Part shown: positions 1-64,000 of the stretch, piece after piece
Position numbering within the stretch: position 1 is the stretch's first letter
How the letters are laid out: each line of letters opens with the position of its first letter
Position numbers and translations under genes: made by a program
From: an uncultured Candidatus Berkelbacteria bacterium
GTDB lineage: Bacteria; Patescibacteriota; UBA1384; UBA12157; JAENIV01
Assembly: GCA_963698075.1 (NCBI GenBank)
Contig: OY969116.1
Location: forward strand, 670,131-734,130
Direction of reading: 5' to 3'
DNA: 64,000 bases
Notes under the pieces: model-generated
Seen by the model: the letters and a program-made list of their open reading frames with translations, nothing else
Databases searched by the model: none
Told to the model about the DNA's origin: nothing

Positions 1-116
1 CAAAATCAAAAGTTGACGAAGAGCAGGATCTGAATTTTGAAAAAGATAAAGCGAAGTACTGTCTGTCCGAGAAAAATGGTCAAGAATACATTGATTACAA
101 ACCAAAAGTTGAACAA

Positions 117-506
117 ATGAAGCAATTAGTTGACGAATGGAAATATAAAGAAAAACACAAAGAAATTTATGATAAAGTCAAAAATATGAAGAAACTGACG
201 GTTGCCGAACTTTCTGAAATATTAAGCAAAACTCTCGAAAAAGAAAATTACAAAGGGCTGATGATATCTAATCCAGAAATAGGCCGAGATTTAATTGTCA
301 GTTTTAATATTCAAGACGCCAAAATAGGCCGGGTGGAGTACGATAGCAAAAAATATCTTAAAAAATCCATAGAAACCACTCTCGAAAATACCAACTGGCG
401 GTTAATGAGTGATGGTCTTGATTACCGTCTCGGAATTCTAACGGGAAGATTGAGAGGTTATGAATTAGAAGAAGACCTGTTAAAAATTGTCTCAAAGCCT
501 AATTGA
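117..506 (+). CDS. hypothetical protein (129 aa, K/E-rich, soluble)
   Basis: Complete ORF with native AT-rich codon usage. No recognisable motif. Confidence 0.4.
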   Translation: MKQLVDEWKYKEKHKEIYDKVKNMKKLTVAELSEILSKTLEKENYKGLMISNPEIGRDLIVSFNIQDAKIGRVEYDSKKYLKKSIETTLENTNWRLMSDGLDYRLGILTGRLRGYELEEDLLKIVSKPN

Positions 507-736
507 GCCGCAAAATAGAAGAAAAGTCAAATTTAGACCAAAATGTGACACGCCTTTTTTATAGTGTAACATTTGTAACATTTTCCCCTAAATCGTTGAA
601 AATAGCCCTAAAATCAGATATGCTACTATAAGAGGGACGAAACGTGTTAAAAGAGCTAAAAGGTTCAAGACCCCAGCGTCCCGCCAGTTGAGAACTCAAA
701 TATTTATGGAGGAAAAATTGGATAAAAGCGAGCAAA

Positions 737-1339
737 GTGATAGTGAGCTTTTCTCCCGAAGTACTTGGTAGAATTTATTCTGAACAACTCAATGCAATAA
801 TGACCGAGGATGACCCATCTAAATTATCGCCAGTCTTAGAACCAAAGCATGAAGAGGAGGGTGGGTTACTACCCCTAAACCAGCTTATTCATCGTTCGTC
901 GGTTGAATATTATCGAAAAATAATCCAAGAACACGAACATTTGGATGTGTTTGCTCAAGTATTTTTTATCGCCCAGCTTATTGCCGCTACAAGAGAAGAA
1001 GAGATAGAAGAATTAGAGCCATTTGTTGGAGATTTTACCGAAAAAAGAATTGCTGAAATGGCTGCTAATGCAAGAAATGCAATAGATGATTTAGTTTATG
1101 ATGCAAAATTAGAGGTTGAACTCGAAGAAAAAACTGGAGAAAAGTCCGAACCTTTACCCGCTTCTCCGCGGGCGCTAACCCCGGCAGAATTTGATATGTG
1201 GGTTTTGAGCGAGATTGAAGATTATAAGCGAGCGAAAAGAGAAAGAGAGAGCGCCCTTTTCCACGCGGAAAGAGTGGAGGGATTTTTATCAGAAGATCAG
1301 CAAGAAAAATTACTTGAAGAAATTGAATCTATGGGTTGA
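737..1339 (+). CDS. hypothetical acidic coiled-coil protein (about 200 aa); start uncertain (GTG at 737)
   Basis: Long ORF, very E/D-rich. It sits directly upstream of the PilB-like ATPase gene. The ATG at 706 is out of frame, so the start is probably GTG or TTG. Confidence 0.4.
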   Translation: MIVSFSPEVLGRIYSEQLNAIMTEDDPSKLSPVLEPKHEEEGGLLPLNQLIHRSSVEYYRKIIQEHEHLDVFAQVFFIAQLIAATREEEIEELEPFVGDFTEKRIAEMAANARNAIDDLVYDAKLEVELEEKTGEKSEPLPASPRALTPAEFDMWVLSEIEDYKRAKRERESALFHAERVEGFLSEDQQEKLLEEIESMG

Positions 1340-1412
1340 GCAAAACCAGCTTTAAGTGTTATCATCAAATTAGTCCAACTAATCACTAACCCTAAAAACT
1401 AACAACTATCAA

Positions 1413-2933
1413 ATGGCTGATGTTGATTTACAACTCCAACGCATGGCGCGCGAGGATGAGGAACGCCATGCCAAAGAAGAGGCCAAGAAATTAGGCCTTC
1501 CTTATATTAATTTGGTGGGCTATCCTTTTGCGCCGGATGTGATGGCTTTAGTGCCCGATGACATGGCTAATCAATATGGAATTGTTGCCTATCTTAGGGC
1601 CGACGATCTTATCCGCCTGGCCACCCACGAGCCGCAAAATCCGGAACTGAAAAACATTATTACCAAACTTCAAGCCGCCAACAAGGCCAGAATTGAAATT
1701 TCTTTTTGCTCGGAAACTTCCATCCGTTACGCCCTTGATTCTTATCGGCTTCTTTTACCCAAAACCAAGGAAGCCAAAGTTGAAGTCACCAAAGAAAAAG
1801 CAGCCAGTTTCGAAAAAGAAATTGAAACTCTCGAAGGGCTCAAAGAAAAAATTTCTCAAGTTTCCACCACCGAACTTTTGGACGTTCTTTTCGCCGGAGC
1901 AATTAAGCTTGATGCCTCGGATATCCATATTGAGCCCGGGGAACAAAATTTTCGAATTAGGTATCGCATCGATGGTGTTTTGGAAGAGATCGCTGAACTA
2001 CCAATGAGCGCCTTCCATAATCTTTTGAGCCGTGTCAAATATTTGGCCAAACTCAAATTGGATATCACTCATCCCCAAGACGGCCGTTTTGAAGTAAAAG
2101 TGTTAGCAACTGACGTTGATATTCGCGTTGCTACTTTACCGACTTCTTACGGCGAGGCGGTCGGGATGCGGCTTTTGCCCAAAAATAAAAAATTTTTAAA
2201 GCTGGAAAATTTGGGTTTTCCCGAAGATGTTTTAAAAATGATCCGCGAGGCAATCACTAAAACCCAAGGGATGATTATTAACACCGGACCAACTGGCTCT
2301 GGGAAAACCACGACATTATATGCCATCCTGCAGGAATTAAACCAACCCGGTAAAAAAATTATCACCCTGGAAGATCCGATTGAATATCGCGTCCAAGGCA
2401 TTGAGCAAATTCAAATTGATACTGAGAACAAAACTGGATTTTTGGATGCCCTTAAAGGTTCTTTGCGTCAAGACCCCGATATTTTGATGATTGGTGAGAT
2501 TCGCGATCAAGAAACTGCCCGCATCGCCCTGCAGGCAGCAATGACCGGCCATTTGGTTTTAACAACTTTACACACCAACAATGCCCCAGCCGCCCTGGCG
2601 CGCCTAGTAGATATTGGCGTCGAGCCATATTTACTCGCCGGCTCAATTAATTTAATTATTGGTCAAAGATTAGTAAGAACTATTTGTAAAAAGTGCTTTG
2701 GTAAAGGTTGTGAAGTCTGCCGGAAAACCGGTTTTCGCGGCCGAATCGCAATTGTCGAAGCCATTGTTCCCGGTGCGGAAATTGAAAACTTGATTCGCCA
2801 AAAAGCGGCACTGAGAACTTTTGAAGAAACTGCCCATAAATTAGGGATGCGAACCATGTATGAAGATGGGATGGATAAAGTTTCGAAAGGCCTAACGACT
2901 AAAGAAGAAGTAGAAAGAATCACCAAAGAGTAA
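1413..2933 (+). CDS. pilB: type II secretion / type IV pilus assembly ATPase (GspE/PilB family)
   Basis: Walker A motif GPTGSGKTTT. N-terminal GspE_N-like domain. C-terminal tetracysteine CxxC...CxxC (CKKCFGKGCEVCRK). Aspartate/His boxes typical of secretion ATPases. Confidence 0.85.
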   Translation: MADVDLQLQRMAREDEERHAKEEAKKLGLPYINLVGYPFAPDVMALVPDDMANQYGIVAYLRADDLIRLATHEPQNPELKNIITKLQAANKARIEISFCSETSIRYALDSYRLLLPKTKEAKVEVTKEKAASFEKEIETLEGLKEKISQVSTTELLDVLFAGAIKLDASDIHIEPGEQNFRIRYRIDGVLEEIAELPMSAFHNLLSRVKYLAKLKLDITHPQDGRFEVKVLATDVDIRVATLPTSYGEAVGMRLLPKNKKFLKLENLGFPEDVLKMIREAITKTQGMIINTGPTGSGKTTTLYAILQELNQPGKKIITLEDPIEYRVQGIEQIQIDTENKTGFLDALKGSLRQDPDILMIGEIRDQETARIALQAAMTGHLVLTTLHTNNAPAALARLVDIGVEPYLLAGSINLIIGQRLVRTICKKCFGKGCEVCRKTGFRGRIAIVEAIVPGAEIENLIRQKAALRTFEETAHKLGMRTMYEDGMDKVSKGLTTKEEVERITKE

Positions 2934-2957
2934 AATTCAAATATCAAGCACCAACAT

Positions 2958-3011
2958 CCATTCAAATCTGAAATCTCAAATTTTGAAAATTGAAATTTAG
3001 AGTTTGAATGG
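2958..3011 (+). terminator. AT-rich imperfect palindrome downstream of pilB (ccattcaaa...tttgaatgg with inner tcaaattttga repeats); possible terminator
   Basis: Inverted repeat 2958-2966 / 3003-3011 enclosing shorter palindromic words. The loop is long and there is no clean T-tract. Confidence 0.25.
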
Positions 3012-3063
3012 TTATTGGGATTTAATAATTGGCAGTTTTCAGCATAATTCGTTCTCTATCCCC

Positions 3064-3092
3064 TTGATTTTTGGGCCATTTTATGGTATAAT
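3064..3092 (+). promoter_or_regulatory. sigma70-type promoter: TTGATT-17 bp-TGgTATAAT (extended -10)
   Basis: -35 TTGATT at 3064-3069. 17-nt spacer. TG at 3084-3085. TATAAT at 3087-3092. It is located in AT-rich DNA upstream of the GC-rich M48 gene. Confidence 0.45.
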
Positions 3093-3175
3093 CATATGTT
3101 AGTATAGAAGTACCTGAACAACTTCTCCTGTTGGATAACAGGTTTGGGATAACACTACGGATAAGGAGGCGCACC

Positions 3176-4666
3176 ATGTTGCGTCTGAAAGGGATGGTCG
3201 TTGTGCTGGTCGTTCTGGCGGCGATGCTTTCTCAGGTTGCCACCAGGGCCGATGAGGCCACAACCCAGAAGGTGGTCGCTGGTCTGATGGTGCTCAATGC
3301 CCTTCGGGGCACGAGCGATTCTGAACTGCTCCAGATAGGCCGCCAGCTCGATGAAGGGCTGGTACGCCAATACGGCACAACCACCAACGGGCTCGCAAGG
3401 GCCCAGAGAGTGGTCGCCAGATTGGAGCCTCACACAGCCAAGCGGCCAGAGGTCAAGGTTCTGAATTCTGCCGAGGTCAATGCCATGGCTGTTCCTGGCC
3501 ATGTCTATGTCACCTCGGCGCTCTTGTCCCAGGCCAACGACGATCAGTTCGCCGGCGTGATGGGGCATGAACTGTCTCACATCGAAGCCGGCCACTGCCG
3601 CCGGGCGATCAACCGGGCACGCATTGCTCAGGGTGTTGGTGGGGTACTGTATTTGGCCAACGCCAACCAGTCCATCGCCACCGGCGTCTCGCTTCTCGCC
3701 CTCGCCACGATTTTCGACTACAGCCGGGGCGAGGAATACGAGGCCGACAAGCTCGGAGCCGAACGCGCCAGCCAAGCCGGCTACAGTCATGACGGCTTGG
3801 CTTCGTTCCTCGAGCGCAGTGAAGGCAACAGCGACCGGGCCAACCAGTTGCTGTCATCGCACCCCCGCACCGACCGCCGCGTCACCGCCTTACGAGAGGG
3901 CAACGCCGGCTCGGTTCGGGCGACATCGGCCGGCACGGTTCGGGGCTCGGTGGTGGAGAAGTTTTCCGTCAGCTTCACCGGCATGAACAGCGAGCAGTTC
4001 AGCCAGGGCTTCCTGCTGTTGGCTGACCATGAAGGCCAGCCGGTAGATGTGCTGGACTCGGGAGGGGATTATCCGATCCAGCTTAACGGCGATCAGCGCG
4101 ACCTGCCGCTCGGGGTCAATGTCTCGACCAGCGGCCGCGACGGCTATGTCAATACTGGCGTGACCGATCGGATGACGTGGGTGTTGGTGGCTGATATCTA
4201 CCAAGGCAATCGCCGTCTGACGCCCGAATCGGCTAGCGCTTCCGGCTGGCGTGGGTATCTCCATGCCGGCAAGTTCACGTCGCATGGGGCTGTTACCCTC
4301 GATTTCTACAACTCCTACCTGGGCGAGTCTCTCCAGGGTCAGGCCGTCAGGGGGTTGGTGCCGATCGTGCTCCACCGACTGCAAGAGCAGGAACGCCTGA
4401 GGGTCGCCAATCAGCCGCGGGAAGCGACAGGCGATGGATCCGTCGAGCCCGCTGCCACATACCGCTATATTCTGATGCTGAATCGGGAAGTCCCAGTGGC
4501 GCTTTCCCGGTCGCTCAGCAACGACTCGCCAATCGGCATCTATCGAGGGAGCCATCAGATCGGCTCCCTCAAGGTTGACTGGTTTAACAATGACCACACC
4601 AAGGTGTGGGTCTCCGGGGACACAGGTGTCGCTCAACAGAAAGGCGTCACCTTCAAGTCCCTATGA
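3176..4666 (+). CDS. secreted M48-family zinc metalloprotease with a roughly 300-aa C-terminal extension (GC-rich xenolog)
   Basis: HELSH zinc motif followed by EEYEADKLGAE (third-ligand Glu, M48 signature). N-terminal signal peptide MLRLKGMVVVLVVLAAMLSQVA. SD AAGGAGG 7 nt before the ATG at 3176 (the ORF track's upstream M at 3131 lacks an SD). Composition is much more GC/Ala/Gly/Arg-rich than the neighbours. Confidence 0.7.
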   Translation: MLRLKGMVVVLVVLAAMLSQVATRADEATTQKVVAGLMVLNALRGTSDSELLQIGRQLDEGLVRQYGTTTNGLARAQRVVARLEPHTAKRPEVKVLNSAEVNAMAVPGHVYVTSALLSQANDDQFAGVMGHELSHIEAGHCRRAINRARIAQGVGGVLYLANANQSIATGVSLLALATIFDYSRGEEYEADKLGAERASQAGYSHDGLASFLERSEGNSDRANQLLSSHPRTDRRVTALREGNAGSVRATSAGTVRGSVVEKFSVSFTGMNSEQFSQGFLLLADHEGQPVDVLDSGGDYPIQLNGDQRDLPLGVNVSTSGRDGYVNTGVTDRMTWVLVADIYQGNRRLTPESASASGWRGYLHAGKFTSHGAVTLDFYNSYLGESLQGQAVRGLVPIVLHRLQEQERLRVANQPREATGDGSVEPAATYRYILMLNREVPVALSRSLSNDSPIGIYRGSHQIGSLKVDWFNNDHTKVWVSGDTGVAQQKGVTFKSL

Positions 4667-4686
4667 GAAGAACGATCCGACGCACC

Positions 4687-4735
4687 AAGAAGGACGCGCA
4701 CCCGCGCGTCCTTCTTTCGTATCTTTTAATTTTTG
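4687..4735 (+). terminator. rho-independent terminator (AAGAAGGACGCGC-ACCC-GCGCGTCCTTCTT followed by a T-rich tail)
   Basis: Perfect 13-bp GC-rich stem with a 4-nt loop, followed by tcgtatcttttaattttt. Confidence 0.65.
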
Positions 4736-4744
4736 CCAAAAAGT

Positions 4745-5059
4745 TTAGGGTTGTCCGCCTGTAACAATAGAACTGACCCATCTAACAATGACGAAGGCAA
4801 GAGCAATGATAATAATGCCGATGATGGCATTTATGAGAGCCGTTCTTCCTTTGGTTGCCTTTTCCGCATCGCCGCCCGCGGTAATGTACAAAAGCCCACC
4901 ATAAATTAGGTAGATGACGGCAATGGCGCCGGCCAAAACCAAGACCCAGGTGACAACAAAATCAATTATTCCTCCTGAGCCAGTCAACCTTAGACCAATT
5001 GGGACCGGAGTGATTGTCGGCCAACTTAAGGCATAAGCTCTCTCAATTAAATTAAACAT
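4745..5059 (-). CDS. VirB2/TrbC-like pilin-domain protein (104 aa)
   Basis: Two hydrophobic helices with the motif YITAGGDAEKATKGRTALINAIIG. This motif is shared with three upstream paralogs. Confidence 0.55.
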   Translation of the reverse strand: MFNLIERAYALSWPTITPVPIGLRLTGSGGIIDFVVTWVLVLAGAIAVIYLIYGGLLYITAGGDAEKATKGRTALINAIIGIIIIALAFVIVRWVSSIVTGGQP

Positions 5060-5109
5060 TTGACCTCCTAATTAATTATAGCATATATTAATTTAAATTG
5101 TTTTTCAAA

Positions 5110-5895
5110 TCATTTGAGCAAGCCGAGAATCTCGTTCGATAAAACTCGGGCTAAAATAATAAAAACCAAACCAATGATTGCCCAGGTAATTGTTGTTTTG
5201 GCTTTGTTAGCTTTTTCTTCATTGCCGTAAGCGGTGAAATATTGAATACCAGCCCAGATTAAAAGAATAATGGCAATTCCGCCGGCCAAATCAGCGGCGA
5301 TGGTAATCAGGTTTTCGATCATACATTGGATGTTATCAAGAGTCCAAGTTGCGGGGTCGGTATCTGGTAAGATTGTTAGCGAAGGTTTACATTTAGTCCC
5401 ACTAGTCCCACCGCCTCCTGTAGTGCCGCCAGTCCCGGCACCGCCGCCGCCGCCTCCTCCTCCTGGACCAGCTGAGAGAGTGTAAGTGTAGGGCTGGCTT
5501 GAAAGCAGAACACTCCTTTGCCCATCAACAATTTTTCCCAGCACTAAAACAACAATATTATACGAACCGGCTTGACTGCCGGCGCTTCCAGTGTCCCAAA
5601 CATAGGTATAGGTTGAACTTGTCCCGCCGCTATAAGGATTAAAGCTTTGTTTAAGATATGGCTCAAGCTCCCCGGGTTTTTGAGAATTCATTTGGGTCAT
5701 ATAAAGATTTGTCATCTCGGCGCCCGAAGGTGTGTCAGTGACTTGAATTGTCAAAGTGACTTTATCGCCAACTTTGGCGGTGGCAGGATCAAAAGTAACA
5801 TTGATGGCTGGAGCGGCTTTAATTGATAACGGTAAGAGTAAAATTGATGTCAAAAAACCAAGTAAAAAAATTCCGCTGATATATTTTTTCATCAC
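5110..5895 (-). CDS. pilin-like protein: signal peptide + Ig-like domain + Gly-rich linker + C-terminal VirB2/TrbC-like module
   Basis: N-terminal signal. A roughly 110-aa beta-rich domain (VGDKVTL...YVWDTGSAG) that is paralogous to the one in 5892-6680. A G9 run. C-terminal module IQYFTAYGNEEKANKAKTTITWAIIG. Confidence 0.55.
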   Translation of the reverse strand: MMKKYISGIFLLGFLTSILLLPLSIKAAPAINVTFDPATAKVGDKVTLTIQVTDTPSGAEMTNLYMTQMNSQKPGELEPYLKQSFNPYSGGTSSTYTYVWDTGSAGSQAGSYNIVVLVLGKIVDGQRSVLLSSQPYTYTLSAGPGGGGGGGGAGTGGTTGGGGTSGTKCKPSLTILPDTDPATWTLDNIQCMIENLITIAADLAGGIAIILLIWAGIQYFTAYGNEEKANKAKTTITWAIIGLVFIILARVLSNEILGLLK

Positions 5896-6680
5896 CTTCC
5901 TTGTAAAACATTAACAACAGTATTAACAATCACTAAAGCCAAGGCAATCACCACCACGCCAATAATGGCCCAAATGAGGTTTTTCTTGGCATTCTCCGCC
6001 TTGGTCGGATCGCCGCCAGCAGTAATGTACATCAGTCCTGAATAGATAATGGCAATCACCGCCAAAGCGCCGGCTAAGGCCAAGAGCCAATCAATAATGG
6101 CGACAATTAAGTCACGAATGCTTCCAATTTTTGTTGGCGGGAAAATAATGGTGCCAATATCACCGAAACTGGCCTTGGCTGATGAGGAACCGGGTGTTGG
6201 GGTTACTGTTTTTCCCCCCGAGGGTGTGGCAGTTGGCGTCCCACCAGAAGACGGAGATGGGCTGGGGGAGGTACTGGCCGCCAAGCTGTAGATGGCTGTT
6301 TGACTAAGGACGACAACATTATTTTCGTCAACCACAAAAACATTGATGTAATGCGAACCGGGGTTGCTTTCGGCGGCGGCGGCGGTGTCCCAAAGATACC
6401 AGTAATTTGGCGAGCCGCTGACCGGCCAGCTAGTTTTCAAATGGGGTGTGGCGTCCTGGAGCTTATTGGGATCAACGACGGTATCAGAAATATAAAGCAA
6501 AATTTTTTTAGCCGTGGCTGGTAGGTCAGAAACAAAAACATCAACATTGACCTTGTCGCCGACTTGAGCATTAATCGGAGTAACCTCAATTTGGACGCCG
6601 GCCAAGGCGGTCTTTGCGCCCACCAAAGCAATAAAAAGAAATAAGATAAAATAAAGAATTTTTTTCATGTATATTTCCAC
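5892..6680 (-). CDS. pilin-like protein: signal peptide + Ig-like domain + Ser/Pro/Thr-rich linker + C-terminal VirB2/TrbC-like module
   Basis: Paralog of 5110-5895 (VGDKVNVDV...YLWDTAAA). SPSPSPSSGGTPTATP linker. C-terminal MYITAGGDPTKAENAKKNLIWAIIG. 4-bp overlap with the downstream gene. Confidence 0.55.
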   Translation of the reverse strand: MEIYMKKILYFILFLFIALVGAKTALAGVQIEVTPINAQVGDKVNVDVFVSDLPATAKKILLYISDTVVDPNKLQDATPHLKTSWPVSGSPNYWYLWDTAAAAESNPGSHYINVFVVDENNVVVLSQTAIYSLAASTSPSPSPSSGGTPTATPSGGKTVTPTPGSSSAKASFGDIGTIIFPPTKIGSIRDLIVAIIDWLLALAGALAVIAIIYSGLMYITAGGDPTKAENAKKNLIWAIIGVVVIALALVIVNTVVNVLQGR

Positions 6681-7042
6681 TTAATCCCGACAGTTTTAAC
6701 CAAAATTACCTCGATTAAAATAAGCAAGACAATGCCGGTGATGACGCCAATAATAATATCTTTGGCTTGAGTAATGCCCTCGGGATTACCTTGGGAGGTG
6801 ACATAAACATAGCCGGCGTAAATAAACATCAAGGCCGCCAATGAGCCGACAATTGTTACCAGCCAAGTTAAAATTTTCGACATATACTGACCAAAGTTTG
6901 TCTGACCAAATTCGGTGACCACTGCCACCTGCCGAGGAGTAATCGAATTGTTTAAGGCCGAAGTTTTAATCGGCGCGGCCAAGGAAAAGAAAACCGTCAA
7001 CCAGATTGCAACGACAAAAAATATTTTTAAAAATTTAATCAT
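6665..7042 (-). CDS. VirB2/TrbC-like pilin-domain protein (125 aa)
   Basis: Signal peptide, short mature region, and the YVYVTSQGNPEGITQAKDIIIGVITG module. Overlaps both neighbours. Confidence 0.55.
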   Translation of the reverse strand: MIKFLKIFFVVAIWLTVFFSLAAPIKTSALNNSITPRQVAVVTEFGQTNFGQYMSKILTWLVTIVGSLAALMFIYAGYVYVTSQGNPEGITQAKDIIIGVITGIVLLILIEVILVKTVGIKWKYT

Positions 7043-8367
7043 TTTGGCAAAGCTTTCAAAAGATTAGTTATTTGCGCCGCCGCCCCTTCTAAAACAGTCT
7101 GGGGATTTTCTCCGGAAATCACGGCGCTTGCGGCCTCTCGGAAGATTTGATCAACCTTTGTCGGTTCAGGATTATACCAACTGGAAGCATATTGATTTTG
7201 GACATCAATGAAAACATCTGAACCCTGGACTTTATCTTTGCGCGCTTGTGGTAGGCCAGTTTTGGAGATGTATTTCATTTGGATTTGGGGATCCAAGATG
7301 TAGCTAATTAGGGCCCAGGCCCTTTCGGCATTTTGACTACTTTTAGGAACGGTCAAAACTTGATAATTAGCGATATCTTGGGGATTTTCGGATTCTTTAA
7401 ATTGAGGCAAAGCTGCCACCTCGGCTGCGCGACCAGTATCTTTCTTAATGTCTTTGGCTCTCCTTGACCAATCAAGATACATGGCGATTTTGCCGCTGGT
7501 GAAGGCATTGTAATCGTTTTGACTCTCATCCCAAGTGTAGCGGGCATCATTTCTAGTCGCGAAGCTGGTATAAAAAGAAAGTCCTTTGGTGCCAGGATAG
7601 GCGACATCAGAAAATTTATTGGTAGAGGTCTGGAAAAGGGCGGCGGTTTTGTCGTCAGAGGTCATTTGGGCGCCGTACTGGAGCATTAAGGCGGTCAAAA
7701 TATCGCTGGCGCGCGTGACATTTTTGGCGCCGCCTATAGCGATGGCGCCTTGACCATAATATTTAATAAATTGGCTTAAATCTTCCCAAGTTTTAGGGGG
7801 ATTATTAAAAAGTTGTCTGACATCGGTGATGTCTTGCCCTTGGTGGGCCCGGGCGTAATCAGAGAGCTTGCTCGAGAAGAGTTCACTGTTATAAAAAAGT
7901 GAGAGACTGTCGGCAAAAAGGGGCAGGCAATAAACTTGATCAGAAATGATACAATCTTGGCCCGCGGCATCTAAAAAGGTTGCTTGGAAAATTTCCGCAT
8001 TGGTTTTTTTGCCCTTGGGATCAAGTTTCTTTGAGGCCAGCGTCGCTAATTTATCGTGGTGTTTTGCGAGCCAATTGTTGGGGATAATCCAAATGTCTGG
8101 GCCGGTGCCGGCGGCGATAGCGTTGATGGATTCTTCTTCGAACTTGGCCGGGTCTTTTTTAACAAATTTAATGTCGAGATCTTTGTTTTCAGCCAAGAAC
8201 TGGCTGAAAATATCGCTGAAATCTTCTTCGCTGTCAAAGGAGTCCCAGATGGTGACGGTCGAAGTAGTCGGACCCTTCGGTGTCCGGTTGCGGGTGGCTA
8301 AAAAAAGGACAAGAACAATAATCAAAAGTACCAGCAGTCCGCCCAAAATATAATATCTTTTGTCCAT
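7039..8367 (-). CDS. extracellular solute-binding protein (ABC transporter SBP family 1-like) with N-terminal membrane anchor
   Basis: N-terminal TM helix. Then TVTIWDSF...AIAAGTGPDIWIIPNNW, typical of MalE-like SBPs. No permease or ATPase partner in the window. Confidence 0.55.
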   Translation of the reverse strand: MDKRYYILGGLLVLLIIVLVLFLATRNRTPKGPTTSTVTIWDSFDSEEDFSDIFSQFLAENKDLDIKFVKKDPAKFEEESINAIAAGTGPDIWIIPNNWLAKHHDKLATLASKKLDPKGKKTNAEIFQATFLDAAGQDCIISDQVYCLPLFADSLSLFYNSELFSSKLSDYARAHQGQDITDVRQLFNNPPKTWEDLSQFIKYYGQGAIAIGGAKNVTRASDILTALMLQYGAQMTSDDKTAALFQTSTNKFSDVAYPGTKGLSFYTSFATRNDARYTWDESQNDYNAFTSGKIAMYLDWSRRAKDIKKDTGRAAEVAALPQFKESENPQDIANYQVLTVPKSSQNAERAWALISYILDPQIQMKYISKTGLPQARKDKVQGSDVFIDVQNQYASSWYNPEPTKVDQIFREAASAVISGENPQTVLEGAAAQITNLLKALPK

Positions 8368-8381
8368 TCCCCTCCTTTAGT

Positions 8382-9251
8382 CTATTCTTTAACAACCTCT
8401 TTTAAATATTTTTTAAACTCCTCTTTTAGATCTTCTCTTTGAAGTCCAAATTCCACGTTGGCTTTAAGATACTCCAGCTTGTTGCCGGTGTCGTAATATT
8501 TTCCGTTTTCAATCTCCCGGGCGTAAATTTTGTGGTTTTTCTTTAAGACATTAATACCATCAACCAGCCAAATTTCTCCTCCCTTGCCGGCCCTGAGATT
8601 TTTCAAAGCCGCAAAAATATCTGGGGTTAAAATATAGGCTCCATGAGTTGCCAGGTTTGATGGAGCTTTGTCCGGTTCGGGTTTTTCGACAATTTCTTCA
8701 ATTTCAAAAATTTTATCTTCAACCGGCTTGACTTTAGCAATGCCATATTTATTTAAATAATCTTTGCGTACGCGGACTGCCGAAATAACGGGATCTTTGA
8801 ACTTATCAAAAACTTCAATCATTTGTTTAAGGCGCGGCGGTTCGGCATAGATAAATTCATCACCCCAAAGCACGGCGAAGGGCTCGTTACCAATAATCGG
8901 TTCGGCATTTAAAACCGGGGTGGCATTGCCGTAAGGTCCTTTCTGGCGGATATAAATAAAGTTAGCTAGTCTGGCAATCCTGCGGATTTCTTCCAATTGC
9001 TCTAATTTTCCGCACTTTTCTAAATAATTTTCTAATTCTAAAGTATGATCAAAATGATCTTCGATCGCCCGCTTGTTATAACCGGTGACAATGATAATAT
9101 CCTCAATCCCGGAGGCAATTGCTTCCTCAACGACATATTGAATCACCGGCTTATCGATGATCGGTAACATCTCTTTGGGCGAGGCTTTGGTCATCGGCAA
9201 AAACCGCGTGCCGTAGCCCGCCGCTGGGATAACTGCTTTGCGAATTTTCAT
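8382..9251 (-). CDS. galU: UTP--glucose-1-phosphate uridylyltransferase
   Basis: N-terminus KAVIPAAGYGTRFLPMTKASPKEMLPIIDKPVIQYVVEEA is the canonical GalU signature. Confidence 0.85.
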   Translation of the reverse strand: MKIRKAVIPAAGYGTRFLPMTKASPKEMLPIIDKPVIQYVVEEAIASGIEDIIIVTGYNKRAIEDHFDHTLELENYLEKCGKLEQLEEIRRIARLANFIYIRQKGPYGNATPVLNAEPIIGNEPFAVLWGDEFIYAEPPRLKQMIEVFDKFKDPVISAVRVRKDYLNKYGIAKVKPVEDKIFEIEEIVEKPEPDKAPSNLATHGAYILTPDIFAALKNLRAGKGGEIWLVDGINVLKKNHKIYAREIENGKYYDTGNKLEYLKANVEFGLQREDLKEEFKKYLKEVVKE

Positions 9252-9256
9252 AAAAA

Positions 9257-9646
9257 TTACCCTTCGGTTTTTACTTCAATCGTTTTGACTTTGGTTTTTT
9301 CCTGTTTGGGGATGGTAATCGTCAGAATTCCATTTTTGAGTGAGGCTTGAGCCTTGTCGCCAATCACCGGCACGGGCAGGACATACGCTCGGGAGAAACC
9401 TCCCCAATAACATTCTTGACAAAGATAATTTTCTCGTTTGACCTCTGATTCTTCTTTTCTTTCGCCTTTGATATTGACGACCTCATCAGTTATTGAGATT
9501 TCTAAATCCTCCGGTCTAACACCGGCAATGGGAGCTTTTAAAACAACATTATCATCATTTTGGTAAACATCAACCGCCAATTGCCCTTCGGTTTCTTCCA
9601 TCCAATCGGGATTATTCGGCGTACTAATTGATTGATCTTCAGCCAT
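9257..9646 (-). CDS. Hsp20/alpha-crystallin family small heat-shock protein
   Basis: Alpha-crystallin domain (VDVYQNDDNVVLKAPIAGVRPEDLEISI...GILTITIPK). Strong SD AAGGAGG. Confidence 0.85.
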   Translation of the reverse strand: MAEDQSISTPNNPDWMEETEGQLAVDVYQNDDNVVLKAPIAGVRPEDLEISITDEVVNIKGERKEESEVKRENYLCQECYWGGFSRAYVLPVPVIGDKAQASLKNGILTITIPKQEKTKVKTIEVKTEG

Positions 9647-9696
9647 AAGACCTCCTTAAATTAGTTTTATCAATCTTAGTATAATCTTCGCAAGAA

Positions 9697-9712
9697 GTTT
9701 TCGTCAAGCTTG
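9697..9712. promoter_or_regulatory. divergent promoter core: 12-bp perfect palindrome GTCAAGCTTGAC providing back-to-back TTGAC(A/G) -35 elements
   Basis: Plus strand: TTGACA at 9706-9711. Minus strand: TTGACG-18 bp-TATACT upstream of hsp20. The palindrome itself was seen directly in the sequence. Confidence 0.4.
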
Positions 9713-9756
9713 ACAAATTTTTTCTCTCAAAGGACAATGGATTAGAGAGGAGGAAG

Positions 9757-11172
9757 TTGTTTAAACTTCGATTTATTTTGATGATGGGCTTGATCATATC
9801 GGTCTCCGGAGGGATAGTTCTTGGTAATCCTCACAAAGCTCAGGCCTACAATCCTAACAACTTAATCTCGGACGCCGAATTTCTGGATTGGCGAACTCTT
9901 GATGCTGACGGTGTTCAAAGTTTTCTTAATACTAAGGGAGGAACGAGACTTCGAACTTTTCGTGAAGGCGGCCGCACCGCCGCGCAAATTATTGCCACGG
10001 CGGCCAGAGCCAACGGTATTAATCCCTTTGTGATTTTGGCGACCATTCAAAAAGAAGAAAGCTTAATTGAATCAAACACCAATTTTGACTATCGTGTCCG
10101 TTGGGCCATGGGTTATGGCATTTGTGATGGTTGTGATTCCAACGACCCGGCGCTGCAAAAATATGCCGGGTTCACTAATCAGGTTTACAACGGCACCTGG
10201 CAATTAAAACGCAATTACAGTTATTGGGCATCTTTCGGAGCTTATAAAGTTGGCAATACGATGATTATTGATGGCGCGGCTGTTCATTTGGACAATCGGG
10301 CAACTTCAGCCCTTTATCGTTATACGCCCCATCTTCATGGTAATGAAAGTTTTGTCGGAATTTATAGTCGTTATAAAACTTATCGCCCACCGGCGACCTA
10401 TGATGCCAAGCTTATTTCCCAAGTACCGCGCGCCAATTACACTGCCCGGCCCGGTCAAAAGATATTAATGGTGGTCAATTATCGTAATCTCGGCACCGCG
10501 GTTTGGTCTAAAACCGGCGCCAACCCGATGCACCTCGGTAACTATGGTCCTATGGACCGCGGGTCAATCTTTACTGGCGGCGGCAATGTTCGCTGGGAAA
10601 TGGTTCAATCCCTTGTCAGACGAAATGGGGTAGGCACCTTCAGGATTTACTTTACGGCGCCCCAACAATCAGGCGTTTATGTCGAAACATTCCGGCCAGT
10701 GATGGAAGGCGTGACCTGGATGGGCAATGAGGTTTCCTATGTCATAAATGTTGGCGGAGTACCGGTTAATCAAACTGGAAAAACAAATCTTAATTCAAAT
10801 CCTAATACGAGCCCCGAAAGTTATAACGCCCAGTTATATAAGCAAGTTGGCACAACGCAAATGATTGCTGGTAGGAGCCAGACAATTTTTGTTTACTATC
10901 GCAACACTGGTAGTTCCACCTGGTATAAAAGCGGCGCTAATCCCACTTATCTCGGCAATTCCTCTCCTCAAGATCGAACCAGTGTTTTTACTGGTGGAAA
11001 TATTCGTTGGCAATTGGTCCAATCCGCTGTTGCCCCCGGTCAACTTGGCCTTTTTAAAATTACCATCACCGCCCCCAAAGAGAAAGGTAATTATACGGAA
11101 AAATTCCGTCCGCTAGTTGAAAATAAGACATGGATGGGAAACGAAGTTACCTTTAATTTCACCGTTAAATAA
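9757..11172 (+). CDS. secreted protein with two tandem ~115-aa beta-rich (Ig/NBR1-like) repeats
   Basis: Signal peptide. Internal repeats (YDAKLISQVPRANYTARPGQ...WMGNEVSYVINV and YNAQLYKQVGTTQMIAGRSQ...WMGNEVTFNFTV). SD GAGGAGG. Confidence 0.5.
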   Translation: MFKLRFILMMGLIISVSGGIVLGNPHKAQAYNPNNLISDAEFLDWRTLDADGVQSFLNTKGGTRLRTFREGGRTAAQIIATAARANGINPFVILATIQKEESLIESNTNFDYRVRWAMGYGICDGCDSNDPALQKYAGFTNQVYNGTWQLKRNYSYWASFGAYKVGNTMIIDGAAVHLDNRATSALYRYTPHLHGNESFVGIYSRYKTYRPPATYDAKLISQVPRANYTARPGQKILMVVNYRNLGTAVWSKTGANPMHLGNYGPMDRGSIFTGGGNVRWEMVQSLVRRNGVGTFRIYFTAPQQSGVYVETFRPVMEGVTWMGNEVSYVINVGGVPVNQTGKTNLNSNPNTSPESYNAQLYKQVGTTQMIAGRSQTIFVYYRNTGSSTWYKSGANPTYLGNSSPQDRTSVFTGGNIRWQLVQSAVAPGQLGLFKITITAPKEKGNYTEKFRPLVENKTWMGNEVTFNFTVK

Positions 11173-11249
11173 GAAATCATTATTGAAATTTGTTTGATTG
11201 TGCTAAGATAAGGTGCTAAAAGGCATCAGTTTAATTGTGAAAGGCTGGC

Positions 11250-12407
11250 ATGAATATTGGGATTGCCGCCAATTGTATAGTTTTCGAAAAAGCCGGCATT
11301 GGTAAATATGCCCAGAATCTATTAAAGCATCTGTTTGAGATTGATCGGAAAAATCATTATTTTTTATATTTCACTTTTATTCGCCATCGCCAAGAGCGAG
11401 AAAAAAGGATTCGACAAATTTTAGGCGATCATCAAAATGTGACAATTAAAATTTATTCTTTGCCAGCCGCTTGGTTGGACTATCTAACCACAACATTGCT
11501 ACCTCTTAATGGTTTAATCAATGATTCACTCGATCTTTTTTTCGCTCCGTATGTTTCAGGAATTCCTAAAGTGTTTGGCAAAACTCCGCCAAAGATGGTT
11601 TTCACTTGCCATGATTTGGTTTTTTTAAGATACCCCGAGCACCGCGGACCAAAATTATCTAAATATTATCTCAAAAGACATCAAATCGCTATCTCAAGGA
11701 GTCAAAAAATCATTGTTCCATCAGAGGCGACCAAAAAAGACCTCAAAAGATTTTTAGACGTACGGTCAAAAAAAATAGTCCGTATTCCCGAGGCAGCCGA
11801 TAAACGATTTCGTCCGATCAAGGATAAAAAACAAATTAAGCCAATCATCGGCCGTTATTTCGACCCCAAAATTAAATATATTCTCTCCGTTGGCACCCTT
11901 GAACCGCGAAAAAATCTTGCCAAATTGGTGGAAGCCTATTCTCTTCTGCCACATCATCTCTTAAGAGATTATCACCTGGTGTTGGTGGGCGGCCAAGGAT
12001 GGAACAACAATCAGTTAGAAAAGACGATTGCTAATTTAAATCTGAAAAACCGGGTAATTTTGCCTGGTTTTGTCAAAGATGAAGATTTGCCGTATATTTA
12101 TAATGGAGCGAGCATTTTTGTTTATCCGGCTTTGTATGAGGGCTTTGGCCTCCCGCCCTTGGAGGCAATGGCTTGTGGCTTGCCAGTTATTGTTTCTAAT
12201 AATTCATCTTTACCAGAGGTCGTCAATAACGCCGGGACTTTAATTAATCCTCAAAACGAAGAGCAAATTGCCGCGGCAATTAAGAAAATTATTTTAAGGC
12301 CCAAATTAGCCAAAAAATTGGCGCAAAGAGGCGAGGCTAGGGCCAAAAAATATTCTTGGCAAAAAACCGCTAAAGCCACGCTGAAGGTTTTCGAGAGTTT
12401 AACTTAA
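11250..12407 (+). CDS. glycosyltransferase family 4 (GT-B fold)
   Basis: C-terminal [29 protein letters not shown] motif. GRL..KN box. Confidence 0.8.
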
Positions 12408-12423
12408 TCATAAAGAGGGGAAG

Positions 12424-13968
12424 GTGTTTCAAAATCAAACTTTCAAAAAATTTTTCAATTCTGACTGGAAGATTGGGATTTTTCTTTTTTTAATTGCGGC
12501 CGCCATCCGCATGATTCCGGAAATCAAAGCCGGCATTTGGCCAATTGGCTATGATACCTTCAATACTTATGCCGCCGAACTCGCCACCTATAACGGACCG
12601 CTCGTCAATTGGATTAAGACCGCGAATATTTTGTATTTTTTCTTTTTACCTTTTAAGGCCGCTGGTCTTTCGCCGGATCTGATTATGAAAATTTCCGGAC
12701 CTCTTATTTATGGTGGTCTTATAACAAGTTTTTTTGTTTTTGCCCGGCGATTCTTGAAATTCTCATTTCTTAAAGCTTTTCTTTTGACGGCCTTGACCAT
12801 TTTTCAATTAGCTAGCTTAAGAATCAGCTGGGATCTCTATCGTAATGAGCTCGGTCTTATCTTTCTATTTTTGGGGCTAATCTATTTACCAAAACTGAAC
12901 GAAACTAAAAATTTAATCATTTTTTCTATTTTTGCAACGCTTGTCACTTTTTCCAATGAATTAGTGACAGTTTTACTCCTGGTGATTCTTTTGGTTTATT
13001 CTGGCTATTATTTAGTCAAACAACGTTGGGAACAGTTAGTCTCTGTTCTTATTCCTTTAATGATTGTTGCTACCCTTTTTGTCGTTGTTATTAGTTCTTC
13101 CGGGCAAGTTCTTTATAATTCTCACGTCTTTTTTGCCTCCCAGAAGAATTATTTTTGGCGCTACTTTTATCATTATAATCTTGATATGCCTTACAGTCTT
13201 TTGAAAGAAATTATCTTAAGCCTTTTTTGGTTGCTCTTTGGTTATCTTTTACCTTTCGCTATCATTGGTTTCTGGCGATTAAGAAAAAATCTCGTTTTGA
13301 CAGTGATGACTGGCTGGTTACTCATTAGTACCTTTTCCTCTTTGATTTTTTTGGGCAACGGCTTAATGGTTTGGGAGCGTTGGATGTTTATGCTCATCTT
13401 TCCCTTTGTCATTTATACCATCGAAGGAATGTTTTTTGTCGGTTCCCTTTTGGGTGGTCTTAAAAAATGGGCCGAAAAAAAACAAAAATTTGCCTATTTG
13501 TTGGCAGTGGTTTTTTGGGTGGTAACCTTCGGATTTTTTATTGGCAAAAGCTGGCCATTCTTAACCGCTGATTACCGTCAGGCCAAACCCCCGCTTGCCA
13601 ACGATGAATTAAACAGTTATTTTCCCAGAACCATGGTTCATAGTTCACTCGAGATATGGCTTATTCCCGATACCGTAGCAGCAATTAAATGGCTCGATCA
13701 GCATGCCCCGGCGGGCTCAGTTATTTTGGTTGATAATCGCTATCGAGGAATGATGTTAACCAATTTTAGTATTGATGATCGCTATATCATTACCAATGAA
13801 TGGTCTAATACCATTCAAAGTAGCGCTTTGGACCTGGCTAAAAAAAGTAATTATTGGCCAATCTATCTTATCTGGAATATCTCACGTTCAATTCCGGATT
13901 TTGATCGCGTTTACAACGCCGGTGACCGCGGTATTTATCAAGCTTTGCCCTCTTTTCGTAATCAATGA
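12424..13968 (+). CDS. polytopic membrane protein (>=10 TM) with C-terminal soluble domain; possible GT-C-type glycosyltransferase
   Basis: Many hydrophobic helices. GTG start with SD. Family not recognised. Confidence 0.4.
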   Translation: MFQNQTFKKFFNSDWKIGIFLFLIAAAIRMIPEIKAGIWPIGYDTFNTYAAELATYNGPLVNWIKTANILYFFFLPFKAAGLSPDLIMKISGPLIYGGLITSFFVFARRFLKFSFLKAFLLTALTIFQLASLRISWDLYRNELGLIFLFLGLIYLPKLNETKNLIIFSIFATLVTFSNELVTVLLLVILLVYSGYYLVKQRWEQLVSVLIPLMIVATLFVVVISSSGQVLYNSHVFFASQKNYFWRYFYHYNLDMPYSLLKEIILSLFWLLFGYLLPFAIIGFWRLRKNLVLTVMTGWLLISTFSSLIFLGNGLMVWERWMFMLIFPFVIYTIEGMFFVGSLLGGLKKWAEKKQKFAYLLAVVFWVVTFGFFIGKSWPFLTADYRQAKPPLANDELNSYFPRTMVHSSLEIWLIPDTVAAIKWLDQHAPAGSVILVDNRYRGMMLTNFSIDDRYIITNEWSNTIQSSALDLAKKSNYWPIYLIWNISRSIPDFDRVYNAGDRGIYQALPSFRNQ

Positions 13969-14669
13969 TTGTCAAAGTAAAAGAATTTTTTCTTGACCTC
14001 CTTTTTCCTCGATTTTGTATTGATTGCGGTAAAGAAGACGAATGGTTGTGTTCTCTCTGTAAGAATAAAATTCTCAGGGCGAAGACTCAAGTATGTCCAG
14101 AGTGTGGCCGGATCTCTCGGTTTGGTCGATATTGTCGCCGACACCAAAAACGATGGGGACTTTCGGGAATCATCGTCGCTGCTTACTATGAGGAAGGACC
14201 AATCAAAGAGGCCATTCATAATTTCAAATACAATCACATTTTGGAAATGAAAGATATTTTAGGCGAAGTCTTGGCAGAATCATTAAAGGATAATCTCGAC
14301 ATTGCCAAAGATATCTTGGTCACCGCCGTGCCTTTACATTTTCTTCGTCAAGCTCAACGTGGCTATAATCAGTCAGAACTTCTAGCAGACTATGTTGCCG
14401 ATAAATTGAAATTACCAAAAAACTTTCACATTTTAAAGAAAATGCGCTGGACGAAACCACAGGTTCAATTAGGAGGCAAAAAAAGATTAAAAAATCTTAC
14501 CAATTCGTATAAAATTTTTAAAAAATTTGACCCAAATTTTATTCGTCGAAAAACAATTATTCTTGTTGATGATGTCACCACCACCGGCACTACTTTAAAC
14601 GAATGTGCTAAAGTTTTACGCGCCGCTGGTGCCAGAAGAGTTTGGGGCCTGGTGGTGGCCAAAGGATAG
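13965..14669 (+). CDS. comF: ComF-family protein (phosphoribosyltransferase domain)
   Basis: N-terminal double CxxC zinc finger. C-terminal PRTase motif IILVDDVTTTGTTLNE. Confidence 0.8.
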   Translation: MIVKVKEFFLDLLFPRFCIDCGKEDEWLCSLCKNKILRAKTQVCPECGRISRFGRYCRRHQKRWGLSGIIVAAYYEEGPIKEAIHNFKYNHILEMKDILGEVLAESLKDNLDIAKDILVTAVPLHFLRQAQRGYNQSELLADYVADKLKLPKNFHILKKMRWTKPQVQLGGKKRLKNLTNSYKIFKKFDPNFIRRKTIILVDDVTTTGTTLNECAKVLRAAGARRVWGLVVAKG

Positions 14670-14723
14670 AAAAAGTAATTAGTATTAAGTTATCGATTAT
14701 CAGTATGCATTAGTATAAGAAAG

Positions 14724-14746
14724 GGGCGGGACGTGACGTCCCGCCC
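14724..14746 (-). terminator. rho-independent terminator of the small GC-rich minus-strand gene
   Basis: GGGCGGGACGTCACGTCCCGCCC palindrome followed by a T-rich tract on the minus strand. Confidence 0.6.
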
Positions 14747-14783
14747 TTGTGAGGCGATGGTGTCATTCGCGCTGTGCGAGCAG

Positions 14784-15020
14784 CTACGATTCCGAGAGTA
14801 GTTCGTTGACCTCGTTGATTGCCCGCACGATCTTCTCGTGCATGTCGGCCGGGCTCTCCGATAGTGCCTTCTGAAGGGCTTCTTCTCTCGGCATCCCGTC
14901 GGCGACGGCCTCGAAGTAAATCGCCATCTCGCGCGCGATTTTGCCCTCCTCCTCGGCGGCGGCTCCCAGCTCATCCAGCCACTTCTGTGCATCCGGCGGC
15001 GGCGACTGGCAGGAAGACAT
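14784..15020 (-). CDS. small acidic helical protein (79 aa), GC-rich cassette, unknown function
   Basis: SD GAAAGGA 6 nt before the ATG at 15020 (the ORF track's upstream M at 15056 lacks an SD). Own terminator. High-GC composition contrasts with the flanks. Confidence 0.35.
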   Translation of the reverse strand: MSSCQSPPPDAQKWLDELGAAAEEEGKIAREMAIYFEAVADGMPREEALQKALSESPADMHEKIVRAINEVNELLSES

Positions 15021-15123
15021 GGCACATCCTTTCTTGCGGAAAAGATAGAGACGCAACGCTTGCGCTTAACAAGAACATAGCATATTAATAAAAAATGATC
15101 AATAGAATAAAATAACTAATTTC

Positions 15124-15172
15124 TAATGTCTAATCTTGGACATTTAAGCATTTAGAATTTCATTAGACATTA
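15124..15172. repeat. 12-bp perfect inverted repeat CTAATGTCTAAT / ATTAGACATTAG separated by 24 bp, in a divergent intergenic region
   Basis: Seen directly in the sequence. GACATTT-like words recur three times. Candidate operator. Confidence 0.3.
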
Positions 15173-15184
15173 GGGCTTAGAAAT

Positions 15185-15214
15185 TTGACATTTACTCAAG
15201 AGCGTGTTTACTAT
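15185..15214 (+). promoter_or_regulatory. candidate promoter TTGACA-18 bp-TACTAT ending about 8 nt before the ATG (near-leaderless transcript)
   Basis: Consensus -35. Acceptable -10. No SD precedes the ATG at 15223. Confidence 0.3.
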
Positions 15215-15222
15215 TAAATCCT

Positions 15223-16554
15223 ATGAAGATATCCCCAAAAACAACCAAAATTGCCATTTGTGGTTTGGGATATGTTGGTTTTCCAGTGGCTTTGCTATTT
15301 GCCAAGGCTGGTTTCACGGTTGTGGGCATTGATGTCAATGAGGAAAAAATTCGAAAAATCATTCGCGGCGGCAATCCAATCGAAGGCAAAGAACCAGGGC
15401 TTAAAGAATTGATTAATTTTATTCGCAAACAAGGCCGGTTTGCGGCGACGGTTGAACCCGCTGCCTATCAGGAAGCTGACGTGATTATCGTGGCGGTGGA
15501 AACCCCGGTTGAAGAGGAAACCCACGAACCCGCTTATCGGGCCTTGAAAGCCGCCTTGCGGACCATTGGTCGTAATCTTAAAAAAGATGTTTTAATCATC
15601 ATTGAATCAACGATTGCGCCGCAAACAATGGCCAAAGTTGTCCAGCCGATTTTGGAAGAAGAATCTGGTTTAACCACCGGCCAAGATTTTCTACTGGCGA
15701 ATTGTCCGGAACGCCTGATGCCGGGACACTTGATCGAAAACATCATCAATTACAATCGTGCCATCGGCGCCGAGGATCAAAAAACCGCCGAATTGACGAG
15801 ATCGCTTTACAAATACATTGTGCGTGGAAAACTCGAGACCACGAATTGGGTGACGGCGGAGGTGGTCAAAGCCGGGGAAAATGCTTATCGCGACGTTCAA
15901 ATTGCTTTTGCCAACGAAATGGCTTTACTTTCTGAGGCCGTTGGCGCCAACGTTTGGGAGGTTCGTTATTTAATTAATGAATGTAAGCGCCGTGGAGAAA
16001 CAAGATTTGAAGCCCTCAGGCAAATGCATCTTCCTGGCGCCGGCGTCGGCGGTCATTGCCTGCCCAAGGATTCTTGGCTTTTAGTTTATGGCGCCCGAGA
16101 TTTAATCGAGCCCAAACTTATTCCTTTAGCACGGCGGATCAATAATTTTATGCCCCGCCATATGACTGAGCTTTTAAAAGATGCCTTTCGTCAAATCGAA
16201 AAACCTATCGTCAAGAGCAAAATTGCCGTTTTGGGTTACGCTTATGCTGGCAATTCTGATGATAGCCGCAACACCCCCACCGAAGAATTGCTGAAGATCT
16301 TGAAAAATTCAGAAGCCAGCATCGTTATCCATGACTCTTATATCAAAGAATACAAAGTCTCCCTCGATAAAGCCCTCAAGGGGGCGCAGGCGCTCGTCTT
16401 GATGGCTGATCATGACCAATACAAAAAACTAAGTTACAATAAACTTAAGCGGCTAATGAAAAAAAATCCCATTATTATTGACGGCCGCAATTGTTTCAAT
16501 AAAGAAAAAATTCAACTGGCAGGATTCATCTATATGGGAGTGGGAAATATCTGA
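15223..16554 (+). CDS. UDP-N-acetyl-D-glucosamine/mannosamine 6-dehydrogenase (WbpA/WecC-type nucleotide-sugar dehydrogenase)
   Basis: N-terminal Rossmann motif IAICGLGYVGFPVA. Catalytic GGHCLPKD motif. Size 443 aa. Confidence 0.8.
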   Translation: MKISPKTTKIAICGLGYVGFPVALLFAKAGFTVVGIDVNEEKIRKIIRGGNPIEGKEPGLKELINFIRKQGRFAATVEPAAYQEADVIIVAVETPVEEETHEPAYRALKAALRTIGRNLKKDVLIIIESTIAPQTMAKVVQPILEEESGLTTGQDFLLANCPERLMPGHLIENIINYNRAIGAEDQKTAELTRSLYKYIVRGKLETTNWVTAEVVKAGENAYRDVQIAFANEMALLSEAVGANVWEVRYLINECKRRGETRFEALRQMHLPGAGVGGHCLPKDSWLLVYGARDLIEPKLIPLARRINNFMPRHMTELLKDAFRQIEKPIVKSKIAVLGYAYAGNSDDSRNTPTEELLKILKNSEASIVIHDSYIKEYKVSLDKALKGAQALVLMADHDQYKKLSYNKLKRLMKKNPIIIDGRNCFNKEKIQLAGFIYMGVGNI

Positions 16555-16563
16555 GGAGGAAAA

Positions 16564-17571
16564 TTGAAATTATTGGCTCCGGCTAATCCAGGGGAACTAT
16601 CGGATCGCGAGCGTTGGTTTAAAATGCCCGAAGCAAGAAAATTAGCCCAACAAAAAAGGGTAATATTCGGGATTGAGATGAAGGGACCGCTGGAAAATAT
16701 CCAAGAAGCCCCACCCGTATATTGGGGTTTACATCTGCCCGATACGCTGGCGACCGAATGGTACTACCATCCCGCTAGAAGAGAGGCGATGACGAGGGAG
16801 GTCGAGCGGGTGGCAAAACTTAAACCCGCTTATGCGGTTTTGCACGGTATCCATCTTCTCTGGCACCCACCAACAAGAGAGTATATTCAGCGTTACGCTA
16901 ATCGCAGCGATGCCGCAGAATATCTCAAAATCCTTGACGAAAATATTAAATTCATCCAAAGAATTAAAACAATTCTGCCTATAAGGATCGAAAATTTCCC
17001 TCTTTATAATTATTACCAAAAAGATGGTGAATTTTTGCCGGAAACTTATCTTTATACGGGCATTGGCCGCCTTAATGATTTATTTTATCTTAAACAAAAA
17101 ACCGGAGTCGACATTTTATTGGATCTTGAGCATTTGATTTTAACGATTAATTTTCTCAATCGCCGGCGCAATTATCATAAACTACCCAAAGAAAATCCTG
17201 GCAAGTTGAAAAGGGAAGAAAAAACCGCCAAGGATATCTTCGGCTTTTATCTGAAGAAAAATTTGATTCCTTATGCGGATGAGGAGATTAAAATGGAAAA
17301 GATAATCAAAAAAATCGGGGCTAAATTTTATCACCTGACTGGCTCAGTTCAAGATGTCATTCCTGGCAAAAAAATTATCACTCATGGCCCGATTAAAATT
17401 TCTGACAAAACTTTTCGGAAAAATTTGCGGTCGATTCTTGCTCAAAAACCTGAAGTATTGGTGGTGGAGACCGCCAGCTTTGCCGACTCTAATGCCTGGA
17501 AACATCTTCGTCCCAACGAAACCGAGATTTCGTTTAATAACTTGTGTGAGATTTTGTTAGAAGAACTCTAA
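16564..17571 (+). CDS. TIM-barrel-like (xylose isomerase / AP-endonuclease-2-like) hypothetical protein, paralog 1 (AT-rich copy)
   Basis: Shares the motifs G(I/F)xxKG, WxxH(L/P), (L/V)xIHxxxx, D.EH...T.NF and (I/L)xH.G with the next two genes. TTG start after a GAGGAGGA SD. Confidence 0.45.
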   Translation: MKLLAPANPGELSDRERWFKMPEARKLAQQKRVIFGIEMKGPLENIQEAPPVYWGLHLPDTLATEWYYHPARREAMTREVERVAKLKPAYAVLHGIHLLWHPPTREYIQRYANRSDAAEYLKILDENIKFIQRIKTILPIRIENFPLYNYYQKDGEFLPETYLYTGIGRLNDLFYLKQKTGVDILLDLEHLILTINFLNRRRNYHKLPKENPGKLKREEKTAKDIFGFYLKKNLIPYADEEIKMEKIIKKIGAKFYHLTGSVQDVIPGKKIITHGPIKISDKTFRKNLRSILAQKPEVLVVETASFADSNAWKHLRPNETEISFNNLCEILLEEL

Positions 17572-17605
17572 TCCGACGAATCTTTTCACTCATTAGTCAC
17601 GAATT

Positions 17606-17634
17606 GGGGTCGAATTCTCGGCCCGTTTTTGTTT
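17606..17634 (+). terminator. rho-independent terminator GGGGUCGAAUUCUCGGCCCG + U5
   Basis: 7-bp stem including one G-U pair, 4-nt loop, then a T-run. A near-identical copy lies at 18909-18941. Confidence 0.6.
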
Positions 17635-17653
17635 ACCCTGAGCCAAGTCGAAG

Positions 17654-17690
17654 GGTTGACAATTATTAGACAATGATGTTAATCTAAAAT
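17654..17690 (+). promoter_or_regulatory. candidate promoter TTGACA-17 bp-TTAATC upstream of paralog 2
   Basis: Consensus -35 and a weak -10. Followed by an AAGGAGGA SD. Confidence 0.3.
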
Positions 17691-17717
17691 GTCGAATATC
17701 CGGCAAGGAGGAGATCG

Positions 17718-18887
17718 GTGCAACTTGAAAAGACATCGTTGGTATCACCTTTAGGCAAAGGTGACTATGAGAGAGGTGAACGCTGGGTGTTAATGAAGGC
17801 TTTGTATCCAAGACTGGCAAAGTACGATTGGACTTTAGGGATTGATTTCAAAGGCAATAGTTTGGAGCCCGAAAAATGGGTTCTTGATATCGCCGATGAG
17901 ATTCGTAATTGGGGAGGGTTCTTGGGCTGGCATCCTTCTAAAGTTGTTTCCGAAAGCCTCGGTGATCCAAAAGAGCCGCTACCGCCGTCCCTTCTGAAAT
18001 GCGCCAGACAAGCAAAATCCTTAGGTTTGAAACTGCTGACCATTCATTCAGCTGCCAAAACTGAAAATGAGCCCGGACCTGAAGCTGGACTTGGACGTTA
18101 CAGTTCAACCACCACGCCTGAAGAAGATCTGGCCAGGATTGAGGCAATGATTGATCCTCTCTGTCAAGCGGCTGAAGCTTCTGGTGGAGTCTTAAGTTTG
18201 GAGCCAACTGATATGGCCCAATTCCGCGATGGCGGCTATCATTTGCCGACCTTCAAAGAGCAAATTTGGGCCGGTATGCTTGAGATGTTGCTTTATCTCC
18301 GTTCAAAGGTTGAAGAGCGTTCAGGCATTCGTATGCCGATGACATTCGATGACGAACATGTCCTCGGGCTCTGGAACTTCAAAGCTCGCCGCCGTGATTT
18401 GGCGAGTCTTCCCTGGTGGCAACCAGCAAAGCCTAGGCCGGCGCAGGTTGAGCTGGCTGACATCACCGGTTGTTGGTTTGAAAAAGGAATGCCGCCGGTT
18501 TTGCTCGAGCGGCCGCCGGATTACGCCACTGATTTGGAATGGGATATGGCGATCATCAACGACGGGCTGAAAAAGTCTCAACCGGTCTTGATCCATACTG
18601 GGGCCAGCGTTCAGGCAACAAGATACAATCCCCAGACCGCTCAGGATGAAATTGACACCCATCTTCCCTATAATGCCTTCGACACCGACCAGATGACCTT
18701 GCTCGATCTGAAGTTGCAATATGCCGTCAGCCATCCTGACTGCTATGGTATAGAAAACGAAGTAGTGGGAAGCGGTTTTTTGCTGGGGCGCTACAGTCCT
18801 TGGAGCCCACGACCATTTGATAATGAGATGGCAATGTTTCTTTCAGCGGTGGTAGAAGTCGACCGCATAGCAGCGATATCAAGCTAA
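17718..18887 (+). CDS. TIM-barrel-like hypothetical protein, paralog 2 (GC-rich copy)
   Basis: Homologous to 16564-17571 (motifs GIDFKGNSLE, LGWHPS, LTIHSAAK, LIHTGAS). GTG start 5 nt after the AAGGAGGA SD. High GC. Confidence 0.5.
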   Translation: MQLEKTSLVSPLGKGDYERGERWVLMKALYPRLAKYDWTLGIDFKGNSLEPEKWVLDIADEIRNWGGFLGWHPSKVVSESLGDPKEPLPPSLLKCARQAKSLGLKLLTIHSAAKTENEPGPEAGLGRYSSTTTPEEDLARIEAMIDPLCQAAEASGGVLSLEPTDMAQFRDGGYHLPTFKEQIWAGMLEMLLYLRSKVEERSGIRMPMTFDDEHVLGLWNFKARRRDLASLPWWQPAKPRPAQVELADITGCWFEKGMPPVLLERPPDYATDLEWDMAIINDGLKKSQPVLIHTGASVQATRYNPQTAQDEIDTHLPYNAFDTDQMTLLDLKLQYAVSHPDCYGIENEVVGSGFLLGRYSPWSPRPFDNEMAMFLSAVVEVDRIAAISS

Positions 18888-18908
18888 ACATAATAACTAG
18901 TGGACAAC

Positions 18909-18941
18909 GGGTCGAACTCTCGGCCCGTTTTTCGTTTTTTT
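18909..18941 (+). terminator. rho-independent terminator GGGUCGAACUCUCGGCCC + U-tract (copy of 17606-17634)
   Basis: Same stem as the upstream copy, with one loop substitution, followed by tttttcgttttttt. Confidence 0.6.
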
Positions 18942-19057
18942 GAACCTGTTTTAACGGCTCAGGTGGTGAGCCGGTGAGCCGTTGACTATTTTGCTGATAA
19001 TGATATATTAAAAAGCCCCGCGTGGCGGAAAGCGAACCTCACAACCGAGGCAAGGAG

Positions 19058-20188
19058 ATGAAAGAGTCTACCCCTGCTTTGTTTTTGCCACTTGGCAGTC
19101 GAGACTGGATCGGACAAGACACTCCAAGACATCTTTTCCTCAGAAGCGTTGAGACAAAGCTCAAAGATCTAGGACTAAGACCGGGATGGGGATTCAGGGG
19201 CAACCAATTGCCAATCGACGGTTGGGCGGGTGATTGCGCCGAAGATGCCGTCTCGCGTGGCTGGTCACTGAATTGGCATCCAGGCTATGACGCTGCTTTT
19301 GGCATCGCTCTTAAAGGCGAACTGACACCGAAGCTAATCGAAATTGGCGAAATCGCTCGGCGTTTCAAAGAGACCTTTGATCTTGAAGCGCTAGTGATTC
19401 ACCCTGATGCTCTTCAGCTCGGTGGACCGGAAGACCCCAAGGCAGATCTCGAACGCTACAACTCAAAGCTAACGGCAGCTCAGGTTCTTCGTGGCATCAA
19501 AAACCATGTACCGGCACTGCGCGAACTCAATGAGATCTGCGGTGGGATACTTCTCATCGAGAATGTTCATACCTGCCTCTTCAATGAAAAGACGGCTGAT
19601 GAGCTACCAACCTATTATGCCGCCCAGCTTGGCCATCTGGATTTGGCTTGGATGGCCGAGCAAGCGGGAATCGGTACCGTCCTTGACTCCGAGCACTTCT
19701 TTGGAACCTTCAATTTTATCTACCGGCTGCAGGATTTCTGGGATCCGGCGGAGCCGCCGCAAAAGAAGCTAACCCCCGTCCAAGCCGAGTTAGCCAACAT
19801 CGCTGGGTACTATGTTTATGAGAACGATGCTCCGTGGGGCACCCTGCCCATGAACTTCTTCCCTCAGTATCTTGAGCTGCTCAAGCCAAGACTATTCCAT
19901 CTTGGCGGCTCATTGCGGCTGGTTGATGAGCATGGCCGGGTTAACACCCACATCGAGACCAATACCCTTGATCCAAGTCAAAGACTAGTTCTTTTGCTCC
20001 AACTGGACTACATGAGAAAGCATGGCGGCCTTGGTGCTGAAGTCGAAGTTGATTCCCGGCCGGGCTGGTCTGAACCACGCTCGGCCGACGGCAATGTGGC
20101 CAAGTTGCGGGAATACCTGACCATTATGGACGCCTACGAGAAACTCCAGAAGGGGGTTTGGAAGGTCGATCCCAGCATCAAGCTCTAA
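19058..20188 (+). CDS. TIM-barrel-like hypothetical protein, paralog 3 (GC-rich copy)
   Basis: Homologous to the previous two (GFRGNQLPID, LNWHPG, LVIHPDAL, DSEHFFGTFNF, LFHLGGS). The start is either the ATG at 19058 after GAGGCAAGGAG or the GTG at 19022. Confidence 0.5.
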   Translation: MKESTPALFLPLGSRDWIGQDTPRHLFLRSVETKLKDLGLRPGWGFRGNQLPIDGWAGDCAEDAVSRGWSLNWHPGYDAAFGIALKGELTPKLIEIGEIARRFKETFDLEALVIHPDALQLGGPEDPKADLERYNSKLTAAQVLRGIKNHVPALRELNEICGGILLIENVHTCLFNEKTADELPTYYAAQLGHLDLAWMAEQAGIGTVLDSEHFFGTFNFIYRLQDFWDPAEPPQKKLTPVQAELANIAGYYVYENDAPWGTLPMNFFPQYLELLKPRLFHLGGSLRLVDEHGRVNTHIETNTLDPSQRLVLLLQLDYMRKHGGLGAEVEVDSRPGWSEPRSADGNVAKLREYLTIMDAYEKLQKGVWKVDPSIKL

Positions 20189-20201
20189 CTACGACCTGAT
20201 T

Positions 20202-20233
20202 CCGGGCCCCGCTCAGCGGAGCCCTTTCTTTTT
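20202..20233 (+). terminator. rho-independent terminator CCGGGCCCCGC-TCA-GCGGAGCCC + TTTCTTTTT
   Basis: 9-bp stem with one mismatch, followed by a T-tract. Marks the end of the GC-rich block. Confidence 0.55.
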
Positions 20234-20271
20234 ATCTAAAAATCCCTGTAAGATAATTTTGGAGGAGCTAA

Positions 20272-21156
20272 ATGCCTTGGTTTTTTTATTCCTTGCTGGG
20301 TTTTGCCTTAAGTCCGGGCTATTCCTTGACCCAGAAATGGGCTCTCAATTTGAAGATCAATAAAACCAAGCTTTTAACTTATACTTTTTTAGGCCTGCTA
20401 GTTTGTTATTTAATTTATAATCTTCTCAGTGATCCTCAAACTCTTTGGCTCAAAATTCAATCACCCAGCTTTCATCTCTGGGGCTTGCTGGCCGCTGCCC
20501 TCTCGCTGGCAGGCAATATTTTCTCCACCAATGCGGTTGAAAAAAGTCCCAACCCAGGTTATGTTCAGGCCGTTACCTCAACCAATGCTTTGTTAGTTCT
20601 CCTCATTTCCATTATTCTTTTTCGCTCGCCGATTACTTGGTTGAAGTTCCTCGGCGTGCTGGTAATCATTTTAGGCCTCGGTTTAATCCTGATCACTAAA
20701 CGAGAGAAGAAAAAACTTGCCCATTGGCAATTATCGGCTGTCGTTGCCATGTTAAGTTTCGGCGCCATGTTTTTAGTCGTCAAAGAGATGGCTAATCTGG
20801 GGATAAATTCGGCCGAGATTCTCTTAATTTTATTTTTTTATGCCTCAATTGGGTTTTTGATTTTAAGTCATTTTCAAAGAATAAGTCTCGGTCTTGAGAA
20901 TACCCCTCGACGAGTGATCGTGCCCATTGCTCTCTTAATTCTGGTTTCCTTTTTTACCAATTTATTCAACTTTATGGCTATCAAATTAGTGAGCAATCCC
21001 GGCTATTCAACCGCCATTTTTAACTCGGCGGTGATATTGACGCTCTTGCTTTCGCCCCTGGTATTTCCCAAAAGTGCTGGAGGGGAATTCAACGCCCGAA
21101 AATGGCTGGGGGTGGCGGTTACGGTTGGCGGAATTCTTCTTATTGTTTTGGGTTAG
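20272..21156 (+). CDS. DMT-superfamily (EamA-like) membrane transporter
   Basis: Ten predicted TM helices in two repeats. Size 294 aa. Confidence 0.5.
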   Translation: MPWFFYSLLGFALSPGYSLTQKWALNLKINKTKLLTYTFLGLLVCYLIYNLLSDPQTLWLKIQSPSFHLWGLLAAALSLAGNIFSTNAVEKSPNPGYVQAVTSTNALLVLLISIILFRSPITWLKFLGVLVIILGLGLILITKREKKKLAHWQLSAVVAMLSFGAMFLVVKEMANLGINSAEILLILFFYASIGFLILSHFQRISLGLENTPRRVIVPIALLILVSFFTNLFNFMAIKLVSNPGYSTAIFNSAVILTLLLSPLVFPKSAGGEFNARKWLGVAVTVGGILLIVLG

Positions 21157-21279
21157 AATTATCCCCCTCTTGACATTTCTTGACGAATAATTTAAATTCT
21201 GCGACGCTGAGGACAGCAAATTCGTTTAAGAAAATATTGAGCTCATAACAATTACATTTAAAGATTCATAGGAGGCGAA

Positions 21280-22254
21280 GTGAAATTAAACGCAGCAGTT
21301 ATTGGTGTTGGCAATATGGGCCGTCATCATGCCCGTAATTATCATGAAATTCCTGGGGTATGTTTGGCAGCGATCGCTGACAGCGATCAAAAAATCGCCA
21401 GAGAAATCGCTGATAAATACGACGCCCGGGCCTATAGCGATTATCACCAAATGCTTGAAACCGAAAAATTAGATGTCGTTTCCATTGCCGTGCCCACCGA
21501 GCTCCATAAAAAAATCGCCATCGATTGTATTACCAAAGGTATCCATATCTTGATCGAAAAACCCATTGCCGCCACGGTCTCCGAGGCTAAAGAGATTGTT
21601 CAGAAGGCCAAAAATAAAGGCATTAAATTTACGGTCGGCCACATTGAACGTTTCAATCCTGCAGTCCTAAAGCTTAAGGAGATGATTGAGGCGGGAAAAC
21701 TAGGCGAAATTGTCACTATTGCCACCTTCCGTTTGGGACCGACCCCGACGCAAATCAGAGATGCCAACGTCGTCATTGATATTGCCGTCCATGACATTGA
21801 TATTATGAACTGGCTTTTTGGCAAGTTACCCCAAAAGATCACCGCTTATGGGGGAAATGCCTTACACCGAACCAAAGAAGATCATGTCGAAGCCTTTTTA
21901 AACTATGGCCAGGGAACTGGACTTTTAGTTGCCAACTGGATAACTCCTCTCAAAGTCAGGAAACTGACAGTCTCGGGTAAAAAAGCTTACGTGGAACTCA
22001 ATTACATTACCCAGGAGCTTGATTATTATGAAACCAATATTATGCCAGTTTATGATGACTTTGGTGATTTTTTAATTAAGTTCGGCGAAGCCCAGGATAA
22101 AAAAGTCATCACTGTCAAAAATATTGAGCCGCTCAGGGCAGAAATCTTAGCTTTTATTGATTGCATTAAAAAAGATTGTCGACCGATGGTCACGGCCCGC
22201 GAAGCGATTGAGGCTTTAGACATTGCCCATAAGATTAATAGATTAATTAAATAA
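21280..22254 (+). CDS. Gfo/Idh/MocA-family NAD-dependent oxidoreductase (WbpB-like UDP-sugar 3-dehydrogenase)
   Basis: N-terminal AVIGVGNMGRHHARNY. EKP motif. GTG start after an AGGAGG SD. Co-located with WbpD- and WbpE-like genes. Confidence 0.75.
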   Translation: MKLNAAVIGVGNMGRHHARNYHEIPGVCLAAIADSDQKIAREIADKYDARAYSDYHQMLETEKLDVVSIAVPTELHKKIAIDCITKGIHILIEKPIAATVSEAKEIVQKAKNKGIKFTVGHIERFNPAVLKLKEMIEAGKLGEIVTIATFRLGPTPTQIRDANVVIDIAVHDIDIMNWLFGKLPQKITAYGGNALHRTKEDHVEAFLNYGQGTGLLVANWITPLKVRKLTVSGKKAYVELNYITQELDYYETNIMPVYDDFGDFLIKFGEAQDKKVITVKNIEPLRAEILAFIDCIKKDCRPMVTAREAIEALDIAHKINRLIK

Positions 22255-22935
22255 ATGCCAGTCAAAAAAAGACTCAAAAAATTAAAAAAACCATCCAAGC
22301 CGCGTTTTTTTGCCCATAAAAGCGCTGTCATCGAAGATAATGTTAGTGTGGGAGAAGGTTCAAAGATTTGGCATTTCGCTCATGTCCGGCACGGCACCAA
22401 AATCGGCATAAACTGTGTCATTGCCAAATCAGTTTTCATCGATTTTAAATCAGAAATAGGCGATAATGTTAAAATCCAAAACCACGCGATTATTTATCAT
22501 AAGGCCATGATTGAGGATGGTGTTTTTATCGGTCCCAATGTCTGTTTTACCAATGATAAAATTCCTCGAGCTATTAATCCTGACGGCACCCCCAAAAAAG
22601 CAGGCGATTGGCAGGTGACGACCATTCATATCGGTCAAGGTGCCTCAATTGGAGCGCATTCAGTTATTCTGCCAGGGGTGCAAATTGGTGAATTCGCCTT
22701 GGTCGGCTCGGGTTCAGTGGTGACTAAAAATGTTCCTGATTTTGCGCTTGCCTTTGGCAACCCCGCCCGCATAAGAGGATTTGTCTGTCGCTGCGGCCGA
22801 AAAATTAAAGAATTTATTGAGACTGACACTGTTATCGTTGGCAAATGTCATTGCGGACTCAATATTCAAGTCGATCGTCAATCTTTCCAACAACTTAAAT
22901 CGGAAGAACCCAAAAAGAGAATTTGGTTAAGATAA
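22255..22935 (+). CDS. hexapeptide-repeat (LbH) N-acetyltransferase, WbpD-like, with C-terminal Cys4 zinc ribbon
   Basis: Repeated [LIV]G.N hexapeptides. C-terminal CRCGRK...CHCG. Confidence 0.7.
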   Translation: MPVKKRLKKLKKPSKPRFFAHKSAVIEDNVSVGEGSKIWHFAHVRHGTKIGINCVIAKSVFIDFKSEIGDNVKIQNHAIIYHKAMIEDGVFIGPNVCFTNDKIPRAINPDGTPKKAGDWQVTTIHIGQGASIGAHSVILPGVQIGEFALVGSGSVVTKNVPDFALAFGNPARIRGFVCRCGRKIKEFIETDTVIVGKCHCGLNIQVDRQSFQQLKSEEPKKRIWLR

Positions 22936-23687
22936 TGGAATATCTTCAATCTGCTTGGAAAATTAAGATTCCTAAAGTTCAAAGAGATGACGTGTCGTCT
23001 AAAAATTACATTGCGGTCGCTTTGTCTTTACCACCCGCTTATTACAGAAAACGTCTTAAAAAAATTGGTTTTTGGGGAAAGGACACTGAATTATTAGATG
23101 CCGGTTGCGGCGCCGGTCATTGGGCAATTGCCGCCTCGTATCTTAATGAGAAAGTCAGCGGGATTGATTTGACGGAAAATTATCTAAACATTGCCAAAAA
23201 AATTAATGGCCAATTCAAGCGAAAAAATCTTCATTTAAAACTTGGCCGACTGGAAAATTTGCCCGATCCCGATTGCTCCTTTGATTTTATCCTCTGTTAC
23301 AACGCCTGGATGTATACCAACCGCCCAGAAAGTTTGCAAGAAATGACTCGAGTTTTAAAGCCGGGAGGGAAAATTTATTTAGGTTGTATCGCTGGTCTTG
23401 GCTGGTATTTATATCTCTTGAGCCATGGATTCAAAAAGAATAAACGCTCTTTAATTTTTGATTCTCTGAAGGCGATTAAAAGAAAAGTCTACACCACCGA
23501 ACAAGAAACAAAAAAGCTGCTAAAAAAACAAGGTTTAAAAATTCTGGGAATCGGGGCTGATGGTCAATTAGGCGATCCAAAAATCAAAGTTACCCCCGTC
23601 GGCCCAGCTAAAAAGTTTGGTTTTTGGAATGTTTATGAAGTCTTGGCCGAGAAGCCAAAATTATCGAAGGGAATGAATGAAAATTAA
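22923..23687 (+). CDS. class I SAM-dependent methyltransferase
   Basis: Motif I LDAGCGAGHW. Motif post-I VLKPGGKIYLG. Confidence 0.7.
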   Translation: MVKIMEYLQSAWKIKIPKVQRDDVSSKNYIAVALSLPPAYYRKRLKKIGFWGKDTELLDAGCGAGHWAIAASYLNEKVSGIDLTENYLNIAKKINGQFKRKNLHLKLGRLENLPDPDCSFDFILCYNAWMYTNRPESLQEMTRVLKPGGKIYLGCIAGLGWYLYLLSHGFKKNKRSLIFDSLKAIKRKVYTTEQETKKLLKKQGLKILGIGADGQLGDPKIKVTPVGPAKKFGFWNVYEVLAEKPKLSKGMNEN

Positions 23688-24801
23688 CATTGCCTCTCCT
23701 CAAATTGGTCAAGAAGAAATTAAAGCTGTTGTTGAGGTCCTTAAATCCGGCATGTTGGCTCAAGGACCCAAAGTCGCGGAATTTGAAAGAAATTTCGCCC
23801 GTTTTATTGGTACCAAATATGCCGTTGCCACTTCTTCCGGCACAACGGCTTTACATGTGGCCCTGCTGGCCCACGGCCTTGGCCCAGGTGATGAAGTTAT
23901 TACCTCACCCTTTACTTTCATCGCCACCGCCAATTCGATTCTTTATACTGGCGCTCGGCCGGTTTTTGCCGACATCGACGAAAGAACTAATAATGCGTAT
24001 AATATCGACCCAGAAAAGATCGAAAAATTAATTAATAAGAAAACTCGAGCCATCATACCAGTTCATCTTTACGGGGCTGCTTGCGACATGACGAGGATTA
24101 TGGCGATCGCCAGAAAGCACAAACTGATAGTTATTGAAGACGCCTGTCAAGCTCATGGCGCCAAGTGGAAAGACAAAAAAGTCGGTTCCTTCGGCACTGG
24201 AACCTTTTCTTTGTATCCGACTAAGAATATGACGACCGGTGAGGGCGGGATGATCACCACCAATTCACGAACAATCTATGAAAAAGCCAATTTAATCCGG
24301 GCCCATGGGTCCCGGGTTCGTTACTATCATGAAGTTTTAGGTTATAATTTTCGGATGACTGATCTTGAGGCGGCTATTGGTATTGAACAACTCAAAAAAT
24401 TGCCAAAACTTAACCGCTTACGTCAAAAAAACGCCGCTTATTTATCAAAGAATTTAGCCAAGATTCACGGTATTATTATTCCAGCTCCTGATAATAATGC
24501 TAACCATGTTTTGCATGCGTGGCATCAATATACCATTCGGATAACTCCGGAATTTGGTCTTTCCCGCGATGCATTTTTAGCTAAATTAACCGAAAGCTCC
24601 ATTGGCACTGCTGTCTTTTATCCCTTGCCGATTAACGAGCAGAAGTTGTATCAAGACTTGGGTTTTAAACCCAATACGCCCGTTGCCGCCAAAGTCGCCA
24701 AAGAAGTCATATCTTTACCTGTTCATCCCGGATTAAAGAAAAGAGATTTAGATTATATCATCAAAACTATCCGAAGCCTGGCGGCAAAAAATGCCCACTA
24801 A
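23677..24801 (+). CDS. DegT/DnrJ/EryC1/StrS-family PLP-dependent sugar aminotransferase (WbpE-like)
   Basis: Conserved TSSGTTALHVAL. PLP-lysine region FSLYPTKNMTTGEGG. Confidence 0.85.
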   Translation: MKINIASPQIGQEEIKAVVEVLKSGMLAQGPKVAEFERNFARFIGTKYAVATSSGTTALHVALLAHGLGPGDEVITSPFTFIATANSILYTGARPVFADIDERTNNAYNIDPEKIEKLINKKTRAIIPVHLYGAACDMTRIMAIARKHKLIVIEDACQAHGAKWKDKKVGSFGTGTFSLYPTKNMTTGEGGMITTNSRTIYEKANLIRAHGSRVRYYHEVLGYNFRMTDLEAAIGIEQLKKLPKLNRLRQKNAAYLSKNLAKIHGIIIPAPDNNANHVLHAWHQYTIRITPEFGLSRDAFLAKLTESSIGTAVFYPLPINEQKLYQDLGFKPNTPVAAKVAKEVISLPVHPGLKKRDLDYIIKTIRSLAAKNAH

Positions 24802-25468
24802 CATGATTGGCTTATCTTTTGATACTGATTGGCAAGATGGGGAAATTTTGAAAGTTACCCTTGATCTTTTAAAAACCCATCAGGTCAAAGCCACCTTTTT
24901 TATGACAGGCAAAACCAAGCTGAAAATCAGAGGGCATGAGTTAGCCATCCATCCTTATTTCGAGGGTAAAAATTCCTTCCAATCGACGATTAATAAATTA
25001 TTAACAATGTTTCCCCAAGCCAAAGGATTGCGCTCTCACCATCTCCATATTGATTATGATATCTTATCCTACCTGGAGACGAAAAAATTTCTCTACGACA
25101 GCAACTATTTAATGTACCTTCAAGAAAACATCCGCGCCTTTCGAATTAATAATTTTTATGAATTACCAATTTATTACATGGATTTTTATCAGATTTTAAC
25201 GACAAAAAATCCCCAATTTAAGCTGGCATATCTCAAACTTAATCGGCCGGGCTTAAAAATATTGGCTTTTCATCCTATTCATGTTTATTTAAACACCCAT
25301 AATTTGAATGATTATTTGCAATATAAAAGAGATAAAGATCATACCGCCCATTATATCAATCGAAACCAACTCGGGATCCAAACGCTCTTTTTAGAATTAT
25401 TAGCTTATTTGAAGAAAACCAATCAGAAAGATTGTCAATTAAAAAGGATTGCCAATGCCTACTCTTAA
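24791..25468 (+). CDS. NodB/polysaccharide-deacetylase-like protein (paralog of 33454-34146)
   Basis: LSFDTDW motif at the N-terminus, KATFFMTG, and His-rich downstream motifs. Family assignment is tentative. Confidence 0.4.
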   Translation: MPTNMIGLSFDTDWQDGEILKVTLDLLKTHQVKATFFMTGKTKLKIRGHELAIHPYFEGKNSFQSTINKLLTMFPQAKGLRSHHLHIDYDILSYLETKKFLYDSNYLMYLQENIRAFRINNFYELPIYYMDFYQILTTKNPQFKLAYLKLNRPGLKILAFHPIHVYLNTHNLNDYLQYKRDKDHTAHYINRNQLGIQTLFLELLAYLKKTNQKDCQLKRIANAYS

Positions 25469-26450
25469 AAACAAAAATATTTTAGTCACTGGCGGCGCCG
25501 GTTTTATTGGCAGCCATTTGGTAGATAAATTGATTTTAGAAAAACCGGCCAAAATTGTGGTGGTGGACAATTTTTTCTTAGGTAAGATGGAAAATCTGAA
25601 TAAGGCACGAAAAAATTTTAAAAACCTGCCGGCAGGCAGGCAGGGTCTAAAAATTATCAAACAAGACGCGACCGAATTCGAGCCAATAAAAAAGATAATT
25701 TCTCGAGAAAAAATTAACGTTGTTTTTAATCTAGCGACCAAAGCCCTGGAACATTCTTTCGTTGATCCTGACGACGCTTATATGGTTAATGTCAACATAG
25801 CCAGCGTCCTTCTTCGACTTTTGCATCAAAAAAAATATCAGACCCTCATTCATTGTTCTTCGTCTGAAGCTTATGGCACAGCGCAAAAAATCCCCATCAA
25901 TGAAAGACACCCACTCTGTCCCCAGACTCTCTATGCCGCCGGCAAAGCTGCCGCTGATTTGATGGTGATGTCCTATTATAAAACTTACAAATATGATTTG
26001 GCGATCGCCCGGCCTTTTAACACCTATGGCCCCCGACAAAATGAAGGCGTTTATGCTGCGGTCATTCCCATCACCATCAAAAGAATTCTATCTGGCAAAA
26101 GGCCAATTTTACACGGCGACGGCCAACAAACCCGCGATTTTATCTATGTCGATGACACTGCCAGGGGAATTATTGAAATCTATAAGCATCGCCAAACCCG
26201 AGGCAAAGCGATTAATATTGCTTATGGCCAGGAAATTAAAATTAAGGATTTAATTGCCATCATTATGAAAGAAATGGCTTACAAGGGAAAGGTTTGGCGA
26301 AAACCAAAGCGACCTGCTGACGTTTTGCGCCATCTGGCTGACAATAGATTGGCTAAAGAATTGATCGGGTTTTGGCCGGAATATAAATTTCAAGAAGGGA
26401 TGCAAGAGACTATTGATTGGTTTAGAGAAAAATCCAAGGATTCAAAATAA
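25449..26450 (+). CDS. NAD-dependent epimerase/dehydratase (extended SDR)
   Basis: VTGGAGFIGSHL Rossmann motif. Catalytic YAAGKAAAD. Confidence 0.8.
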   Translation: MPMPTLKNKNILVTGGAGFIGSHLVDKLILEKPAKIVVVDNFFLGKMENLNKARKNFKNLPAGRQGLKIIKQDATEFEPIKKIISREKINVVFNLATKALEHSFVDPDDAYMVNVNIASVLLRLLHQKKYQTLIHCSSSEAYGTAQKIPINERHPLCPQTLYAAGKAAADLMVMSYYKTYKYDLAIARPFNTYGPRQNEGVYAAVIPITIKRILSGKRPILHGDGQQTRDFIYVDDTARGIIEIYKHRQTRGKAINIAYGQEIKIKDLIAIIMKEMAYKGKVWRKPKRPADVLRHLADNRLAKELIGFWPEYKFQEGMQETIDWFREKSKDSK

Positions 26451-27427
26451 TGGCCAACTTAACTTTGAAAAAATATGAGCCGAATTTATTTGGGGCCTGG
26501 AATAAATTTGTCGAAACCTCGAATAATGGCACCATTTTTCACCGGCAAGATTTTCTTGCTTATCACGGCGATCGTTTTAAAAAGAATGAACACCATTTGG
26601 TCTGGTTTAAAGGTGATCAAATTTTTGCTTTAATGCCTTTAGGGATTTTTGAAGAAAAAGGCAAAAGAGTTGCCAAATCTCCCTTTGGCGCCAGTTGGGG
26701 CGGCTTGGTCATACCTTCGAAATTTAAGCTCAAATATGCTATGGGAATAGTTGAATCTTTGGTTGAATACCTTAAAAAAAGAAAAATTTCTGAATTTCTG
26801 GTCACGCCGACACCCGGTTGTTATTATCAAGAACTGAACAGCTATTTCGAGTTTGCTCTCACGGCTTTTGGTTCAAAATTAGTTAATCGGGATATCTTAA
26901 ATGTGACGAAAATCCCCGAAAAAGAAGACGAAATTTGGCAGGTCCCGGACCGAGAATGCCGCAATAAAATTAAAAATGCTCTAAGTGTTTTTAAAATAAA
27001 AGAAAATGTTTCAGCCAAAGATTTTTATCCGATCCTCTTGGCAGATAAAAGGCGCCATCACTCGGCGCCGACGCATTCTTTGGCAGATTTGGTATATTTA
27101 CAAAAAAACTTAAAAAATAAGATAAAATTTGATCTTGCTGTCAATATTGAAGACTACCAAGCCGGCATCTGTTATTTTATCGGCAATAAAAATTGCCAGA
27201 TGGCATTCTATATGTCTCAAGAGGATAAAGCCGTCGGTAAAAACGGGATTAATGCTCTGGTTTTCAAGGGTTTTAAAAATGCTGCCTGCGAAGGTTATCG
27301 GTTTATGGATTTCGGGATTTCTTCTATCAACAATCAAATATCAAATATAGGCTTAGTCGAATTTAAAGAAAGTCTTGGAGGGCATCACGGTTTTATAAGA
27401 GACACCTATCAATTAAAAATTAAATGA
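26450..27427 (+). CDS. hypothetical protein, possibly FemAB/GNAT-like acyltransferase
   Basis: Size and weak similarity of pattern only. Lies in the glycan locus. Confidence 0.3.
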   Translation: MANLTLKKYEPNLFGAWNKFVETSNNGTIFHRQDFLAYHGDRFKKNEHHLVWFKGDQIFALMPLGIFEEKGKRVAKSPFGASWGGLVIPSKFKLKYAMGIVESLVEYLKKRKISEFLVTPTPGCYYQELNSYFEFALTAFGSKLVNRDILNVTKIPEKEDEIWQVPDRECRNKIKNALSVFKIKENVSAKDFYPILLADKRRHHSAPTHSLADLVYLQKNLKNKIKFDLAVNIEDYQAGICYFIGNKNCQMAFYMSQEDKAVGKNGINALVFKGFKNAACEGYRFMDFGISSINNQISNIGLVEFKESLGGHHGFIRDTYQLKIK

Positions 27428-27945
27428 AAAAAAACAGAGCAAATGATTTTGAAGGTATGTTAGACAGCTGGTTAAAAACCAACCCAAAATTTTTTTCTAA
27501 AAGATTCAAAAGATTTTTGGCCATGTATTTTCCCGATGCCAGAATAAGAAGAAAATTTTGGCTTGAAACCAACGTCAAGTTGGGAGAAAATACCTATCTT
27601 AATCCTCAAGTTGTTGTAGCTGATGATTATCTAACCGGCAGATCGTTACTGAGAATCGGCAATAATTGTTCAATCGCTCCTGGCGTAGTTTTCGCGCCCG
27701 TTTCCACCCACAATAATTCAAAGATTTTAAGGAAAATGAGAATTTTAAAAAAATATGAGATTAAAAAACCGATCATTGTTGGCAATGATGTCTGGATTGG
27801 CGCCAACTCCACGATTATTGGGGGTGTCAAAATTGGCAACTGTTCGATTATTGGCGCCAATAGTTTCATCAACCGAAATATCCCCGATTATAGTTTGGCT
27901 TATGGCAGCCCGATAAGAATAATTAAAGATCTGCGAAAAAAATAA
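27424..27945 (+). CDS. hexapeptide-repeat O-acetyltransferase (WbbJ/MAT-like)
   Basis: VGNDVWIGANSTIIGGVKIGNCSIIGANSFI LbH repeats. Confidence 0.75.
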   Translation: MKKNRANDFEGMLDSWLKTNPKFFSKRFKRFLAMYFPDARIRRKFWLETNVKLGENTYLNPQVVVADDYLTGRSLLRIGNNCSIAPGVVFAPVSTHNNSKILRKMRILKKYEIKKPIIVGNDVWIGANSTIIGGVKIGNCSIIGANSFINRNIPDYSLAYGSPIRIIKDLRKK

Positions 27946-27961
27946 ATCTCGATGAGGCAAA

Positions 27962-29764
27962 ATGTGTGGTCTGGTCGGCGTTTTCCAAAAAAAACCCATC
28001 AAAAAAGAAGTTTTAGAAAGAATGACTCGCGTTATCAGGCACCGCGGTCCAGATGACGAAGGTTTTTGGATTGACCCCGCCACGAAAAATATTGGTTTGG
28101 GCCACCGGCGGTTGGCAATTATTGATTTAACCGCCTCAGGCCACCAACCGATGTTTAATGAGAATAAAAATCTCGTCATTGTTTTTAATGGCGAAATTTA
28201 TAATTTCCAAGAAGTTAAAAGAAAATTTCGCCAAAAGCATAGATTTATTTCCAATTCTGATACTGAGGTGATTCTCCATGCCTACGAAGAATGGGGCGAA
28301 AATTGTGTCAATTATTTTAACGGCATGTGGGTTTTTTGTATCTATGATCAGAATAAAAAGTCCTTTTTTATCTCGCGCGATCGATTGGGTATTAAACCCC
28401 TCTATTATTATTTTGATGAGAAAACTTTGATCTTTGCCTCTGAGATTAAGGCAATTTTGAAATATCCTGGGATTAAGGCTGAACTTAATTTCAATGCCCT
28501 GGGTGAATATTTCACTTTTCAAAATATTTTATCTCACGAAACTTTATTTAAAAATATCAATCTTTTAGAGGCGGGCCATAACCTCTATTTTCGGGATGGA
28601 AAATTAGAAAATAAATCATACTGGAAAGCCGAATTTAACAAAAAAGAATTTACGCCCATTCAATGGCAAGAAAAATTAGTCAAAAACTTGCAAGCATCAG
28701 TTTGGCGTCATTTAATCGCCGATGTGCCCGTGGGCACGCTCCTTTCGGGCGGAATGGATTCGACGACCATCGCCTATTTTGCGGCTCAGCGAAATCCCAA
28801 ATTTTTTACTTTCACCGGCGGGTTTGATTTAGAAGGCGCTGAAGGCATGGAAGCAAGTTTAGACGAGAGACATGAGGCGGAAATTGTCGCCCGAAAAGTA
28901 TCCGCTGAGCACTACGAAAATGTCTTGCACCCGATAAACGTCAAACTAGCGATGCCAAAATTAATTTGGCATCTTGAAGATCTTCGTCTCGGGATGTGTT
29001 ATCCTCAATATTACATCTCGAAATTGGCGAGTAAATTTGTTAAAGTTGCCCTTTCAGGCACCGGCGGCGACGAAATTTTCGGCGGTTATCCTTGGAGATA
29101 TCAACTCATTGAAAAAGCCAAAAATCCCGCCGAATTTGATGCCAAACAATATGATTATTGGTCGCGGCTGGTTAAAGATAGTCAAAAAAAGACCTTCTTC
29201 AGCCATAAAACCTTAGACAAAATAGACCTTAAGCGGCCATTTGAAGAATATCAGCAAATTATCGCCCCTGTCTCCGACCAAAACCCGATTGATAAAGCGA
29301 TTTATTTTGAACAAAAAACTTTTTTGCATGGCTTCTTTATTGTTGAAGACAAAATGTCAATGGCTCATTCTCTGGAAATCAGAGTCCCGATGACGGATAT
29401 CGAATTAGTCAAATTGGTTAATTCTCTGCCGCCCAAGTATAAATACCAGAATAATCTCGGCAAGGTCTTATTTAGAAAAACAATGAATAAATTTTTACCC
29501 AAAGAAGTGACGACGAAAAGAAAAACTGGTTTTACTCCACCCGAAGGGACTTGGTATCGAAAGCAGCTTAAAGAATATGTTTCGGAAATAATCTTGGGTC
29601 AAAGAGCTCGTGCTCGCAATTATTTCAACCCTGAAAGCTTGAAAGAAATCTTTTCTGCCCACCTTCGGGGCAAAAAAGATTATCGTTTGCTTCTCTGGTC
29701 TTTGCTTTGTTTTGAATGGTGGAATCGAATTTTTTTGGAAGGTGAAGGGGAAATTTATGAATAA
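27962..29764 (+). CDS. asparagine synthase (glutamine-hydrolysing) family amidotransferase
   Basis: N-terminal nucleophile MCGL. GATase class II domain. SGGMDS PP-loop. Confidence 0.85.
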   Translation: MCGLVGVFQKKPIKKEVLERMTRVIRHRGPDDEGFWIDPATKNIGLGHRRLAIIDLTASGHQPMFNENKNLVIVFNGEIYNFQEVKRKFRQKHRFISNSDTEVILHAYEEWGENCVNYFNGMWVFCIYDQNKKSFFISRDRLGIKPLYYYFDEKTLIFASEIKAILKYPGIKAELNFNALGEYFTFQNILSHETLFKNINLLEAGHNLYFRDGKLENKSYWKAEFNKKEFTPIQWQEKLVKNLQASVWRHLIADVPVGTLLSGGMDSTTIAYFAAQRNPKFFTFTGGFDLEGAEGMEASLDERHEAEIVARKVSAEHYENVLHPINVKLAMPKLIWHLEDLRLGMCYPQYYISKLASKFVKVALSGTGGDEIFGGYPWRYQLIEKAKNPAEFDAKQYDYWSRLVKDSQKKTFFSHKTLDKIDLKRPFEEYQQIIAPVSDQNPIDKAIYFEQKTFLHGFFIVEDKMSMAHSLEIRVPMTDIELVKLVNSLPPKYKYQNNLGKVLFRKTMNKFLPKEVTTKRKTGFTPPEGTWYRKQLKEYVSEIILGQRARARNYFNPESLKEIFSAHLRGKKDYRLLLWSLLCFEWWNRIFLEGEGEIYE

Positions 29765-29807
29765 TGGCATTTGACAGAAAGAAATCCTAAATCTACTATG
29801 AAAAGCT

Positions 29808-30770
29808 ATGTATAAGAAAAAAACAATTGCCGTCGTTGTTCCCTGCTACAATGAGGCCAAACAAATCGGCTCAGTTTTACGTTCAATGCCGAGTTTTGTT
29901 GATAAAATCATTGTCGTTGATGATAAAAGCCTCGACAAAACAGTCTCAATTGTCAAAGATCTCGGGCAGAAAAAGAAGACAGAAAAGAAAATTATTCTTC
30001 TTGAGCATCAAACCAACCAAGGCGTGGGAGGAGCGATTGCTTCGGGTTACCAATGGTGTCGCCAAAAAAATATCGATGTTGTCGCCGTCATGGCTGGCGA
30101 CGGCCAAATGTTACCAAAAGATTTGCCTGCTATTTTAGACCCCGTTGTCGAAGGTCGGGCCGATTATTCTAAAGCCAATCGTCTTTTTTCCGGGGAGGCC
30201 TACAAAAAAATTCCTCGAGCGCGCTACTTCGGTAATTCGGTGCTGACATTCTTAACCAAAATTGCCTCCGGTTATTGGCATGTGATTGATTCTCAAACCG
30301 GCTTTACCGCCATCAACAAAAAAATGCTTTCCTTAATTGATTGGAATAAGATGTACAAACATTATGGCCAACCGAACGATATTTTAATTCGCTTAAATGT
30401 TTTCAATGCCCGCGTCGCTGACGTGCCGGTGGAACCAGTTTATCGGGTGGGGGAACAATCAAAAATGAAACCGGGGATTGTCTTTTTTACCTTGCCTTTG
30501 ATGCTGATCAGAATGTTTTTCTGGCGGCTCAAGGAAAAGTATATTATCCGTGATTTTCATCCCTTGGTTTTATTCTATTTTTTTGGGATTTTTGTCGGTT
30601 TGGCCTCCCTCGTCTTTTTGATAAGAATTCTATATCTTTGGCCCCAAGAAGGAATGATTCCTCAAACAAGTTTTTTGGCTTGGATGCTTTGTGTGATTAC
30701 CTCGCTGCAGTTTACCCTCTTTGCCATGTGGTTTGATATGGACTATAACAAAGACCTGAAATCTAAATAG
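29808..30770 (+). CDS. glycosyltransferase family 2 with C-terminal TM helices
   Basis: IAVVVPCYNEAKQI...VVDDKSLDKT (DxD region). Two C-terminal TM helices. Confidence 0.8.
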   Translation: MYKKKTIAVVVPCYNEAKQIGSVLRSMPSFVDKIIVVDDKSLDKTVSIVKDLGQKKKTEKKIILLEHQTNQGVGGAIASGYQWCRQKNIDVVAVMAGDGQMLPKDLPAILDPVVEGRADYSKANRLFSGEAYKKIPRARYFGNSVLTFLTKIASGYWHVIDSQTGFTAINKKMLSLIDWNKMYKHYGQPNDILIRLNVFNARVADVPVEPVYRVGEQSKMKPGIVFFTLPLMLIRMFFWRLKEKYIIRDFHPLVLFYFFGIFVGLASLVFLIRILYLWPQEGMIPQTSFLAWMLCVITSLQFTLFAMWFDMDYNKDLKSK

Positions 30771-30787
30771 TTTACCTTGAAAGACAA

Positions 30788-31543
30788 ATGAAAAAAAATT
30801 CCCGTCAAAAATTGAAATCAAATCGGGCAGTGATTATGGCCGGCGGCAAGGGAATGAGACTTCGTCCGCTGACAAAATACTGCCCCAAACCAATGGTCAA
30901 GGTTGCTGGCCAGCCGATTTTAGAAAGAATCATCCTTCGTTTTTTAGATCATGGCATCCATCAATTTTATATTTCGATTAATTATCTTGGCAAGACAATT
31001 GAAAATTATTTCGGCGATGGCCAAAAATTCGGCTGCAAGATTAAATATCTTAAAGAGAAAAAATATTTACATACCGGCGGCTCATTATCATTGCTCAAGG
31101 ATCAAATTGAAGAACCATTGATTGTGATGAACGGTGATCTTGTCACCCAGATTGATTTTGATCATTTCTTAGATTTTCATCAAAAGGGTAAGTTTTTAGC
31201 CACCATGGGGGTGAGGCCTTATAGCTTCGAGATCCCCTTTGGGATCGTCAAAGCTCAAAAAAATCAAATGTTTGGCTTAGAAGAAAAACCAACCAGTAAC
31301 TATTTAATTAATGCCGGCATCTATGTTTTAAATCCTGAAGTTTTAAAACTAATTCCCAAAAATCGAGTTTTTCCCCTGACGAATTTATTTGAAAGATTAC
31401 TTCGTCAAAAAAAGAAAGTTGGTGTCTATAAGATTCAAGAAGATTGGATTGATGTCGGTCGCCTGGAGGAATTAGAAAAAGCCCATGAAGATCTTTTAAG
31501 ATTGGAGGAAAAATACCTAAAAAATACAAAAAAATCCTTGTGA
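30788..31543 (+). CDS. sugar-phosphate nucleotidyltransferase
   Basis: AVIMAGGKGMRLRPLTKYCPKPMV (G-x-G-x-R-L motif). Confidence 0.75.
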   Translation: MKKNSRQKLKSNRAVIMAGGKGMRLRPLTKYCPKPMVKVAGQPILERIILRFLDHGIHQFYISINYLGKTIENYFGDGQKFGCKIKYLKEKKYLHTGGSLSLLKDQIEEPLIVMNGDLVTQIDFDHFLDFHQKGKFLATMGVRPYSFEIPFGIVKAQKNQMFGLEEKPTSNYLINAGIYVLNPEVLKLIPKNRVFPLTNLFERLLRQKKKVGVYKIQEDWIDVGRLEELEKAHEDLLRLEEKYLKNTKKSL

Positions 31544-32523
31544 CCGGGGCTGATGGTTTTATTGGCTCGCATCTTACGGAAGAGTTAGTCAGGCGCGGTT
31601 ACCAGACGAGGGCCTTTGTTTTTTACAATTCTTTCAATTCCTGGGGTTGGCTTGATTACGCCGAGCCTAAAATTAAAAAGGAATTAGAGATTTTTCCCGG
31701 CGATATCCGTGACCCTAATGGTGTCCGGAAAGCCCTAAAGGATTGTGAAGCGGTCATCCATTTGGCAGCCTTGGTTTCGATTCCTTTCTCCTATCATTCA
31801 CCAGATATGTTTGTCCAGACCAATATCGTGGGGACGCTTCATATCTTGCAAGCTGCCCGAGATTTAGGGATTAAAAAAATCATTCACACCTCCACCAGTG
31901 AAGTTTACGGCACGGCCAAATATGTGCCAATAAAAGAAGATCACCCCCTACAGGGCCAATCACCCTATTCTGCGAGTAAAATCGGCGCTGATCAAATCGC
32001 CTTTTCTTTTTATAATGCTTTTGATTTGCCGGTAGCCATCTTGCGGCCTTTTAATACTTTTGGCCCCCGACAATCAGCCCGGGCGGTGATTCCCACAATT
32101 ATTACTCAAATTGCCGCCGGCAAAAAAAGTCTTAAATTAGGATCGCTTCACCCGACAAGAGATTTTAATTATGTCAAAGATACCGTCAAAGGCTTTATTG
32201 CTGCTTTAGAGGCGGGAAAGATTGAGGGGGAAACAATTAATTTAGGGACAAATCAAGAAACCTCGATTAGAAAAATAGCGGAAATGTTAATGGTATTGAT
32301 GGGCCGAAAAATAAAAATCGAGACTGAAGATAAACGGGTCAGACCGCCGAAAAGCGAAGTTGATCGGCTTCGGGCTGATAATCGCAAAGCCAAGAAACTT
32401 CTCAAGTGGCAGCCAGAATATGGAGGCAAAAATGGTCTTAAACGGGGACTTCAAGAGACGATTGATTGGTTTACAAATTTAGAGAATCTTAGACAATATA
32501 AACCCGAGATATACAATATTTAA
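31540..32523 (+). CDS. NAD-dependent epimerase/dehydratase (SDR); start uncertain (GTG at 31540, 4-bp overlap)
   Basis: VTGADGFIGSHL. Catalytic YSASKIGAD. The upstream in-frame KYKKIL stretch lacks a canonical start codon. Confidence 0.7.
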   Translation: MTGADGFIGSHLTEELVRRGYQTRAFVFYNSFNSWGWLDYAEPKIKKELEIFPGDIRDPNGVRKALKDCEAVIHLAALVSIPFSYHSPDMFVQTNIVGTLHILQAARDLGIKKIIHTSTSEVYGTAKYVPIKEDHPLQGQSPYSASKIGADQIAFSFYNAFDLPVAILRPFNTFGPRQSARAVIPTIITQIAAGKKSLKLGSLHPTRDFNYVKDTVKGFIAALEAGKIEGETINLGTNQETSIRKIAEMLMVLMGRKIKIETEDKRVRPPKSEVDRLRADNRKAKKLLKWQPEYGGKNGLKRGLQETIDWFTNLENLRQYKPEIYNI

Positions 32524-32541
32524 ATTTCTAATTTCTAAATT

Positions 32542-33534
32542 ATGAGGACATTTAGGAATAAAAAAATCTTAATCACTGGCGGCGCCGGTTTTATTGGCTC
32601 ACATTTGGCGCAAGAATTATTGAAATCTGGTTGCCGAATCACCATTGTCGACAAAATCTCATCCAAAATTCCCCAAGTCAAATCAATCCCTCAAAACCTG
32701 AAGAGATTCATTTTAAACAATGGATTAAGGACAGGTTATGATTTTATTTTTCATTTAGCCGGGACGGCCTCGGTGGGAACGTCGGTTGAGAATCCTTTTT
32801 TTGATTTTGAAGAAAATTTATACCAAACTTTAATTTTACTTGAAGCTTTACGAAGCTTGAAAAAATCACCGTTTCTAATCTATGCTTCCTCAGCCGCCGT
32901 TTATGGCATTCCCAAAAAGATGCCTGTCAGCGAAGAGAGCCCTACTTTACCGGTCTCTCCCTATGGCGTCAGCAAACTGGCGGCAGAAAGATATGTCAGA
33001 GTTTACAGCGAGCTTTACCATCTGCCAGCTGTTAATTGCCGTTTTTTTTCGGTTTATGGTCCAGGGCAGAGAAAACAAGTCATTTTTGATTTAATCTCCA
33101 AAATTCAAACAAATCCCCATGGATTAGCAGTTTTAGGGGATCCCAATCAAACTCTTGACTTAATTTATATTGACGATCTCCTTAGGGCAATTATTTTAGT
33201 CACTCAGAAGAGTCGAGGCCTAGGAGAGGTTTATAATATCGCTTCTGGAAAATCTTATAAGATGGCGGAAATTGTACGAGCTCTTGGCGCGACCCTTGGA
33301 ATAAAACCAATCATCAGATATAGTCAAGACACGCGACCAGGTACCAATCTTCAGTGGCGGGTTGATATTTCCAAGATAAAACAATTAGGTTTTAGACCAG
33401 AAATTACCTTGGCAAAAGGGTTGACGATGACTCAAGAATGGTTTGAGGTTCCTTCATTTAGTTCGTCGATAAAGCGCGTAAATTTCTCCAAGACTATAAG
33501 TTCTCACTTTATTCTTGATGATGTGGGTCAATAA
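32542..33534 (+). CDS. NAD-dependent epimerase/dehydratase (SDR)
   Basis: ITGGAGFIGSHL. Catalytic YGVSKLAAE. Confidence 0.75.
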   Translation: MRTFRNKKILITGGAGFIGSHLAQELLKSGCRITIVDKISSKIPQVKSIPQNLKRFILNNGLRTGYDFIFHLAGTASVGTSVENPFFDFEENLYQTLILLEALRSLKKSPFLIYASSAAVYGIPKKMPVSEESPTLPVSPYGVSKLAAERYVRVYSELYHLPAVNCRFFSVYGPGQRKQVIFDLISKIQTNPHGLAVLGDPNQTLDLIYIDDLLRAIILVTQKSRGLGEVYNIASGKSYKMAEIVRALGATLGIKPIIRYSQDTRPGTNLQWRVDISKIKQLGFRPEITLAKGLTMTQEWFEVPSFSSSIKRVNFSKTISSHFILDDVGQ

Positions 33535-34146
33535 TCGCTTAAAAAGAGTATTCATTCCTTCGCCGGAAAAAGATGCCCCTTGGATTTTTTCCGGGTGATG
33601 ATAAAGATGGCGATTTTGTTCATAGAATTTCACGTTTGGGCAATTCAACGCCAAATGAATAGGATGGAAATCAAAAACTTTGAGGCCTGGGTGATTGAGT
33701 TTTAAAGTTTTTAAATTAAAGCTGGCTTTTGGGCCAAAAGTTTCCATGTACCAATAATCCAAAAAGAAAATCGGTAATTCAAGTAAATTCTTGCCAATAT
33801 AAATCGGTTCAATGTTTTTAGCTAAAGGCAAAAGGATATTACTGGTATATTTGATTTTTAGATCCAATAAAACCGGTCTTAATCTTTCGTGGAAGTAAAG
33901 CGAATGATTACGGAGGCCCTGACCTTTCGGGGCAAATTTTTTGATTTTCAGAAATTCTTCTTTATAGTGGGAATAGGTGCCATTGAAATTGATGTGAGGA
34001 TTGATTTCAAAGAGAGGATTTTTTAAAATGGGATATTTTCCGGTCACAAAAAAAGTTGCCTTAAGTTTTTTGTCTTTAAGAATTTTAACCAAACTTTCAA
34101 GAATTTTTTCATCAATCCAATCGGTATCAAAAGTTAAGGCAATCAT
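33454..34146 (-). CDS. NodB/polysaccharide-deacetylase-like protein (paralog of 24791-25468)
   Basis: LTFDTDW and KATFFVTG motifs shared with the paralog. Confidence 0.4.
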   Translation of the reverse strand: MIALTFDTDWIDEKILESLVKILKDKKLKATFFVTGKYPILKNPLFEINPHINFNGTYSHYKEEFLKIKKFAPKGQGLRNHSLYFHERLRPVLLDLKIKYTSNILLPLAKNIEPIYIGKNLLELPIFFLDYWYMETFGPKASFNLKTLKLNHPGLKVFDFHPIHLALNCPNVKFYEQNRHLYHHPEKIQGASFSGEGMNTLFKRLLTHIIKNKVRTYSLGEIYALYRRTK

Positions 34147-34179
34147 TTTATCCTCAAAATTTTCGAATCCAAATAAGCA

Positions 34180-35631
34180 TTATTGGCCATATTTTTTCAT
34201 TACTTTTTTCAAATTATCAATTAAGATCTGGGTGACGATTCTTTCGGAATGATATTTTTTAAACCATTTCTCGCCTTGATGACCGATTTTTTGTCTCAGC
34301 GCGGGATTATTGATAAGTTTGATTAAGACTCTTTCAATCTCCCTCTGGTTATGGACTTTAACGATTGGTGGTTCTTCGGGATACATCCATCGACAAACCT
34401 CATGTTTATAAGACATCAGCAACGGCTTACCAGAAAGCATGACCTCGGGTGCCAAAGCTCCCATGGCCGGTAAAATTGTTTGATCTAAAACAATCTCCGC
34501 TTTTTCGAGCCAATAGGCAAGTAAATGTCTGGGCATTACCCGCTGCCACGTCACATATTTTTCAACTTTTAGCTTTTTAGCCAGCAGTTTAATCTTTGCC
34601 ACATCTAGACCCCATTCCAGAAAAATGAGCCTGAAAGGATTTTTTGTTTTTTTAATAACTTCTGGTAGAGCTTTGATATATTTATCCGTGCCCTTAATGG
34701 CCAAATCATGTCTGACAGGGCAAAAGAGGATTAAATTGTCCGTCTTTCTTTCTCTTTTCACAATTGGCCGGTAAAACCGATGCCATTTCTCTAAAATTGG
34801 ATGGGGAACAGGTTGGATATTTTTTAAACCAAGTTTTTTAGCGGCTTTAATATTGTCTGAGTTGGTAATAAAAACCAAGTCAGCTTTTCTATAGGCTAAA
34901 GCGGTGAGACGCCCGATAGGGCTATTTTCAAAGGGTAAATCGCGAATAGTGCCGTGCTCAAAGGCGATATAAGGATGCTTGCCTATGAGCATGGGATAGA
35001 TCGGGTCGGATGAATAGCCCTGAATGAGGTCATATTGCTCAAAAATTTTTTCAGCCGTTTCCCAAACAAAAAAATAGGGGCGAATATCCGAGATCTTGAG
35101 TTGATCTTGGCGTTTGGGAAAGAATTTTTTAAATTCGGCGATTAACGAATTAATTCGCTGATAATATTTTTTTCTTTTGATTGGCTCAATCGTAAAACTC
35201 TTATGCCAAATTATCCAGTTTTGAAAGATCGAAACTAGTTTCTGAATATTCTTTCTAAGAGGAGACATTTTTGATGAGCCATAACAGAATTGGTATATTT
35301 TTTGATACAAAAAGACGGTAGACTTGGCAGGATGGGCTTTTAAGGAAGTTCTTCGGGGGCCTTTGAGACCGGCCAAAAAACCAGACATTGGACCTTGATA
35401 AAACCACCTTGGCCTTTCAAAATTTCCCAAATTAACCTTTGTCCAATCGGGGTAAAAATCATCTCCGTAGTTGGCTTCTATTTTGGCATCCTCCCATTCT
35501 GGAGAACCCAAAACATGATAGTAATCGTAACAAAGGACATCAGATCGGATCCCTTTTTTTCTCAGTAGTTTTGAGGTTAGATAAGCAATATTGGCAATAT
35601 TGCCAATATGGAGAATTTTAAAATTGGCCAT
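34180..35631 (-). CDS. divergent GT4-like (GT-B fold) glycosyltransferase, 'HIGNIAN' family member 1
   Basis: N-terminal KILHIGNIANIAYL...SDVLCYDYYH. KG(T)D box FCPVRHDLAIKGTD. C-terminal LPAMGALAPEVMLSGKPLL resembling the GT4 E..G..EAMA.G.P motif. Confidence 0.45.
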   Translation of the reverse strand: MANFKILHIGNIANIAYLTSKLLRKKGIRSDVLCYDYYHVLGSPEWEDAKIEANYGDDFYPDWTKVNLGNFERPRWFYQGPMSGFLAGLKGPRRTSLKAHPAKSTVFLYQKIYQFCYGSSKMSPLRKNIQKLVSIFQNWIIWHKSFTIEPIKRKKYYQRINSLIAEFKKFFPKRQDQLKISDIRPYFFVWETAEKIFEQYDLIQGYSSDPIYPMLIGKHPYIAFEHGTIRDLPFENSPIGRLTALAYRKADLVFITNSDNIKAAKKLGLKNIQPVPHPILEKWHRFYRPIVKRERKTDNLILFCPVRHDLAIKGTDKYIKALPEVIKKTKNPFRLIFLEWGLDVAKIKLLAKKLKVEKYVTWQRVMPRHLLAYWLEKAEIVLDQTILPAMGALAPEVMLSGKPLLMSYKHEVCRWMYPEEPPIVKVHNQREIERVLIKLINNPALRQKIGHQGEKWFKKYHSERIVTQILIDNLKKVMKKYGQ

Positions 35632-38074
35632 ATTTTTTCATTACTTTTTTCAAATTATCAATTAAGATCTGGGTGACGATTTTTTTGGAGTGATATTTAT
35701 AAAACCAAAACCGCCCCTCTTTGCCAATTTTTTGAGCGAGTTTTGGATTATTGAGAAGCCTGATGACCTGATGGATAACCTCGGTTTTAGAATAAGCCGA
35801 GACAAGCGGCGGTTTTTGAGGAAACATCCATTGGCAGATTTCATGTCGGTAAGAGATGATGAGCGGTTTCCCGGCCAGCATAGCCTCTGGGGCAAGCGCG
35901 CCCATGGAAGGTAAGATGAGTTGATCAATAATCACGTCCGCTTTTTGGACCCATTTGGCTAATTGATATCTTGGCAGGGGCCTGAGCCACTGGACCCGAT
36001 CTTCGACAGCCAATTTTCTGAGCAATTGTTTGCTTCGAAAAACTTCGACGCCCCAATCGCAAAAAACAAACTTAAGGGGCCAGTGACTTTTTTTGATGAT
36101 CTCGGGGATGGCTTTAATAAAGAGATCCGTCCCTTTAATTTTCCAGTCATGTCGAGCCGGGGAAAAAATAATTTTTTCTGAGTGGGGACAATTGTTGGCG
36201 ATTTTTCCAGGATGCCATTTATCCTCAACAGCATGAGGAATAGGAACATAATTAGTTAGGCCCAATTTTCTGGCAGAGGTTAAGTTATCGGAATTAGAGA
36301 TAAAGACTAAATCCGCCTTGCGATAAGCCAAGGCGGTTAAACGTCCCCGCGGTGAATTTTCAAAAGGTATTTCTCGAAGTGTCCCAATTTCATAAGCAAC
36401 GTAGGGGTGAAAATTGGTCAATAAAGGATAAATCGCGTCAGTGGTGTAACCAAAAATAAGATCATATTTTTTAAAGATTTTTTTAAAGATCTTTATTTGG
36501 AAAAGAAAAAAGCAGATGTCATTAAGAGTCAGCTGGTCTTTTCTTTGGGGAAAAATTTTTTTGAATTCGACCACCAAACTCTCAAAATATTTTTCTTCAT
36601 GTTTATCTATGGAAAATCTGGCTTTAGATGTAATTCTTTCGAAAAACAGATTAATCTTCCGGTTAAGCTTTTTTCTTATCATAAGATATCTTTTTTTCCC
36701 TTTGGGAAACCGTTTAAAAAACCCGGTGTTTAAACCAATAAGAAAAAGCTCGAGCTTTTTCAAACCGACCCACGGATAGATGATTACGTTCAGCCCAAAA
36801 AAGCCGATATTAAACCCTCTGTTGAAGGTCCAATCCAGCCAAAACAAAAATTTATTGAGACCAAATTTTTTATTGCCAATCTTCTGGAGCGGCCCCTGCA
36901 TAAACCAAGAAGGACGTTTAAAACCGTGGAGATTCACCCGAGACCAATCCGGAAAAAAATCATCCCCATAATCTCCCTCGATAATCGCGTCCTCCCATTC
37001 GGGCGCGCCCATTATATGATAGTAATCGTAACATAAAACATCGCTCTCGATGCCTTTTGCTCGCAAATATTTGGAGTTAAGATAGGAAATATTGGCAATA
37101 TTGCCAATATGGAGAATTTTAGGATAATTGCTGATAAAGATATTTCCTTCAGAGAGTTTCAATTCTTGAATGATGGCCTGGGCTTTAAATTCAGAATTTT
37201 TGATTCTGAATTTGTTTAAAATTAGGGAATCTGTTCCTGTGGCAACGATGATAGAATTATTTATTGCCAAAATTTGACCAGGAATCTTTCCATTTTTTTT
37301 GTTTTTGCCAATTTTAACCGGTGGCAAGATTTCAATTTCTTGATTGTTAATAATCGTTCTCGCGGCCGGATAACCGGTAAAAGTTAAGGCTCTAATAAAC
37401 CGGTCGATCTCCCCGGCGCGAGCGTGCCAGTTGATCCATCTATTTTGAGGATAGACTTGTTTATGGTAGCTTCCTTCATTTAATTTTTGAGGGATTTTTT
37501 TAATTTGACCTTTTATAATGAGTTCAAAATTTTTCACAAACATCTTTTTGGCAACTTTCACACATTTAAAATAAAGAGAATGGGCCGTGTCGCGAGAGGT
37601 AATTTTAATCAATCGCTGGTCAATAATTGGACCGGTATCAATTCCCTTATCGATTTGATGAAATGTTACCCCAATTGATTCGTCATTGGAAGCCAGCGCA
37701 TAAACTACCGGCAGACAGCCGCGATTTTTTGGTAGCTCGGCAAAATGAAAATTAAAAATTCCCAATCGAGGGATTTTAATAAAATCTTCTTTTATAATTT
37801 TGTTGTAAGAGAACGAAAAAATAATCTCCGGATTTTCTTTTTTAATGTCCTTGATAAATTTTGGCTCATTGCAGGTTTTTGGTTGCCAATATTTGATATT
37901 ATTTTTTAGACAAAAAGCTTTCAAAGATTTATACCAGGATTTGACCCAAGGATGGTCATCATGATTGCAAATTACCCCGACAATATTTTCTTTTGTTTGT
38001 ATAAGATACTCTAGAGATTCAACGGCCAAATTTTTATTTCCCATTATAATAATTTTGGGTTTAAAGTTTGTCAT
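35618..38074 (-). CDS. bifunctional protein: N-terminal sugar N-formyltransferase domain fused to 'HIGNIAN' GT4-like domain
   Basis: Residues 1-about 200 carry the Fmt/ArnA-type motif FNFHFAELPKNRGCLPVVYAL...GVTFHQIDKGIDTGPII. The remainder is paralogous to 34180-35631, including an identical C-terminal tail IVTQILIDNLKKVMKKYGQ. Confidence 0.65.
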   Translation of the reverse strand: MTNFKPKIIIMGNKNLAVESLEYLIQTKENIVGVICNHDDHPWVKSWYKSLKAFCLKNNIKYWQPKTCNEPKFIKDIKKENPEIIFSFSYNKIIKEDFIKIPRLGIFNFHFAELPKNRGCLPVVYALASNDESIGVTFHQIDKGIDTGPIIDQRLIKITSRDTAHSLYFKCVKVAKKMFVKNFELIIKGQIKKIPQKLNEGSYHKQVYPQNRWINWHARAGEIDRFIRALTFTGYPAARTIINNQEIEILPPVKIGKNKKNGKIPGQILAINNSIIVATGTDSLILNKFRIKNSEFKAQAIIQELKLSEGNIFISNYPKILHIGNIANISYLNSKYLRAKGIESDVLCYDYYHIMGAPEWEDAIIEGDYGDDFFPDWSRVNLHGFKRPSWFMQGPLQKIGNKKFGLNKFLFWLDWTFNRGFNIGFFGLNVIIYPWVGLKKLELFLIGLNTGFFKRFPKGKKRYLMIRKKLNRKINLFFERITSKARFSIDKHEEKYFESLVVEFKKIFPQRKDQLTLNDICFFLFQIKIFKKIFKKYDLIFGYTTDAIYPLLTNFHPYVAYEIGTLREIPFENSPRGRLTALAYRKADLVFISNSDNLTSARKLGLTNYVPIPHAVEDKWHPGKIANNCPHSEKIIFSPARHDWKIKGTDLFIKAIPEIIKKSHWPLKFVFCDWGVEVFRSKQLLRKLAVEDRVQWLRPLPRYQLAKWVQKADVIIDQLILPSMGALAPEAMLAGKPLIISYRHEICQWMFPQKPPLVSAYSKTEVIHQVIRLLNNPKLAQKIGKEGRFWFYKYHSKKIVTQILIDNLKKVMKKYGQF

Positions 38075-39404
38075 AAATTTTAATTAATTTTTCGGTAACT
38101 ACTTTTTGACTATGATATTGAGATATCCATTTTTGAGATTTTCGTCCGTATCTCGAGGCTACTTTTCGGTTATTGACTAATTTGGCTAAATTGGTAGCGA
38201 TTTCCTCACTCGTTTTTGCCAAAATTACCGGCGGCATTTCTTTAAAAGCCCATTGGTATAAATCTTTATCAAACCACATCATCAGCGGTTTAGCTGCTGC
38301 CATTGCCTCCGCGGCGACCGTGCCAAAATAACCTTTGAATTGATCCAAAATAACCTCAGAATTTTTGTAATGTTCAACCAGTAAATTCTTTTTTAAGGGC
38401 GGAGTCCAGATAACCTTTTGAGCAATTTTTAATTTATTTATCAAGCGCTTGCTTTTTCTAACCTCTTGGCCCCATTGGCAAAGAATCAGTTTAGCTTGAA
38501 GGTGAGGCTTGTTTTTAATAAAACGATTGAAACCCTTGATAACCAAGTCATTACCCTTAATCTGCCAATTCTGTCTCGACGGCGAAAAAAATAAAATTTT
38601 TGCTTGATATTTCTTTTTTAGATTTAAACGCGGTTGATAATTAAAAATTTTTTGTTCATCCAAGGGATGAGCGAGATAAGTAAAATTTTCCAGTCCCATT
38701 TTTTTGGCGCCTAAAATGTTATCGGGGTTGGTGATAATCACCTTATCGGCCAAACGATAAGCTAGGGCTGTCAGGCGTCCTTGCGGATTGTTTTCAAAAG
38801 GGGTGTCTCGAATGGTCCCAATTTCAAAAGCAATATATGGTCTTTGACCAGCCAAAAGAGCGTAAATTGGTTCAATCCCATAGCTCTGAATTAGATCGTA
38901 ATTAGAAAAAATTTTTTTCAGCAGCCTGACATGGGGAACATAGGGGATAATATCTTCCATCATTAATCTATCTTTTCTTTTTGGAAATATCCGTCTGAAT
39001 TTAACAATTAGTTTTTTAAAATAACGATATTCTTTATAGGTCAGAGATCCATGATAAGGATTAAGATACTTAATCGTCCCGGGCCAGTAAGAGTTGATTT
39101 TAGCAACGATTTTATTGAGATTCAACCAGTCAAATTTTTTTTTATAACTATATTTTTCGGCAATCTTCTCTAACGGACCATCCATATACCACGATGGACG
39201 ACTAAATTTTTTTAAATTTCTTCGGTCATCAATTTCCCACCATTCAGGTGTCGACATAAAATGGTAAAAATCACGGGAAATAACGTCGGCCTGAATGCCT
39301 TTTTCACGCAAGAATTTGGCATTAAGATAGGCATTATTGGCAATATTACCGATATGAAGGACTCTAAATTTTTTCTTTTGGTAATTTGTTATCAATTTCA
39401 TCAA
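38061..39404 (-). CDS. divergent GT4-like glycosyltransferase, 'HIGNIAN' family member 3
   Basis: RVLHIGNIANNAYL...ADVISRDFYH. FSPSRQNWQIKGND. C-terminal TVAAEAMAAAKPLMM. Confidence 0.45.
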   Translation of the reverse strand: MMKLITNYQKKKFRVLHIGNIANNAYLNAKFLREKGIQADVISRDFYHFMSTPEWWEIDDRRNLKKFSRPSWYMDGPLEKIAEKYSYKKKFDWLNLNKIVAKINSYWPGTIKYLNPYHGSLTYKEYRYFKKLIVKFRRIFPKRKDRLMMEDIIPYVPHVRLLKKIFSNYDLIQSYGIEPIYALLAGQRPYIAFEIGTIRDTPFENNPQGRLTALAYRLADKVIITNPDNILGAKKMGLENFTYLAHPLDEQKIFNYQPRLNLKKKYQAKILFFSPSRQNWQIKGNDLVIKGFNRFIKNKPHLQAKLILCQWGQEVRKSKRLINKLKIAQKVIWTPPLKKNLLVEHYKNSEVILDQFKGYFGTVAAEAMAAAKPLMMWFDKDLYQWAFKEMPPVILAKTSEEIATNLAKLVNNRKVASRYGRKSQKWISQYHSQKVVTEKLIKIYDKL

Positions 39405-40278
39405 TTAATTTGTTTAACTTTCTAATAAAACTTAAGTTTGGTTTATTCTCGTTTTCTCTTAGATCTTCTAAGTATTTTTTAACATATTCTAAGGCCTCTT
39501 TTTTGCCATAGCCGTCTTTTTGCGCCAGGTAGAAAATCTGAACCCCTTTATAATTTTTTAAGGTTTTGTCTAAGTCGCGCAATTTCATTTGGATGGCGCG
39601 ATCATTATATTTTTTGAGATATTCTGAAAAAGTATACTTTGATTCAATTTTTTTGATCACAAAATATTTTGAGATAAGATTAGCTAAATTGTCAATTTTA
39701 AAAGATGTGTGATATTGATGAATTTTAGGTTCGACTTGGGCCTTGATCTTTAATCTTCGATTAATCATGTGAACCAAAGCCATCACGCTCCCGGTGAGCC
39801 AGCCCTGGTGGCTCAGATATTGATCTTGCTGCGGCTCGCGTCCGACGATCAGTCCATAAGGTTTGATCACGCGTCGGAGTTCAGCCAGGATGGGGTCGAT
39901 GGCCGTTTGCGGCAGATGATGCAGGACACTTGAACAAATTACAACCTTAAATTCTTCATTTTTAAAAGGTAGTTTGCGGCCATCAAGGATCCAAAAATTG
40001 CCTTTTGGAAATTTCTTTTTCGCTTCCTTAATCATTTTGGGAGAGATATCCGCCCCCACGAAAATTACTTTTTTAATCTTGGCGAACTGGTCCCACAAAA
40101 TTGCTGGACCGCAACCAAAATCAAGGACCTTATCACCTTCTTGTAATTGACCTTTGAAAAAATTAAAAAAATCTCTTATTTGGACTTTTTCCCAAAAAGT
40201 CGAGTAATATAGCTTATCATAAAGTGGCGCGATTTTATCTTCATATTCGATTTCATCTTTTTTGTAATCTTTGTACAT
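39364..40278 (-). CDS. class I SAM-dependent methyltransferase
   Basis: VLDFGCGPAILW motif I. Methyltransf_11-like. Confidence 0.7.
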   Translation of the reverse strand: MYKDYKKDEIEYEDKIAPLYDKLYYSTFWEKVQIRDFFNFFKGQLQEGDKVLDFGCGPAILWDQFAKIKKVIFVGADISPKMIKEAKKKFPKGNFWILDGRKLPFKNEEFKVVICSSVLHHLPQTAIDPILAELRRVIKPYGLIVGREPQQDQYLSHQGWLTGSVMALVHMINRRLKIKAQVEPKIHQYHTSFKIDNLANLISKYFVIKKIESKYTFSEYLKKYNDRAIQMKLRDLDKTLKNYKGVQIFYLAQKDGYGKKEALEYVKKYLEDLRENENKPNLSFIRKLNKLIDEIDNKLPKEKI

Positions 40279-40283
40279 GTTAA

Positions 40284-41543
40284 TTAATCAAGTTGGTGAT
40301 TAAAAGTCACTTCTTGATCAAACACAGTAATTAATGGTCGTTTTTTTCTAATCACCTGCATCTTGTAAGCGCGGTCGTGCAAAGAATATGGCTCGTTATG
40401 AAAAGCAGAGCCTTCTTTAGTTTTCTTCGGAAAAAAACCGATCGTTAAATAAAAATCTCCATCGCCAAGTAAAAGCGCTGGCCAAGTTATTTCGACAAAT
40501 CCCTTACCGTTAAGCTTTCCAAGATCGATCGCCTTATGAAAGGTTTCCTCTTCACCAGAGAAAAAACTGGTCGCATAAACACCATCACCTTTAGTTATTA
40601 AACAATAGACACCAGGGCTTTGAATCGGTCTAGGCGTCTGATAAGAAATTTTGACAGTTAGAGATTCGCCCTGCCAATATGAATATTTTTCAACCCCATC
40701 TTTATCGAGTAGTTTAACGTCGGTTATTTTTAACGGTCCAGAGCCAATGATTTTCTTCGTTTCTTTAGTTTTTCCAATCGTTTTGTTTTCAATTTTGAGT
40801 CTTTTGTTAACCTCTTGCATGACGCCCAATTCATATTCTTGACAGATTTCAACCGGGTCACCATCAGCTTTGATTTTACCTTTCTCGATCCAAATTGCCC
40901 GATTGCAGAGCCGTTGGACCAAAAAAGTGTTATGAGAGACAAAAAGAACAGTCGCTCCGCTCTGGCAAAGTTCAGTGATCCTTTTTATGCATTTATTGAT
41001 GAAAAAACTGTCACCGGCGGCAAGGGCTTCATCGATAATTAAAATTTGTGGCTCGATTGCCGTTGCGACTGAAAAAGTCAATCTTGTTTTCATTCCGTCA
41101 GAATAAGTTTTTAATGGTCGATCAATAAATTCTTCCAATTCGGAAAACTCAATAATTGATTGGATTTTGCGATCAATCTCTTTTTTAGACATTCCCAAAA
41201 CCATTCCACCGTTATAGATATTTTCTCGACCAGTATATTCCGGATGAAAACCAGTCCCCAATTCCAAGATGGCGGAGACTTTTCCGTTGACTTTAATCTT
41301 GCCGGAAGTTTTATCTAAAGTTCCTGACAGAATTTTAAGCAAAGTTGATTTTCCGGCGCCATTTCTACCGATTACCCCAACAACTTCACCCTTATTAATG
41401 GTGATATTAATATTTCTTAGGGCTCGAAACTCTTCGTGGAATTTTTTTCTAAATATAACTTCTTTTAAAAGATCTTTCGGTTCTCGATAGATCTTATATA
41501 CTTTTGACAAATTTTTAATCTCGATCGTGATATTACTTTTCAT
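40284..41543 (-). CDS. polysaccharide ABC exporter ATP-binding protein (Wzt/TagH-like) with C-terminal glycan-binding extension
   Basis: Walker A GRNGAGKST. Signature YSDGMKTRL. Walker B ILIIDEAL. About 170-aa extra C-terminal domain as in Wzt. Confidence 0.8.
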   Translation of the reverse strand: MKSNITIEIKNLSKVYKIYREPKDLLKEVIFRKKFHEEFRALRNINITINKGEVVGVIGRNGAGKSTLLKILSGTLDKTSGKIKVNGKVSAILELGTGFHPEYTGRENIYNGGMVLGMSKKEIDRKIQSIIEFSELEEFIDRPLKTYSDGMKTRLTFSVATAIEPQILIIDEALAAGDSFFINKCIKRITELCQSGATVLFVSHNTFLVQRLCNRAIWIEKGKIKADGDPVEICQEYELGVMQEVNKRLKIENKTIGKTKETKKIIGSGPLKITDVKLLDKDGVEKYSYWQGESLTVKISYQTPRPIQSPGVYCLITKGDGVYATSFFSGEEETFHKAIDLGKLNGKGFVEITWPALLLGDGDFYLTIGFFPKKTKEGSAFHNEPYSLHDRAYKMQVIRKKRPLITVFDQEVTFNHQLD

Positions 41544-41618
41544 GATTTTTACAAAACATTAGAAAAATGGTTTTAAAATTCTTGACTCCGATAGTATTGT
41601 CTTTAGTATTGTCTTTGT

Positions 41619-42497
41619 TCATAACGATTTACAAATTTCTTTTATCGGCTGGATATTGATCTCCTTCTTCTGGAGACTGTCCCAGCCATATTTTCGATCT
41701 GTCCAATTATCTCCAATTTTATACCAATAACTAATGCGATCGGTGTTAAAATAAGCCGTCGAATTACTTTTAATACATTTTTCTTTTGGCAAATATCCAA
41801 AATTTGGCTCAAGCGTTAAGAGATAATAATCATCATATAAATTTGGATAATTATCAATATAGTAGGGATATAAGTTCAGTTCTGAAACTGAAGGCCAGTG
41901 TTGGCCAGCAAGAATTATTGGATAATCTATAAGGTCGGCATCAATGATATGCCAATGGTTATTCCAATAAACCCCAGCAACGATGTGAGATGCTAATCCG
42001 ACCAGACGGGCTTGGTAACCATTAGCAAGTGCAATATCAACAATAAGACGGGCAATATGCCCACATCTGCCGGAGCCGATTTCCAGCAAAACAACAGGGT
42101 CAGAAACCACCGAACCATCTTCATAAAGGGGTTGTTGAAAGTTGTGGTTATACATCGTTAAATGAACCTGACGGATTATGTTTTCCCATTTTAATTCCTC
42201 ACTCTGAAAGGGGAAACTTGCTTCCCAAAAAAGTTTTCTTAAAACCGGCTGGCGAGAAACTCCGTAAAGTTCATTCTCAATACCATGAATTACTTGAAAA
42301 TCTATTGCATCTTTAGGATATTCGCCGTATTGGCTTTTCTCAAACATTTTCTCGGGTGTCTGCCAAGTTTTTGCCTTCTCTTGATATTTTGTCCACGAGG
42401 CTGTTTTAAGATATTCGGAAGTTTTAGCATCTAAATCCTGAGGAAAATAAATCAATGAATTTAATACCCAAATTATTAGAAGAATTTTGGCAGTCAT
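41619..42497 (-). CDS. secreted/membrane-anchored transglutaminase-like (Cys-His-Asp) protein
   Basis: GSGRCGHIARLIVDIALANGY...HIVAGVYWNNHWHIIDAD fits a papain-like transglutaminase core. N-terminal signal/anchor. Confidence 0.4.
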   Translation of the reverse strand: MTAKILLIIWVLNSLIYFPQDLDAKTSEYLKTASWTKYQEKAKTWQTPEKMFEKSQYGEYPKDAIDFQVIHGIENELYGVSRQPVLRKLFWEASFPFQSEELKWENIIRQVHLTMYNHNFQQPLYEDGSVVSDPVVLLEIGSGRCGHIARLIVDIALANGYQARLVGLASHIVAGVYWNNHWHIIDADLIDYPIILAGQHWPSVSELNLYPYYIDNYPNLYDDYYLLTLEPNFGYLPKEKCIKSNSTAYFNTDRISYWYKIGDNWTDRKYGWDSLQKKEINIQPIKEICKSL

Positions 42498-42505
42498 TAT
42501 TCCCC

Positions 42506-43303
42506 TTATAAAACATTGGCAAAAAATGGTTTAACTTTTCGGAAAAACTTAAAGCCAAGAATAAAAATAATTATTGACAAACTTACAAAAATAACAAAAC
42601 TCCAGGGATGATTGATCCGGCCATAAATTAAGACATCCCGGTACATATTAATAAGATGGGTCATCGGATTAAGTAAGAAAGGCCAACGAAAGGCCGAAGG
42701 AATCGAATTTTCAAGATAGAGCACCGGTGTGACAAACATCCCGATTAAAAGAATAATAGTCACGATTTCTTTCAGATCGCGCAAATAAACTGCCAGGGCC
42801 GCCAAAATCCAACCAAGGCCAACAGAAAAAATAAAATGAATGAGGATGATTAAGGGCAAAAGGGCATAGGTCCAACTAAGATGGTTGGGCAAGGCCAAGA
42901 TAACAATAATGACAAAAATGGTAAGACCAATAAACAGAGTCAGGAAGCTAGTCAAAATACCATTAATTGGTAAAATATCGATGGGGAAAATTACCTGTTT
43001 GACTAAATTGGCATTGCTGACAATGGAATTGGTGCTTTTTACTAATCCTTCTTGCATCACAATCCAAGGTATCAGCCCGGCAATGGCATAAAGAGCGTAT
43101 TCTAGGGGAGTGGCGCCTTGGCCGATTCTCACTTGAAAAATAAAAGTAAAAATGAGAGTATAAATTCCTACCAAGAAAAGTGGGTAAAAAAGAGCCCAAA
43201 ATAATCCCAAGGCCGAACCGGCGTATCGGTCAGTCAATTCTTTGTAGGACATTCTCATGATGAGAGCTCGGTTTTTCCAAAAAATTTCGAAAACTTTCGG
43301 CAA
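42506..43303 (-). CDS. ABC-2 type polysaccharide exporter permease (Wzm-like)
   Basis: Six TM helices. Size 265 aa. Adjacent to the Wzt-like ATPase. Confidence 0.75.
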   Translation of the reverse strand: MPKVFEIFWKNRALIMRMSYKELTDRYAGSALGLFWALFYPLFLVGIYTLIFTFIFQVRIGQGATPLEYALYAIAGLIPWIVMQEGLVKSTNSIVSNANLVKQVIFPIDILPINGILTSFLTLFIGLTIFVIIVILALPNHLSWTYALLPLIILIHFIFSVGLGWILAALAVYLRDLKEIVTIILLIGMFVTPVLYLENSIPSAFRWPFLLNPMTHLINMYRDVLIYGRINHPWSFVIFVSLSIIIFILGFKFFRKVKPFFANVL

Positions 43304-43366
43304 AGTATTTTCTCCTTAGCTTCTCATATTATCATAAAAACTAAATAAGTTTAATTTGTCAATCCA

Positions 43367-44419
43367 ATGAGTTTCTGTTTTAATAAGAGAATTCTTCATT
43401 GCCCTTATAATTTCGCCAATAATTGGTGGATTCTTTCTCGAGCGGAGCGAAAGTTAGGAATAAAAAGTGATCTTGCTGTATTTGATTGCCATTATTTTTA
43501 CCCGAATTTCGATTTAAATCTGAAAATACCTGGTGTGAGCGTTCCAAATGAGGTAAAACGATGGTGGTTTTTTCGTAAAGCTTTAAAGGAATATGATGTC
43601 TTTCACTTTAATTTCGGCCATTCTATTATCGACTATCCTTACATGAACTTAAATTTTCTTGATTTTCCCATTTTAAAAAGAATGAAAAAAAAGATCGTTA
43701 TCAGTTTTCAGGGTAATGATGCCAGACAGAAAGATATTTATATGAAAAAGTTCGGTCAGAAAGAGATTTTCGCACCATATACTTTATCTGATAAATATTA
43801 TGATTATATTAAAAGAAACCGAATAAAAAAAATTGCCAAATATGCTGATTTTATTTTTGCACTAAACCCAGATATTATGCATGTTCTCCCAAGGAAAACT
43901 CAGTTTTTACCATATGCTGTAAATGATTTTGCGAATAAAACAATTAAAAAAAAACAGAGTCGGAAAATTACAATTGTTCACGCGCCCTCAGACCGCCGAA
44001 TTAAAGGTACAGCTATCGTTGTTCAGATTGTCGAGAAATTGGCAAAAAAATACCCGATCGATTTTAAACTTGTTGAAAATGTCATACATGCTAAAGCCAT
44101 GAAAATTTATAGTCAGGCAGATATTGCTGTTGACCAGCTTTATCTTGGCTGGTATGGAGGGTTCGCGGCTGAATTAATGATGCAAGGCGTGCCTACAGTT
44201 TCTTATTTACGTGAAGAAGATTTGGAGAAATTTATTCCATTTCGAAAAGAGATTCCAATCGTCAATGCCAATCCAGATAATTTATCGGAAGTTTTAGTTA
44301 ATTTGATTGAGAACCCTTCCTTAAGAAAAAAAATTGGATATTTGTCTAAACTTTATGCCCGGAAATATCACGCCCCCATAAAAATTGCTCGAAAAATGCA
44401 AAAAATTTATTCAGAGTAG
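43367..44419 (+). CDS. divergent GT4-like glycosyltransferase (same superfamily as the HIGNIAN proteins)
   Basis: N-terminal ILHCPYNFANNWWILSRAERKLGIKSDLAVFDCHYF parallels ILHIGNIANIAYL...SDVLCYDYYH. HAPSDRRIKGT box. C-terminal DQLYLGWYGGFAAELMMQGVPTV. Confidence 0.4.
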   Translation: MSFCFNKRILHCPYNFANNWWILSRAERKLGIKSDLAVFDCHYFYPNFDLNLKIPGVSVPNEVKRWWFFRKALKEYDVFHFNFGHSIIDYPYMNLNFLDFPILKRMKKKIVISFQGNDARQKDIYMKKFGQKEIFAPYTLSDKYYDYIKRNRIKKIAKYADFIFALNPDIMHVLPRKTQFLPYAVNDFANKTIKKKQSRKITIVHAPSDRRIKGTAIVVQIVEKLAKKYPIDFKLVENVIHAKAMKIYSQADIAVDQLYLGWYGGFAAELMMQGVPTVSYLREEDLEKFIPFRKEIPIVNANPDNLSEVLVNLIENPSLRKKIGYLSKLYARKYHAPIKIARKMQKIYSE

Positions 44420-44429
44420 GATAAATTAA

Positions 44430-45623
44430 ATGGCCAAATTAAAAATAGTGATGATGGTGACTAACCAGGTATCAAACGACCCAAGAGTGGTTCGAGAAGC
44501 AAGGACCTTGCAAAAGATCGCTGAAGTTGTGGTTTTAGGTTATTATCGATCAATTTTACGTTCGACGCATTACAAGGGTAAAGAAAAAATAAATAATTTT
44601 TTAGTCATCCGTGCTCAAGATAAAGATTGGTTTCGGTCAGGTTTCCGACTTGTTTTTTTATTGAATATTTTTCGCTACTATCTGCAAATGAATCGTTTCT
44701 TTATTACAGAGACAGTTAAGCTGAATCCGGATGTGATTCATTGCCATGATCTTGATACGTTATTAGCCGGTTATTTGGCCAAAAAAAAATTGCAGTCTCA
44801 AAAATCTATCAAGTTGGTTTACGATTTACATGAGATTTGGACCGAACAAGGTTTGTATTTACCGAAATTCGCGTTTTGGTTTTTCCGAAAAGTCGAAAAA
44901 ATTCTCTTAAGGAAAATTGATGTTTTAATTTCTGTAAACAAATCTCTTATTGATGAGGTAGCAAAAATTTATCATCATCGGTTTAATTATCCGACGCTAG
45001 CGCTTTACAACTTGCCTTTATTGATAAAGTTCAAAAAAATCGATAATTTTTCTCAATTCCGACCCAAAAAAATTGTCTATTATCACGGCGGCTATATGAA
45101 AAATCGTGGTCTAGAGGAACTGATTCTTGCTGGGAAGCACTTGGATAAATCGGCGATAATTTTATTGCGAATGGTTGCCTCCGAAGAAAATAAGCGGGAA
45201 CTTGTCGACTTAATTGAAGCAAATAATCTTAAAGATAGAGTTTTTTTGATTGATCCCGTTAGAATGGAAAAAACGATTGAAAAGTCTTTTGGTGCCGATA
45301 TTGGTGTAATTCCTTACATTCCAGTTAATGTTAACAATAAATATTCAGCGCCGAATAAACTGTTTGAGTACCCAATGGCGGGAATGGCCCTGGCAACTTC
45401 AGATTTGGTTGAATTTAGAAAAATTTTTAGAAAATATCAAAATGGGGTGACCTTTAATCCCAAAAAACCTAAAAGCATTGCCCAAACAATTAACCGCTTG
45501 TTTAGAAATCCTTCGCTTCTTGAGAAGATGAAGCAAAATTCACTTTTACAGGCAAAGGACTGTAATTGGCAAAAAGAAGAAAAAAAATTATTAAAATTAT
45601 ATCAATATCTATCGGGAGATTGA
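44430..45623 (+). CDS. glycosyltransferase family 4
   Basis: HCHDLDTLLAGY N-terminal domain. C-terminal KLFEYPMAGMALATSD. Confidence 0.75.
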   Translation: MAKLKIVMMVTNQVSNDPRVVREARTLQKIAEVVVLGYYRSILRSTHYKGKEKINNFLVIRAQDKDWFRSGFRLVFLLNIFRYYLQMNRFFITETVKLNPDVIHCHDLDTLLAGYLAKKKLQSQKSIKLVYDLHEIWTEQGLYLPKFAFWFFRKVEKILLRKIDVLISVNKSLIDEVAKIYHHRFNYPTLALYNLPLLIKFKKIDNFSQFRPKKIVYYHGGYMKNRGLEELILAGKHLDKSAIILLRMVASEENKRELVDLIEANNLKDRVFLIDPVRMEKTIEKSFGADIGVIPYIPVNVNNKYSAPNKLFEYPMAGMALATSDLVEFRKIFRKYQNGVTFNPKKPKSIAQTINRLFRNPSLLEKMKQNSLLQAKDCNWQKEEKKLLKLYQYLSGD

Positions 45624-45631
45624 TTTTAATT

Positions 45632-47542
45632 ATGTGCGGAATCACGGGAATAATTAATTTAAATAAGAAATTAATTGATAAAAAAGTTCTGAAAGATATG
45701 ACCAGGATGCTTTCTCATCGCGGACCGGACGATGAGGGTTATTTTATTGGTCCGTCGCAGGCTAAAAACATCGGTTTAGGTCATCGGCGGCTTTCAATTT
45801 TAGATCTTTCGCCGCTTGGTCATCAGCCGATGTTTTACGATAACAAAAATCTCGTGATTGTTTTCAATGGCGAAATCTATAATTATTTGGAAATTCGTCA
45901 AGAACTATCAAGACTCGGTTATAAATTTAGATCTCAATCTGATACCGAGGTAATTTTAGCCGCCTATCAAGAATGGGGGATAGAATGTCTCAAGCGTTTT
46001 AATGGCATGTGGGCTTTTATTCTTTATGACAAGAAAAAAAATGAAGTCTTTGTGGCTCGTGATCGTTTGGGAGTTAAACCAGTTTACTACTCTGTCGATA
46101 AAAAGAGAATATTAATTGCCTCGGAGATTAAAGCAATTTTAGCCCACCCAGAAATAAAAGCCAAGCCCAACAAAGAAATCATTTGGGACTATCTCGTCAC
46201 CGGCTGGCTTGATCATTCAGAAGAAACTTTTTTTGAAAATATCCTAGAATTGCGCGGTGGCAATTATATGGTTATTAGAAATCAGAAATTAGAAATTAAA
46301 AAATACTGGGACTTAAAAATTCAGAAAATATCTCAAAATAAACAGGCTAATATCGAACAATTCCAAAATTTATTTATGGATTCGGTAAGGTTAAGATTGC
46401 GTTCTGATGTTCCGATTGGGACTTGTCTTTCTGGCGGGCTGGACTCTTCCGCGATTGTTATGGCAATTAATAGATATCTCAAACAGGGAGAGTTAGAGCA
46501 AATCGGCCAATGGCAGAAGACTTTTTCCGCCATTTACGGTCTCCATTTCCCCGAAGTCGACGAAGCCAAATATATTCGCGAAATTACTAAAAAAACTCAA
46601 GCCAAACCCTATTTTGTCAAGCCTTCCGGAAAAAATTTAGCTCTAGAGATAACCAAACTGGTTTATCATCAAGATCAACCTTTCAGCACGACCAGTATCT
46701 ATGCTCAATGGAATGTTTTCCGCCTAGCCGCTAAAAAAAACATGAAAGTCATGCTTGACGGTCAGGGCGCGGATGAATTGCTGGCTGGCTACACCGGTTA
46801 TTTTGGCATTTATTTTATTGATCTTTTAAGAAGAAGAAAAATAGGGCTGTTTTTCAGGGAACTTTTTTGGTTTGCTCGGCTTCATCCGCCTTTTTGGAAA
46901 AATATGTTGTCAATCCTCAACCGAGCTCTGCGGGCTGGCTGGTTGGGTCAAAAAGCGACCAATTTTTTTCAATCTTCTAATCCTAGCTATCAAGTTTTTG
47001 AAAAAAAATTTTTAACCAGTTTCTTCCCGCCGAAAAGAAAACCTTTTAGTCAAAATTATTTTCAGAGCGCATTATATAATTCCTTAATGATGAATTTATC
47101 GTCTCTTTTACGCTATGAAGATCGCAATTCCATGGCCTTTGCGATCGAATCGCGGGTGCCCTTTTTAGATTATCGGCTGGTGGAATTTATTTTTTCCGTG
47201 AGATCTGACTTTAAAATCAGAAATGGCCAGACAAAATGGATTATGCGTCAAGCGCTCAAAGGGATTTTACCCGAAAAGATTCGCCTTCGCCAAGATAAAA
47301 TTGGTTTTGCGACTCCGGAAGAGCAATGGCTCAAAAAAGACCTTAAAAAAGAATTGATTAATTGTTTTTCTTCAAAGAGTTTTGCCAGCCGTGGTTTAAT
47401 CAATCCTCAAAAAACCCTCGAATTATATGAGAAATTTTGTGCCGGCCATTTTACTGACAGTCAGCTCTTTTGGCGCTTGTATAATTTGGAAATATGGTTT
47501 AGAGTTTTTATTGATCAATTAGAACGCAATCATGAAATGTGA
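45632..47542 (+). CDS. asparagine synthase (glutamine-hydrolysing) family amidotransferase, second copy
   Basis: MCGITGI N-terminal nucleophile. SGGLDSS PP-loop. The start was chosen at the ATG giving an N-terminal Cys. Confidence 0.85.
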   Translation: MCGITGIINLNKKLIDKKVLKDMTRMLSHRGPDDEGYFIGPSQAKNIGLGHRRLSILDLSPLGHQPMFYDNKNLVIVFNGEIYNYLEIRQELSRLGYKFRSQSDTEVILAAYQEWGIECLKRFNGMWAFILYDKKKNEVFVARDRLGVKPVYYSVDKKRILIASEIKAILAHPEIKAKPNKEIIWDYLVTGWLDHSEETFFENILELRGGNYMVIRNQKLEIKKYWDLKIQKISQNKQANIEQFQNLFMDSVRLRLRSDVPIGTCLSGGLDSSAIVMAINRYLKQGELEQIGQWQKTFSAIYGLHFPEVDEAKYIREITKKTQAKPYFVKPSGKNLALEITKLVYHQDQPFSTTSIYAQWNVFRLAAKKNMKVMLDGQGADELLAGYTGYFGIYFIDLLRRRKIGLFFRELFWFARLHPPFWKNMLSILNRALRAGWLGQKATNFFQSSNPSYQVFEKKFLTSFFPPKRKPFSQNYFQSALYNSLMMNLSSLLRYEDRNSMAFAIESRVPFLDYRLVEFIFSVRSDFKIRNGQTKWIMRQALKGILPEKIRLRQDKIGFATPEEQWLKKDLKKELINCFSSKSFASRGLINPQKTLELYEKFCAGHFTDSQLFWRLYNLEIWFRVFIDQLERNHEM

Positions 47543-48215
47543 TTTTTCCTACAATCACTATCGCGGTGTTTTAAAAAAGGCCTTAAGGATGAATTTTGTC
47601 ATTACTAACTTTCGTGATTATCCCCAAGTCCAAAAATCGGCCAAAATCATTATTTTAAGGCATGATATTGATTCTTTCCCCGAGAGAGATTTAAAGATTG
47701 CTCAGATTGAAAATCATTTAAGCATTAAATCAACCTTTTTTGTTCGAGTCCATGGCGAGTATTACTCTCCCTTTGAAAAAAATACCTTCAAAAACTTACA
47801 AGAAATTTTAAAGCTCGGCCATGAAATTGGTTTACATTTTGAGGCTCGTCTCTTAGCACCAGATTGGAAGATGAATAGAATTGAAGTTTTCAAAAGAGAA
47901 AAGAGGGTTCTTGAAGAAATGCTCGGCCTCAAAATTATCTCCGCGGCGGAACATGCTTATCTCGGGCGGCCAGAAAATTTCTGGAAAAATCATTTTTTTA
48001 CTCAGGTTTCAAAAGCGAAAGTGGGCATTAAGAATTATCCCCAAGAAAAAAGATTTCAAAAATTTCATTACTTGTCAGACAGCTTAGGCCACTGGCGAGA
48101 AGGTTGCCTTTGTAAAAATCTGCCAAAATATAATTATTTCCAAGTACTGTTTCACTCAGCTCAATGGGGCAAGGGTGGTGTCAGGGCTGTCAAAAAATTA
48201 TTAAATTTGACTTAA
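47532..48215 (+). CDS. polysaccharide deacetylase (NodB homology) family protein
   Basis: ILRHDIDS (Asp-Asp motif). STFFV. GHEIGLH. Confidence 0.6.
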   Translation: MKCDFSYNHYRGVLKKALRMNFVITNFRDYPQVQKSAKIIILRHDIDSFPERDLKIAQIENHLSIKSTFFVRVHGEYYSPFEKNTFKNLQEILKLGHEIGLHFEARLLAPDWKMNRIEVFKREKRVLEEMLGLKIISAAEHAYLGRPENFWKNHFFTQVSKAKVGIKNYPQEKRFQKFHYLSDSLGHWREGCLCKNLPKYNYFQVLFHSAQWGKGGVRAVKKLLNLT

Positions 48216-48217
48216 AA

Positions 48218-50032
48218 ATGTCAATTTACAAATCTCACGGATCGGGAAAATTTAAAAAGAAAGATTTTGCCAAAATTGGCCAAAATGTCATCTTTGAACC
48301 AGGCGCGTTAGTTTTTTATCCAGAAAACATGGAGATTGGTTCTAATGTTTACATTGGTCATCACACGGTTTTGAACGGTTATTTTAAAAATAAAATGATT
48401 ATTGGCGATAATGTCTGGATTGGTCGAAATTGTTTCCTCCATTCTGCTGGCGGACTGGCAATTGGGTCTAAGGTTGGAATTGCCCCTGGGGTTGAAATTA
48501 TTAGTGCCGCCCATGATCTCAAAAGAGATGACTTAGGTCCAATCATTGATTTGCCGATCAAGTTTAGACCTGTCAAAATTGAAGACAAATCTGATATCGG
48601 GGTCGGCGCCATTATTCTGCCGGGCGTGACGATTGCTGAAGGTACTCAGGTAGGCGCAGGGGCGGTGGTAACTAAAGATACTGATCGCTATACAATCGTC
48701 GCCGGGGTGCCGGCGCGTAAAATTGGTGTCCGTCAAAGTGTTTATGAAAAAAAATCGGCCCAATCAAACCTGTCCTTATTTAAAGTTTTCCTTGGTATGG
48801 CAAATTCAGTCATCCGGTATTTTTTTGATGGTCTATTTTTTCTTTTCTATCCTTTATTGGTAATTTATTCCTGGTCCCGATATGGCTTTAAGCGATGGTT
48901 AAAATTAAAGCCTTCAATCATCGTTTCTCCTTTTGGCTTGCCTTTACCCTTTTACGCCGTTCGAGCCATCCGAACTGAAAGATATCAAGCCGATAATTTA
49001 GCTTTTGTCTGTCATTCATATTTTCGACCGATAAGTTTTGGTTTAATTGTCTCTGACCATCGATTCTTACACTATTTCACCTTTCTGACTGACCGCGTTT
49101 TTTTATTTTGCTGGGCAATTTTTAAATATGACATTTTTGAATGTCCATTTAGTGGGGGTATTTTGATGTATTCTCATTTGAGAAAACTGGAATATTTCCT
49201 TTTAAAATTGGCTGGCAAAAAAATCTCCGTCTATGGCTATGGTTCGGATTGTAAAATTTTATCAGAGATTCGAAACGAAGCTGAGAAGTTGGGGATAAAA
49301 TATCACACGGCCATGGATCGCATTGAAGCCACCGAATCAAACACCGAAAAAAATATCCGAGCCAATCTTTGGCGCGCTCAAAAATATGCGGATGTTTTAT
49401 TGGCGGCCGGTGATCTCATTCATCTTGGCCCAAAAAGTATCATGCTTCCCTTGGCTGCTGATCTTTCCCTTTGGTTGTATCAACCGCCACCTAAGAACAA
49501 ATTGGTGACCATTATTCATGCGACCAATCACCGAAGCCATAAGGGGAGTAGATTTATTTTAGACATTGTCAGCCGGCTAGAAAAGAAATTGCCGGTGAAA
49601 ATGGTTGTTGTTGAAAAAAAGACCCTAAGCGAATGTCAGAAAATTTATCCTACCGGCGATATTTTTATTACTGATGTCGTGGCAGGTTGGCACGGTTTCG
49701 CTGGCATCGAAGCCATGGCAATTGGCCGGCCAGTTATCAGCTATCGCCGCGCTGATATGGCCCGATTCCATCACTATTATGCCAAAAATATTCCGGTGGT
49801 TTCGGCCAATCCTGATAATTTAGCTCAAGTTGTAACCTCCTTAGTTAGAGATCGTAAACTAAGAGAAGATCTCGGCCGGCGTGGCCGCCAATATGTTCTC
49901 AAATATCATTCTTTCGAATTCGTGGGAAAACTTAGAGCCATTATTTATGAATATATTTGGCAGAGTCAAAAGATTAATCAAAAAATCTTTGAAAAAGAGG
50001 TCAGAAAAAGAAAATTGGTAAAATTTTCATGA
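48218..50032 (+). CDS. fusion protein: LbH acetyltransferase domain + membrane segment + divergent GT4-like domain
   Basis: N-terminal hexapeptide repeats (IGDNVWIGRNCFL...IGVGAIILPGVTI). Central hydrophobic stretch. C-terminal HATNHRSHKGS and VVAGWHGFAGIEAMAIGRPVI paralogous to 43367 and 52497. Confidence 0.55.
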   Translation: MSIYKSHGSGKFKKKDFAKIGQNVIFEPGALVFYPENMEIGSNVYIGHHTVLNGYFKNKMIIGDNVWIGRNCFLHSAGGLAIGSKVGIAPGVEIISAAHDLKRDDLGPIIDLPIKFRPVKIEDKSDIGVGAIILPGVTIAEGTQVGAGAVVTKDTDRYTIVAGVPARKIGVRQSVYEKKSAQSNLSLFKVFLGMANSVIRYFFDGLFFLFYPLLVIYSWSRYGFKRWLKLKPSIIVSPFGLPLPFYAVRAIRTERYQADNLAFVCHSYFRPISFGLIVSDHRFLHYFTFLTDRVFLFCWAIFKYDIFECPFSGGILMYSHLRKLEYFLLKLAGKKISVYGYGSDCKILSEIRNEAEKLGIKYHTAMDRIEATESNTEKNIRANLWRAQKYADVLLAAGDLIHLGPKSIMLPLAADLSLWLYQPPPKNKLVTIIHATNHRSHKGSRFILDIVSRLEKKLPVKMVVVEKKTLSECQKIYPTGDIFITDVVAGWHGFAGIEAMAIGRPVISYRRADMARFHHYYAKNIPVVSANPDNLAQVVTSLVRDRKLREDLGRRGRQYVLKYHSFEFVGKLRAIIYEYIWQSQKINQKIFEKEVRKRKLVKFS

Positions 50033-51525
50033 AAAAAATTTCTTTAGAAAAATATTTTGTCGCTCTTTCACGCGATAGCTTAATTTACGGTCTTGGTAAT
50101 GCGGTCTTAAGAATCTTAGCCTTATTGACCGCGCCGATTTTTACCCGGGTTTTTATCCCGGCTGAATATGGCATTATTAGTTTAATCGCTTCCGTCATTT
50201 CTTTTTTAAGTATCTTTCTGATTTTTGGGATGGATAACGCGATTTTTATCAGTTTTTATCAGTATAAAAATCAAAGAAAAACAGTCATCTCTTCGGCCTT
50301 TTGGTTTCTATTGCTTTGGGGGCTTTTTTTAGTTGGCGTTGCCAGTTTATTTAGTCAAAATTTTTCAGAGATTATTTTTAAAACGCCGACTTACAAAATT
50401 TTATTTCTTTTAACTTTTTGGACGGCTTATCTGACTTTACTCGTTAATTTAGCCAAAATTATTTTTCGTCTCCAATTTCGGGCCAAAACTTTTGCGACGG
50501 TGGCCATCCTTAATGCCCTCCTTTCAACCGGTTTGATGATTCTTTTTGTGGTCTATTTAAAAAAGGGTCTTACTGGCTATTTTACCGGCTCGCTGATCGG
50601 CACAGCGGTTTCGGTCTTACTCGCCTTGTTTTTAATTAGGACTAATTTAGAGTGGAAAATTTCCTGGTCGCGACTTAAAGAGATGGTTATTTTTGGCTCC
50701 TATGTTCTGCCGGCTTCAGTTTCTTTTTTTGTCTTTGATCTTTCTGATCGATTTTTTCTCAACCATTATCGAAATCTCTCCGAGATCGGCCTTTATTCGA
50801 TTGGTATTAATATTGCCTCAATCTTAGTTTTTTTCTCTTATGCCTTAGGTCAGGCCTGGGCACCCATGGTTTTAAATATTTATTATTCTTCGAGAAAAAT
50901 ATTCCATCAATTCGTCCCTCGTTTATTAGTTTATTATCTAATCTTCTTCTTTTCTTTGGCAGCGCTAATTACTTTATTTGGTCAAGAGATATTGCGCGTC
51001 TTTGCCACTCCAAAGTTTTATGGAGCCGCTAAAGTTATCGGTCCTTTGACGATCGCCATGGTTTTTTTGGCCTCGAATCAGATAACTTGTTTGGGAATGA
51101 CGATTTCTCGAAAAATGAAATACTTTGCCATTAATACAATTTTAGCGGCAGTTTTAAATATTGTTTTAAATTTTATTCTCATTCCGAAATATGGCATGAT
51201 CGGCGCTGGCTGGGCGACTGCGAGCTCGTATTTGTTTTTAACGTTGGCTTATTATTTTAGTAGCCAAAAATTCATTCCCCTAAAAATAGATTGGTCCAAA
51301 ATTATAAAATTATCCTTTATCAGTTTAGGCGTGATTACTTTCGGGTCAATTTTTTGGCGATTTAGCCCCTTCGTTAATCTTGTTATTAAAATTCTCGAGT
51401 TTGCTTTTTTCTTGATTTTGCTCTATTTATTCGCAATAATCGAAAAGCAAGAAATTATTTATCTGAAAGTCTCTTTTAAAAAATTGGCAAAATTAGTACT
51501 TAGGAAGAGGAGAAATGACTATTGA
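50029..51525 (+). CDS. Wzx-like oligosaccharide flippase (MOP superfamily)
   Basis: About 14 TM helices. Typical polysaccharide-biosynthesis-protein topology and size. Confidence 0.65.
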   Translation: MKKISLEKYFVALSRDSLIYGLGNAVLRILALLTAPIFTRVFIPAEYGIISLIASVISFLSIFLIFGMDNAIFISFYQYKNQRKTVISSAFWFLLLWGLFLVGVASLFSQNFSEIIFKTPTYKILFLLTFWTAYLTLLVNLAKIIFRLQFRAKTFATVAILNALLSTGLMILFVVYLKKGLTGYFTGSLIGTAVSVLLALFLIRTNLEWKISWSRLKEMVIFGSYVLPASVSFFVFDLSDRFFLNHYRNLSEIGLYSIGINIASILVFFSYALGQAWAPMVLNIYYSSRKIFHQFVPRLLVYYLIFFFSLAALITLFGQEILRVFATPKFYGAAKVIGPLTIAMVFLASNQITCLGMTISRKMKYFAINTILAAVLNIVLNFILIPKYGMIGAGWATASSYLFLTLAYYFSSQKFIPLKIDWSKIIKLSFISLGVITFGSIFWRFSPFVNLVIKILEFAFFLILLYLFAIIEKQEIIYLKVSFKKLAKLVLRKRRNDY

Positions 51526-52546
51526 TCAGATTGTGCCTAAATTTAGAAAGAAATACCGTAAGGCCATTGTCACTGGCGGAGCGGGTTTTATCGGCTCCCA
51601 TATTTGCGAAGAGTTAGTCAAGGGTGGTCTTCCGGTTATCTCAATTGATCATTATTTGGCCGGCAAAAGTAGAAATCTGGCCCACCTTAAAAAATTCCCT
51701 CATTTTCGAGCCGTCAAGTGTGATATTACCGATTATCATTGTCTGGCGCGTTATTTTAAAGGTGTAGATATCGTTTTTCACAACGCCGCTTCCAAAAAAA
51801 GTGTCTGTCTGATTGACCCTCGTCGCGATTTAGAAGTCAATGGTGCGGGCACTTTTAATATGTTGGAACTAGCTCGTTTGAATAAAATTAAAAAGTTTAT
51901 TCATGCCTCGAGCGGTTCTGTCTATGGGGAAATGATTAAAATACAAAATGAAAATCATCCCACTAATCCAGTTTCTTTTTATGGCGTCAGTAAATTAACC
52001 GGCGAAAAATATGTTCAGGTTTTTCATAAGGTTTATGGTCTTGATACCACGATTTTAAGATACTTCCATGTTTATGGCCCACGCCAAGAATTTAATGAAT
52101 TTGGCGGAGTGGTGGCAATTTTCATCAATAATCTTTTACGGGGCGAACGACCGGTGATTTATGGTACTGGTCGCCAGGAGCGCTCTTTTACTTATGTTAA
52201 AGATGTCGTCAAGGCTAACTTATTAGTCGCCACGCGTCCAGAAACCAAGGGGAAGGTTTATAATTGTGCTTCAGGGATTAAAGTAACCATTAATGACCTT
52301 TGTAAGGCGACTTTGAAAGCTTTTGATAAGGAGAAAATTAAACCTATTTATAAAGATTGGCAGGTGGGCGACATCAAAAAATTCCGAATTGATAATTCAA
52401 AAATTAAAAAAATTGGGATGGACTTTGAGACAAATTTTAATCTAAAATTAGCGGAAACGATTAAGGAAACAATTCCTTATATCCGAAATATTCAAAATGC
52501 AAAAAAGAGATCCTCTCAAAAACAAGCGAATCTTCGTCGGTTTTAA
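51515..52546 (+). CDS. NAD-dependent epimerase/dehydratase (SDR)
   Basis: VTGGAGFIGSHI. Catalytic YGVSKLTGE. Confidence 0.75.
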   Translation: MTIDQIVPKFRKKYRKAIVTGGAGFIGSHICEELVKGGLPVISIDHYLAGKSRNLAHLKKFPHFRAVKCDITDYHCLARYFKGVDIVFHNAASKKSVCLIDPRRDLEVNGAGTFNMLELARLNKIKKFIHASSGSVYGEMIKIQNENHPTNPVSFYGVSKLTGEKYVQVFHKVYGLDTTILRYFHVYGPRQEFNEFGGVVAIFINNLLRGERPVIYGTGRQERSFTYVKDVVKANLLVATRPETKGKVYNCASGIKVTINDLCKATLKAFDKEKIKPIYKDWQVGDIKKFRIDNSKIKKIGMDFETNFNLKLAETIKETIPYIRNIQNAKKRSSQKQANLRRF

Positions 52547-53555
52547 CTACGCCGGCGCCCCGGGTATTTACGCTTTTACCCGCGCTTTAAGAAAGAGGGG
52601 ATATAAAATCGATTTCTATGGCATTAAAGAAATCCGCTATGGAATGCCAGTCGATTTTTTGCTGCGATTTTCTTCCTCAAAGATAATTAGTTTTTTCGAA
52701 CGTTTTATTTATTTTTTCAAGATTCTGCCTCAATATGACCTCTGGCATTTTAATTATATTGAGGCATTTTTTTGGTATCCGCTTAATTTATTCATCCTCA
52801 AGTTATTTGGCAAAAAAATTGTTTCCACTTTTCGAGGCTCTGACGTAAGGACAAATATTGATTTTCTTCCCTTAAATCTTTATAAAAAAATCCCCTCAAA
52901 TTCCTGGCCCATTTTTTACCAACAAAATGTCGTTCATCACTTTTGGCAAAAATTTCTTCTCGAGTTAAGGATTAAAATATTTTGTTGGCTTTCCGATCAA
53001 GTGGTTATCATCGGTCCTTTTTTGGCCAGCTCTGTGCCTCATTACGATAAAATGATATCCTACGCCCAAGACCTTAAAGTTATCGGCTCTCAAAAAATAG
53101 CCAACCAATCAGCCAAAGGTAGAAAAATCACTATTTTACATGCCCCGAGCGATTTCGTTACCAAAGGCTCTGAGACTGTCAAAGGGGTTTTTGCTCAGTT
53201 GTCCAAGAAATATTTAAATTGTAATTTTAAAATTATGCCAAAAATGCCTCATAAAGAACTTTTGGCCGAAATGGCGAAAGCCGATATTGTCATTGATCAG
53301 TTATTGGTTGGTTGGTATGGGTTGCAGGCGGTTGAAGCCATGGCGATGGGAAAAATTGTGGTTGCCTTTCTCAATCCTGCCTATTTACCCTTAGTTTCTT
53401 TTGACAAAAACATTCCTATCTGGAATAGCAATGTTTGGACCTTCAGTCAAGATATTGAAAATTTGTTGATCTTATATCCTAAGATCAGTGGGCAATGGGC
53501 CACGAAGTCGATTCAATTTGTCAGAAAAAAATCACTCCGCCGCCAAAATTGCTAG
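52497..53555 (+). CDS. divergent GT4-like glycosyltransferase (paralog of 43367-44419)
   Basis: HAPSDFVTKGSE box. DQLLVGWYGLQAVEAMAMGKIVV. Confidence 0.4.
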   Translation: MQKRDPLKNKRIFVGFNYAGAPGIYAFTRALRKRGYKIDFYGIKEIRYGMPVDFLLRFSSSKIISFFERFIYFFKILPQYDLWHFNYIEAFFWYPLNLFILKLFGKKIVSTFRGSDVRTNIDFLPLNLYKKIPSNSWPIFYQQNVVHHFWQKFLLELRIKIFCWLSDQVVIIGPFLASSVPHYDKMISYAQDLKVIGSQKIANQSAKGRKITILHAPSDFVTKGSETVKGVFAQLSKKYLNCNFKIMPKMPHKELLAEMAKADIVIDQLLVGWYGLQAVEAMAMGKIVVAFLNPAYLPLVSFDKNIPIWNSNVWTFSQDIENLLILYPKISGQWATKSIQFVRKKSLRRQNC

Positions 53556-53584
53556 CCAATACCTAGAGGCCTATCAGGAGACAT

Positions 53585-55849
53585 ATGAATAGGAAAGTTC
53601 TTTTAATCTCTTATTTTTTCCCCCCAATCGGCGGCGGTGGGGCAATCCGTTTGACTAAATTTGTCAAATACTTACCTTTATTTGGTTGGAAACCATATAT
53701 TTTGACGGTCAAAGAAGGTTTTTACTCCATCAAAGACCAATCCTTATTGAAAGAAACAGCTCGGGCTAAAATTACTCGAGTGAAATATTTTGAACCGGCT
53801 TTATGGTTTCGAAAGCGCTTTTGGCAATCTTTTTTGGCTTATTTTTTATATCCTCTTTTTTTGATTCCTGACCGGCAAATTTTATGGTTTTTTCCGGCTT
53901 TATTGGCGGCTCGCAAACTCATTCGGCAACAAAAAATTCGAATCATTTTTACTTCCGCCTCTTCCTATTCCGATCATCTTATTGCTCTTTGGTTAAAAAA
54001 AATAACGACGGTCAAATGGGTAGCCGACTTTCGTGATGAATGGACAAAAAGTCCTTTTTTTAAATTTTCCACTCCGATTCACAAAAAAATTATCCAATTT
54101 TTAGAAAAAAGAATCCTTGAAAGTGCTGATGTCGTCACGACGATATCGACTGAATTAACCAACCAATACCAAGAAATTTTAGGCGTCCAGAAAGAGAAAT
54201 TTCTGACGATTTCCAATGGCTTCGATCAATCAGATTTTAAGGGACTAAAAGTTTCTCCCCCCACCAAAAATTTTTTCAGGTTCGTTCATGCCGGCTCGCT
54301 TTATGGATCACGCCAAGCTAATATTTTTTTAGAAACTCTCGAAGAATTAAAACTTAAAAATGTCAAAGTCGAGTTCTTGGAAAAACTGCCTCACCACCAA
54401 GCCCTTGAAAAATTGTTAGCCGCTGATGTTTTGCTTTTATTTTTGAGTCCCCAAGACAGCCCCGCGGTGATGACAGGAAAGATTTTCGAATACCTGGCGG
54501 CTCGCAAACCAATTCTGGCTTTGGCACCAGACCATTCTGGAGCGGCTCAATTGATTAAAAAACTTAAGGTCGGCCAGGTCGCTCATCCCTTGGATAAAAA
54601 AGCCATCAAAGAAAAAATTCATAAGTTCTATCAACTTTGGCAACACGGTAAATTATCAGTTCCTTTGATTGATCTTGCCAAATACGATCGCCAATACTTA
54701 ACCGGTCGCTTAGCCAAAACTTTTGATCGCCTCATGTTGACCCAAGAGAAAAAAAGAAGGCGGCTCAAACTCTGTCTGATCGGCAATATTCGCTCTCCCC
54801 AAAATCAAAATTTGGTGGAATTTTTTAAAAAGAAAAACTATGAAATCCATTTTATCAGTAATGGCCAAGGGAAACTCAAGGGTATTAAAAGTTATTATTT
54901 GGGTAAAAATAATTTTACCCCCTGGTATTTTTTACGATCGCTTATGAAGACTCGTCGGTTAATAGCGAAGATTCGTCCAGACATTGTCCATGGTCAAGAT
55001 CTGGTTTTTGCCGGCATTTGGGCTTATTTGAGCGGTTTTCGGCCATTGGTGGTAACGCCGTGGGGCTCGGATGTTATGAACTACGAAAAATTTATTGATT
55101 TGGAAAAATATTTAATCAAAAAAACATTAAAGCAAGCTGATTTGGTGACCGTCTCATCTGAAGCTCTGCTTGAGAAGGCCCAAGAAATTGGTCTGCCAAA
55201 AGGAAAAGCCAAGTTGATTCATTTCGGAATTGACCTCTCTTTTTTCCGACGAAGGAAAGTAGAACATTGGCGTCGAAAATATAAATTAAAAAATGCGAAA
55301 AAGGCAAAAATAATCTATTGCCCCCGTTCGATTGCCCCAATCTATAACACTGATATTCTCATAGACGCTTTTGCCAAAATTGCCTCTCGGGAGAATGTCA
55401 AATTATTGATAACGACCCAAAATGCCCAAGAATCTTTCCTTATAGAAATCGAAAAAGCAGTCATTAAAAATAATCTCGTTGATAAGGTAATATTTTTACC
55501 CAGCCTTCAATTTAAAGAAATTCCCAATTTATACAATCTCGCTGATGTTATCGTCAGTCTGACATCTTCTGATGGCTGCAGCGTTTCTTTTTTGGAAGGG
55601 TTAGCCTCCGAGAAGAAGATTATAGCTACCAAATTGCCCTATCTCAAAGAATGGTTTACCGGCCATAATTTATGGACCGTCCCCATAAGAGACGTGGAGG
55701 CAACCGCCCGAGCATTGATTACCGCCTTAAATTTTCCGGCCAAAAAATGGCGTCCAATCGGCCGCCAAAACCGGCAAATGATTACCGAAAAAGCAGAAAT
55801 AAACGTTAATTTTGAAAAATTGGACAAGCTCTATCAGGATTTAATATGA
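53585..55849 (+). CDS. two-module glycosyltransferase (tandem GT4-like GT-B domains)
   Basis: First module starts VLLISYFFPPIGGGGAIR. Second module starts KLCLIGNIRSPQNQN and ends with CSVSFLEGLASEKKII. Confidence 0.65.
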   Translation: MNRKVLLISYFFPPIGGGGAIRLTKFVKYLPLFGWKPYILTVKEGFYSIKDQSLLKETARAKITRVKYFEPALWFRKRFWQSFLAYFLYPLFLIPDRQILWFFPALLAARKLIRQQKIRIIFTSASSYSDHLIALWLKKITTVKWVADFRDEWTKSPFFKFSTPIHKKIIQFLEKRILESADVVTTISTELTNQYQEILGVQKEKFLTISNGFDQSDFKGLKVSPPTKNFFRFVHAGSLYGSRQANIFLETLEELKLKNVKVEFLEKLPHHQALEKLLAADVLLLFLSPQDSPAVMTGKIFEYLAARKPILALAPDHSGAAQLIKKLKVGQVAHPLDKKAIKEKIHKFYQLWQHGKLSVPLIDLAKYDRQYLTGRLAKTFDRLMLTQEKKRRRLKLCLIGNIRSPQNQNLVEFFKKKNYEIHFISNGQGKLKGIKSYYLGKNNFTPWYFLRSLMKTRRLIAKIRPDIVHGQDLVFAGIWAYLSGFRPLVVTPWGSDVMNYEKFIDLEKYLIKKTLKQADLVTVSSEALLEKAQEIGLPKGKAKLIHFGIDLSFFRRRKVEHWRRKYKLKNAKKAKIIYCPRSIAPIYNTDILIDAFAKIASRENVKLLITTQNAQESFLIEIEKAVIKNNLVDKVIFLPSLQFKEIPNLYNLADVIVSLTSSDGCSVSFLEGLASEKKIIATKLPYLKEWFTGHNLWTVPIRDVEATARALITALNFPAKKWRPIGRQNRQMITEKAEINVNFEKLDKLYQDLI

Positions 55850-56628
55850 ATGTTCGAATACAAAGTTTTTTTAAGAAAAGTGAAATGAGAAAATATGATT
55901 TTTTAAAAAATCATTTTATATATTTGAAGCAAACGAAAATGGATAATTCTGATATTAAAAATCAGCGATTGTCTCACTATAAATGGTTGGTTTTTCAAAT
56001 TATTTACCTTGCCTGGTCAAAATGGGCCAATTTAACCAATAAATTAAATTCTAATAACAGAAATTTTGAAAAAAATTTTATGTTAACGCTCAAAAAAATG
56101 TTCAAAAAATTAGGTTATTTTAAAAATAATGTCTTGGATTTGGGGGGTGGTTGCGGTTCGTATAGACAGTTTTGGGTAGAATCAGCGGGCAAGATTTATT
56201 TAAATCACGATCCTCAAATTGGTAAATTTGAATTTATCAAATTAGATCACGAGCCAATATATATGGTTGAAGGTTACGCCGAAAAATTACCATACAAGAA
56301 TAATGTTTTCGATACAATTTTGATAGCCGATGCGATTGATCATTTTTCAAATCCATTGAGAGCTTTATTGGAAAGTATTAGAGTTTTGAAAAAAAGGGGC
56401 AAAATTATCATCCTCCAATGTTATCGTATTAGTAGCGGAAAAACTTTATGGCAGAAAATCATTTACAAATTAAAAGATTTGATTAACCATATTGTCCATA
56501 TAAGTCATCTGTCTTCTGGTGAGATTAAAATTATTCTTTCTCGGGTTGGATATCAAAAAATAAGATTTTACAGGAGAAAAATAAAAAATAATAATACAAA
56601 TTTAATAATATATATTGCTATAAAATGA
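55846..56628 (+). CDS. class I SAM-dependent methyltransferase
   Basis: VLDLGGGCGSY motif I. LKKRGKIIIL post-I. Confidence 0.6.
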   Translation: MNVRIQSFFKKSEMRKYDFLKNHFIYLKQTKMDNSDIKNQRLSHYKWLVFQIIYLAWSKWANLTNKLNSNNRNFEKNFMLTLKKMFKKLGYFKNNVLDLGGGCGSYRQFWVESAGKIYLNHDPQIGKFEFIKLDHEPIYMVEGYAEKLPYKNNVFDTILIADAIDHFSNPLRALLESIRVLKKRGKIIILQCYRISSGKTLWQKIIYKLKDLINHIVHISHLSSGEIKIILSRVGYQKIRFYRRKIKNNNTNLIIYIAIK

Positions 56629-58994
56629 AATCAAAGATCTCAATGGTGACAACTTCGGAAATTTTCCATGACAGTCGTATCTTAAACGAGGCGGCGACGT
56701 TGGCCCGGAATTATCAAGTTACAGTTTTGGCCAAAAAATATCCTCTCCAGCTCCGAAAAAAGTTTCCTTTCAAAATAAAGCTCATCGACTATTTAAAACT
56801 TCCCTGGTTTCAACTCAGCGTTTTCTCTTCTTTTTTCTCATTGATGAAGGCAGCCCTCAAAGAAAATCCTGACAGCTATCACGCCCACGATCTCGATGGC
56901 CTGCTTTGTGCCTTTCCTGCCGCCCTTTTAAAGGGTAAGATTTTAATTTATGATTCTCACGAACTTTGGTCGAATACCTATCCTTTCGTTAACCTTCGGG
57001 GCATTCAATGGCTTTTGCCAATCCTCGAGAGAGTCCTTATCTGGCGCATCCGAGCCGGCATTACGGTTAATCAATCAATCGCTGATTATTTATCAAAAAA
57101 ATATCATCGCCAGTTTCTGGCCTTGTACAACACTAGTGATATCTCGCCAGTCAAAAAGTCATTGATTAATTTGCGCCAAAAATTCCCCCAAAAAAAGATC
57201 ATTCTCCATCTTGGGGCCGCTGATGAGGGCCGAGGTTTGGCAGAGATCATTTCAGCCGCCCAATTTTTACCCGAAAAATTTGTTTTGATTTTTCTCGGTG
57301 GCGGTAAAATTGAGAGCCAATCCAAGATTCTCGCCAAAAAATTGGGATTAAAAAATATTTATTTCTTTCCGGCCGTCGCTCCAGAAGAGATTACCTCAAC
57401 CATTGCCGGCGCGGATTTAGGCCTGGCTTTAACCCAAAAGGTTTCTTTGTCCTATTATTTGTCGCTTCCTAATAAAATTTTTCAATATCTAGCGGCTGGC
57501 CTACCAATTTTGGGTAGCAATTTTCCTGAATTCAAAAAAGTGATCCTTAACAATGGTATTGGTGAAACCGTTGACCCTTCGAGGCCGAAATTGATTGCCC
57601 AAAAGATTATCGCCATGACGAAAACCAGCTCCCTTGAGCAATATCGTCAAAATCTAGGCTTGATAAAAAATAAATTCCGCTGGAGCAAAGAGGCCAAAAA
57701 ATTAGAAGATTTTTATCAAAAGTTGGAAAATCCTGCCCCCACGGTCTCACGAAAATTTAAAATTGACGTTTTCTGGAACGCAGCGAGTTTGGCTCTTTTG
57801 GGACTTTCTGGCATAATTTTTAACATTATTATCGCCCGTTTTTACGGCGCCAGAGGTTTAGGAGTTTTTAATGAAGTCTATGCGATCTATATTTTGGCCT
57901 CCCAATTAGCGGTGGGCAGTGTCCATCTTTCGGTTCAAAAATATATTCCCGCTTTTCCGAGAAACTCCCGCCAACTGGCTAAGATTATCAGCGCTGGCAT
58001 GGGGCTGACTTTAATTTGTTCTTTAATTGTCAGTACCCTTATTTATTTTACTCGGGGGATATGGGGGATCTGGTTTAAGGACCAAGACGTTGTTTTGGGA
58101 GTCGGCTTGGTTGCCTTTGGTTTGATCGGTTTCGCTCTCAATAAAACTCTTTTGGCGGTCTTAAATGGCTTTCGTCTAATGCGGTCTTTTGCCTTTTTTT
58201 CGGGACTAAGATATCTTTTTGTCTTAGGCTTTGTTGTCCTGCTCATTATACTTCGAGAGCCACAAGGGACTTTACCCTTGGCTTTTTCTTTAGCCGAAGC
58301 CTTTCTTTTTGTCATTTTATTGGTCTATACTTTACGATTTTTTAAATTTACTTTTTTCTTAGGCGATTGGCTAAAAAAACACCTCATCTTTGGTTATCAT
58401 TCCCTCTTGGGCAATCTTTTAGTCGATGTGAACGCTCGAGTTGATATCTTAATTTTAGGTTTTTTTACCTCCGCTCAAGTGGTGGGAATTTATAGCTTTG
58501 CCGCCTTACTCACCGACGGTTTGGGGCAACTTTTGGGCATCGCCTTAAAAATCAATGTTAATCCTGTTTTGGCAAAACTTTCCGCCAAAAAGGATTGGCC
58601 GACACTCAAAGCTTATATTCGCAAAGGCATTAAGCTGACCTATTTTTATTTTTTTATCATTGCCTTAGTTGCCGTTGTTCTTTATCCCTTAATCATTCAG
58701 TTTTTTGTCGCCCAAAGCTTTCTCACGAGCTGGCCAGTTTTTGTGATTCTCGTGGCCGGTCTGACGCTCTCTAGCGGCTACCAACCCTTTCAAATGCTTT
58801 TGGTCCAAACAGGCCATCCCAAATTCTATTCTTGGCTCATCGCTACGGTTTTTATTACCAATGTTCTTTTAAATCTCGCCTTAGTGCCCTTCTTGGGAAT
58901 GTATGGGTCGGCCATTGCCACCGCCATTTCTTTTGTGGTTTTGGCTTTAACTCTTAGGTTTTTGACAAAAAAAGCCCTAAAGATTAAGATTTGA
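56625..58994 (+). CDS. fusion protein: GT4 glycosyltransferase (N-terminal about 370 aa) + Wzx-like flippase membrane domain (C-terminal about 420 aa)
   Basis: N-terminal YHAHDLDGLL...LPNKIFQYLAAGLPIL GT4 motifs. The C-terminal half has 10-12 TM helices, beginning with FWNAASLALLGLSGIIFNIIIARFYG, typical of Wzx/MOP. Confidence 0.55.
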   Translation: MKSKISMVTTSEIFHDSRILNEAATLARNYQVTVLAKKYPLQLRKKFPFKIKLIDYLKLPWFQLSVFSSFFSLMKAALKENPDSYHAHDLDGLLCAFPAALLKGKILIYDSHELWSNTYPFVNLRGIQWLLPILERVLIWRIRAGITVNQSIADYLSKKYHRQFLALYNTSDISPVKKSLINLRQKFPQKKIILHLGAADEGRGLAEIISAAQFLPEKFVLIFLGGGKIESQSKILAKKLGLKNIYFFPAVAPEEITSTIAGADLGLALTQKVSLSYYLSLPNKIFQYLAAGLPILGSNFPEFKKVILNNGIGETVDPSRPKLIAQKIIAMTKTSSLEQYRQNLGLIKNKFRWSKEAKKLEDFYQKLENPAPTVSRKFKIDVFWNAASLALLGLSGIIFNIIIARFYGARGLGVFNEVYAIYILASQLAVGSVHLSVQKYIPAFPRNSRQLAKIISAGMGLTLICSLIVSTLIYFTRGIWGIWFKDQDVVLGVGLVAFGLIGFALNKTLLAVLNGFRLMRSFAFFSGLRYLFVLGFVVLLIILREPQGTLPLAFSLAEAFLFVILLVYTLRFFKFTFFLGDWLKKHLIFGYHSLLGNLLVDVNARVDILILGFFTSAQVVGIYSFAALLTDGLGQLLGIALKINVNPVLAKLSAKKDWPTLKAYIRKGIKLTYFYFFIIALVAVVLYPLIIQFFVAQSFLTSWPVFVILVAGLTLSSGYQPFQMLLVQTGHPKFYSWLIATVFITNVLLNLALVPFLGMYGSAIATAISFVVLALTLRFLTKKALKIKI

Positions 58995-60103
58995 TTATGA
59001 AAAAAATTGCTTCAATTATTGGCGCCCGGCCACAGTTTATCAAAACACCGCTGATTTCACGCGAGATTCGCAAATTCGCCAAGGAAATCCTAGTTCACAC
59101 TGGTCAGCATTATGATCTCAATATGTCCGAGATATTTTTTAAAGAACTCGGGATTGCCAAACCTGATTATAATTTGGGCGTCGGCTCTGATACCCAGGGC
59201 AAACAAACCGGCCGCATGCTCGAGCGAATTGAAGCGGTTTTAATCAAAGAGAAACCCGATTTAGTGATTATTTACGGCGATACCAACTCGACCGTTGCCG
59301 GGGCCCTCGCCGCCGCGAAACTTCACATTCCTGTCGCCCACGTCGAAGCTGGTATGCGTTCCTATAACCGTCAAATGCCCGAAGAAATCAACCGCGTCGT
59401 CTCCGATCATATCGCTGATATTTTATTGGCGCCAACTGAATCTGCGGTTAAGCTCCTCAAGAAAGAAGGGGTAACCCGCGGCGTCTATTTTGTCGGTGAT
59501 GTGATGTACGATATCCAGAAGAAACTTAAATCTAAAAGTTCATATCTCAAAACCCTAAAAACCTATCACCTAAAACCTAAAACCTATTTATTAGCCACCG
59601 TACATCGGCAGGAAAATACTGACATTCGCCAAAACTTAGAAAATATTATTGAGGCCTTTATAAAAATAGGGGAAACCATTGTTTTCCCCGCCCATCCGCG
59701 AACAGTTAAGTTCCTGAAGGGTTATGGCTTGGACAAAGAGATTGCTAAATATCCCCAGATTAAACTGATAGAACCAGTTGGTTTTTTTGAAATGATCGCT
59801 TTAGAAGCTAATGCGCGCCTCGTTTTGACTGATTCCGGCGGCGTCCAAAAAGAGGCCTATCTCGACCGCGTCCCATGTATTACCTTACGAAACGAAACTG
59901 AGTGGACGGAGACAGTGGCAGCGGGTTGGAATAAACTCGCCGGCGCCAACACCCGTAAAATCTTATCCTTAGTCAAAAAATTCCCTCACCCCAAATCTCA
60001 CCCCAACTTCTTAGGCGACGGCAAAGCTTATGTAAAGATTGGAAAGATAATTAAGAAATATTTACTTGCCCGCCGTAGCCTTGGCGAAGGCGGGGCTCTC
60101 TAA
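58991..60103 (+). CDS. wecB: UDP-N-acetylglucosamine 2-epimerase (non-hydrolysing)
   Basis: IIGARPQFIK, HTGQHYD and GDTNSTVAGALAAAKLHIPVAHVEAG are canonical WecB/MnaA motifs. Confidence 0.85.
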   Translation: MIMKKIASIIGARPQFIKTPLISREIRKFAKEILVHTGQHYDLNMSEIFFKELGIAKPDYNLGVGSDTQGKQTGRMLERIEAVLIKEKPDLVIIYGDTNSTVAGALAAAKLHIPVAHVEAGMRSYNRQMPEEINRVVSDHIADILLAPTESAVKLLKKEGVTRGVYFVGDVMYDIQKKLKSKSSYLKTLKTYHLKPKTYLLATVHRQENTDIRQNLENIIEAFIKIGETIVFPAHPRTVKFLKGYGLDKEIAKYPQIKLIEPVGFFEMIALEANARLVLTDSGGVQKEAYLDRVPCITLRNETEWTETVAAGWNKLAGANTRKILSLVKKFPHPKSHPNFLGDGKAYVKIGKIIKKYLLARRSLGEGGAL

Positions 60104-60223
60104 AGAGACCTCTTAATTGACACTTACGAAGTGTAAATTTTATGGTTAAAATGGTAAAAAATATAATAATAAATATAATAAAAATCGCGCGGTCGAAAGG
60201 ATTTTATTAGATTTCTTGGTATT

Positions 60224-60256
60224 GAAAAGCCCCGGGCAAAACTTCACCCGGGGCGC
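60224..60256 (-). terminator. GC-rich hairpin GCCCCGGG-N10-CCCGGGGC with T-tract on the minus strand
   Basis: Perfect 8-bp stem. TTTTC follows on the minus strand. Lies downstream of the GC-rich minus-strand operon. Confidence 0.4.
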
Positions 60257-60498
60257 ACGGCGGTCTTGCTATGCGAATCGCAAGACAACTCCGACAATCG
60301 CGATTCCTATACCTATGCCAGCTATGGGACCGCCGTAGATTGTGCGTCTTTTCTTCAGTCCCAGAACGAACAAGCCAAGCCCACCGGAAAACATAGAAGT
60401 CCAGCAAAATTCGTCCAGGTCATCGATCTTCTCCTTCCTTCAACTCTCGAACCTCGATATCGCATCGAGACCCGTCAGTACCACCAGAACGGCTTTTT

Positions 60499-60732
60499 TC
60501 ATTTTCCCTCTCGCAGTTTCAGAATGGTCTCTTCAAGGCAGACTGCAAATCCAATCAGTCCGAGGATGCAACCGAAGACTCCAACCATTGATAGAAGTCC
60601 TTGTTGAACGTAATCTGCCTCTCTGGCGTAGAAAATCCAGGCTGTTATTCCTCCTGCTATGAACGCCAGAAAGATGAGGACCCCTATTATTGCACCATCG
60701 CTTTTCTCGATAAGCTTCTTCCAGGCCTTCAT
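60499..60732 (-). CDS. small 2-TM membrane protein (77 aa), GC-rich operon
   Basis: SD AAAGGAGAA before the ATG. Two hydrophobic helices. Confidence 0.4.
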   Translation of the reverse strand: MKAWKKLIEKSDGAIIGVLIFLAFIAGGITAWIFYAREADYVQQGLLSMVGVFGCILGLIGFAVCLEETILKLREGK

Positions 60733-60750
60733 CGGTTTTCTCCTTTCTGT

Positions 60751-60963
60751 TCAGGTTTGTCGGCCAAGCATTTTCTCAACAACTAAGAAAAGGACGATGA
60801 CACCGCACAACAGAGATGACAGACTCAAGAAGAACAACATATCACTATCCGTTTCGATTGTCCGGTGGAGAGGATGCCTCAAAGCCAGGATAAGGAAACC
60901 AACACTGAAGGCAATCCACAGCACAGTGATTGCCAGTTCGCTCAGATACTTTCTGACCTTCAT
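60751..60963 (-). CDS. small 2-TM membrane protein (70 aa), GC-rich operon
   Basis: SD AAAGGAGGAAAG before the ATG. Two hydrophobic helices. Confidence 0.4.
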   Translation of the reverse strand: MKVRKYLSELAITVLWIAFSVGFLILALRHPLHRTIETDSDMLFFLSLSSLLCGVIVLFLVVEKMLGRQT

Positions 60964-61046
60964 CTCTTTCCTCCTTTAATTTTCAACGCTCGAACCCGTT
61001 GGATAACTCTCTATCCAATGGGGCTCAAGGTTGAGCCCGAAGGCTC

Positions 61047-61652
61047 TTAACCCTCGGGCTGCTTTCCTACCTTTGTGACCGCATACATCTCTCGGAGGTA
61101 TTCTCTCCAGTACTCATCGTAGTCAACCGGTAGATAGTCCCGTGGATCAATCAGGTAGGTGGCACCCGAAACTAGTACCATTCTCGTAGGCATCAGGAAC
61201 GCCGCCGAGACCGCATCTTTCTCATGGACATCGACAGGAAGATCTGATTGGACATCTTGCGGCTTATCGGCAAGAACTAGTGTGACCTGTCGAAGGTTGC
61301 TGACGGGTCCATAGTGCTCGCGACTTGTTTCAACCATGTTCGCGAAGCAGCGATAGAAACGGTGCGTGCCCCTGACGACTAGATAGGCCCTAAGGCCATC
61401 CCTCTTGAGATGGACCAGGAGGCCTCGGTCCCATGTCCATTCGATACCGTCTTCAGGCACATCCCAGGTTCCGACGAGCCTAGGAGCGTTTGCCTTGGCA
61501 TTCGCCAGCCACTCTTTCTGTTCTTCTACGTAGTCCTGGGCCCTGGAAAAAGATCCCTTGAGAGGGTTCTCAAACGTGCCGTACCTCATCATCAGGAATA
61601 CGAGAAGGCCCAGAACCACAACCACCACAGTCATTTTCCCGGCGTATCTCAT
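61047..61652 (-). CDS. N-terminally membrane-anchored hypothetical protein (202 aa), GC-rich operon
   Basis: SD AAGGAGG 7 nt before the ATG at 61652. The longer GTG-initiated ORF in the track contains this SD. Signal-anchor MTVVVVVLGLLVFLMM. Confidence 0.45.
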   Translation of the reverse strand: MRYAGKMTVVVVVLGLLVFLMMRYGTFENPLKGSFSRAQDYVEEQKEWLANAKANAPRLVGTWDVPEDGIEWTWDRGLLVHLKRDGLRAYLVVRGTHRFYRCFANMVETSREHYGPVSNLRQVTLVLADKPQDVQSDLPVDVHEKDAVSAAFLMPTRMVLVSGATYLIDPRDYLPVDYDEYWREYLREMYAVTKVGKQPEG

Positions 61653-61724
61653 CTGAGGCGCCTCCTTATTTTGGGGTTCATTCACAACAGGTTCGGTTTT
61701 ACCCTATCCCATCGTGAACATAAG

Positions 61725-61753
61725 ATTATATCACATATTCAATGAAATGTCAA
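61725..61753 (-). promoter_or_regulatory. consensus sigma70 promoter on the minus strand: TTGACA-17 bp-TATAAT driving the GC-rich operon
   Basis: Plus-strand tgtcaa at 61748-61753 and attata at 61725-61730. Exact consensus on the minus strand with a 17-nt spacer. Confidence 0.55.
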
Positions 61754-61775
61754 TATATAGTGACGTTAATTATAC

Positions 61776-61804
61776 TTGACAAAAGCATAAAAATCAAGTA
61801 TAAT
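61776..61804 (+). promoter_or_regulatory. consensus sigma70 promoter TTGACA-17 bp-TATAAT for the TrmB-like regulator gene
   Basis: TTGACA at 61776-61781. TATAAT at 61799-61804. Confidence 0.55.
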
Positions 61805-61846
61805 ATAATAAAGTCGTAAATTAGTTACGATAATTACAATAATATC

Positions 61847-61874
61847 AATTTAATTCGTACGTACGAATTAAATT
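61847..61874. promoter_or_regulatory. 28-bp perfect palindrome AATTTAATTCGTAC|GTACGAATTAAATT in the leader of the TrmB-like gene (candidate operator)
   Basis: Perfect dyad symmetry seen directly in the sequence. Lies between the promoter and the SD (AGGAG) of the regulator gene. Confidence 0.5.
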
Positions 61875-61886
61875 TACAGGAGCATT

Positions 61887-62630
61887 ATGGAGGTTGAAAA
61901 AATATTAGAAGATGTCGGGTTAGATGAAAACGAGGCCAAAATATACCTCGCGGTTTTGGCGTTGGGCGAGGCCACGGTCCTCCCCATTTCAAAAAAGTCC
62001 GGTATTGGTCGGACTTATTGTTATGATATTTTGGACTCTTTGGTGGAAAAGGGGCTGGTCACTTATGTTGAAAAACGCGGCCGCCGGCGCTACAGCGCCA
62101 CCGAGCCGAAAATGATTAAAAAATTGCTCCATGAGAAATTGACGCAATTAGATAGTATTCTTCCAGATTTAGAGGGTTTATATCAAAAAGCACCCATTCG
62201 GCCTAAAGTCCGCTTTTTTGAAGGTCGTGAGGGCGTTGAAATTATCCATCAAGAAATCCTCAAAGAGGCCAAAGAGGTTTGGTTTGTTGGTTCGATTGAA
62301 GATTGGGCGAAAAAATTTCCGAACTATGTGGACTATGTCAAAGCCCAAGTTAAGGTAGGGATTAAAATCCGCGATTTAGTTCGGCCAGGGTCTGGCGAAG
62401 CCCAGAAATACGCCCATTTATATAAAAAACCACTCCAAGAACTGCGTTATCTTCCAGAGACAGCCAAATTCGCCACTGATAATATGGTTTGGAATAATAA
62501 GTTTGTGATGATTTCATACGGTGCCGATTTATACGCCGTCTCGGTCGAATCCGCCGAAATCGCCCAGACAATGAGAGTGATTTATGAAATACTTTGGAAA
62601 CAAGCGAAAACTCTAAGCACTAAATTCTAA
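61887..62630 (+). CDS. TrmB-family transcriptional regulator (N-terminal wHTH)
   Basis: ILEDVGLDENEAKIYLAVLALGEATVLPISKKSGIGRTYCYDILDSLVEKGLV matches the TrmB N-terminal DNA-binding domain. Confidence 0.6.
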   Translation: MEVEKILEDVGLDENEAKIYLAVLALGEATVLPISKKSGIGRTYCYDILDSLVEKGLVTYVEKRGRRRYSATEPKMIKKLLHEKLTQLDSILPDLEGLYQKAPIRPKVRFFEGREGVEIIHQEILKEAKEVWFVGSIEDWAKKFPNYVDYVKAQVKVGIKIRDLVRPGSGEAQKYAHLYKKPLQELRYLPETAKFATDNMVWNNKFVMISYGADLYAVSVESAEIAQTMRVIYEILWKQAKTLSTKF

Positions 62631-62750
62631 ACTCTAAATAATATCAAATGTTCTAAATTTCAAAGTTTGAAACATTCGAATTTGAAATTTGGAATTTGTT
62701 TAGGATTTAGATATTAGATTTTAGGATTTAAATTAAGTTATACTTAATTT

Positions 62751-63545
62751 ATGCCAACAAAATTAGGCAAAGCCGATGTTCATATCCACAGCGTTTATTC
62801 TGATGGCGATGAAAAAATCGAGGATATTTTGGAATATGCGCAAAACAAAACCGATTTGGACGTCATTGCCATTTCCGACCACGACACGATTGAGGGGGCG
62901 CTCAAAGCCCGCGAAATCATGAAAGAAAAATCTTACCATGCGTGGCGATTCCAGTTGATTATCGGCGAGGAAATTACCACTCAAGAAGGCCATATTGTCG
63001 GGTTATTTTTAAAAGAGGCGATTCCGCCAAATTTATCAGTTCAGGAAACTTTAGCGCGCATCCGCGTCCAAAAAGGTTTGGCGATTGCTGTCCACCCCTT
63101 TTATCATTCGCGGATGAAACATGCCAAATATGCGACGATGGATGGTATTGGCGCGACCACTCTTCTTCGAAACAATGCCTTTATTGATGCCATCGAAATC
63201 GTTAACGCCACTCCGACTTTATCGGATGAGAACTTGGCGGCCTCGATTTTAAATAAAACGCTCCTCTTAAACGCCGAAGTTGGCAATTCTGATGCTCATA
63301 TTTTAGCGGCCATCGGTATGGGCTACACCTTGTTTGAAGGCCGGACCGCCGCTGATTATCGCCGGGCAGTCTTACAGCACCAAACCCGGGCCATGTATAA
63401 GAACTGGTCTTATTTAGGTCTCGTCAAATATGGCTTTTTCTATTTTCCCCTTGGTTTACGTCTCCTTATTCACACGATTTTACACGGCGAAAAACACCGT
63501 CCTCCGGATTTGTTGGAGGAGGAGATTAGGGCAGAGGAAAAATAG
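62751..63545 (+). CDS. PHP-domain metal-dependent phosphoesterase
   Basis: DVHIHSVYSDGDEKIEDIL...VIAISDHDTIEGA (PHP motifs I/II). Later HPFYH. Confidence 0.7.
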   Translation: MPTKLGKADVHIHSVYSDGDEKIEDILEYAQNKTDLDVIAISDHDTIEGALKAREIMKEKSYHAWRFQLIIGEEITTQEGHIVGLFLKEAIPPNLSVQETLARIRVQKGLAIAVHPFYHSRMKHAKYATMDGIGATTLLRNNAFIDAIEIVNATPTLSDENLAASILNKTLLLNAEVGNSDAHILAAIGMGYTLFEGRTAADYRRAVLQHQTRAMYKNWSYLGLVKYGFFYFPLGLRLLIHTILHGEKHRPPDLLEEEIRAEEK

Positions 63546-63556
63546 TTCTCATAACG

Positions 63557-63593
63557 AAAACCGCCCCGATATCATCGGAGCGGTTTGGTTTGA
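63557..63593 (+). terminator. terminator hairpin AAAACCGCCCCGAT-ATC-ATCGGAGCGGTTT followed by GGTTTG
   Basis: About 11-bp stem with one mismatch. U-rich tail. Confidence 0.4.
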
Positions 63594-63752
63594 GATAAAA
63601 CTTGTGTCACCTGTTGATTTTGCATGGGGCCGGTTCACCAGAGCGGTTCAATACATCTTGAAGCTGGTGCCGGCAAAGGTGACAGCGGAGTACTCCCTAG
63701 TCCTTGCTTCGAGCTGGACCTCACGGCTGGGAAGCCGAACCGTTCTCGGTTA

Positions 63753-64000
63753 GCGAGACTTAGCCTGGACTTTTTCAACGAGATACTCTAGAGCCTTCGT
63801 CCAGTCCTTGTGAGGAGCGTCCTTGGTAAAGAGCTCCGCATTTAGTTTGCGGGTCTCTTCCTTCGGACGACTCTCATCCCAAGGGACTCGGAAGGCCTCA
63901 AGCGTCTCGACGATGGTCCACTTTGCGACACCGCAAAGTGTCCAGATCCAAGCATGGCGATTACCGTGATGCCAACCGCTGGTACAGATGACGAACGGAA
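63753..64000 (-). CDS. 3' end of a GC-rich ORF running off the window (ends ...LEYLVEKVQAKSR*)
   Basis: Open frame on the minus strand from the window edge to the TAA at 63753-63755. High GC. Function unknown. Confidence 0.3.

Follow-up and report, generated by a model that had tools for sequence, protein, structure and literature searches.

A formyltransferase and a glycosyltransferase joined in one open reading frame of a Wzm/Wzt operon

An 818-aa open reading frame in the 64-kb window (the whole stretch of DNA that was analysed) encodes a formyltransferase (FT, residues 1-313) and a glycosyltransferase (GT, residues 319-818) linked by about five residues (ISNYP). The frame, hereafter FT::GT, most likely results from a genuine fusion of neighbouring genes that is specific to this lineage; it is built from ordinary, well-known parts, and the join itself is known from one genome only, as a singleton on one contig. 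Among the matches listed in searches covering 5.8 billion clusters and 1.84 billion representatives, FT::GT was the sole one to match both halves. No second FT+GT protein was present among the 150 best matches when 1.84 billion representative proteins were searched exhaustively, and no other example of the architecture was found in the databases searched or in a literature search, in line with the sequence-only reading of this DNA, which knew of no characterised case. The frame pointed out by that reading is present, with both motifs that it quoted, FNFHFAELPKNRGCLPVVYAL at residues 107-127 and GVTFHQIDKGIDTGPII at residues 135-151. Its parts are as follows.

35618..38074, minus strand: FT::GT fusion frame, 818 aa (ORF list and Pfam/NCBIfam domains).
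37532..38053, minus strand: Formyl_trans_N catalytic subdomain, residues 8-181 (Pfam E=3.9e-24).
37751-37753, 37745-37747 and 37637-37639, minus strand: catalytic codons N108, H110 and D146, respectively.
37136..37450, minus strand: Formyl_trans_C-type subdomain and FT C-terminus, residues 209-313 (PF02911, alignment with P0121).
37121..37135, minus strand: junction, residues 314-318, ISNYP (DNA comparison with the start of GT483, see below).
36215..37120, minus strand: N-terminal Rossmann half of the GT-B domain, residues 319 to ~620 (AlphaFold model, alignment A1).
36554..36856, minus strand: helical amphipathic insert, residues ~407-507 (AlphaFold model, hydropathy).
35711..36193, minus strand: C-terminal Rossmann half (Glycos_transf_1), residues 628-788 (Pfam E=3.4e-15).

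Judged by its sequence, the first half is a complete ArnA-type sugar formyltransferase with an intact Asn108/His110/Asp146 triad. Formyl_trans_N scored 85.8 bits against a Pfam cutoff of 26.1, and PF02911 (Formyl_trans_C) was matched at residues 209-292 (E=1.3e-11); like the Glycos_transf_1 match of the second half, both lie well outside the range of chance. The triad, whose loss would have counted against the sequence-only reading, is retained: it aligns with N102/H104/D140 of ArnA, and in alignment A3 conservation is complete for H110 and D146 and at least 90% for N108. When the single FT sequence was searched against the PDB, ArnA was the top match (2e-31), and a profile of the FT clade gave 167 bits for ArnA, 147 for QdtF and about 141 for Fmt and WlaRD. 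Both proposed domains are confirmed, with other limits: FT spans about 313 residues instead of about 200, and GT starts at about 315-319, not at 330. The stand-alone formyltransferase P0121 aligns with the fusion up to residue 312-313 or so; more generally, stand-alone FT relatives stop around residue 313 and stand-alone GT relatives start around residue 315 (fusion numbering), so that the fusion contains essentially no linker.

The second half is, according to its structural model, a complete GT-B glycosyltransferase, closest in structure to retaining GT4 enzymes, as had been suggested for the C-terminal part of the frame. The AlphaFold model (pLDDT 90.6, pTM 0.88) had only retaining GT4 enzymes as top Foldseek matches (BshA, sucrose-phosphate synthase, HepE, PimB', MshA and PglA), and the family profile also matched GT4 structures in the PDB. 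Glycos_transf_1 corresponds to the nucleotide-sugar-binding half. The N-terminal half, for which no Pfam model gave a match, carries at residues 322-328 the HIGNIAN motif of the family. Across the 72 sequences of alignment A1, L321, H322 and N325 are invariant, and the fused GT retains every one of the 20 family-invariant residues. The canonical EX7E motif apparently has another residue in place of its first Glu, the sequence reading DQLILPSMGALAPEAM. The insert is modelled as helices (H93-193, pLDDT partly low) and contains the hydropathy maximum, and the corresponding insert of the Nostoc and Bacillota GTs has long hydrophobic stretches; it is probably a membrane-association element.

FT::GT is the sixth gene of an eight-gene operon, in the order Wzm, transglutaminase-like, Wzt, methyltransferase, GT, FT::GT, GT, WbmS-like. 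All eight share one strand and are tightly packed or overlapping, with overlaps of 14 to 41 nt. Further gene fusions are present elsewhere in the window. The DNA probably comes from a Patescibacterium, a member of the candidate phyla radiation (CPR). The genes that matter here are the following.

42506..43303, minus strand: Wzm, ABC-2 permease, first gene of the operon (domain match).
40284..41543, minus strand: Wzt, ABC-transporter ATPase with a C-terminal carbohydrate-binding domain (ABC_tran E=1e-24; Wzt_C 49.1 bits, cutoff 30.4).
39364..40278, minus strand: SAM-dependent methyltransferase, candidate chain-capping enzyme (domain match).
38061..39404, minus strand: GT447, a more distant HIGNIAN-type GT (orthologue of GT500 of metagenomic locus L001, 47% identity).
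34180..35631, minus strand: GT483, stand-alone paralogue of the fused GT (50% amino-acid identity).
33454..34146, minus strand: WbmS-like protein, polysaccharide deacetylase family (PF22537 E=8e-35).
23677..24801, plus strand: DegT-family aminotransferase (Pfam E=1.5e-133).

The DegT protein matches PseC and ArnB in NCBIfam and is the only copy in the window (tblastn); it is the likely source of the amino sugar for FT. Other amino-sugar genes in the window encode a 6-dehydrogenase, a 3-dehydrogenase, a nucleotidyltransferase and a 4,6-dehydratase of LegB type whose score exceeds the curated cutoff. No Ara4N pathway was evident within the 64 kb.

The account towards which we lean, by a modest measure, is that of a genuine lineage-specific fusion in which FT makes an NDP-formamido sugar and GT extends a surface glycan exported by Wzm/Wzt. 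The dehydrogenase or dehydratase genes of the locus, together with the single DegT, would make an NDP-amino sugar, which FT would formylate with N10-formyl-tetrahydrofolate. The helical insert would hold GT at the membrane, where it would add a sugar to an undecaprenyl-linked chain on the cytoplasmic face; that this sugar is the formamido sugar is plausible, not demonstrable. The neighbouring methyltransferase would probably cap the chain, and Wzm/Wzt would export it after recognition of the cap by the carbohydrate-binding tail of Wzt. Direct channelling of the formylated sugar into the polymer, which the sequence-only reading proposed, is a supposition that goes beyond these observations. The 5-residue tether could hinder either domain, a point against the favoured account.

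FT and GT may instead both be active and uncoupled, GT transferring a sugar not made by FT with no kinetic benefit from the fusion, which would merely mirror the overlapping start and stop codons of a compact genome; we hold this to be the less probable course, though one to be taken seriously. All relatives found (metagenome, Nostoc, Bacillota MAG) encode FT on its own. The nearest reference orthologue of the fused GT, in a Saccharibacteria MAG (48% identity), belongs to a Wzt-methyltransferase-GT-GT operon devoid of FT, so that this type of GT needs no formamido donor, and FT was nearby in only 2 of 39 reference loci with the HIGNIAN GT family. This family is fused elsewhere to whatever adjoins it: to a methyltransferase (P0008, P0271), to a second GT4 (P0214) or to a radical-SAM/SPASM domain (P0278, P0279). 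Together with the singleton status of FT::GT, these observations are consistent with an opportunistic joining of adjacent genes. The gene overlaps in the operon and the other fusions in the window favour it too, as does a published survey in which glycosyltransferase and O-antigen genes were over-represented in fusion/fission families (PMC11237513). On the other hand, FT adjoins HIGNIAN-family GTs in three other lineages, which argues for some functional tie. In L001, whose FT is 53% identical, GT489, a GT of the fused type, shares a block with FT, WbmS-like and GT genes. L001 and Nostoc sp. CHAB 5844 share Wzt, methyltransferase, GT, FT, WbmS-like and sometimes another GT gene, and in the Bacillota MAG FT lies between two HIGNIAN-family GTs with DegT adjoining. 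More distant FT relatives mostly adjoin DegT, and a methyltransferase directly follows Wzt also in L001, L003, L005 and L040.

We regard as improbable an Arn-like logic, in which FT would formylate the amino sugar, GT would transfer it and the WbmS-like enzyme would later remove the formyl group, as in ArnA-FT/ArnC/ArnD; formylation would then pull the aminotransferase equilibrium forward or mark the donor. A variant, equally improbable, has the WbmS-like enzyme first strip an N-acetyl group and thereby create the FT substrate. FT is indeed most similar to the FT domain of ArnA, and at the L001 and Nostoc loci a WbmS-like gene comes immediately after the FT gene, with which it overlaps, just as arnD follows arnA in the arn operon. 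Both the TFDTD motif of NodB type and conserved His residues are retained in the WbmS-like protein, which matches Bordetella WbmS (PDB 3HFT, E=5e-17). However, no specific similarity of this protein to ArnD was found in PDB or NCBIfam searches, and WbmS-like genes adjoin the HIGNIAN GT family without FT at L007, L011, L020, L022, L025 and L038.

The possibility that a sequencing or assembly error merged two genes, the cell making a 313-aa FT and a 500-aa GT, appears slight once the junction is inspected. The singleton status on one contig would fit such an artefact, as would the failure to find the fusion protein in the independent Logan assemblies, where neighbouring genes were found, and the presence of two exact repeats that the fusion gene shares with GT483, of 34 nt (37088-37121 and 35587-35620) and 59 nt (35623-35681 and 34182-34240). 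Nevertheless, the reading frame continues through the join uninterrupted by a stop codon, no homopolymer run occurs there, and both alternative frames are full of stops. The junction 'ATC AGC AAT TAT CCT' corresponds to the GT483 start 'ATG GCC AAT TTT': the old start codon has become ATC, and the GT N-terminus offers no ATG, GTG or TTG. The junction is outside the repeats, with the 34-nt repeat 14 nt downstream of it, so a misjoin at the repeats cannot have made the fusion; swapping the sequence downstream of the 34-nt repeat would still leave an in-frame FT-GT. The absence from Logan is accounted for by breakage at the repeats at k=31. The GT module beside the junction is duplicated and partly deleted: GT483 and the fusion frame overlap by 14 nt, and a remnant of a third copy follows.

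34147..34190, minus strand: remnant, 5' end of a third GT copy, reading MAN|NAYLDSKILR, with the FKILHIGNIA segment deleted.

The ATC codon, the lack of stop or homopolymer and the duplicated module thus make a genuine lineage-specific fusion most likely. The fusion probably arose during recombination by which the GT module, too, was duplicated and partly deleted.

That the N-terminal domain is the host's methionyl-tRNA formyltransferase (Fmt), accidentally fused to GT, is hardly credible: the Fmt model TIGR00460 gave 149 bits, below both its cutoff of 201.5 and the 178 bits of the NCBIfam ArnA model, the PxGR(G/K)...PPxVK tRNA-recognition loop and the C-terminal LQxxGKK...EFLRG motif, both present in 5/5 Fmt-annotated sequences of alignment A3, were not found in FT, and the nearest relatives of FT all lie within glycan operons, although automated annotation labels many 30%-identity relatives Fmt. 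The sequence-only reading was therefore right to favour a sugar-type enzyme; it had taken an Fmt-like C-terminal domain as a sign to the contrary, and a Formyl_trans_C-type subdomain is present, but this is not diagnostic, being common to Fmt, ArnA and QdtF.

Among known systems, the operon resembles the ABC-transporter O-polysaccharide systems of E. coli O8/O9a, which have a capping enzyme and a carbohydrate-binding module on Wzt; here there are Wzm, Wzt bearing Wzt_C and an adjoining methyltransferase. The window also brings together formyltransferase, aminotransferase, methyltransferase, asparagine-synthase-like and WbmS genes, as does the Bordetella wbm locus (PMC12243275 for the first four, PDB 3HFT for WbmS). 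It differs from both in gene order and GT types, and its probable patescibacterial host would have no outer membrane, so that the operon product would be no O-antigen.

The fused GT shares the GT-B fold and a Glycos_transf_1 C-terminal half with BshA (6N1X/3MBO), sucrose-phosphate synthase (6KIH), HepE (4XSU), PimB' (3OKA), MshA (3C48) and PglA (8DQD), with Foldseek E-values from 1e-12 to 1e-9 and target-normalised TM-scores of 0.6-0.76; unlike these, to which it is only 12-19% identical, it has the HIGNIAN motif and the helical insert of about 100 residues. As in P0008 (GT 49% identical), P0271, P0214 and P0279, the HIGNIAN GT lies C-terminal to a glycan-modifying enzyme (in P0278 it is N-terminal), whereas the partner in these five proteins is never a formyltransferase.

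On the FT side, QdtF (4XCZ), FdtF (5UIJ) and WlaRD (4LXQ), matched in the PDB at 1e-29 to 1e-42, are likewise sugar formyltransferases with an extra C-terminal module, encoded beside DegT-type aminotransferases. These modules consist of ankyrin repeats or a ketoisomerase-like domain, and none of the three enzymes is known to include a glycosyltransferase. FT relatives of about 400 aa that adjoin DegT in metagenomes resemble this multi-domain type. The closest counterpart is the N-terminal domain of ArnA (2BLN, 1YRW, 1Z7E), the UDP-4-amino-4-deoxy-L-arabinose N-formyltransferase, top match by single sequence and by clade profile, with the same Formyl_trans_N and Formyl_trans_C layout, the Asn/His/Asp triad and a short loop where Fmt has its tRNA-recognition loop. 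Identity is only about 30%, and the 178 bits compare with an ArnA equivalog cutoff of 777. ArnA is itself a fusion, joining two steps of one sugar pathway, with a UDP-GlcA decarboxylase in the place taken here by a glycosyltransferase.

An 818-aa open reading frame (ORF) occupies 35618..38074 of the minus strand, and both motifs quoted in the sequence-only reading are present in its product. Pfam places Formyl_trans_N at residues 8-181 (E=3.9e-24; 85.8 bits, gathering cutoff 26.1), Formyl_trans_C at residues 209-292 (E=1.3e-11) and Glycos_transf_1 at residues 628-788 (E=3.4e-15; 56.5 bits, cutoff 26.4). The formyltransferase (FT) proposed for residues ~1-200 is therefore confirmed in identity but not in extent: Pfam and the ends of homologues give it about 313 residues in two subdomains. 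Similarly, the C-terminal half is glycosyltransferase (GT)-like as proposed, but it begins at about residues 315-319 rather than 330. On the PDB-match alignment, N108, H110 and D146 fall on N102, H104 and D140, the catalytic triad of ArnA, so that the triad, whose loss had been considered, is retained. Across an alignment of 12 FT sequences (A3), H110 and D146 never vary, and conservation of N108 is 90% or more. The folate-loop motif HxSLLPxxRG is kept as the variant H110-FAELPKNRG-119, in which L114, P115, R118 and G119 are invariant in A3. Two intact, complete catalytic modules share a single reading frame.

In the GT half, the invariant L-H-x-x-N within the HIGNIAN motif, which lies at the N-terminus of this GT family, and about 20 other invariant family positions are all kept in the fusion. 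The structure modelled was that of the GT domain alone; a singleton fusion gives no co-evolution signal between its two domains. The AlphaFold model (72 homologues; pLDDT 90.6, pTM 0.88) pairs two Rossmann halves with a helical insert of ~100 residues, partly of low confidence. Its top 50 Foldseek matches were GT4 or other retaining GT-B enzymes, the best being BshA, sucrose-phosphate synthase, HepE, PimB', MshA, TarM and PglA. As modelled, the GT half is a two-Rossmann GT-B fold with its closest structural neighbours in GT4. Residues 319-620 had no Pfam match, hence no recognisable Glyco_transf_4 or Glyco_trans_4_4 N-terminal domain, and the family profile matched PDB GT4 chains in the C-terminal half only. 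The EX7E region, as read from the sequence itself, is ...DQLILPSMGALAPEAM..., with the second Glu present and a Pro eight residues before it; the family shows an invariant DQ pair instead. Within the protein, hydrophobicity is highest in the helical insert, although this holds no clear transmembrane segment. Long hydrophobic runs occur in the same insert of Nostoc and Bacillota homologues, and we infer that the insert associates with the membrane.

The fusion gene is the sixth of an eight-gene minus-strand operon with gaps of at most 75 nt or overlaps of at most 41 nt. The order is Wzm, transglutaminase-like, Wzt, SAM methyltransferase, GT447, FT::GT, GT483, WbmS-like. The export genes encode an ABC2_membrane permease and an ATPase with ABC_tran and Wzt_C domains (Wzt_C 49.1 bits, cutoff 30.4); the methyltransferase directly downstream of Wzt is a candidate capping enzyme. 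The features accompanying the fusion are as follows.

41619-42497, minus strand: transglutaminase-like superfamily gene, inserted between Wzm and Wzt
38061-39404, minus strand: GT447, a more distant HIGNIAN-type GT
34180-35631, minus strand: GT483, stand-alone paralogue of the fused GT
34147-34190, minus strand: 5'-terminal remnant of another, third HIGNIAN-type GT, located after GT483 and ahead of the WbmS-like gene

The transglutaminase-like gene is absent from the syntenic loci L001 (metagenomic) and L040. The surrounding region of at least 40 kb encodes a UDP-sugar 6-dehydrogenase, a WbpB-like 3-dehydrogenase, one DegT aminotransferase, a nucleotidyltransferase, a LegB-type 4,6-dehydratase above cutoff and several SDR epimerases. 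It also encodes two hexapeptide acyltransferases and two asparagine-synthase-like amidotransferases; further GTs and Wzx-like flippases are also present. Overall, the glycan locus (~15000-59000) has a GC content of 36-41%, versus 45-50% in its flanks, and its >40 kb make up ~5% of the 929-kb contig. Several of its genes are of note in their own right.

24791-25468 (plus strand), 33454-34146 (minus strand), 47532-48215 (plus strand): two clear WbmS-like proteins, sharing 37% identity, plus a third protein that is a weak deacetylase-family member
26450-27427, plus strand: 325-aa protein inside the sugar-modification block, weakly matching the FemAB family (TIGR03019, 5e-12)
27962-29764 and 45566-47542: two AsnB-like amidotransferases
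30788-32523, plus strand: sugar-1-phosphate nucleotidyltransferase, then the 4,6-dehydratase (488.5 bits, curated LegB cutoff 475)
48164-50032, plus strand: 622-aa fusion of a modifying enzyme and a GT, the N-terminus being an acyltransferase of hexapeptide-repeat type and the C-terminus Glycos_transf_1-like
50029-51525: separate Wzx-like flippase
53585-55849, plus strand: 754-aa protein with two GT4 modules
56625-58994, plus strand: 789-aa protein, a GT4 module joined to a Polysacc_synt (Wzx-like flippase) domain

The nucleotidyltransferase and LegB-type dehydratase suggest a route to a GDP-GlcNAc-type 4-amino-4,6-dideoxy-HexNAc, besides the WbpB/DegT 3-amination route. The WbmS-like and AsnB-like genes suggest that N-acyl and carboxyl groups are remodelled extensively, and the FemAB-like protein gives a hint that an amino sugar is decorated with aminoacyl groups. 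With Wzm/Wzt and the Wzx-like genes, ABC-type and Wzx-type export machineries are both present in the 64-kb window.

In keeping with the sequence-only reading, which knew of no characterised case, the searches turned up no second example of the architecture. A word-indexed search of 5.8 billion clusters found the FT and GT domains together solely in the query, among the matches listed. An exhaustive phmmer search against 1.84 billion representatives gave no match to both halves among its 150 best proteins: P0121, a stand-alone FT, matched the FT half alone and all others the GT half alone. None of 30 metagenomic FT relatives lay in an ORF longer than 463 aa, and a literature search found no description of an FT-GT fusion. 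For FT joined to this GT family, which is what the searches covered, the fusion is so far unique to one genome. Ten further proteins of the window were also looked up, and all were singletons at 90% identity; the genome is missing from the GTDB species representatives. Named relatives of the PilB/GspE ATPase encoded in the window belong to Patescibacteria and Candidatus Berkelbacteria (56-70% identity), and the syntenic relative carries one homologue on its contig.

Unfused, the two partners are found side by side. P0121 (310 aa) is the closest FT, at 53% identity, and lies in L001. The gene orders around three stand-alone FTs are the following.

L001, syntenic: Wzm, Wzt, methyltransferase, GT500, FT310 (P0121), WbmS-like, GT489
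Nostoc sp. CHAB 5844: Wzt, methyltransferase, GT536, FT323, WbmS-like
Bacillota MAG: GT538, FT258, DegT, GT604

From these loci, FT and the HIGNIAN GT family are recurrent neighbours. FT relatives also adjoin DegT (in the Bacillota MAG and among metagenomic relatives); in the window, the FT sits in a Wzm/Wzt glycan operon, and the DegT aminotransferase of this locus lies at a distance of 11 kb. The pairing of FT and GT is optional: of 39 reference-genome loci with a HIGNIAN GT (L003-L041), only two have an FT nearby. The HIGNIAN GT-B subfamily itself is spread over Patescibacteria, Planctomycetota, Cyanobacteria, Proteobacteria, Bacillota, Chloroflexota and Omnitrophota (L003-L041; P0002-P0330), in the first five of these within Wzm/Wzt loci, and in the 39 loci its members usually adjoin asparagine-synthase-like amidotransferases, DegT and Wzm/Wzt. 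For the N-terminal half of the subfamily there is no Pfam model, and we know of no characterised member.

On balance, we lean towards a functional coupling of the two halves. The FT would formylate an NDP-amino sugar with N10-formyl-THF, as ArnA, WlaRD and QdtF suggest, and the membrane-held GT would extend a lipid-linked chain. The methyltransferase would then cap this chain, by analogy with ABC-transporter-dependent O-polysaccharide assembly, and the carbohydrate-binding module of Wzt would recognise the cap, the chain being exported by Wzm/Wzt. It is plausible that the donor of the GT is the product of the FT.

The strongest competitor, which we judge unlikely, is that the fusion is real and incidental, FT and GT acting uncoupled. 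Among reference genomes, the nearest orthologue of the fused GT (48% identity, from a Saccharibacteria MAG) lies in a Wzt-methyltransferase-GT-GT operon without FT, a core found in Berkelbacteria and Saccharibacteria MAGs alike, and HIGNIAN GTs are fused elsewhere to methyltransferases, a second GT4 or radical-SAM/SPASM domains. Against this stands the recurrence of the FT-GT-WbmS-like neighbourhood. At the opposite end, and improbable in our estimation, the fusion could be anything but incidental: a 'make and place' enzyme formylating an amino sugar and installing it at once, as a special residue or as a chain-terminating cap read by Wzt, or else a membrane-bound FT, tethered by the GT, formylating the lipid-linked glycan after transfer. 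In the latter case, the substrate of this sugar N-formyltransferase would be a polymer and not a nucleotide sugar. We give little credence to an Arn-like cycle, in which formylation and transfer would be followed by deformylation by the WbmS-like protein. This protein belongs to the deacetylase family, but PDB and NCBIfam searches gave it no specific ArnD match.

Around the junction, the stand-alone FT terminus ...LNLKEGDILG (P0121) aligns with ...LKLSEGNIF of the fusion up to about residue 313, and the alignment with the stand-alone GT start M-x-x-F-K-I-L-H-I-G-N begins near residue 315. In the DNA, 'ATC AGC AAT TAT CCT AAA ATT CTC CAT' of the fusion is the counterpart of 'ATG GCC AAT TTT AAA ATT CTC CAT' at the start of GT483, so that the former start codon of the GT is now ATC. 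A former or internal GT start at the TTG codon 305 was ruled out, since FT homology runs in frame to ~313 (LKLSEGNI against LNLKEGDI in P0121). Neither a stop codon nor a homopolymer run occurs at the junction, and stops abound in both other frames.

As paralogues, the fused GT and GT483 share 50% identity, and GT489 of the syntenic relative is closest to both. Fusion gene and GT483 share two exact repeats, one of 34 nt (37088-37121 = 35587-35620) and one of 59 nt (35623-35681 = 34182-34240), the latter taking in the start of the next gene (ATGGCCAAT). Such identity, extending over a gene start between proteins otherwise ~50% identical, suggests a recent gene conversion. The remnant downstream of GT483 reads MAN followed by NAYLDSKILRIK and a stop, with FKILHIGNIA deleted, which indicates a past tandem duplication, then deletion of a GT module. 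Evidently, as read from these repeats and the remnant, recombination has duplicated, converted and in part deleted the GT module, and it was against this background that the fusion came about.

Repeats of this kind could raise the suspicion of an assembly artefact, and the fusion and GT483 were indeed absent from the Logan assemblies, where neighbouring genes were present. This absence is probably due to the repeats, at which k=31 graphs would break. With the junction outside the 34-nt repeat, 14 nt upstream of it, misassembly at the repeats could not create the fusion. Given also the in-frame join and the ATC at the former start, an artefact is highly improbable.

The nature of the FT was examined by profile comparisons. 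With the N-terminal 316 residues, NCBIfam ranked the ArnA N-terminal half first (178 bits), followed by the PRK06988 formyltransferase (171) and Fmt (149). Curated equivalog cutoffs were missed for ArnA (NF005998, 178 versus 777), PRK06988 (NF005414, 171 versus 316) and the dTDP-Qui4N FT (NF005755, 60 versus 238 bits); the domain is therefore not assignable to any of the characterised orthologue groups. Among solved structures, the ArnA FT domain (2e-31), WlaRD (9e-30) and QdtF (4e-29) matched better than Fmt (6e-25). A profile of the four closest clade members widened the gap (ArnA 167 bits, QdtF 147, Fmt and WlaRD ~141). A better fit to Fmt, with its C-terminal tRNA-binding domain, had been named as speaking against a sugar enzyme; the C-terminal subdomain is present, yet this does not overturn the assignment in substance, as ArnA and QdtF also carry it. 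In A3, the tRNA-recognition loop PxGR(G/K)...PPxVK and the C-terminal basic motif LQxxGKK...EFLRG are present in all five Fmt-annotated sequences and absent from the fusion, P0121, P0122 (a further sequence of A3) and the Nostoc FT, which have an ArnA-like short loop in place of the Fmt loop. No second formyltransferase was found within the window. The missing loop and motif, together with a score of 149.2 bits against the TIGR00460 Fmt cutoff of 201.5, leave almost no room for the N-terminal domain being Fmt.

Judged by its PilB/GspE homologues and by the Wzt-methyltransferase-GT-GT core that it shares with Berkelbacteria and Saccharibacteria MAGs, the host is probably a candidate phyla radiation (CPR) bacterium, a Berkelbacteria-like Patescibacterium, whose 929-kb contig may be most of the genome. 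In such a host, 'O-antigen' would be the wrong term, and the product is better called a surface glycopolymer exported by Wzm/Wzt. A diderm host, considered from a BepA-like match, was withdrawn, the match being merely an M48 peptidase domain (64 bits, cutoff 570). More than 40 kb of a very small genome is given over to an elaborate surface glycan, probably with N-formyl and amide groups, and the source of formyl-tetrahydrofolate in such a cell becomes a relevant question.

If functional, the fusion would be a 'Rosetta stone' tying the widespread, uncharacterised HIGNIAN GT4-like subfamily to formamido-sugar chemistry, and this functional hint is its main use, together with its convenience as a single polypeptide for testing the coupling of formylation and transfer. 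It is no new type of enzyme or system: each half is an unremarkable member of a large family. Neighbouring glycan genes are often found fused, and FT::GT is, by its domain content, a bifunctional glycan-pathway enzyme made that way. Among known loci, the Bordetella wbm locus brings together genes for formyltransferase, aminotransferase, methyltransferase and asparagine synthase (PMC12243275). The glycan locus of the window resembles it in gene repertoire, and the likeness extends to WbmS itself, which the WbmS-like operon gene matches (PDB 3HFT).
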